Numbered from the stretch's first letter, positions 1 through 32,000 are shown. The stretch is 32,000 bases of DNA from Opitutales bacterium (GCA_965219535.1 CBDCNV010000001.1:2100001-2132000), one strand, 5' to 3'. Notes: generated by a model from the sequence alone, not told the origin. Numbers and translations: made by a program.

Positions 1-125
1 TCAGTTCCTTTCGAACCTCCATCACTTCCGTAATCCTCTGAAGAAGATTGAGATTGCTTACCGTCACCGGATACATCCCGTGTATCGGTCATCTCAATCT
101 CTTCGTTATCTTTCGTTTTGGACAT
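1..125 (-). CDS. 5' end of an unidentified gene running off the left edge (MSKTKDNEEIEMTDTRDVSGDGKQSQSSSEDYGSDGGSKGT...)
   Basis: ATG at 125-123 on the minus strand, open to position 1. Same strand as coaE and 79 nt downstream of it. N-terminus is acidic and Ser-rich. Absent from the ORF track because it is partial. Confidence 0.3.
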   Translation of the reverse strand, partial: MSKTKDNEEIEMTDTRDVSGDGKQSQSSSEDYGSDGGSKGT

Positions 126-204
126 AAATGTGTCCGCTTAATAGATTATAATATTATTAATGGGGAAGGAACCGCTTACTATTTGGTAGTTGGCGATTAT
201 TTCC

Positions 205-786
205 TCAGGAATGGTTTAACTGATGACAAAGCCTATTCACCTGCTCTTGGAGAAAATCGATATTTCCGTTATTGGTAAGAACAAAATCAGCGCGTTCGAT
301 CTTATCAGCCGTGGATATTTGATTGGCGATACGGGCGTTAATGTCGCCCTCATCGAGTCCACGCTCCCTCAATCTCTTTACCTGAAGCGGAGTACTTGAA
401 GCTATACAAACAGAAAAATCGAAGAGTTTTTCAAGCTTTTTCTCAAAAAGGAGCGGGATTTCTATCACCCAAAATGAGTGGGGATCAGCTTTCACTAAGG
501 ACTGCCACATCGATTGAACTCTTGGGTGCAATAGATTTTCGAGCCATTCCCGCTCTTTTGGGTCATTAAAAATAATATGCGCAAGTTTTCCTCGATCTAT
601 TCGATTAGCGTTGTCTTTCGCTTTATTGCCAAAATGTCGATCTATGGCCTCTTGCACCTCCTTATCACCACTGAGAAGCTTTTTGACCAAACTATCAACA
701 TCAACCACTTGGGCACCATATTCTCGGAAATATTTAAGTGCCGTTGATTTTCCACAGCCGATAGATCCTGTTAATCCGAGTAGCAT
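205..786 (-). CDS. coaE: dephospho-CoA kinase
   Basis: 193 aa with N-terminal P-loop GLTGSIGCGKST. Length and overall pattern are typical of CoaE. Confidence 0.9.
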   Translation of the reverse strand: MLLGLTGSIGCGKSTALKYFREYGAQVVDVDSLVKKLLSGDKEVQEAIDRHFGNKAKDNANRIDRGKLAHIIFNDPKEREWLENLLHPRVQSMWQSLVKADPHSFWVIEIPLLFEKKLEKLFDFSVCIASSTPLQVKRLRERGLDEGDINARIANQISTADKIERADFVLTNNGNIDFLQEQVNRLCHQLNHS

Positions 787-1193
787 AGAAGTCTAAAAAT
801 GATTCGGTGACCTTTGAGCGCGAAAAGTCCGAATCTGGATATGAGGATAAGATAGTGATAATTGCTCTTCATTTTTATACAGCGCGAACGTTTGAGCTAT
901 TATGGGTGTCTACCGTTTAATAATCGCTACTTAAAAAATAGCTGCAATCTGGTAGTCGCTGTTGTAGTAAAATTAGCCCATCTGGTTACCGGTCGTCAAG
1001 AGCATTTCAAAAGGTCATGTCATCTATTAAAAGAATAGACAGTTATTAGAAATAAACCGCTGTTTTATTAAAAACATGTATAATATGAAATAATCGACAT
1101 AATAAAATTTATGTTAAGAAAAGCTTTTCAATTATCAATTTTTGCAAATCATCACTTTATGCGACTTTGCTCTATTTACCAATATTACTTATA

Positions 1194-1415
1194 ATGAATA
1201 AGTCCGACCCAGCTCCAGATTCCTTAAGAAAACTTATCCACGACCTAAATGGAGAATTATTTCTTATCCGTGGTCACTTGGATTTAATGCATGGTGAGAT
1301 AAAAAACAACCCGCAGGTAATGGAAAATTACGACAAAATTCAAGAACGCCTGGATGAAGTGCAAATGATTATAAAAAAAATGCGTCAAAAACAGCACGCG
1401 ATAGAATCTCCTTAA
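1194..1415 (+). CDS. small stand-alone protein resembling a histidine-kinase dimerisation/phosphoacceptor (DHp) helix
   Basis: ORF 1167-1415; the likely start is the ATG at 1194 (MNKSDP...). The motif LIHDLNGELFLIRGHLDL resembles an H-box. The rest is helical and charged. No catalytic ATPase domain follows. Confidence 0.4.
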   Translation: MNKSDPAPDSLRKLIHDLNGELFLIRGHLDLMHGEIKNNPQVMENYDKIQERLDEVQMIIKKMRQKQHAIESP

Positions 1416-1478
1416 GAATTGTGGCCCGATAGACCTCCTCAATTGTCAATTTCTCTATCTGATTGTATGTGACATTTA

Positions 1479-3434
1479 TTGTCTGTCGCCAAAAGTAATA
1501 GTTTTATGAACAAGCAAAAAAGTGGCTCCCTGTCTGAGGCGGAACAATTTGAGAAAATTAAAACAAGAATTTACGACACTAGTAAAAGAGCGTGTCGTGG
1601 AATCGCGAGGGAAATTGATACGCTCATCCGGGAGAAACAAAATAAAGGAGAGCCCACTGTCCTCGGTCTAGCCACAGGTTCAACCCCCGTTAATCTTTAC
1701 CGTGAATTGATTAAACTGCACAATGATGAAGGGTTGAGTTTTAAGAACGTTCATACTTTTAACCTCGATGAATATTATCCAATCGAGAAAAATCATCGCG
1801 AAAGCTACAACCGCTTTATGCATGAGCAGCTTTTTCAACATATTGATATTCCTAAAAAAAATATTCATCTTATCGACGGAAGCATTTCACGCCAGGATGT
1901 TTTTACCTCCTGTCAAGAATTTGAAAATGCAATCAAAGCAATTGGTGGTATTGATTTACAAATACTGGGTATCGGACGCACCGGACACATTGGGTTCAAT
2001 GAACCAGGTTCGACAAGAGACACACGTACTCGCCTTGTCTCTATTGACAGGTTGACACGCTTGGACGCCGCTCGTGATTTCCTTGGTGAAATAAACGTGC
2101 CTCGTTATGCGATAACGATGGGTGTCGGAACTATCCTTGAAGCGCGAAAAGTTATCCTTATGGCGTGGGGTGAATCTAAATCTAAAATGATCGCACGCGC
2201 AGTGGAAGGTCCCGTAACAGAAAGTTTACCTGCCTCCTTTATCCAGGAACATCCCAATACAAGGTTTATAATCAATAGATCTGCTTCTGCAGAATTAACT
2301 CGGGTGCGACACCCCTGGTTAGTCCGTAACGTCTCGTGGGAACCATCACTGTGCCGGCGCGCCGTAGTATGGTTGAGCCAGAGTATTAAAAAACCCGTGC
2401 TTAAACTCCTTGACGGAGAGTATAGTGAAAACGGAATGGCTGAACTTCTCACTGAACAAGGTCCCGCTTATAATTTGAATATTCGAATCTTCAATGAATT
2501 GCAGCACACCATTACCGGGTGGCCCGGCGGTAAACCAAATGCTGATGACTCCAGTCGTCCGGAACGCGCTCAACCCTTTCCTAAACGCGTCGTCGTTTTT
2601 AGTCCTGAACCCCAGGACGATGTGCTCTACATGGGTGGCACACTGCACCGACTGACGCAACAGGGGCATAATATAGAAGTTGTCTATCAGACTTCCGGAA
2701 ATCTCGCGGTCCCTGATGATGAAGCGGTAAAATTTGCAGAGTTCCTTATCGACAGCAAAATGAATAATAATAACGAGACTGAAAGCCAGGTTAACTTTGC
2801 CCGTCAAGTAATTAAAGACCTGAAAAAGAAAGGGAACAACAGCACAGACACACCCGAAGTACGTCGAATTAAAGCAATGATACGAAGAGGTGAAGCGCGC
2901 GCGGCCTGTCGAATCTGTGGATTGCGTTCAAAAAATATTCATTTTCTTGATTTACCTTTTTACGAACAAGGTCGGTATCGACAGTTCAATCTCAGTGGCA
3001 AAGACGAAGGTAAGGTGACAAAATTACTTAATAAAATTAAACCTCACCAGATATACGCGACTGGATGGCAGTCCGACCCAAATTCGGTGCCATTCCTTTG
3101 CTTTGAATCTATGCGTAATGCCCTGCAAAGAATTACTGATTCTTCATGGCTTAAGGACTGTTTTGTATGGCTCTACCATGGATCGGAAAAAGAATGGTTA
3201 ATGGATGAGATTGAAATGGCCGTCCCCTTGAGCCCGAATGAACTGGCCATAAAAATAAATGCTATTTACCAGCATGTGTCTCAGCGAAGACAAACACTTT
3301 CCACGGAGAATAAGCTGCGAGAATCCTGGCAAAATGCTGAATCGCGGAATCAAGCCATTGCAAAAAATTATGATCTTCTCGGACTAGCCGAGTATGAAGC
3401 GATTGAAGCATTTAAGCGTTGGCGTTTCAACTGA
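1479..3434 (+). CDS. nagB: long-form glucosamine-6-phosphate deaminase (NagB domain fused to an LmbE/PIG-L-like deacetylase domain)
   Basis: 651 aa. The N-terminal half has NagB-family motifs GLATGSTP, FNLDEYY and GIGRTGHIGFNEPGS. The C-terminal half starts with VVVFSPEPQDDVLYMGGTL, which resembles the LmbE HPDD-x-GGT motif. The true start may be the ATG at 1506. Confidence 0.85.
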   Translation: MSVAKSNSFMNKQKSGSLSEAEQFEKIKTRIYDTSKRACRGIAREIDTLIREKQNKGEPTVLGLATGSTPVNLYRELIKLHNDEGLSFKNVHTFNLDEYYPIEKNHRESYNRFMHEQLFQHIDIPKKNIHLIDGSISRQDVFTSCQEFENAIKAIGGIDLQILGIGRTGHIGFNEPGSTRDTRTRLVSIDRLTRLDAARDFLGEINVPRYAITMGVGTILEARKVILMAWGESKSKMIARAVEGPVTESLPASFIQEHPNTRFIINRSASAELTRVRHPWLVRNVSWEPSLCRRAVVWLSQSIKKPVLKLLDGEYSENGMAELLTEQGPAYNLNIRIFNELQHTITGWPGGKPNADDSSRPERAQPFPKRVVVFSPEPQDDVLYMGGTLHRLTQQGHNIEVVYQTSGNLAVPDDEAVKFAEFLIDSKMNNNNETESQVNFARQVIKDLKKKGNNSTDTPEVRRIKAMIRRGEARAACRICGLRSKNIHFLDLPFYEQGRYRQFNLSGKDEGKVTKLLNKIKPHQIYATGWQSDPNSVPFLCFESMRNALQRITDSSWLKDCFVWLYHGSEKEWLMDEIEMAVPLSPNELAIKINAIYQHVSQRRQTLSTENKLRESWQNAESRNQAIAKNYDLLGLAEYEAIEAFKRWRFN

Positions 3435-3575
3435 GTCATAAGCCAGGATATCAGGTTTAAGTAAAATCGGTGACGTGCCGGTTAAGTGTATTACACACTT
3501 AATTCAGTGGGGATTAAACCGTATGAAGAGGTAGAGAAAGGAAGTGATATACTCTATTCCGGATTACCCTGATTT

Positions 3576-4346
3576 ATGACCGCGTTATTTGACAAAAGGA
3601 TAATCACTCATCCCTTTTCAACAGAAATGAATGAAATATACACCGCTCCTTTGCTTCTTCGCGATTTAGCGATAAATGAACGCCCGCAGGAGCGATTGGA
3701 GAAATACGGGGCACCCGCTTTGAGTGATACCGAATTACTGGCGATGCTCTTGCGCAGTGGGACAAAAAACCTAAGCGTACTCACCTTATCTTCAACTATC
3801 ATTGCTGAAGCAGGTGCACTCGCTGGCTTGCTTAGCTGGACAGTATCCGATTTCAAGAAAATTAAAGGGATCGGTAAAATTAAAGCTCTTCAGCTCATAT
3901 CGGTAATGGAAATTGCGCGCCGCATACTTTTACAAAACCGTCATTCTGAGCCATCATTCAACACCCCGGACTCAGTATTTGAATATTTTCGACCTATAAT
4001 TGCTGGAATCGAAGTAGAAAAATTCTGGGTCCTCTGCTTGAACCGAAAAAATCGCTTAATAAAATGTGTGGAGACAACATCAGGAACAGCGAGCAGTAGC
4101 CTGGCACACCCGCGTGAAGTTTTCCGCGATGCAATCCGATTAAGCGCTTCTGCAATCATATGTGTACATAATCATCCGAGCGGTGACCCCACTCCGAGCA
4201 GCGCTGACATTCAAGTCACACGACAACTCAAAAACGCGGCTAAAACAGTATCTATTGATATGCTCGATCACCTCGTAATTGGTCAAATTGCGGATGACCC
4301 TAAGGGAAAAGGATATTACAGTTTTGAAGATGCAGGGCTTATTTAA
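3576..4346 (+). CDS. radC: RadC-like JAB/MPN domain protein
   Basis: N-terminal ERPQERL...LSDTELLAMLLRSG helix-hairpin-helix region and a C-terminal JAMM motif HNHPSGDPTPSSAD. The start may be the internal ATG at 3627. Confidence 0.85.
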   Translation: MTALFDKRIITHPFSTEMNEIYTAPLLLRDLAINERPQERLEKYGAPALSDTELLAMLLRSGTKNLSVLTLSSTIIAEAGALAGLLSWTVSDFKKIKGIGKIKALQLISVMEIARRILLQNRHSEPSFNTPDSVFEYFRPIIAGIEVEKFWVLCLNRKNRLIKCVETTSGTASSSLAHPREVFRDAIRLSASAIICVHNHPSGDPTPSSADIQVTRQLKNAAKTVSIDMLDHLVIGQIADDPKGKGYYSFEDAGLI

Positions 4347-4358
4347 GAGGTAATTAAG

Positions 4359-4396
4359 CTTCGTCTTCGTCTGCCTCATCCAGCTGGAGAGGATGA
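4359..4396. repeat. half-copy of a dispersed palindromic element plus a 7-bp hairpin, in the convergent radC/glpK intergenic region
   Basis: CTTCGTCTTCGTCTGCCTCATC (4359-4380) is identical to the first 22 nt of the right arm of the inverted repeat at 14886-14913. CTCATCC(n9)GGATGAG forms a hairpin at 4374-4396. It is plausibly a bidirectional terminator. Confidence 0.6.
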
Positions 4397-4473
4397 GTGG
4401 AAGGTGGGATGATTGGTTGATAAGCGTAGTTAAATCCCCTCCATCCAAACATCCACTCTTCCACTCTTCCCAA

Positions 4474-5994
4474 TCATCCTCTCTCCCCCATCCCCCATTC
4501 CTTTGCACACGCTAATGCACGTCGCCATCCGACTTTCTGATTCTCTCTCTCTTCAGACGACCACTCTACGGAAAAAGATTGGTCCACATGCCAATGATTG
4601 GAAATTTCATTGAGGTCCTTCCAATAGCCGACCGCCAAACCTGCTAGATAGGCAGCACCGAGTGCCGTCGTCTCTATCACTGTAGGTCTGACAACGGGAA
4701 CTTGTAAAAGATTGCATTGAAATTGCATGAGTAGGTTATTTACGCACGCACCCCCGTCCACGCGCAATTCCTGTAAGTCTATTCCAGAATCCAACTGCAT
4801 GGCTTCAAGGACATCGCTAGATTGGAAAGCCATGCTTTCTAATGCGGCGCGTGCAATATGAGCCGAGGTAGTGCCCCGTGTTAATCCGACAAGGGTGCCA
4901 CGGGCATGAGGTTCCCAGTGAGGCGCGCCCAACCCAGTAAACGCGGGAACAAAATAAACGCCGCCAGAATCTCCAACTTCTCTCGCTAAGGATTCAACTT
5001 CAGATGAGTTATTAATCAGCCCCAATCCGTCCCGCATCCACTGAACAACCGCTCCACCGATAAAGATACTTCCTTCAAGTGCATATTCAACCTCCTCCCC
5101 TATTTTCCAGGCCACGGTTGTTAGCAGTTTGTTCTTAGATGCCACCGGCGTTTTTCCGATATTTAAAAGAAGAAAACAACCGGTTCCATAAGTATTTTTA
5201 GCCATCCCCGATTGCAGACAGTTCTGCCCAAAAAGCGCAGCTTGCTGATCCCCTGCGATACCTGACAGAGGAATACTTCTTATTGATTTTACGCTTTCAA
5301 CCTCAGCATAATATTCACTGGATGATCTAACTTCAGGCAACAGGGAATTTGGAATATTGAGAATAGATAATAGTTCGTTATCCCATTCTAACCTTTGAAT
5401 ATTATAGAGCAGTGTTCGGGACGCATTGGTCGCATCGGTAATATGTTTTTTTCCGTTCGTAAGATTCCAGATTAACCAGCTATCGACGGTACCGAATGCC
5501 AGTTCACCTTTGTCCGCTTTCTCTCGGGCATGGGGTATATTATCAAGTATCCATTTTATTTTAGTCCCCGAAAAATAGGGGTCGAGTAGTAGTCCCGTCT
5601 TTTTCTGGAAGAGAGGTTCTAACCCTTCCTCCCTTAGGTTTTCGCAAATGGCCGCGGTGCGCCGATCCTGCCATACAATGGCATTATATATCGGTTTACT
5701 TGTAATTCGATCCCAGAGAATCGTCGTTTCACGCTGATTAGTGATTCCTATCGCTTCAATTTCATTGCCCGTAAGACCACTCTTGCACAGAACCTCATCC
5801 GCTACTGCGCATTGTGACGATACTATTTCCTGGGGGTCATGCTCTACCCATCCCGGCTTAGGAAACAGCTGTTTGAATTCTCTCTGCGCTACTGCCTCTA
5901 TCCCTCCATCATGATCAAACAAAATAGCCCGCGAACTCGTGGTTCCCTGGTCTAACGCTAATATATATTTCATCTCATTACAGGTTTGTATCAA
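4474..5994 (-). CDS. glpK: glycerol kinase
   Basis: 506 aa with FGGY-family motifs [14 protein letters not shown] and [10 protein letters not shown]. The likely real start is [10 protein letters not shown] at 5973. Confidence 0.95.
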
Positions 5995-6279
5995 CCTATC
6001 ACGATTAGACTGAAAATCATAATAAAATTACTTTCCGGCAATTTAAGTGTAATTTATTCTCTACATTTGAATAAAATCAGTAATCCTTTCAAATACCAAT
6101 CAGTTTATAGGCAAACGATGCTCTATAGGGCTTCTCTATTATAAGTGCCTGTAAACTCAGAATCTTTCCCTCCCAGATGTTTTTTTCATGATAAATACTT
6201 TTTGAAGACTCTATTCGTAAAAAATTTAATTTTTTTCGTGATTTTTAAATCTTAAACAGTAACCTCATCGTTTTCTCTA

Positions 6280-8046
6280 ATGCTCAATTTTGCTGATCAA
6301 TGTCTGGACATGGCCCAATCAATACTGGGACACAACTTGAATTCCATAAATGAAGATGGATCCATAAGTCCAATTAATGGTGAAACGTCACGGTTTGATG
6401 AACCGGGTCATGCCGCTCTTGCGATCGGCGAATATTACCGCGCTACAGGGGAAACACAGTTAGGTAATTTCGATCTCATTGACCTTACTGCCCGCTGTAT
6501 AACCGCACAGGTATTTACTGAAGAAGAGAATGAAAATGGTCTTGCTTACTCTGCCTTAGGTTTACTCTCGTTTGGTCCGGCAAAAGACCGCAATCCCGTC
6601 TGGGAACGTCTTCTCGATCCTACGCGCGAACACCTTGATAAGCGGTTGCTTGTCCGGAGTGATTATGATAACCATCTGCAGGCATATAATATAGCGAAGT
6701 CCGTCGCCCGATTCAGCATGGGGCTCTCCAAAAAAGATGAAACGGGAAAGTTAATTGACCGTTTTATTGAGCGCATCAATGAAAATAGCACAGGGGGATA
6801 TTGTGACGACGCTCCGGAAATCGGTTTGGGTGGTGTTTATAATATTAATGGTATATTAAGTTTTGTCTTCATCCGTCAGACACTTCAGCTGCATGCAAAC
6901 CTGCATCTGCGTGATCGCAAATTACCCAGTCTGCGCACTTTCGCTGAGAAATATATTCGGATGATGCCAGATATTGTGCGACAGGATGGGCTGGGTTGGA
7001 TTTTCGGTGAAGGGATTGGCGCTTACGGCCAAATGCTCTGTATCAGTATTATCCTGCAAGCCATGCGCGACGATTGGATAAATGAGGATCAAAAACCACG
7101 TTACTTCAATATACTTCGCCGTCTTTTCCAATACTTCTTTATGACTTACCTCGATCAGGAAGAGGGAATCTTAGTCGTTAGAGATAGCGAACGCACAACC
7201 ATAGATGAACACACTTCACGTCTGGCAGATTTCGATGGTGCACGCTATCTTTGCCAATGGTCTCGCCTCGCCAAGTCAATCGGCGGTTCAATGGATGCCA
7301 AACCTTCACCGGCAAGGCCTGCTGGCCGGTTTGTTATTTTCGATAAGGACAATCGCCGCGAACGCGGTGTATTTATCTATCAAGATCCCGATAGCGGGAT
7401 GCATGTTAATCTACCTCTCGTAGGCCAGGGAAATCATAGCAGCTCAGATTCACTCTCCTTTCCTCATTGCCCGGGGATTTTCGATTGGCCGGTCAATAAT
7501 TATGTCCCCATCATGCTTCCTGAACTGACCTTTGGGGACAGAGTTATTGTCCCCTCCTTTTACGGCCATCGTTGCGTCACTGGATTGGGTCTGCGAAATT
7601 CTTTCTATTTTCGATTTGAACAACCTGACCTCATCACGCGTGAAGAAAAAATCGTGTCCGGTCTCGGCAGTGTAAAGGTTTCTTGGACTTTTGCCGGTAA
7701 TAAAGTTACGAGCGATTTTATATTCAAGGTTAAAAACCAAGTCCAGATGGATCAGATGCGCTATGTCTTTGCGATTGCAACCAGCCATTCTACTTACCAT
7801 TCCAGTACCGCTTTTTGCCTTGGCCAGGAAGGCTTGCGTTGCAAAGTCCATAAAGATGATTTTCAAGCTGTTTGGCAGGAACCAGAACTGGTCACTAACG
7901 AACCGAACTATAAAACTTACTGGGGCAATATACATTACATGCAATTGCTTATCCGTGATCATCCACTCATCATGCGTCCCAGCCAACAATATAGGCTTAC
8001 CGTATCATTTGAGCCCGACATTGCATTTGTCGGAGAAAACAGTTAG
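6280..8046 (+). CDS. hypothetical protein, 588 aa, no motif I can recognise
   Basis: Long ORF with non-repetitive composition. It ends 9 nt before hisF on the same strand. Confidence 0.7.
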   Translation: MLNFADQCLDMAQSILGHNLNSINEDGSISPINGETSRFDEPGHAALAIGEYYRATGETQLGNFDLIDLTARCITAQVFTEEENENGLAYSALGLLSFGPAKDRNPVWERLLDPTREHLDKRLLVRSDYDNHLQAYNIAKSVARFSMGLSKKDETGKLIDRFIERINENSTGGYCDDAPEIGLGGVYNINGILSFVFIRQTLQLHANLHLRDRKLPSLRTFAEKYIRMMPDIVRQDGLGWIFGEGIGAYGQMLCISIILQAMRDDWINEDQKPRYFNILRRLFQYFFMTYLDQEEGILVVRDSERTTIDEHTSRLADFDGARYLCQWSRLAKSIGGSMDAKPSPARPAGRFVIFDKDNRRERGVFIYQDPDSGMHVNLPLVGQGNHSSSDSLSFPHCPGIFDWPVNNYVPIMLPELTFGDRVIVPSFYGHRCVTGLGLRNSFYFRFEQPDLITREEKIVSGLGSVKVSWTFAGNKVTSDFIFKVKNQVQMDQMRYVFAIATSHSTYHSSTAFCLGQEGLRCKVHKDDFQAVWQEPELVTNEPNYKTYWGNIHYMQLLIRDHPLIMRPSQQYRLTVSFEPDIAFVGENS

Positions 8047-8055
8047 CTTCACTCG

Positions 8056-8817
8056 ATGCTTTCGGCAAGAATTATACCCTGCCTTGATGTAAGCGCAGGA
8101 CGCGTTGTCAAGGGAATCAAATTTAAGGATTTGGTTGACGCTGGAGATCCTGTAGAAGCAGCTAAGGCCTACGAGGAGCAAGGTGCAGATGAATTAGTCT
8201 TTCTCGACATAACGGCCTCTAGCGATGAGCGGGAAATCATGCATCATGTTGTGGAGGAAACAGCCTCACAATGTTTTATGCCCCTAACCGTAGGTGGCGG
8301 ACTTCGCGACCTCAATAACATAAGACAAATGTTAAACGCGGGTGCCGACAAAGTAAGCCTGAATACATCTGCCATCTTAAACCCGGATCTGGTTCTACAA
8401 GCGGCAAGTAAGTTCGGCAACCAATGTATCGTCGTTGCGATTGATGCAAAGCGTGAACCCTCCGAAGATAAATGGCGCGTTTATACACATGGTGGCCGTC
8501 ACCCCACTGATCTGGACGCGATTTCATGGGCTCAAAAAGTTGTCTCCCTGGGTGCTGGTGAGATCTTACTCACAAGCATGGATCAGGACGGCATGCAAAA
8601 TGGATACGATATTGATCTTACGCGGAAATTAAGTGAATCCGTAACCGTCCCGGTTATCGCATCGGGTGGTGCCGGCAATCTCGACCACCTCGTATCTGTT
8701 CTTAAAGAGGGCAAAGCCAATGCCGTTCTCGCTGCTTCAATCTTTCATTTTGGCACCTATAAAATAAAAGAGGCTAAAGAAACCTTATTGAAGGCAGGTA
8801 TTCCAGTCCGGCTTTAA
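8056..8817 (+). CDS. hisF: imidazole glycerol phosphate synthase, cyclase subunit
   Basis: 253 aa with the HisF pattern [25 protein letters not shown] and ASGGAG. Confidence 0.95.
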
Positions 8818-9074
8818 GGTGCTTCAGCCAGGTTGCGAAGATATTCAAGCGCCTTCTGATAACTTCTCCGTTGGAGGAAATGGGTTAAGCGATCATCCAT
8901 TTCATCAGCGCGACTTTCCACCAGCAAATCGAGATCCTTAATAGCGCTGACGATGTCGTTTTTATCCGCGTCCTCCGCACTTTCAACGACGATCTGTAAT
9001 CGTTCTTCAATTTCCTTGTTCAACATAGCTTTTAAAAGGCCTCTAAGCTGTAAGCGTTCCCTTTCCACCGACAC
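8814..9074 (-). CDS. hypothetical small acidic helical protein (86 aa)
   Basis: The ORF overlaps the hisF stop by 4 nt in convergent orientation. Composition looks coding. No recognisable motif. Confidence 0.45.
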
Positions 9075-9153
9075 TAAAGGAACCTAATTGCTTGATTTTA
9101 AGTCAATAAATTCATATTTAATTTTTCACGTAAAGGCACCGATATCAATCAAA

Positions 9154-11892
9154 ATGAAACAACTTAGCTTTGCAAATCGCTGGAACGCTGACCTCATAGA
9201 TGAATATTATGATCGCTGGCTGACTAATCCCGAAGGACTCGACGAAAAATGGATCGCTTTTTTTGAGGGTTTTGAGTTAGCGACTAATGGCAATGGATCT
9301 TCTGCTCCTAAGGTACGCGATAGCGAAGCTACAGCGGCCATAAAACAGGCCCGATTTACGGGAGCTATTTATGCCTATCGATCAATTGGGCATACGATGG
9401 CGAATTTTAATCCCCTTGAAAAATCGGTGGCTTTTAATCCGCGTCTTTCTTTACAGCGCTTGGGATTCGAAGATAACGAATTGGACCATGAGTATCATAC
9501 CGGAAATTACCTCGACGGAAAAGTCATGTCGATTGGTCAACTCCTCAATGATTTAAAAGAGACCTATTGTAGCGCAATAGGAGTAGAATATCTACATATT
9601 CAAGATACTCCACCCCGTCGCTGGCTTCAGGCGAGAATTGAACCGACCCTTAATAAGTCTAATTTTTCAAGAGAAAAAAAATTGGCCGTCCTCGAAGATA
9701 TCCTCGAAGCAGAAGGTTTTGAAAAATATCTCCAGACTCGTTATGTTGGCCAGAAACGATTCTCCCTTGAAGGCGGTGAAACTATTATCCCGTGCCTGCA
9801 TGCCACTATTGAAAAATGTTTCGATCTCAAAATTGTGGAAATTGTTATGGGTATGGCACATCGCGGGCGCCTGAACGTCCTCGTTAATATTCTAGGTAAA
9901 TCCTACGACTTTATATTTCATGAATTTGCAGAAAATTATGTTCCCGAAACGATACATGGGGATGGCGACGTAAAATACCATTTGGGTTATGAAGCTCAAC
10001 TCAACACCTCCAGTGGTGAAACTATAAACTTTCACCTCGCGGCCAATCCAAGTCATTTGGAAGTAGTTAATCCGGTAGTTGAAGGCCGTGCCCGTGCGAG
10101 ACAACGCATACTCGGTGATCTTGAACGCAAGACAGTTCTCCCTATTCTTATTCATGGTGACGCGGCTTTCGCGGGACAGGGTGTTGTAAGCGAAGTCTTA
10201 AATCTCTCGCAATTGAAAGGGTATACAACCGGCGGGACTTTGCATTTTATTATAAATAATCAGATCGGATTTACAACAGATCCCTCTGAGGCCCGTTCTA
10301 GTCGTTATTGCACCGATGTCGCAAAAATGATTGAAGCACCTATTTTTCATGTCAATGGAGACGACCCACTCGCCATGGTGTATGTTACGGAGATGGCACT
10401 CGATTATCGACAGGAATTTGGCCAGGACGTGGTAATCGATATGTACTGTTATCGGCGACATGGTCACAATGAAGCGGATGAACCGACCTTTACCCAACCC
10501 CTCCTTTACGAAAGAATTTCTAAACATCCGCTGATCAGCGAATCCTTATGTGCAAAACTGATCGAAGAAGGTGAATTGGAAGAAATAGAAGCGGAAGCGA
10601 TCAAAGAAAAATATCAAAAAACCCTCGATGCGGCATTCACCCGCACGAAGAAAGAGGAATCGGAGATAGCGGAAAAGAAAAATGAAAAATTTCATGGGTC
10701 TGATGCCATTTTCCAGCCACCCTATAGTTTTCGACCCGTGAAAACGAGTGTCAGAAAAGAAGCCCTGGAAAAAGTTATTAAAGCGCTTACCTCTTATCCC
10801 GATGATCTGAAACTTAACCGGAAAATAATTCGCCTCCTAAGTAATAGACGGAAGGCTTATGAGAAGGATCAGGGGATTGACTGGGCGCTCGCTGAACAGC
10901 TCGCCTGGGGAACCCTCATGCTCGACGGGACACCGGTGCGAATCTCCGGGCAGGACTGCGCGCGAGGAACCTTCAGTCAACGGCACGCTGTCCTTTATGA
11001 TGTCGAAACAAAGGAAGGCTACTTTCCTCTTATGGAATTGGATGACCGGAGAGCCATTCAATGCGTTCATAATTCAATGCTTTCGGAAGTCGCCGTTCTT
11101 GGGTTTGATTACGGCTATTCGCTCGACTATCCGCAAATGCTCTGCATGTGGGAAGCACAGTTCGGTGACTTTGTAAACGGCGCGCAGGTTATCATAGATC
11201 AGTTTATTGCCAGTGGGGAATCAAAGTGGCAGCGAGTCAGCGGCATTGTTCTCTTATTACCGCATGGCTATGAGGGGCAGGGGCCGGAGCATTCCTCCGC
11301 GCGACTCGAACGATTTCTTCAAGCATGCGCGGAAGATAATTTTCAGGTCTGCAATTTAAGTACTCCCGCACAGTATTTTCACGTCCTGAGGCGACAGATG
11401 AAGCGTGATATTCGCATGCCGCTTATTATCATGGCACCTAAAAGCTTGTTACGCCATAAACAGGCTGTGTCTCACAATAATGATTTCCTCAAAGGGACAT
11501 TTAAGGAAATTCTGGATGATTCAAAACCGGGGAAGAAAATTGAGCGTATCATTCTGAGTACGGGTAAGATATATTATGATTTGAATGACTACAGGAAGAA
11601 CAATAAAATAGAGAACGCTGCCCTCCTTCGGGTTGAACAACTTTATCCTCTCAACAAAAAACTGTTGTTAGAATTACTGACAAAATATTCAGATGCTAAA
11701 AAGCTGGTTTGGTGTCAGGAAGAATCACAGAACATGGGAGCATGGACTTATATATCTCCAATTTTAGAAGAGATATCTGATGAAAAACCGTTTTATGCCG
11801 GACGTGATGCCAGTGCTAGTCCGGCTGTGGGATCACTTGCGATTCACAGAATCGAACAGGCGGCATTGGTTGAAACAGCATTTCTGGGTTGA
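9154..11892 (+). CDS. sucA: 2-oxoglutarate dehydrogenase E1 component
   Basis: The track ORF starts at 9088; the likely start is [10 protein letters not shown] at 9154. E1o hallmarks are present: [23 protein letters not shown] and [24 protein letters not shown]. Confidence 0.95.
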
Positions 11893-11951
11893 GCTCACCC
11901 TCAATTTAAGAGTCGCTTGCTTTTTTAAGGTGATGTCTACAATCTAAAAAT

Positions 11952-13235
11952 ATGGCTACCGAAATAAAAGTTCCCTCAATGGGGGAATCGATTACGAGTG
12001 GTATAATCGCCACCTGGCATATTAAAGATGGAGACATCGTAGAGAGCGGTCAGGTCCTTTACGAGTTGGAGACCGATAAAATTACATCTGAAGGTCAGGC
12101 TGATGTAAGTGGTCAAATTAAATTAGCTGTCGCTGAAGGAGATGAAGTAGAGATCGGTCAAGTCATTGCCACGATCGATGAATCTGTAGCCGCACCCGCT
12201 AAAGCTGCACCGAAAAAACCAGAGAAGACTCCCGCCCTGTTTAAAGAGAAAGCAGTTGCTGAGAAAACAGTGGTAAAGGAAGAAAAACCACTTGAGCCCC
12301 AACCTGTTTCACCCGCAGTACGCCGCCTGGCTTCGGAATCGGGAATTGATCCAGCGTCGATCGAAGGCACGGGAAAAGGAGGTCGTGTAACGAAGGAAGA
12401 TTTAATTACCTCGAGTCCGGGTGCTGATGGTAAGGAAAAAGCGGAAAGTAAAAGCAATTTTACCCCTGTTGAAAAAACCGCCCCTTCTAAAACACTAGTG
12501 GATGCAATGCCCTCTCCTCCTCGTGCCTCAACTACAGAACGCAGCACGAGAAAGAAAATGTCACCGATGCGCAAGCGTATCGCTGAACGTTTAGTCGATG
12601 CGCAGCGCACGGCTGCTATTCTTACTACCTTTAACGAAACCGACATGAGCGCTGTCATGGGACTGCGCAAAACTTATCAGGAAAAATTTGTTGATAAACA
12701 TGGAGTAAAACTTGGATTCATGTCTTTTTTTGTTAAAGCAGTCGTAAACGCACTCATTGAAGTACCAGCACTCAATGGTCAAATCGACGGAGAAACACTT
12801 ATTGAAAATAATTTTTATGATATCGCGGTTGCTGTCGGGACGAAAAAGGGATTGCTCGTCCCCGTTGTCCGTGATTGCGATAAACTGAGTTTCGCCGAGA
12901 TTGAGAAAAATATCATTTCATATGCGAAAAAAGCGAATGATGGTAGTATAGCAATTGAAGATCTCCAGGGTGGAGTTTTTACCATTTCCAACGGCGGAAT
13001 TTTCGGGTCTATGCTTTCCACCCCTATCCTCAATATGCCGCAAAGCGGTATTCTGGGTATGCATACGATTCAACAAAGACCCGTCGTCGTTAATAACGAA
13101 ATTGTCATACGTCCCATGATGTATCTCGCACTTTCTTACGATCACCGGATCGTTGACGGTCGTGAAGCCGTTACCTTCCTCATTAAGGTAAAAGAGGCGA
13201 TAGAAGATCCATCAAGGCTTATGTTTGAGATATAA
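11952..13235 (+). CDS. sucB: dihydrolipoyllysine-residue succinyltransferase (E2o)
   Basis: Lipoyl domain with ELETDKIT, an Ala/Pro-rich linker, a peripheral subunit-binding domain ([14 protein letters not shown]) and a catalytic domain with SYDHRIVDG. Confidence 0.95.
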
Positions 13236-13246
13236 AAATCTGATTT

Positions 13247-14650
13247 ATGCCTGAGGATACTTTTGATTGTGCGGTGATCGGTTCAGGTCCCGGGGGTTAT
13301 GTCGCCGCGATTCGTGCCGCCCAACTCGGATTGAAGACCGCGATTATTGAAAAAGATAAATATCTTGGCGGGACCTGCCTGAATGTAGGCTGCATTCCCA
13401 GTAAAGCACTCTTGCACTCAACGGAGATGTTCCATTTCGCCGCCCACGAGAGTTCCGCTCACGGAATAAATACAGGTGAAGTTTCAATGGATATCGCGAC
13501 CTTGATGAAAAAGAAAACCGGTGTCGTCGATACACTGCGCCGCGGCGTCGAAACGCTGGTCAAAAAGAGGAAAATCGCAATCTTCAAAGGCCACGGTAAA
13601 TTGCTCGGCAATGGTAAGATTGGAATTAAAGGAGAAAAAGATTCAGAAGAAATAGCTGCGCGCAATATTATCCTCGCTACAGGATCCAAAGTCGCTGAAC
13701 TGCCATTCTTAAAATGTGACGGTAAACATGTTGTCTCAAGCGATGATGCGATCGCCTTCGATAGTGCGCCGGAAAGACTCATTGTTATAGGAGGTGGAGC
13801 GATTGGGTTGGAGCTGGGTTCTGTCTGGTCGCGTTTGGGAAGTGAAGTAACAATCGTTGAATTCCTGCCACGCATAGCAGCAACCTATGATCCGGACATC
13901 ACCCAGCTGGCAGAGCGTATTTTTAAAAAGCAGGGAATGAAAATTGAAACTTCGGCTGCAGTGACTGGGGTGAAAATAGATGGCGATTATTCCATAGTGT
14001 CTGTTGATAAAAAGGGTAAGACACTGGAATTTGGGGCGGACAAAGTTCTCCTCAGTGTAGGACGAGTGCCCTATAGTGAGGGGCTTGGCCTCGAAAAGGT
14101 GGGGGTAAGTAAAGATGATCGTGGACGAATAATAACCGATGAATCTTTTCGCACGAACGTCGAGGGGGTTTATGCTATTGGCGACACCATAGAAGGACCG
14201 ATGCTCGCTCATAAAGCGGAAGAAGAAGGTGTCGCCGCCGCGGAAATAATTGCCGGAAAAGCAGGTCATGTAAATTACAAGGCGATACCCAACGTCATTT
14301 ACACTGAACCCGAAATGGCAAGTGTAGGAATATCCGAAGAAGATGCCAAAGACCAAAATTTAGAAATCAGCATCGGCAAATTCCCTCTCGCCGCGAATGG
14401 TCGTGCAATAGCATCGGGCACCACCGATGGGATGGTAAAAGTAATTGCCGATGCCGTGACCGATCGATTACTCGGTGTTCAAGTTATCAGCCACAATGCA
14501 TCCGAACTGATTGCCGCCGCCGTCGTACACATGGAGTACTGCGGCAGCGCAGAGGACATGGCCCGAACCGTAACCGCTCACCCCACCCTTTCAGAATCCC
14601 TTAAAGAAGCCGCCATGGCCGTTGATAAAGCCTCAATCCACTCCTTGTGA
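13247..14650 (+). CDS. lpdA: dihydrolipoyl dehydrogenase (E3)
   Basis: FAD motif GSGPGGY, redox-active disulfide [13 protein letters not shown] and C-terminal HAHPTLSE-type motif (TAHPTLSE). Confidence 0.95.
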
Positions 14651-14829
14651 GTTGAGCTGTTAGCACTAACAAGGTAGGTGGAGCGGGCTACCTGCCAGCC
14701 ATAGCCTTGGCGAAGGTTGGTCTCTAGCACGCTTCTTCAGTTATGACATTCTCAAACGCGCTAGGGACAGCGCGTTCCACATTGGGTTGCAATAATTATA
14801 ATTAATTGTTGCTTAAAATTAATTTAGAG

Positions 14830-14913
14830 GAAGACGATGAGGCAGACGAAGACGAAGCTTTATAAGATTTGGTATAGCCAACACTCTTCGTCTTCGTCTG
14901 CCTCATCGTCTTC
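14830..14913. repeat. perfect 28-bp inverted repeat with a 28-nt spacer
   Basis: GAAGACGATGAGGCAGACGAAGACGAAG (14830-14857) is the exact reverse complement of 14886-14913. The right arm shares 22 nt with 4359-4380. It lies between the lpdA stop and tRNA-Ser. Confidence 0.85.
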
Positions 14914-14997
14914 GTCCCTCCCACTATTAAGTCCCATTTCATCCCGCATCCCGTATACCATTGACCATTAAGAAAAAATAAATAAATTCCGACAGTT

Positions 14998-15085
14998 GGA
15001 GAGATGGCAGAGTGGCCGATTGCGGTAGTCTTGAAAACTATTGAACCGAAAGGTTCCGGGGGTTCGAATCCCCCTCTCTCCGCCA
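14998..15085 (+). tRNA. tRNA-Ser (anticodon UGA), CCA encoded
   Basis: Acceptor stem GGAGAGA/TCTCTCC, anticodon arm GTAGT-CTTGAAA-ACTAT, long variable arm GAACCGAAAGGTTCC, T-arm GGGGGTTCGAATCCCCC and terminal GCCA. Confidence 0.9.
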
Positions 15086-15513
15086 TTTTATAAGGTATTA
15101 TTAATAATAACTTTATGAATGTTATAATTTAATAATATGCCAAAATTACAATGGTTATTACAATAAACTCACCAACATTCAAGGATGTCGCAGACACTAT
15201 TTAATAACTTTTCTCTATTGAAAAGAGAGGGATAAAAAAACACATTCCTCAACAATCGATGATCCATTAACCTGTATGAGGCGGAGGAGGTATTAAGTGA
15301 ATGAGGCTTTCCTGGCGATGTAGTTATTCCCACCCGCAAATTCGGACACCCTGCTTTCATGCGGTTTTCATTTTCTCTAACAACCGAGTGATCCCAACTC
15401 ATAGCCGCTGGTAAATTCGGCATGAGCGGTTACCAATTCACTTGATCCATTCGATTCAAAGAAAATTATAGCCTATCCGCAGATGTGTAAATGTTTCCTG
15501 ACTAATTTAATAA

Positions 15514-15993
15514 ATGACTGAATTTAATACTGGAATATTTGAATGGGATATTCGAGATATATCTTCCGCTCTATGTATTACACTGAATGACGCTCGCCTA
15601 TATTTTACAGATGGTAGAAAAGTATCATTTTTAATGGAACGTAGAATAGCCTACGAGGTGCTAAATGGCAGATTGGCACCGAGCGAGGGAGCTGGGTATG
15701 ATGTTATAGATGACAAGGGTTACAAATGGGAGGTGCGCAGCATTTCAAAGGGCGGTATTTACTTTTGCCCTAGCTATATGGTTGGATCAGGGCGTTCATT
15801 CAATGAATCGGGATTCCTCCAAAAAATAGAAGAAATCGAAGGCTTCATTGTCACGGATATTGAAAAATTTCCGGCTATTCCTTACTGGATTATTCCCGCG
15901 TATGAGGTAGTTCGCTGGTGGGAAGAAGGCAGCTTAGGTACTACTACTAAAATTACTCGCAAAAAAATGCTTGAGTTGCTACATTCAGGATAA
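15514..15993 (+). CDS. putative type II restriction endonuclease (small PD-(D/E)xK-like protein)
   Basis: 159 aa. Its stop overlaps the methyltransferase ATG (TAATG at 15991-15995). GYDVIDDKGYKWEVRSISKGG fits a D...E-x-K/R nuclease core. The sequence is AT-rich relative to the backbone. The assignment rests on context and a weak motif. Confidence 0.5.
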   Translation: MTEFNTGIFEWDIRDISSALCITLNDARLYFTDGRKVSFLMERRIAYEVLNGRLAPSEGAGYDVIDDKGYKWEVRSISKGGIYFCPSYMVGSGRSFNESGFLQKIEEIEGFIVTDIEKFPAIPYWIIPAYEVVRWWEEGSLGTTTKITRKKMLELLHSG

Positions 15994-17261
15994 TGGACGT
16001 CGAACAGTTGTCACTAATAGAAGAAGAAATTCCTGAGACACCTATTCTTACAACTCACGAGTTTGAAGAAGAACTGACGAAATTCAACGAATTTGGTAAA
16101 AATACTGTTATACAAGATTTCCCTGACTCTGATATTGATTTGCCTGTTTATGTAAATGAGTTTTGGACCTCTAAGCAAAGGGCCGCATCCTCGTTGCATG
16201 AAATTTCCTATAGAGCTTGCTTTAAGCCACAACTTCCGCGGTTCTTTATAAATAGGTTATCTCAATTTGGCGATATAGTATACGATCCATTCATGGGTAG
16301 AGGTACGACGTTAATCGAATCCGCCCTACTTAAAAGGTATGCCACAGGTTGTGACATTAACCCTTTGAGTCGTATTTTAGTAGAGCCAAGACTTACTCCA
16401 CCAGCACTAACTGCAATATTCGATAGGTTACGCAACCTTGATTTAGATTCTCCAACTTCAATTAACGACAAACTTCTGGCATTCTATCACCCTGTAACTC
16501 TGCTTCGCATCACTAATTTGAGAAAATATTTACTGGCCCGAGAATCAGAAGGAACTATTGACCCAATTGACTCTTGGATTAGAATGGTTGCGACCAATCG
16601 CCTCACTGGCCATTCGACGGGATTTTTCTCAGTTTATACACTCCCTCCAAACCAAGCTTTATCAATCGAATCACAAATAAAGATCAACGCGAAGCGCAAC
16701 CAAGTACCACCAGAACGCGACATAATATCGCTTGTTATTAAAAAAAGTCGATCCCTACTAAGCAATGTTGACTCTTTTACTCTAAAAAGAATTGGCGAAT
16801 CGGCTCGCAATTCATGTTTTATAACCGGAAGCTGTGACAGCACCCCTCAATTAAAAGATTCTACAATTCGCTTAGTTGTCACGTCCCCACCTTTTCTTGA
16901 TGTCGTAGATTACCAAAAAGACAATTGGTTACGTTGTTGGTTTAACGGGATTGATTCACACAGCGTAAGTATATGGCAGTTGAAAAAAAAGGAAGACTGG
17001 ATGGCTGCAATGACTAGAGTATTCTGCGAGCTAAAACGTGTTTTAATACCCGGCGGACACGTAGCGTTTGAAGTTGGTGAAGTTAGTGGAGGTAATTTAC
17101 TGCTAGAAACACTGGTAGTACCGGCTGCCATTAAGGCTGGGTTAAATCCAATCTTCGTCCTGATCAATGATCAAAAATTTACGAAGACTTCAAATTGCTG
17201 GGGTGTATCCAATTCAACTAAAGGCACAAATACTAACCGTATTATCTTGCTCCGTAAATAA
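15993..17261 (+). CDS. DNA methyltransferase (N4-cytosine or N6-adenine class)
   Basis: 422 aa. The AdoMet motif I DPFMGRGTT (with GCDINPLS following) precedes catalytic motif IV VVTSPPFLDVVDY. That gives an order of I, long middle region, IV (alpha-like). SPPF rather than DPPY hints at m4C. Confidence 0.85.
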   Translation: MDVEQLSLIEEEIPETPILTTHEFEEELTKFNEFGKNTVIQDFPDSDIDLPVYVNEFWTSKQRAASSLHEISYRACFKPQLPRFFINRLSQFGDIVYDPFMGRGTTLIESALLKRYATGCDINPLSRILVEPRLTPPALTAIFDRLRNLDLDSPTSINDKLLAFYHPVTLLRITNLRKYLLARESEGTIDPIDSWIRMVATNRLTGHSTGFFSVYTLPPNQALSIESQIKINAKRNQVPPERDIISLVIKKSRSLLSNVDSFTLKRIGESARNSCFITGSCDSTPQLKDSTIRLVVTSPPFLDVVDYQKDNWLRCWFNGIDSHSVSIWQLKKKEDWMAAMTRVFCELKRVLIPGGHVAFEVGEVSGGNLLLETLVVPAAIKAGLNPIFVLINDQKFTKTSNCWGVSNSTKGTNTNRIILLRK

Positions 17262-17382
17262 ATTTGATCAGTTCCCCTGGGAGAGGGCTGTGCTCGTTTT
17301 AGAGGGCTTGTGCTTATCTTAGCCTCAGTTGGTCAACGTTCAGCTACCGGCCCAAGCAGGCCAGTAGGAAAGCGCAGTGATT

Positions 17383-17501
17383 GGCCGCGTTCGGGCTACG
17401 CCCTCACTTCGCCAAGATCTCTCCTATACATCAATCCTAAAACCATTAACGCCCGGTTACTCTCTCACTTAATTATTGGTAGGAAAAACGGGGTCCGATC
17501 A
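17383..17501 (+). mobile_element. solo terminal fragment of an IS3-family element (type B/C end)
   Basis: TTGGCCGCGTTCGGGCTACGCCCTCACTTCGCCAAGATCTCTC...AAAACCATTAACGCCCGGTTACTCTCTCACTTAA...ACGGGGTCCGATCA matches the reverse complement of 22611-22740 and the end of the IS at 21686-21754. It stops at the IS terminus ...GATCA. Confidence 0.75.
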
Positions 17502-17749
17502 GGGGGACGTCTTTCTGGAGTCACCTGCTGCCCCGCTCACGGCTGGACTCACCCTTTCCGTGGCGTGGGGCATGTCCTAGTAATCAATCCTGCGGGCATT
17601 CCGGCGGCTATACGAATAGCGGTAACGGGCTTGAGGCCCTTACCGGGCCACCTTAGGGATGCGTCCGAGGGATTGCACGCACGCCGGAAGGCGGCTATTC
17701 ACCGGGTCGATGCGGCATCCTAGGGACATCGAGGTCCCGCTTTATGCTG
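17502..17749 (-). other. GC-rich, ORF-poor, hairpin-dense segment 3' of the TIR operon (candidate structured RNA or gene relic)
   Basis: All minus-strand frames contain stops. Several clean hairpins are visible on the minus strand: GGGAC-CTCGAT-GTCCC; CGGTAAGGGC-CTCAA-GCCC(G)TTACCG; GCTAT-TCGT-ATAGC; CGCC-TTCC-GGCG. There is also long-range pairing of TAGGATGC with GCATCCCTA. Confidence 0.3.
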
Positions 17750-18112
17750 TCACTGACCTGTTTGAACCTGCTTTTCAGGTGGAGCACCCCGGTTGTAGCT
17801 CTCGATCAGTCGATCCCGGGACTCTCTTTCCGAAGATCCTTTCTCTGATTGGAGACGATGACGCCGTGCTACTGGACCTTTTGGAATGGCAGAACAGAAC
17901 CAAGTATCCACTTCTAATGACTTGCACCTCAATTCGTATTCGCTCAGTGGAGGGAAGTTCGGATCGTGGGGGCAGGCTTGCGGATAGTTTCCGCCGATGA
18001 CGCACCCACACTCGAAAGAGTCAACTTCCTCTTGGTTCGGATCTTGATCATCGTAAGACACAATCCTTTCGACAAGTGGCGCTTCGCAATGAGAGCAGAG
18101 CAATTCGGACAC
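17750..18112 (-). CDS. Cys-rich small protein (zinc-ribbon-like), 120 aa
   Basis: A GTG start at 18112-18110 follows the TIR TAA stop (18115-18113) directly. Cys pattern is CSHC-x25-CGC-x9-C in the first 50 residues. The C-terminal third is charged and low-complexity, so the true 3' end is uncertain. Confidence 0.5.
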   Translation of the reverse strand: MSELLCSHCEAPLVERIVSYDDQDPNQEEVDSFECGCVIGGNYPQACPHDPNFPPLSEYELRCKSLEVDTWFCSAIPKGPVARRHRLQSEKGSSERESRDRLIESYNRGAPPEKQVQTGQ

Positions 18113-18682
18113 TTATTCTCGAAGGTTCAACAGCTCGTTCTCTAGCTCCTCAAAAGCTGTGCCTGTCGCAAGTTTCTCTAACTGAGATCGTCCCTTAGCC
18201 GCATATAGATCAGGGCGAATTACAGCCAAGAGACTAAGCGCAATTTCCTGCGCTGTTCGGTCTGCAGTAGGAAGAGCAACCATGTCGGCCAGAATGGGGC
18301 TTAAGGATGCGACCTCTTCCTTTCCAACGTTGTGCCAGATAGGGAGAAGTGTGAGTCTAGCTTCAATTTGGCGCGTGATAAGTGCGCGTAGCTCGGTTTC
18401 GGGCCATTTTTTTTTCAGGAACGATGGACTCACTACAACAATTCCGATCTGTGATTTAGCCATCCCCCGATCAATAGAACCTGATAGGCTGTCACCAAGT
18501 TTTAGAGAAACCTCATCGTACCATAACTTGACACCTAATCCGCCGAGGGCCTTCACTAGTGGTCGTACGAACTTTTCCTTATCTTCCCAAGCGTGAGAGA
18601 CGAAAGCATCCCAGTGCTCTGTATCTCCCGACATCGTTGTCACAGCCATCTCTCTTTTATTTGTTTCTACGATTTCATCCAT
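18113..18682 (-). CDS. TIR-domain protein
   Basis: 189 aa with the bacterial TIR pattern WDAFVSHAWEDKEKFVRPL, KLWYDEVSLKLGDSL, IGIVVVSPSFLKKKWPETELRAL (putative catalytic Glu) and LLPIWH, plus a roughly 50-aa helical tail. An alternative start is MAVTT at 18649. Confidence 0.9.
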   Translation of the reverse strand: MDEIVETNKREMAVTTMSGDTEHWDAFVSHAWEDKEKFVRPLVKALGGLGVKLWYDEVSLKLGDSLSGSIDRGMAKSQIGIVVVSPSFLKKKWPETELRALITRQIEARLTLLPIWHNVGKEEVASLSPILADMVALPTADRTAQEIALSLLAVIRPDLYAAKGRSQLEKLATGTAFEELENELLNLRE

Positions 18683-18834
18683 ACAGCCTGTAACTCTCTT
18701 GTCAAGCTGGTCGAGACCTAAACGACCAACAATACTACTTATGGTTCTTCGCCAAGTAAGGATGACCTGTTTACCCGATCATTTTTTCGCCAGAACACGT
18801 GTGAGGTCATTTACAGCAACTTGCACGACCAATG

Positions 18835-19499
18835 ACCGGAATGTTCGGCCTTGGGCGGCAGTCCGGTGCAGACATCCCTGCGCCGACGCCTTGGCTTTCG
18901 TGGGGGTGTCGCCAGACCCAGTTCACGTCGCAGACCTTGCACGAGCCGTTTACCCACCTGCCAACCTTCGTCCTTCAACAGCTTCGTGATCTTCGCATAG
19001 CCCCACCTTGGTGTACTGCTATGACAAACGCCTTATAGGCATATGTAGAGCTGTGTAGACAGAAAGTACCGGCACCCCGCTCGCATCGAACACTGGCCCC
19101 GAGCCACAAGTCTCTCTGCCACTTGCCGCTTGTGCCCAGCGCTTACTACCGAGCATAAGCGACATCTACCATTTTTTTTCAAGCGTCTCCTGCAGGATCT
19201 CTATCCCCAGCAGCTTGTCTGCGAGCATCCGTTTTAGCCGCGCGTTCTCCTTCTCGAGCTCCTTCATCCGCTTGGCTTGGTTGACATCAATCATCCCAAA
19301 CTCACGCTTCCAGCGATGGAAGCTCTGTTCGCTTATGTTGTTCTCGCGGCATACTTCCAGGATCGTTTTCCCTTTGTCTGCCTGGCGCAGCATCCTTATC
19401 TTCTCTTCGGTCGTGTATCTTTTGCCTTTCATTGTCTGAGTCCTTTTTAGGTTACCCAGACTAACTTTTCAAGTGTCCCAGTTTTCGTGGTCACGACCA
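18835..19499 (-). mobile_element. IS3-family element type A, copy 1 (5' part only, truncated and internally deleted)
   Basis: The terminus TGGTCGTGACCACGAAAACTGGGACACTTGAAAAGTTAGTCTGGG lies at 19499 on the minus strand. orfA is intact. The N-terminal orfB region matches 30350-30700 and then breaks off near 18835. It lacks a roughly 45-nt stretch present in copy 3. Confidence 0.85.
19166..19432 (-). CDS. IS3-family transposase OrfA (HTH + leucine zipper)
   Basis: 88 aa: MKGKRYTTEEKIRMLRQADKGKTILEVCRENNISEQSFHRWKREFG...KELEKENARLKRMLADKLLGIEILQETLEKKW. It ends at an A8 tract (19172-19179 on the plus strand). Confidence 0.85.
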   Translation of the reverse strand: MKGKRYTTEEKIRMLRQADKGKTILEVCRENNISEQSFHRWKREFGMIDVNQAKRMKELEKENARLKRMLADKLLGIEILQETLEKKW

Positions 19500-19699
19500 T
19501 TCACCCTCAACTAAATATTAAGATAACAAAAAAATTCGATACCGAGGTCGGAAAAGCTGGAGCTAACAGTTCAGTTGGGACTATTCACTTTTTTTTGAGA
19601 GCGACAGATCAATCGCAGGTCACTGATTTCCAATTGTCTGTCGCTGCCCAGCTTCTTTATCAAGCATGAATAGTGCGGCTGGCTCATTACCGGCAATTT

Positions 19700-20164
19700 T
19701 TAATTGCTATCACACATTTGTCGCACTGTCGTTTCTTCTTCTATCTGTTCATCAATGAACCATCGGACAAAGCTTTTTGTCTGAAAATCTCCAGTTTTGT
19801 CTGCTAATTGATAGATCTCACCTATCTTAACCGAACCTTCACGTTCTTGCATAAGGGACGTCTGAAAGACATCGATGATGCTCTTATATTTATTTTTCGG
19901 TGAGGATATCGGCTTTAAATCAACATTACCGTCTCTATTAAGAAGATAATCAAAGATTTTCATCGCATGCTGAAATTCCTCTTCCACCTGCATGCGTAAC
20001 CAGTTAGCAAACCCCCGGAACCCTTGCCCATCCATCCACGCCGACATCGCGAGGTATTGGTATTGGGCGTTTAATTCCATGTTAATCTGTTCATTGAGAG
20101 AGGCCTCAATTTTTTTTGGGAGATTGTTTGCCAGCTTATCACTAGCGCTGCTTATGTTGCTCAT
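19700..20164 (-). CDS. ferritin (non-haem, ferritin-like diiron protein)
   Basis: 154 aa with ferroxidase-centre pattern NMELNAQYQYLAMSAW, QVEEEFQHAMKIFDYL and FIDEQIEEE. Confidence 0.9.
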   Translation of the reverse strand: MSNISSASDKLANNLPKKIEASLNEQINMELNAQYQYLAMSAWMDGQGFRGFANWLRMQVEEEFQHAMKIFDYLLNRDGNVDLKPISSPKNKYKSIIDVFQTSLMQEREGSVKIGEIYQLADKTGDFQTKSFVRWFIDEQIEEETTVRQMCDSN

Positions 20165-20293
20165 AGGTTTCTTTTTTATAGTTCTTATGTCTGTTTGAAC
20201 TAAAAGCTAAATTAATAAGATTAATTGTCAAATAGTGAGTTTTCTATCCGCGTTTCCTGGTGTATGGCATAGATCTCATTAATTAGTTGAAAA

Positions 20294-20481
20294 TTATTTA
20301 ATCCAAACAAGTGTTCCTTTCGGGGCCTCATTGAAAAGGGTGATAACATCCTGATTTTTCATTTCGATACAGCCGGAAGACTGCGGGGTGCCGATAAGAT
20401 CTTCATGATTACTGCCATGAATATAAATAAATCGATTATAAGTGTCGCAATTTGGGCCTTGATTTTTTCCCGGTTCGAGCC
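20294..20481 (-). pseudogene. 3' fragment of an L,D-transpeptidase (YkuD) gene, cut by an IS
   Basis: The minus-strand translation is ...LEPGKNQGPNCDTYNRFIYIHGSNHEDLIGTPQSSGCIEMKNQDVITLFNEAPKGTLVWIK*. It contains the HG...S-x-GC catalytic motif. The upstream part is replaced at 20482 by the IS terminus. Confidence 0.75.
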
Positions 20482-20567
20482 TGACCTGTCCCCGTAAAAC
20501 TGGACCAGGAAAGATTTAGTCTGGCATGGGTGGGAAACCTAATAATAAATAGGAGAAAGAACGACCC

Positions 20568-20840
20568 ATGAAAAGCAAAGGCAAACGCTATAATAAAGAA
20601 CAAATCATCTATGCCCTAAGGCAGGTAGAAGGCGGTCAAAGGATCGCCGAAGTGTGCCGAGAGTTAGGGGTGAGCGAACAGACCTACCACCGTTGGAAGG
20701 GTAAATACGCGGGCATGGGAATCAGTGAATTAAGACGACTGAAGCAACTCGACGAAGAGAACACTAGTTTGAAGAAGCTGGTGGCTGATCTGAGCCTGGA
20801 CAAGCACATGCTGCAGGAAGTTATCACAAAAAAATTGTAA
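20568..20840 (+). CDS. IS3-family transposase OrfA
   Basis: 90 aa with an HTH ([17 protein letters not shown]) and a leucine zipper ([25 protein letters not shown]). Confidence 0.9.
20828..20834 (+). promoter_or_regulatory. candidate programmed -1 ribosomal frameshift heptamer A_AAA_AAA
   Basis: ACA AAA AAA TTG TAA: the heptamer is in the correct phase in orfA. orfB (20846-21625) is in the -1 frame and stays open back through the site ([11 protein letters not shown]...). Confidence 0.6.
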
Positions 20841-20845
20841 AGCCA

Positions 20846-21625
20846 GTGGGCAAGAAGGTGATTGCTGACTGGTTAGTGGAAGCCTATGAGGTGAGCAAAC
20901 GCCGGGCGTGCAGGCTGATGCAGTTGTCTTGGTCGAGTTATAACTACCAGCCGGTGAAGAAGGACGAACGTGCGCTGATCATGCGCATCGGTGACCTCGC
21001 CGCCGCGCGCGTGCGCTACGGGTATCGGCGAATCACGGTGTTATTAAAGCGGGAAGGCTGGACGGTAGGAAAGAAACGCGTTTATCGTATCTACAAGGCC
21101 GAAGGGCTGGAAGTGCGCACGAAGAAACGAAAGAAGCGTGCCGCGCAAAGACGGGTGTCACTGCCCGCGGCATCAGCTGCCCAGGAGCGCTGGTCGATGG
21201 ACTTTATGAGCGATCGGCTGACCAACGCCCGCCCCTTCCGCATACTCACCGTTGTCGATCAATACACCCGAGCTTGCCCACTGCTTTTGGTCGATACGTC
21301 CATCGGTGGGCACAAAGTCGCTGCAGCACTTATGAAAGCCGCTGCAGGAATCGGTCTTCCCCAAACCATTACCGTCGATAATGGGCCCGAGTTTGCCGGC
21401 AAAGTACTGGATGAATGGGCTTATGGCCATGGCATCAAGCTGGATTTTATCCGGCCAGGCAAACCCGTAGAGAATGGTTATATTGAGAGCTTCAATGGAC
21501 GCTTACGAGATGAACTTCTTAACACCGAGCTATTTTGTACGCTCGCTGAAGCGAAAGAAAAACTTGAAGCCTGGCGGCTTGATTATAATACTCAAAGACC
21601 ACACAGCTCTCTGGGCTATATCTAA
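20846..21625 (+). CDS. IS3-family transposase OrfB (DDE integrase core)
   Basis: 259 aa. DDE context is [18 protein letters not shown] and [19 protein letters not shown]. Confidence 0.9.
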
Positions 21626-21754
21626 GAAAATTAAAACCCATACCACCCTGCCGGATCTAACACTAGCACTGGTACAGTAAACGGGAGCAGGTCAAAACCA
21701 TTAACACCCGGTAACTCTCTCACTTAAACTGGTACGAATAACGGGGTCCGATCA

Positions 21755-22173
21755 ATTGCAATATGCATTCAGCCAACCTCCAATTTATGAAGGTGAATTT
21801 GTAGAGAAAGAAGTATTGGTTGGCTTCAAAAAGGATATATCTGAAATACAGATAAAATCTTTTGAAAATAGATATCAACTAAGACGCTTTAAGATTTTCC
21901 ATCATCTATATGTATGTCATTATAAAATAATTAGCGATAAAACTGTATCTGAGGTAATCAATGAAGCTAAAAAGGATTCGATATATAGAGCCAAACTATA
22001 TAAGAAATATTCAAAGTTCAATCGACCCTGACTTTTTCTTTCAATGGAGCCTTAATAATACTGGGCAAAAGGTTAATGCAATATCGGGTAGTATAGATGT
22101 TGATATCGATTGGCTTGAGGCCATGCAGATATATACTCCAAAAACACCAATAGTTGTTGCTGTAATAGATACA
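21755..22173 (+). pseudogene. fragment of a subtilisin-family (S8) peptidase gene: propeptide plus catalytic-Asp region, frameshifted and truncated at both ends
   Basis: Two overlapping frames are involved. The first (21756-22031) encodes an I9-like propeptide, VLVGFKKDISE...VCHYKIISDKTVSEVINEAKKD. The second (21961-22224) encodes RYIEPNYI...PIVVAVIDTGV, the Asp motif. There is no signal peptide, because the gene starts at the IS end. The frame breaks into a tRNA-like sequence after DTGV. Confidence 0.7.
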
Positions 22174-22207
22174 GGGGTCGCCGGTTCGAATCCGGTTAGC
22201 CACCCCA
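22174..22207 (+). other. 3' fragment of a tRNA-His gene (T-arm + acceptor 3' strand + CCA); att-site-like relic
   Basis: GGGGTCGCCGGTTCGAATCCGGTTAGCCACCCCA contains the T-arm GCCGG-TTCGAAT-CCGGT. The 3' end TTAGCCACCCCA is the characteristic tRNA-His terminus. No matching 5' half (GGTGGCTA...) is present upstream. Confidence 0.7.
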
Positions 22208-22343
22208 GCGATTTAATCATTTAAGATCTGATATTAACTACTTATGATTTAACTAAGTATACTAAATAACCTAATATATTGATAATAAATTGACTAAATG
22301 GAGATTTAATCTTTTGAATTTTAACACCAAATATGAAATTTTC

Positions 22344-22613
22344 ATGTTAAAAAATTCGCTGACGTTCTTAATTTTCTCTATTTTATCCCCTCTCCTTCTA
22401 ATAGCAGTGCCCCAAGACCTTGAGGTATTCACAGATTTCGAGAATATCAGCGGTGAAGGTGAATTTTTCATCGGCGAAGAGCCAAACAGAGTCAAGTTAG
22501 TTGGATTCACCGTTGAAACTTTAGAGGATCCTGCGCTTTTACACTCCGGAACAAAAGCGATAACCCTCGGGCCCGGTCAGGAGGGGGTAATTGTATCGGA
22601 TAGAGGGCTTTGA
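22344..22613 (+). pseudogene. 5' fragment of a secreted-protein gene, truncated by IS type B
   Basis: MLKNSLTFLIFSILSPLLLIAVPQD looks like a signal peptide. The reading frame is closed by the TGA that forms the first bases of the IS terminus TGATCGG at 22611. Confidence 0.5.
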
Positions 22614-23950
22614 TCGGACCCCGTTTTTCGTACCAATTTAAGTGAGAGAGTTACCGGGTGTTAATGGTTTTAGGATTGATGTATATGAGAGATCTTGGCG
22701 AAGTGAGGGCGTAGCCCGAACGCGGCCAAGATCGGAAAGGAATCTGACAAACTCTTGTGGGCTTTTGAAGCCTAAACGACTGTGGGGATGTTCATGGTTA
22801 TAGGTCTGACGCCATTGTTCGATTACCACTTGCGCTTCAGCCACGCTGAGCAACACTTCACGGTTCAAACACTCATCGCGTAAGCGGTTGTGAAACGACT
22901 CGATGAAACCGTTTTGCCAGGGACTGCCCGGATCGATATAGATCGCCTTTATGTTATTACCGGACAACCACTGCTGCACTTGATGAGCAATGAACTCACT
23001 GCCGTTGTCACTACGGATATAGCTGGGAGGTCCCTCCTCTTCAATGGCCTCGCTAAGCACAGAGAGGACATCGGTTGAGGTGAGTTGACGAGCGACCCGG
23101 ATATCCAGGCATTTACGCGTATATGTCTTCGCTTCGCTTGAGTGTCGTCGCTTTCAGCTCCTCGGTACATCGATTAGAGTCATCATCTTTAATGGACCGC
23201 CGTTGTCTGTACGATCATGGACAAAGTCCCAGGACCAAACGTGATTGCGACCCTTTGCTTTAGTAGGTGACCCCGTAGAGACTCCTTGACGGTGTCTGCC
23301 CTTTTTCGGGGGCTTTACCTGCAGCCCTTCTGAACGTCGTACCGCCTGGACAAACTTCCTGCTTGTTGTCCAGCCTTCCTTTACCAGCAAGGCACGGATG
23401 CGCCGGTAACCGTAGCGGGGATGTTTCCAGGACAAGCTCACAATCCGCTCGACCAACCGCTGAGCTTTCTCACTGGCCTGTTTGGGCCGGTAACTGAACG
23501 TTGACCAACTCAGGCTGAGATAAGCACAAGCCCTCCGCAACGAGCACAACCCTTTCTCAGCCGCAGCTTTTACTACTCGTTTCTTCTGCTTTGGGCTCAC
23601 CATTTTTTTGACAGCGTTTCCTCCATTACCTGATTCTTGAGCATTTGATCTGCGAGCAGCTTCTTCAGCTCGGTATGTCAGGCCTTCTCGCTTGCGCTCG
23701 TGAATTCTTTTTCCAGCTCTTTAAATCGCTTCGCATCGGCAAGTTCTAAATTGCCATATTTTTTACGCCAGCGATAGAAAGTCTGTTCGCTCAGGTTGTT
23801 TCCACGGCAGATTTCCTGTACCGTTTTACCGGTATCGGCTTGCCGCAATATTGTTATAATCTGTTCTGTTGTGTATCTTTTTCTTTTCATTGAGGTTATC
23901 TGTTTATCCCGATAACCTCTCTCTGTAAATGATACGATTTTTGGGGGTCA
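22611..23950 (-). mobile_element. IS3-family element type B, full length but pseudogenised (1340 bp)
   Basis: The termini are TGATCGGACCCCGTTTTTCGTACCAATTTAAGTGAGAGAG (22611) and, in reverse complement at 23950, TGACCCCCAAAAATCGTATCATTTACAGAGAGAGG. orfA (23678-23890) loses frame inside the zipper. orfB is split into 23154-23603 and 22638-23060 by a roughly 40-nt insertion carrying a stop (LIDVPRS*...TYTRKCLDIRV). Confidence 0.85.
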
Positions 23951-23954
23951 CTCC

Positions 23955-24782
23955 ATGAATCCAAGTTTCGACAATGTCAAGGACATCAAGTGGTCATCAA
24001 TACTGCGGCTACGGGCAGTTGAGAATCGCTTCTTCGCTCTGTGTACGCTCCATGATAACGGCCGTGGAAGAACTCATCCCTTTGCCTTTTCGCCAGACGG
24101 CAAAGAACTCATGGGAAGACACGTGGGTTCCCCCGTCACTAGGCCGCTTTCTAAATGCAGCGAATCCGATGCCATCTATGTAGTCGATCTCGACATGCGT
24201 TCTGCTGATAAACCGCTGGATTGGTCTCAACTGCCATGCGCTAAGAAGGCACAAGTAGATCGGTCAGGTCAACTCCAGCGTCCTGTCCGTGTTGCAATGA
24301 TCAAACAACAACCCGCATTGTTGGGAGTCGCGGGTTGGCAAACTGTGGAAGAACCCGGGCGTATCTTCGAAACTGATTCCGGATCAGTATACGTTGGAGT
24401 GATACGGGACGAACGGATTTTGGATGCAGCCAAATGTTTTGCCGTCTTGCACACGGCAAAAAAGAAGGGGTGTACCCCGATTTTATGGAATACTTGGGAC
24501 GAGCTTCCAACAGATTCGTCGCGCTTGGCAATGCTCATGATGGGCCGAGCAATTGAATGTTGCGCGCCGGTCTTTGTTTCCGACCGAACCGGAATTCATG
24601 AACTCATTGAACTGTCAAACCGCAACAAGATACCTGCTCGCAGAAATGTGCAAGTGTCTCGGGAAGTAGTGGTGGACATTGGATATGCATGGGGCCTGGA
24701 TAGTGCGTTTAAGATGGTTGCCAGAAAACTTCCTCACAATATGAAACGAACCGCATTAGACCGCTATCGAAGACTGGCGTGA
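23955..24782 (+). CDS. N-terminally truncated protein: tail of a carbon-nitrogen hydrolase (nitrilase-superfamily)-like domain fused to an unknown roughly 170-aa C-terminal domain
   Basis: The ORF begins 4 nt after the IS type B terminus. LRLRAVENRFFALCT...AFSPDGKEL...AIYVVDLDM resembles the last strands of CN-hydrolases (RA-x-EN motif). The remainder has no motif I recognise. Confidence 0.5.
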   Translation: MNPSFDNVKDIKWSSILRLRAVENRFFALCTLHDNGRGRTHPFAFSPDGKELMGRHVGSPVTRPLSKCSESDAIYVVDLDMRSADKPLDWSQLPCAKKAQVDRSGQLQRPVRVAMIKQQPALLGVAGWQTVEEPGRIFETDSGSVYVGVIRDERILDAAKCFAVLHTAKKKGCTPILWNTWDELPTDSSRLAMLMMGRAIECCAPVFVSDRTGIHELIELSNRNKIPARRNVQVSREVVVDIGYAWGLDSAFKMVARKLPHNMKRTALDRYRRLA

Positions 24783-24800
24783 GAGGCAGGGACCGATGAC

Positions 24801-25209
24801 ATGGAGCGTTTCCGCACCCTGGTGCCGTTCCTGTCCAAGTTCGAGGCGCCCGACTTCTAGTTCGGTCATTGAGTCGAACGTGCAGGGTAATTGATCCCGG
24901 AATCTGAGTTGAGTCCTGTCGCATCGGGTTTCGTTTCCACCTGCTACAAGACCAGTTGGATTGGGAAGGGTTTCGACAGCTCGGAATGGAGAAGCAGGGT
25001 CGACGGAAGAACTCGGACGAAGCCAGTCAGCTTCGCGAAGACCCGGGCGCGTTCGATTCAGTGACGCTCAGGTAGTTAAGTCGGCGACTGATGGTCTTGA
25101 TCAGACAAGAGCGTTTCGTCACCGGCGTGTTGGCTGGCATTTTCGAATCCGGTTTTTGGTAGAGATTATTCGGCACGTAGCGGCGCTGGCCACTCAACCG
25201 ACGTCATGA
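24801..25209 (+). pseudogene. degraded small gene (in-frame stops and frameshifts)
   Basis: MERFRTLVPFLSKFEAPDF*FGH... continues in other frames as ...SGFVSTCYKTSWIGKGFDSSEW... and ...LIRQERFVTGVLAGIFESGF(W*)/LVEIIRHVAALA. Coherent protein-like segments are spread over three frames. Confidence 0.5.
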
Positions 25210-25249
25210 AGGCCGCTCGGGAATGCCCGTGAGATTAAGCGCGCGGCAC

Positions 25250-25728
25250 TAACCGGATCGTCGGACCTCAGAGCCGCGTTCACGCGTTGTGTAACGAATG
25301 TCTTGGTCGCGTAGCGGACGTCTGAAAAGAACGCTTTGGAATCGAGCCCGGGAACCTACAGTATCTGTCGGGATGGAATATGAGACTCGATACCAAAGCA
25401 GCGGCACTTACGGGTGGAATTTTTCTAGGCGGTTCGATCTTCCTCGTCGGCATCACCAGTCTAATCCGGTCAGATTAAGGCCACACGTTGCTGGAATTGG
25501 CCGCGTCGCTGTACCTGGCTACGACGCAGATCCTTTTTCCCGCAGCTCGTCACCGGAACCTTATATGGCATGGTGAACGGTTTTGTTGGCGACCGCGATC
25601 TTGTATTTCTGGAGCAGCTCGCACAGCGGTACCCGGTGATCGCGCTTCGCCTTCATCCGTGAAGCGGGAATCGTCCATACTCGGTCCGTCAGATCGATCT
25701 CACCCATTCTCGGCATCGCCCATCCCAA
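25250..25728 (-). pseudogene. remnant of a P4-type tyrosine integrase (C-terminal catalytic half, frameshifted)
   Basis: The minus-strand translation is GEIDLTDRVWTIPASRMKAKRDHRVPL, which matches the integrase box I region W-x-IP-x-x-RMK-x-x-x-x-H-x-VPL. Later fragments (TCGLNLTGLDW ~ HGLRSTFRDW; ARFQSVLFRRPLRDQ ~ AYRRSDLFERRRxLMDxW) lie in other frames. The N-terminal half is absent. Confidence 0.65.
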
Positions 25729-25729
25729 T

Positions 25730-26500
25730 TTACTTCAGATGTGGTTTATCAAAGTAATCTTGGATTTTCCCTATCAGGTGCGAGACGTCTATCCATGACT
25801 CGGCGTAGGCGTTATTTCTCCGCCACCCTACGTGCCATATCACGGGTGTCTCCTTAAGTTGCCTGTTCTTAATTAAAGGTTTATCGTTTTCGGTTCGGCA
25901 ATCGGCTCTCACAGTCATACACTGACTGGCGAAGAATGTTTTCCAGATGCTCTCCTGTAGGAGCGGCCACTTCTTAATCGTTTCAAGGCAGTGCTCTAAA
26001 TCGCCCAACCCCTGCTTAAGCACTACCAACGCCTGTTTCTTGTTCATATTATTGAATTTTTCTTCTGCCAAACCACAAATTACCAAGAAGATATCTTCAG
26101 GTGTTAACACGAGGCGTTCGACAGAGTCGAGAAACAGGTTATAGGGAATGATAACCCTCTCTCCCAGATCATTGGAGATGTCTAGGTTACCATCTCCTAT
26201 CCTCAAATAGTACACATGAATGACCATCCCCAACAGGTTCTTCAAATGTATGTTCTTGGTCTTCCCGAACTCGTCTGTGACATCCAAATTCCAGCCACGC
26301 AGATGGATGGGTAATTTGTTCCCACCCGGGTCGGCTTCCGCGATCGTCGTGGCAATATCGCGGGCTGGGTGTACAAGGGACTTGAATTGGTAGGTCTGCC
26401 TCGTGAAGGACGACCCTCCCGTCAACGGCAACGCAAATTGTTGTTCCCGTAATTGTACAAGGTTTTGGCGCAGTAACTCGACTTGGTCTACCAAGAGCAT
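25730..26500 (-). CDS. hypothetical protein, 256 aa, orphan
   Basis: Uninterrupted ORF with GAAGGA 12 nt upstream of the ATG. It is less GC-rich than both flanks. No motif I can recognise. Confidence 0.65.
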   Translation of the reverse strand: MLLVDQVELLRQNLVQLREQQFALPLTGGSSFTRQTYQFKSLVHPARDIATTIAEADPGGNKLPIHLRGWNLDVTDEFGKTKNIHLKNLLGMVIHVYYLRIGDGNLDISNDLGERVIIPYNLFLDSVERLVLTPEDIFLVICGLAEEKFNNMNKKQALVVLKQGLGDLEHCLETIKKWPLLQESIWKTFFASQCMTVRADCRTENDKPLIKNRQLKETPVIWHVGWRRNNAYAESWIDVSHLIGKIQDYFDKPHLK

Positions 26501-26654
26501 CGTTTTGATCTATCCTTCATCCACTCTACACATTCTGATATCCACCACCAGTGTGACATCGCCCAAAATCGGCTGGTAACCCTACTGACCTGCACCCACA
26601 AGTGATACCAGCCGCTAAGTTAGAGTCGGAATCATGTGGAGTCAAGCCCATGGG

Positions 26655-26909
26655 AGTGAACTCCCAACCTGCGTCTTGGGCAGAAAGGCCTCCTTACTCC
26701 ATCCGCCACCAGTAGTACGTTTGCTCCGCCACCCCTATTCGTTTGCATACTTGGCCGACACTCTCACCCTTGAACCAGAGCCACCTCCGCCTCACGCAGC
26801 ATGATGATGATCTGCTCGGGTATAAACGGCTTCCTTGCCATGCCCAGCCTCTTTCCTGAAATCGAAGTTCCTAACAATTAATCTGGCCTAGTTTTAGGGA
26901 GCAAGGTCA
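26655..26909 (-). mobile_element. remnant of a fourth IS3-family element (type D): left terminus plus frameshifted orfA
   Basis: The terminus TGACCTTGCTCCCTAAAACTAGGCCAG (minus strand from 26909) resembles the type C IRL. The orfA-like reading is MARKPFIPEQIIIMLREAEVALVQG*, then ...VGQVCKRIGVAEQTYYWWRMEYGGL in another frame. Confidence 0.65.
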
Positions 26910-26912
26910 AGA

Positions 26913-28205
26913 TGGTCGTGACCACGAAAACTGGGACAGTTGAAAAGTTAGTCTGAGTAACCTGGAAAGGACTCAGACAATGAAAGGCAAAAAATACACC
27001 ACCGAAGAGAAGATACGTATATTGCGGCAAGCAGACAGAGGCAAATCGATCCAGGAAGTGTGCCGGGAGAATAACGTCAGCGAACAGACCTACCACCGTT
27101 GGAAGCGTGAGTTTGGGATGATAGATGTCAACCAGCCCAAGCGGATGAAGGAACTCTTTGAAAGAGAACGTGCGATTAAAACGGATGCTAGCGGACAAGC
27201 TGCTGGGGATAGAGATTTTGCGGGAGATCCTCGAAAAAAATGGTAGATGTCGCTTACGCTCGGTAGTAAGCGCTGGGCACAAGAAGCAAGTGGCAGAGAG
27301 ACTTGTGGGCCGGGACCATTGTTCGATGCGTGCAGCGTGCCGATACTTTCACCTGCACCGTTACACCTATGCGTATCGGGCGAACGTATCCGGATGGCTG
27401 GCTAACGAAACTGAAGGCGGAAGTAAGGCGGTTATCACGGCAATACGCGAGGTGGGGCTATGCGAAGAACACGAAGCTGTTGAAGGACGAAGGTAGGTGG
27501 GTGGGTAAACGGCTCGTGCAAGGTCTGCGACGTGAACTGGGTCTGAGCTATAACCCCACGCAAGCCAAGGCGTCGGCGAAGGGGTGTCTGCACTGGGCTG
27601 CCGACCCTGTTTGGACCTGGGATTTTATCCACGAAAAGACGATCCGCAGGGGGGAATCTCAAAATGCTGACCGCGCTCGACGAGTAGACCCGCGAGTGCC
27701 GGGTGATCCATGTCGATCGCCATATCAATGCGGAGACGGTGCGCGGTATCATGCAAAAAATGATCGAGAGGCATGGACCGCCACAATATATTCGCAGCTA
27801 CAACGGTTCCGAGTTCATTGAAAGGGAATTGCGAGCTTGGCTAGCTGCGATGAAAATCAAAACCCTCTATATCGAACCAGGAAGTCCTTGGCAGAACGGA
27901 TACATCGAATCTTTCCATGCCCGTTTTCGCGAGGAGTGCTTAAACCGTGAGCAGTTATGGACTTTGACCGAAGCCCGCGTGGTGATCGGGGATTGGCGCT
28001 GGCTTTACAATTATGTAAAGCCCCCACCGCAGTCTCGGCAATATCACCACACGGCGCTTTGCTGAAAACCTCAAGACCGAAGGCTCGGGCTCCACTCGGG
28101 CTACGCCCTCATTGCGCCAAGTCTTGACTTCCTCCACCAACTTAACTTCAACATTAACCTCTCCAGACTAACTCTCACAGTGGACCAGTTTGTGTAACCC
28201 GACCA
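26913..28205 (+). mobile_element. IS3-family element type A, copy 2, full length but pseudogenised (1293 bp)
   Basis: The termini are TGGTCGTGACCACGAAAACTGGGACAG... and ...CAGTGGACCAGTTTGTGTAACCCGACCA. The transposase is split over four ORFs (26980-27246, 27158-27496, 27303-27821, 27703-28065). The poly-A tract is A7 (27234-27240). Confidence 0.9.
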
Positions 28206-28216
28206 ATCTGTTCCTT

Positions 28217-28286
28217 ATTCTTTTCATTGAGGTTATCGGTTTATCCCGATAACCTCTTTCTGTAAATGATACGATTTTAGGGGTCA
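28217..28286 (+). mobile_element. solo right-end fragment of IS type B
   Basis: TTCTTTTCATTGAGGTTATCGGTTTATCCCGATAACCTCTTTCTGTAAATGATACGATTTTAGGGGTCA closely matches 23881-23950. Confidence 0.75.
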
Positions 28287-28292
28287 CGCCAC

Positions 28293-28341
28293 GTTACCCA
28301 GACTAACTTTCCGATCGGCACAGTTTCCGTGCTCACGACCA
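28293..28341 (-). mobile_element. solo terminal inverted-repeat fragment related to the IS type A left end
   Basis: GTTACCCAGACTAACTTTCCGATCGGCACAGTTTCCGTGCTCACGACCA parallels 19451-19499 (GTTACCCAGACTAACTTTTCAAGTGTCCCAGTTTTCGTGGTCACGACCA). Confidence 0.6.
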
Positions 28342-28430
28342 ACTTGGTTAAGCGTTAATCTGTTGATTATATTCATAAATATAAATCGCATCTAATAAAG
28401 TGGTCACAGACGAGGGTAAATTTAATTCTG

Positions 28431-29751
28431 CTATAATATATTTTCATCATAATCATATTGAATGCTTTGAAGTACCTGAGTAGTCTTATACTGATTACCT
28501 TTTCTAGTAGTTCTCCCGCACTCTGCAATTAGATGTAATCGTCTCTTCGCTCTTGAACAAATTACATAGAGTAATTTTGACGCACGATCTATTGCTTTTT
28601 CACCATCTCTATTATAAATGTCTTGCCAATTTGGGATATACCCTTGAAGGAGCCCAAAACAGATAACCGTATCATATTCTTCACCCTTAATACCATGGCA
28701 TGTATTAACGACAACACCTGAAGGATGTTTGAATAGCTTTTTTAGCGATTCAACGTCACGCGGCACTCGACCCTCTGATTTTTCAATAAGATTATCAGCT
28801 TCCTTAAAAAATTTGGAATAATCTTCATAAAAAGTTTTATGGCTATGAATATCAATTGCTAATTTGCATATTAGACTTTGAAATACATGCTGAAGAAATT
28901 CTAGACCATCGATCACTTGAGAATGAATCGAGTTGATAAGTCGTAAAAAAGTACGTGCCTGTCTATATGCTGCTGGTATTACAATGCCATAATTCTTGTC
29001 TAAATCATTAATTACTTCTTTCGCCCAACGGTGACGAGTTCTAAAATAAGAAGGTGACGGTGTCGTCAAGAATAGGCGAGCTATCTTAAACCAAATACTG
29101 TCTCTCTGGGCGTACAAGGGAGAGAGTCCTGGTGCTTCAAAATCAACATTTGGTAGTAGTTGTACAAGTGATCGACCTAATGCTCTAACATGCCACCAAT
29201 GAGGGGCTAATACACAGATCTCATTTTGTTGAATTCCTTCTTTGAGTGCATATTTAATCAATTTTGCAATGAACGATGGAATCTCCTTTTGATCTATGCA
29301 TTGATTATGAAAAGTAATGGCTCCTTGTTCATTAACATAACTTGTCCTTGAATTAATTGTTGAATTTGTAGATCTAAATAAACAAAAGTAATCTATTAAA
29401 CGCTGAGTTGACCTATAATTACCAGTGAGCTCAAAACGAGTCAGCTTATCGAGACCAAACTCCTCTGCTATTTCTTCAATATTTTTTGCAACACCTCCCA
29501 ATGATTCGTAGATCGCTTGGTCAGCATCACCAACACATAACAATATTGGTGTAGTGTTAGAATACTTTACAATTGAAGCCAGGATGGCATATTGAAGATC
29601 TTGTGTGTCTTGCATTTCATCAATACACAACAAGCGAATAATTTCCCCAATTGTATTAGATATTTCCGGAATGCGTTGTTGTAATTCATACGCGAAATAC
29701 AAAACTTGGTCGTAATCAATCAGTTTCTCTCTTCGCAAAATTTTGTGGTAT
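28431..29751 (-). pseudogene. UvrD/Rep-like superfamily 1 helicase, N-terminal third (Walker A) missing, cut by IS type A copy 3
   Basis: Motif II LLCIDEMQDT, GNYRST, motif V NTCHGIKGEEYDTV and motif VI LLYVICSRAKRRLHL are present. The reading frame stays open upstream of the annotated TTG start (..QYHKILRREK) until it runs into the IS terminus at 29752. Confidence 0.8.
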
Positions 29752-31038
29752 TGGTCGGGTTACACAAACTGGTCCACTGAGAGAGTTAGTCTGGAGAGGT
29801 TAATGTTGAAGTTAAGTTGGTAGAGGAAGTCAAGGCTTGGGCGCAATGAGGGCGTAGCCCGAATGGAGCCCGAGCCTTCGGTATTGAGGTTTTGAGCGAA
29901 ACGTTGTGGAGTAATATTGCCGAGGCTGCGGTGGGGTCGAACATGATTGTAAAGCCAGCGCCAATCTTCGATCACCACGCGGGCTTCGGTCAAAGTCCAC
30001 AGCTGTTCACGATTTAGACACTCCTCGCGAAAACGGGCATGGAACGATTCGATGTATCCGTTCTGCCAAGGGCTTCCTGGTTCGATATAGAGGGTATTGA
30101 TTTTCATCGCAGTTAGCCAAGTTCGCAATTCCTTTTCAATAAACTCGGAACCGTTATCGCTGCGAATATATTTTGGCGGCCCATGAGGGTCGAGCAGTTT
30201 TTGCATGACCCCGCGCACCTTCTGTGCATTGATATGGCGATCGACATGGATCACCCGGCACTCGCGGGTGTACTCGTCAAGGACGGTGAGCATTTTGAGA
30301 TTCCCACCGCGGACCGTCTTATCGTGGATAAAGTCCCAGGTCCAAACATGGTCGGGATGTTCGGCCTTCGTCGGCAGCCCGGTGGAGACACCCCTGCGCC
30401 GGCGTCTTGGCTTGCGTGGGGGAATCGCCAGGCCCAGTTCACGTCGCAGACCTTGCACGAGCCGTTTACCCACCTGCCAGCCTTCGTCCTTCAACAGCTT
30501 CGTGATCTTCGGATAGCCCCACCTCGCGTATTGCCGTGATAACCGCCTTACTGCCGCCTTCAGTTTCGTTAGCCAGGCATCAGGATACTTCGCCCGATAC
30601 GCATAGGTGGAGCGGTGCAGGTGAAAGTATCGGCACGCTCCACGTATCGAACACTGGCCCCGGGCCACAAGTCTCTCTGCCACTTGCCGCTTGTGCCCAG
30701 GGCTTACAGTTTTTTTTCGAGCGTCTCCTGCACAATCTCTATCCCCAGCAGCTTGTCCGCCAGCATCCGCTTTAACCGCGCGTTCTCCTTCAAAGAGTTC
30801 CTTCATCCGCTTGGCCTGGTTGACATCAATCATCCCAAGTTCACGTTTCCAGCGGTGGAAGGTCTGTTCGCTTATGTTGTTCTCGCGGCATACTTCCAGG
30901 ATCGTTTTCCCTTTGTCTGCCTGCCGCAGCATCCGTATCTTCTCTTCGGTTGTATATCTTTTGCCTTTCATTGTCTGAGTCCTTTCTAGGTGTCCCAGAC
31001 TAACTTTTCTAGTGGACCAGTTTTCGTGGTCACGACCA
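29752..31038 (-). mobile_element. IS3-family element type A, copy 3, full length (1287 bp), with a single fused transposase ORF
   Basis: The termini are TGGTCGGGTTACACAAACTGGTCCACTGAGAGAGTTAGTCTGG (29752) and, in reverse complement at 31038, TGGTCGTGACCACGAAAACTGGTCCACTAGAAAAGTTAGTCTGGG. The flanks (ggtat / cattc) are not duplicated. Confidence 0.9.
29760..30971 (-). CDS. IS3-family transposase, genomically fused OrfA-OrfB (403 aa)
   Basis: An N-terminal HTH identical in type to the OrfA at 19166-19432, followed by a DDE core (VWTWDFIHD, IRSDNGSEF, PWQNGYIESFHARFREE). The leucine-zipper segment is read out of frame (FEGERAVKADAGGQAAGDRDCAGDARKK). Confidence 0.85.
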   Translation of the reverse strand: MKGKRYTTEEKIRMLRQADKGKTILEVCRENNISEQTFHRWKRELGMIDVNQAKRMKELFEGERAVKADAGGQAAGDRDCAGDARKKTVSPGHKRQVAERLVARGQCSIRGACRYFHLHRSTYAYRAKYPDAWLTKLKAAVRRLSRQYARWGYPKITKLLKDEGWQVGKRLVQGLRRELGLAIPPRKPRRRRRGVSTGLPTKAEHPDHVWTWDFIHDKTVRGGNLKMLTVLDEYTRECRVIHVDRHINAQKVRGVMQKLLDPHGPPKYIRSDNGSEFIEKELRTWLTAMKINTLYIEPGSPWQNGYIESFHARFREECLNREQLWTLTEARVVIEDWRWLYNHVRPHRSLGNITPQRFAQNLNTEGSGSIRATPSLRPSLDFLYQLNFNINLSRLTLSVDQFV

Positions 31039-31062
31039 CATTCTAAAGAGAGAGAAAGAGAA

Positions 31063-31419
31063 ATGAAATACGCAATTATAGATAATCAAAACAAAGTGCT
31101 TAACGTGATCGAGCTGGAGAGACCAGAAGATTACGTGAGTGAACATACTTTAGTCCGTGCGGATAATTTAATCATTTCAAAAAGCGATTCCTATGACTCG
31201 GTAAAATCTGAATTTAAAAGAGCGCCCGTTGACTCTTCAGCTGAGCAAAACAGACAGGCCAAAGAGGATATTAAAATCACAGACCAACAAGCGGCCCAAA
31301 CACTCGATAGCTTTATAAAGTTTTTAACTACTAAGGAAATCATCACTCAAAGCGAACTACCCTCTGAAATTGCCGAATGGCAAAATAAACGAGCATCAGC
31401 CCTTCAGACGGTAGAATGA
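31063..31419 (+). CDS. hypothetical protein (118 aa from the ATG at 31063)
   Basis: The track ORF 31012-31419 begins inside the IS terminus. The first ATG outside it is at 31063, preceded by a purine-rich stretch AAAGAGAGAGAAAGAGAA. No recognisable motif. Confidence 0.5.
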   Translation: MKYAIIDNQNKVLNVIELERPEDYVSEHTLVRADNLIISKSDSYDSVKSEFKRAPVDSSAEQNRQAKEDIKITDQQAAQTLDSFIKFLTTKEIITQSELPSEIAEWQNKRASALQTVE

Positions 31420-31422
31420 TAA

Positions 31423-32000
31423 ATGCTGGTAACGACCGAGAGTTTTAACGGCGAAACGCTGCATCTGATCCTCCTCGAGCCCACCTGGGACCGTGGAATC
31501 CAGATTGAGCACAGGCATCAGACTTTTTTAGATGAGGGTTTGTCCGGGCGAGAGAGTCGCAGCCAGGCGAGCGGTACCATACGGCTGACAGAAACCTGCA
31601 GCTATATCCTGGAAGCATCTGAGGGTGAGAGCCTACGCGTTCATCTAGCGAGTCTCGGTGATGATCGAGTGGCCATCCCCTTATGGCCAGATGCGTTGGT
31701 TGAAGATCCGTTTAATAATATACGTGTCTACCAGGGAGAGGTTGTGGTGAACTATGACGATGCCGGTCAAGCCATTCATTTTAACAGCGCTCTACCATCG
31801 CCACTGCCATTCACAAAGATTGCACCGCTTCTGATCGGACGATTGAGGGATCGACCGCGCATCGAGGCGCTGACGGATAACAAATGTCGTGTGACTATTT
31901 CTGTCATCGAGGAGGGTCCCTGGGCATACCGTATTTCACCTCGTGATCCTGGTGTCGGCGCAAATTGGCCAGCACTGCTCGAACCTAATTGGGCAAAAGT
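31423..32000 (+). CDS. hypothetical protein, partial (at least 192 aa, runs off the right edge)
   Basis: The ATG at 31423 lies 3 nt after the previous stop. The frame is open to the window end (MLVTTESFNGETLHLILLEPTWDRGIQIEH...GRESRSQASGTIRL...). It is absent from the ORF track because no stop falls inside the window. Confidence 0.6.
   Translation, partial: MLVTTESFNGETLHLILLEPTWDRGIQIEHRHQTFLDEGLSGRESRSQASGTIRLTETCSYILEASEGESLRVHLASLGDDRVAIPLWPDALVEDPFNNIRVYQGEVVVNYDDAGQAIHFNSALPSPLPFTKIAPLLIGRLRDRPRIEALTDNKCRVTISVIEEGPWAYRISPRDPGVGANWPALLEPNWAK

Follow-up and report, generated by a model that had tools for sequence, protein, structure and literature searches.

Introduction

The described proteins closest in sequence to the gene reported here are the TIR-domain NADases AbTir, PdTIR, BtpA (TcpB) and BtTir, in which an N-terminal coiled coil is followed by a C-terminal TIR domain with a WxxxE motif and its catalytic glutamate; the E208A variant of AbTir is inactive as an NADase (10.1101/2022.05.07.491051). 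The combination of a coiled coil and a TIR domain is also represented in PADLOC by the candidate architecture PDC-S66. SpbK, encoded by ICEBs1 of Bacillus subtilis, is a single-protein TIR abortive-infection system located on a mobile element; it needs no partner gene, and its N-terminal four-helix bundle binds the phage portal (PMC12847820). The Escherichia coli proteins TIR-V and TIR-VI as well as TIR-IX (Wang et al. 2024) are stand-alone TIR proteins, described as short TIR only, whose anti-phage activity needs the TIR active site; they have no known relation to the Cys-rich domain described below and are set beside the present family by description and not by homology. TIR proteins are also members of multi-gene systems, among them Thoeris (ThsB with ThsA, a SIR2/SLOG, Macro or TM protein), retron-TIR (RT-TIR, type XII) and SPARTA.

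The window analysed here is a stretch of 32,000 nucleotides from an Opitutales bacterium, in which an initial annotation had described positions 17750-18682 as a translationally coupled pair of genes, one for a TIR-domain protein and one for a Cys-rich protein. The two open reading frames (ORFs) are one gene, cut by a single nonsense change at Lys190. Most probably this copy is a recent pseudogene, and the intact members of its family would be self-contained effector-sensor proteins. For the window, a false lead is thereby removed, as it holds a single gene with a premature stop and no new two-gene TIR system. Beyond the window, TIR plus the Cys-rich (Cys4) domain constitutes an undescribed single-gene family and, as far as homologous sequences can indicate, a candidate new single-protein effector-sensor design.

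Results and Discussion

Reading Frame and Premature Stop

The minus strand of the window contains a 189-aa ORF (18113-18682) and a 120-aa ORF (17750-18112), and the GTG at 18110-18112 comes immediately after the TAA at 18113-18115, all as initially annotated. Translated as a single frame, 17750-18682 (minus strand) comprises 311 codons with one internal TAA, at codon 190, and both the N- and the C-terminus of the product are intact when compared with its homologues. The search with the 189-aa query retrieved about 70 homologues, mostly of 290-300 aa and 65-84% identical. More than 80 homologues (about 60 close and 22 distant) are single proteins of about 295 aa with the sequence LREKVSELLC, and every full-length homologue carries the TIR domain, the linker and the Cys-rich segment on a single chain. 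In the alignment to these fused proteins the window reads NLRE, stop, VSELLCSHCEAPL, where the family reads DLREKVSELLCxxCEAPL.

The comparison with an intact allele identified the change at nucleotide level. Protein P0075 (297 aa; locus L092, 5960-6853) belongs to the same 90% cluster as the window gene and is 96% identical to it at protein level, with 24 of 894 nt different. The codons are CTT CGA GAA TAA GTG in the window and CTT CGA GAA AAA GTG in L092, and the DNA alignment of three other loci (L004, L005 and L009) has AAG or AAA at the position of the TAA. One A-to-T change on the gene strand (plus-strand position 18115) turned the Lys190 codon AAA into TAA and therefore created the apparent pair, and the apparent GTG start codes for Val191, a residue conserved in the fused protein (consensus LREKVSELLC). 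With TAA in place of a Lys codon, an internal Val codon behind it and all intact homologues fused, the translationally coupled two-gene operon has to be given up. The proposed toxin-antitoxin-like pair falls with it: two separately encoded conserved genes were not found, the intact homologues being single ORFs.

At the stop codon only one base separates the window gene from the intact allele, as would be expected if the stop were a sequencing or assembly error, or if the codon were read through or recoded. Such an origin is nevertheless scarcely credible. The 933-nt gene, TAA included, is identical in three further assemblies from different samples (L001, L002 and L003; two of them are ENA metagenome assemblies, the third is a Logan run), whose flanks differ slightly from those of the window (99.88-99.95% identity), and the stop is therefore a real allele and not a read error. 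Moreover, TAA terminates hisF, radC, sucB and other genes in this genome.

Since the homologues begin with M(x)GDxEHWDAF, the true start of the gene is likely Met12 or Met17 of the ORF. The scan for sigma-70 promoters gave no sites and the scan for terminators gave results at chance level. Gene callers and some public annotations make two genes of it, one coding for a TIR protein and the other for a hypothetical protein. In P0075 itself, the family-invariant Trp of the PIWHN motif is replaced by Leu and the Asp of SYDDQDP by Tyr, and judging from these replacements the L092 copy may be drifting too.

TIR Domain

The 5' part of the gene (18113-18682, minus strand) encodes a TIR domain of NADase type (approximately residues 24-150) and a helical linker, as recognized by Pfam, PDB and Foldseek comparisons. 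The 189-aa ORF matches Pfam TIR_2 (E 4.9e-17) and TIR (E 3.9e-11). Among PDB sequences the domain matches PdTIR (1e-38) and AbTIR (4.7e-37), the E values for the AbTir/PdTIR/BtpA(TcpB)/BtTir class ranging from 1e-35 to 1e-38, and in Foldseek it is 46-47% identical to PdTIR, AbTir and BtpA, with TM of about 0.85 to the targets. The WxxxE motif, which these NADases and the window family have in common, extends from W93 (18404-18406) to E97 (18392-18394), that is, 18392-18406 on the minus strand; both residues align with W204 and E208 of AbTir and are invariant across the family. The TIR domain and the putative catalytic Glu in WPETEL were thus correctly recognized in the initial annotation, and the domain is assigned to the AbTir/PdTIR/TcpB class as a predicted NADase domain.

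The order of domains differs from that class, as the window family has an N-terminal TIR domain followed by the Cys4 domain, whereas in the known NADases the coiled coil comes first and the TIR domain last. The same difference is seen against PDC-S66, the best PADLOC match of the window (4e-57): the window and its full-length homologues cover only positions 137-280 of the 282 of this profile, whereas P0069, a true PDC-S66 protein in which a coiled coil precedes the TIR domain, covers positions 1-281. Membership in PDC-S66, which implies a match along the full length of the profile, was discarded for the window family.

C-Terminal Cys4 Domain

The 3' part of the gene (17750-18112, minus strand, with the native stop at 17750-17752) encodes the C-terminal Cys4 domain, a beta-rich region and a terminal helix. 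All five cysteines of the annotated pattern CxxC-x25-CxC-x9-C are present in the 120-aa ORF (C6, C9, C35, C37 and C47), but only four of them, C6, C9, C35 and C47 (17972-18097), are retained without exception across 16 diverse sequences, C37 being variable. The same four cysteines are C183, C186, C212 and C224 in the family alignment A2, and the arrangement CxxC...C...C is a probable zinc site. The AlphaFold2 pLDDT of the domain is 79-95.

The Cys-rich part had been annotated as coding sequence, with a dN/dS analysis as the suggested check; this analysis was carried out and agrees with a conserved coding sequence, with omega values of 0.12-0.35 for the Cys4 domain and of 0.04-0.35 over both halves of the gene. 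Both halves are shaped by purifying selection.

No match to the Cys4 domain was obtained in Pfam, NCBIfam, PADLOC, PDB sequences, PDB folds or viral folds (BFVD). In Pfam, sub-threshold matches were limited to CoiA_N, in 7 of 20 members (best E 0.019), and Zn_ribbon_FGT1_2 (E 0.0029). Phage and viral searches retrieved TIR-only relatives, in which the C-terminal domain was not found. Several of the top viral fold matches of the domain model (residues ~55-110), all of them non-significant (E ~0.3-1.1), are of RNase III/dsRBD type, a hint that the beta-beta-beta-alpha half of the modelled domain might be dsRBD-like.

Distribution of the Family and Diversity of N-Terminal Heads

The genome scan added about 20 full-length members from widely separated phyla, which include Alpha- and Gammaproteobacteria, Planctomycetota, Acidobacteriota, Verrucomicrobiota and Bacillota, the closest of them being 46% identical to the window gene. 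An intact 309-aa copy is located on the conjugative plasmid pAt2 of A. tumefaciens, and WP_174113216.1 is an intact member from Agrobacterium conjugative plasmids; these intact plasmid members make experiments feasible.

An exhaustive HMMER search with a profile of the C-terminal domain only yielded 209 clusters, formed at 50% identity; the domain is situated at the C-terminus in almost every one of the best 150 of these 209. The word-indexed search with the 120-aa ORF alone had returned one protein and the indexed search with the profile 16; because the exhaustive search gave 209 clusters, the lone match reflects limited sensitivity and not rarity. The regions N-terminal of the domain (heads) comprise TIR, LRR plus TIR, TIR with an extra N-terminal region, DUF4062, DUF4365, the YhcG PD-(D/E)xK nuclease, SMEK, a weak match to HNH, an XRE-type HTH (a group of ~200 aa), coiled coils and an unassigned domain of ~190 aa (18 clusters). 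DUF4062 has recently been reported as a TIR-like NADase. A conserved Cys4 domain without a known relative is thus combined with no fewer than seven kinds of heads, effector or DNA-binding. The linkage between the homologues of the 120-aa ORF and TIR that the initial annotation proposed to look for does exist, with a TIR or another effector head, but it is a linkage by fusion and not by adjacency.

Several of these heads are the same as those of short-Argonaute defence systems, and in PADLOC they correspond to the effector heads in the models for short-pAgo partners and for PDC-S02; none of the PADLOC models sharing those heads covers the C-terminal domain. According to PMC10810196 the partners of short pAgo proteins are TIR-, DUF4365-, SMEK- and HNH-APAZ (SPARTA/SPARDA), so that the same swappable heads recur, HNH possibly among them. 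The constant module is APAZ there, whereas here it is the Cys4 domain of ~115 aa and an Argonaute gene is absent; the analogy is one of design only.

A constant module joined to swappable effectors suggests a sensor or regulatory role for the C-terminal domain. It is tentatively proposed, as a possibility that falls somewhat short of even, that the Cys4 domain defines a new family of immune sensors, modular and each made of one protein, with interchangeable heads, of which the window gene would be a freshly inactivated TIR-headed member. If the C-terminal domain is indeed a trigger sensor or an assembly switch, it would represent a new control of TIR NADases and nucleases. The sensor plus NADase effector envisaged in the initial annotation was a reasonable idea in this respect, although not as a module of two genes, the intact homologues being fused.

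Two groups of clusters were observed apart from the enzymatic heads. In P0177, P0165, P0170 and about a dozen further clusters, of ~200 aa, the XRE-type HTH is joined directly to the Cys4 domain, an arrangement which suggests that this domain can also control a transcription factor; genomic context for it was available from one locus, L131, on a short contig. In P0099, P0134 and 16 further clusters, of ~310 aa, the C-terminal domain is located behind the ~190-aa N-terminal domain, for which no Pfam or PADLOC match was found and which is possibly a new effector head.

Disrupted Copies in Other Genomes

Further copies of the gene are disrupted. Locus L095 has an in-frame stop at a site different from that of the window, the copy of L096 is interrupted by an IS3 element, and that of L097 is split in two in an assembly with a coverage of only 2x. 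The copy of L098 (4914-5913; plasmid NZ_CP064189.1 of Rhizobium sp. 007) has two frameshifts, and its parts have separate gene entries in RefSeq, one for a "TIR domain-containing protein" and one for a "hypothetical protein", an artefact which the window gene shows as well. The Cupriavidus copy (L100) has lost its 5' part by deletion, and what is left starts at the RPDLY motif. That family members have been inactivated repeatedly and independently would fit a gene that is costly and of conflict type.

Five candidates for a stand-alone C-terminal domain gene were considered. P0116 was rejected as the end piece of a gene that a nonsense codon interrupts, P0238 as a 5'-deleted remnant and P0073, on a contig of 685 bp, as a probable contig-end fragment; for P0136 and P0102 no head was detected upstream.

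Status of the Window Copy

By its sequence, the window allele is most likely a recent loss-of-function copy within an IS-ridden island. The nonsense allele appears to be fixed in the sampled population, represented by four assemblies, without further decay. Between the window and the intact allele, the part of the gene behind the stop shows three synonymous and three non-synonymous differences and therefore fits a recent event or retained function alike, the substitutions being too few for dN/dS to separate the two.

The stop falls at the boundary between the linker and the C-terminal domain, and the 189-aa product keeps the complete TIR domain. Because the break sits exactly at a domain boundary, both halves could fold separately, and a split but functional gene has to be considered, in which ribosomes would end at the TAA and reinitiate at the adjacent GTG and the TIR and Cys4 proteins would cooperate non-covalently. 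The adjacency of the two codons, the position of the break and the persistence of an allele fixed in four assemblies without further decay are in favour of this reading. It is nevertheless judged unlikely: all intact relatives are fused, those stand-alone ORFs of the C-terminal domain whose origin could be traced belong to broken genes, in which the breaks lie at arbitrary positions, and no Shine-Dalgarno-like motif was found ahead of the GTG at 18110-18112. The divergence from the intact allele is, in addition, too small to reveal selection after the split.

Slightly less probable still is that the truncated TIR-only protein of 189 aa functions as an NADase or signal producer with a dead ORF downstream. 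It would retain a complete TIR domain with its catalytic motif, but the C-terminal domain is invariably present in the family and under purifying selection, and the island around it abounds in other broken genes. By inference from SpbK, toxicity would be expected of an unregulated TIR NADase, and inertness of one without its assembly or sensor domain.

Under the preferred interpretation, that of a recent pseudogene from a family of self-contained proteins, function is to be sought in the intact members, which from their sequences show a candidate sensor domain, a linker and a TIR domain in one polypeptide. In the intact protein, the C-terminal domain would detect a trigger or control assembly; the TIR domains would then cluster and the clustered TIR would cleave NAD+, by analogy with single-protein abortive infection of the SpbK type. 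In SpbK, likewise, a small domain other than TIR is joined through a linker to a TIR NADase within one polypeptide. SpbK, which lies on a mobile element and needs no partner gene, is the proposed working analogy for the window family, whose sufficiency without a partner is a proposal. The order of the domains is reversed in SpbK, and no sequence or fold relationship was found between its sensor and the Cys4 domain.

Neighbouring Genes and the Question of a Partner

The initial annotation stated that the known partners of TIR systems are absent, and this was borne out for the larger ORFs of the window, among which proteins of the SIR2, SLOG, Macro, cyclase, RT, pAgo or APAZ type were not detected. 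The all-against-all BLASTP comparison of ORFs within 5 kb of the gene, at 22 loci, revealed no conserved neighbour. When the 135 neighbour ORFs of 23 full-length loci were compared with PADLOC and Pfam, no family occurred in more than three of them among the matches listed, counts that rest on the best 25 families per scan. AbiEi/AbiEii, ThsB-like proteins and PDC candidates are only sporadic neighbours at the 23 loci. ThsA, in any of its SIR2/SLOG, Macro or TM forms, was not found in the window, and a ThsA-like partner beside the TIR homologues, which the initial annotation had named as the mark of a truncated known system, does not recur at the 23 loci among the matches listed.

DNA homology between the window and L004 (86%) covers only the gene with about 150 bp on its upstream side and 50-90 bp on its downstream side (17660/17698-18829). 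Because the shared DNA consists of the gene with short flanks and no neighbour recurs, the window gene is, judged by these comparisons, a one-gene unit and not part of a larger system.

The initial annotation had also raised the possibility of a remnant of a larger system. This would be a multi-gene TIR system (ThsB without ThsA, retron-TIR or SPARTA) whose partners were lost through IS elements. IS fragments do flank the gene, and its TIR domain matches the ThsB1, RT-TIR and Aga_TIR models. These matches are, however, confined to the TIR domain within profiles that are built differently. The match to the ThsB1 models of Thoeris (3e-36) covers positions 163-296 of 303 and leaves the C-terminal domain uncovered. 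Retron-TIR was rejected, with NCBIfam and PADLOC matches at the TIR end only and 96 bits against a cut-off of 600, and the Rfam scan of the window gave nothing for msr/msd; SPARTA was rejected as well, the Aga_TIR match being limited to positions 7-80 of 430 (the TIR part) and the window lacking a pAgo. Together with the absence of a recurrent neighbour and the short extent of the homology with a distant locus, this renders a multi-gene origin highly improbable.

A two-gene cassette on the same strand, upstream of the gene in L004, L005 and L009, was examined as a candidate partner and rejected, the three pairs being unrelated to each other. Some neighbours are variable and of conflict type: in L009-L011 a second TIR protein (TIR_2 plus Y4lF, 323 aa; L009, 6768-7739) is located directly upstream of the gene, and in L096 the stop of a PIN_12 protein (5177-6001) directly adjoins the start of the family copy that the IS interrupts. 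In two lineages (L005/L008, 3273-5832; L012, 9120-12428) the gene is found a few kb from thrS-infC-rpmI-rplT-pheST, and a thrS-like ORF of L004 (11221-13071) is also near the family gene; the thrS region may be an insertion hot spot.

Flanking Regions and Genomic Island

Two short native flanks travel with the disrupted gene (17750-18682, minus strand; TIR, helical linker and Cys4 domain). The 5' flank (18683-18829, minus strand), presumed to be the promoter region, ends where the homology with L004 stops and the IS fragment begins, and the 3' flank (17660-17749, minus strand) is delimited by the homology with L004 to 17660/17698. IS remnants on both sides of the gene, as initially described, were recognized. 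The upstream flank is abutted by the left ~660 bp of an IS3-family element (18837-19499, minus strand), with orfA at 19166-19432 and a remnant of orfB; this segment matches HTH_Tnp_1 and is 81% identical to the IS copies at 30353-31038 and 26912-27606. Downstream of the gene there is an IS-end fragment (17381-17501), 95% identical to 22611-22729, the end of an rve_3 ORF. The window and L092 share 17381-19499, including the same junction with the IS3 fragment.

The GC-rich segment 17502-17660, just downstream of the TIR gene, is shared with L092 (92%) and absent from L004, and it has no Rfam match, the tRNA-Ser being the only Rfam match of the whole window. The ORF at 17310-17723 (plus strand, 137 aa) lies over this segment, has no family match and overlaps IS fragments; it is probably spurious and is called as a gene in one public assembly.

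An IS-rich island beside a type II restriction-modification system was correctly annotated. The restriction-modification pair (15514-17261) is apparently intact and consists of a 159-aa REase (PADLOC REase_II, 2.9e-46) and a 422-aa N6/N4 MTase (MTase_II, 5e-185), the stop of the REase overlapping the start of the MTase at 15993. A tRNA-Ser(TGA) gene (14998-15085) is located between a housekeeping block (coaE, glpK, hisF, sucA/sucB/lpd) and the IS-ridden region 15100-31100, which looks like a tRNA-adjacent genomic island. Within it lie the restriction-modification pair and the TIR gene as well as a ferritin-like gene, several copies and fragments of IS3 and unassigned ORFs. A UvrD-like helicase ORF of the island (28431-29738, minus strand) matches Pfam UvrD from position 180 onwards, its N-terminus being missing, and abuts an IS3 copy (29760-30971, minus strand) whose transposase is a single orfA-orfB fusion of 403 aa; this ORF appears to be another IS-broken gene.
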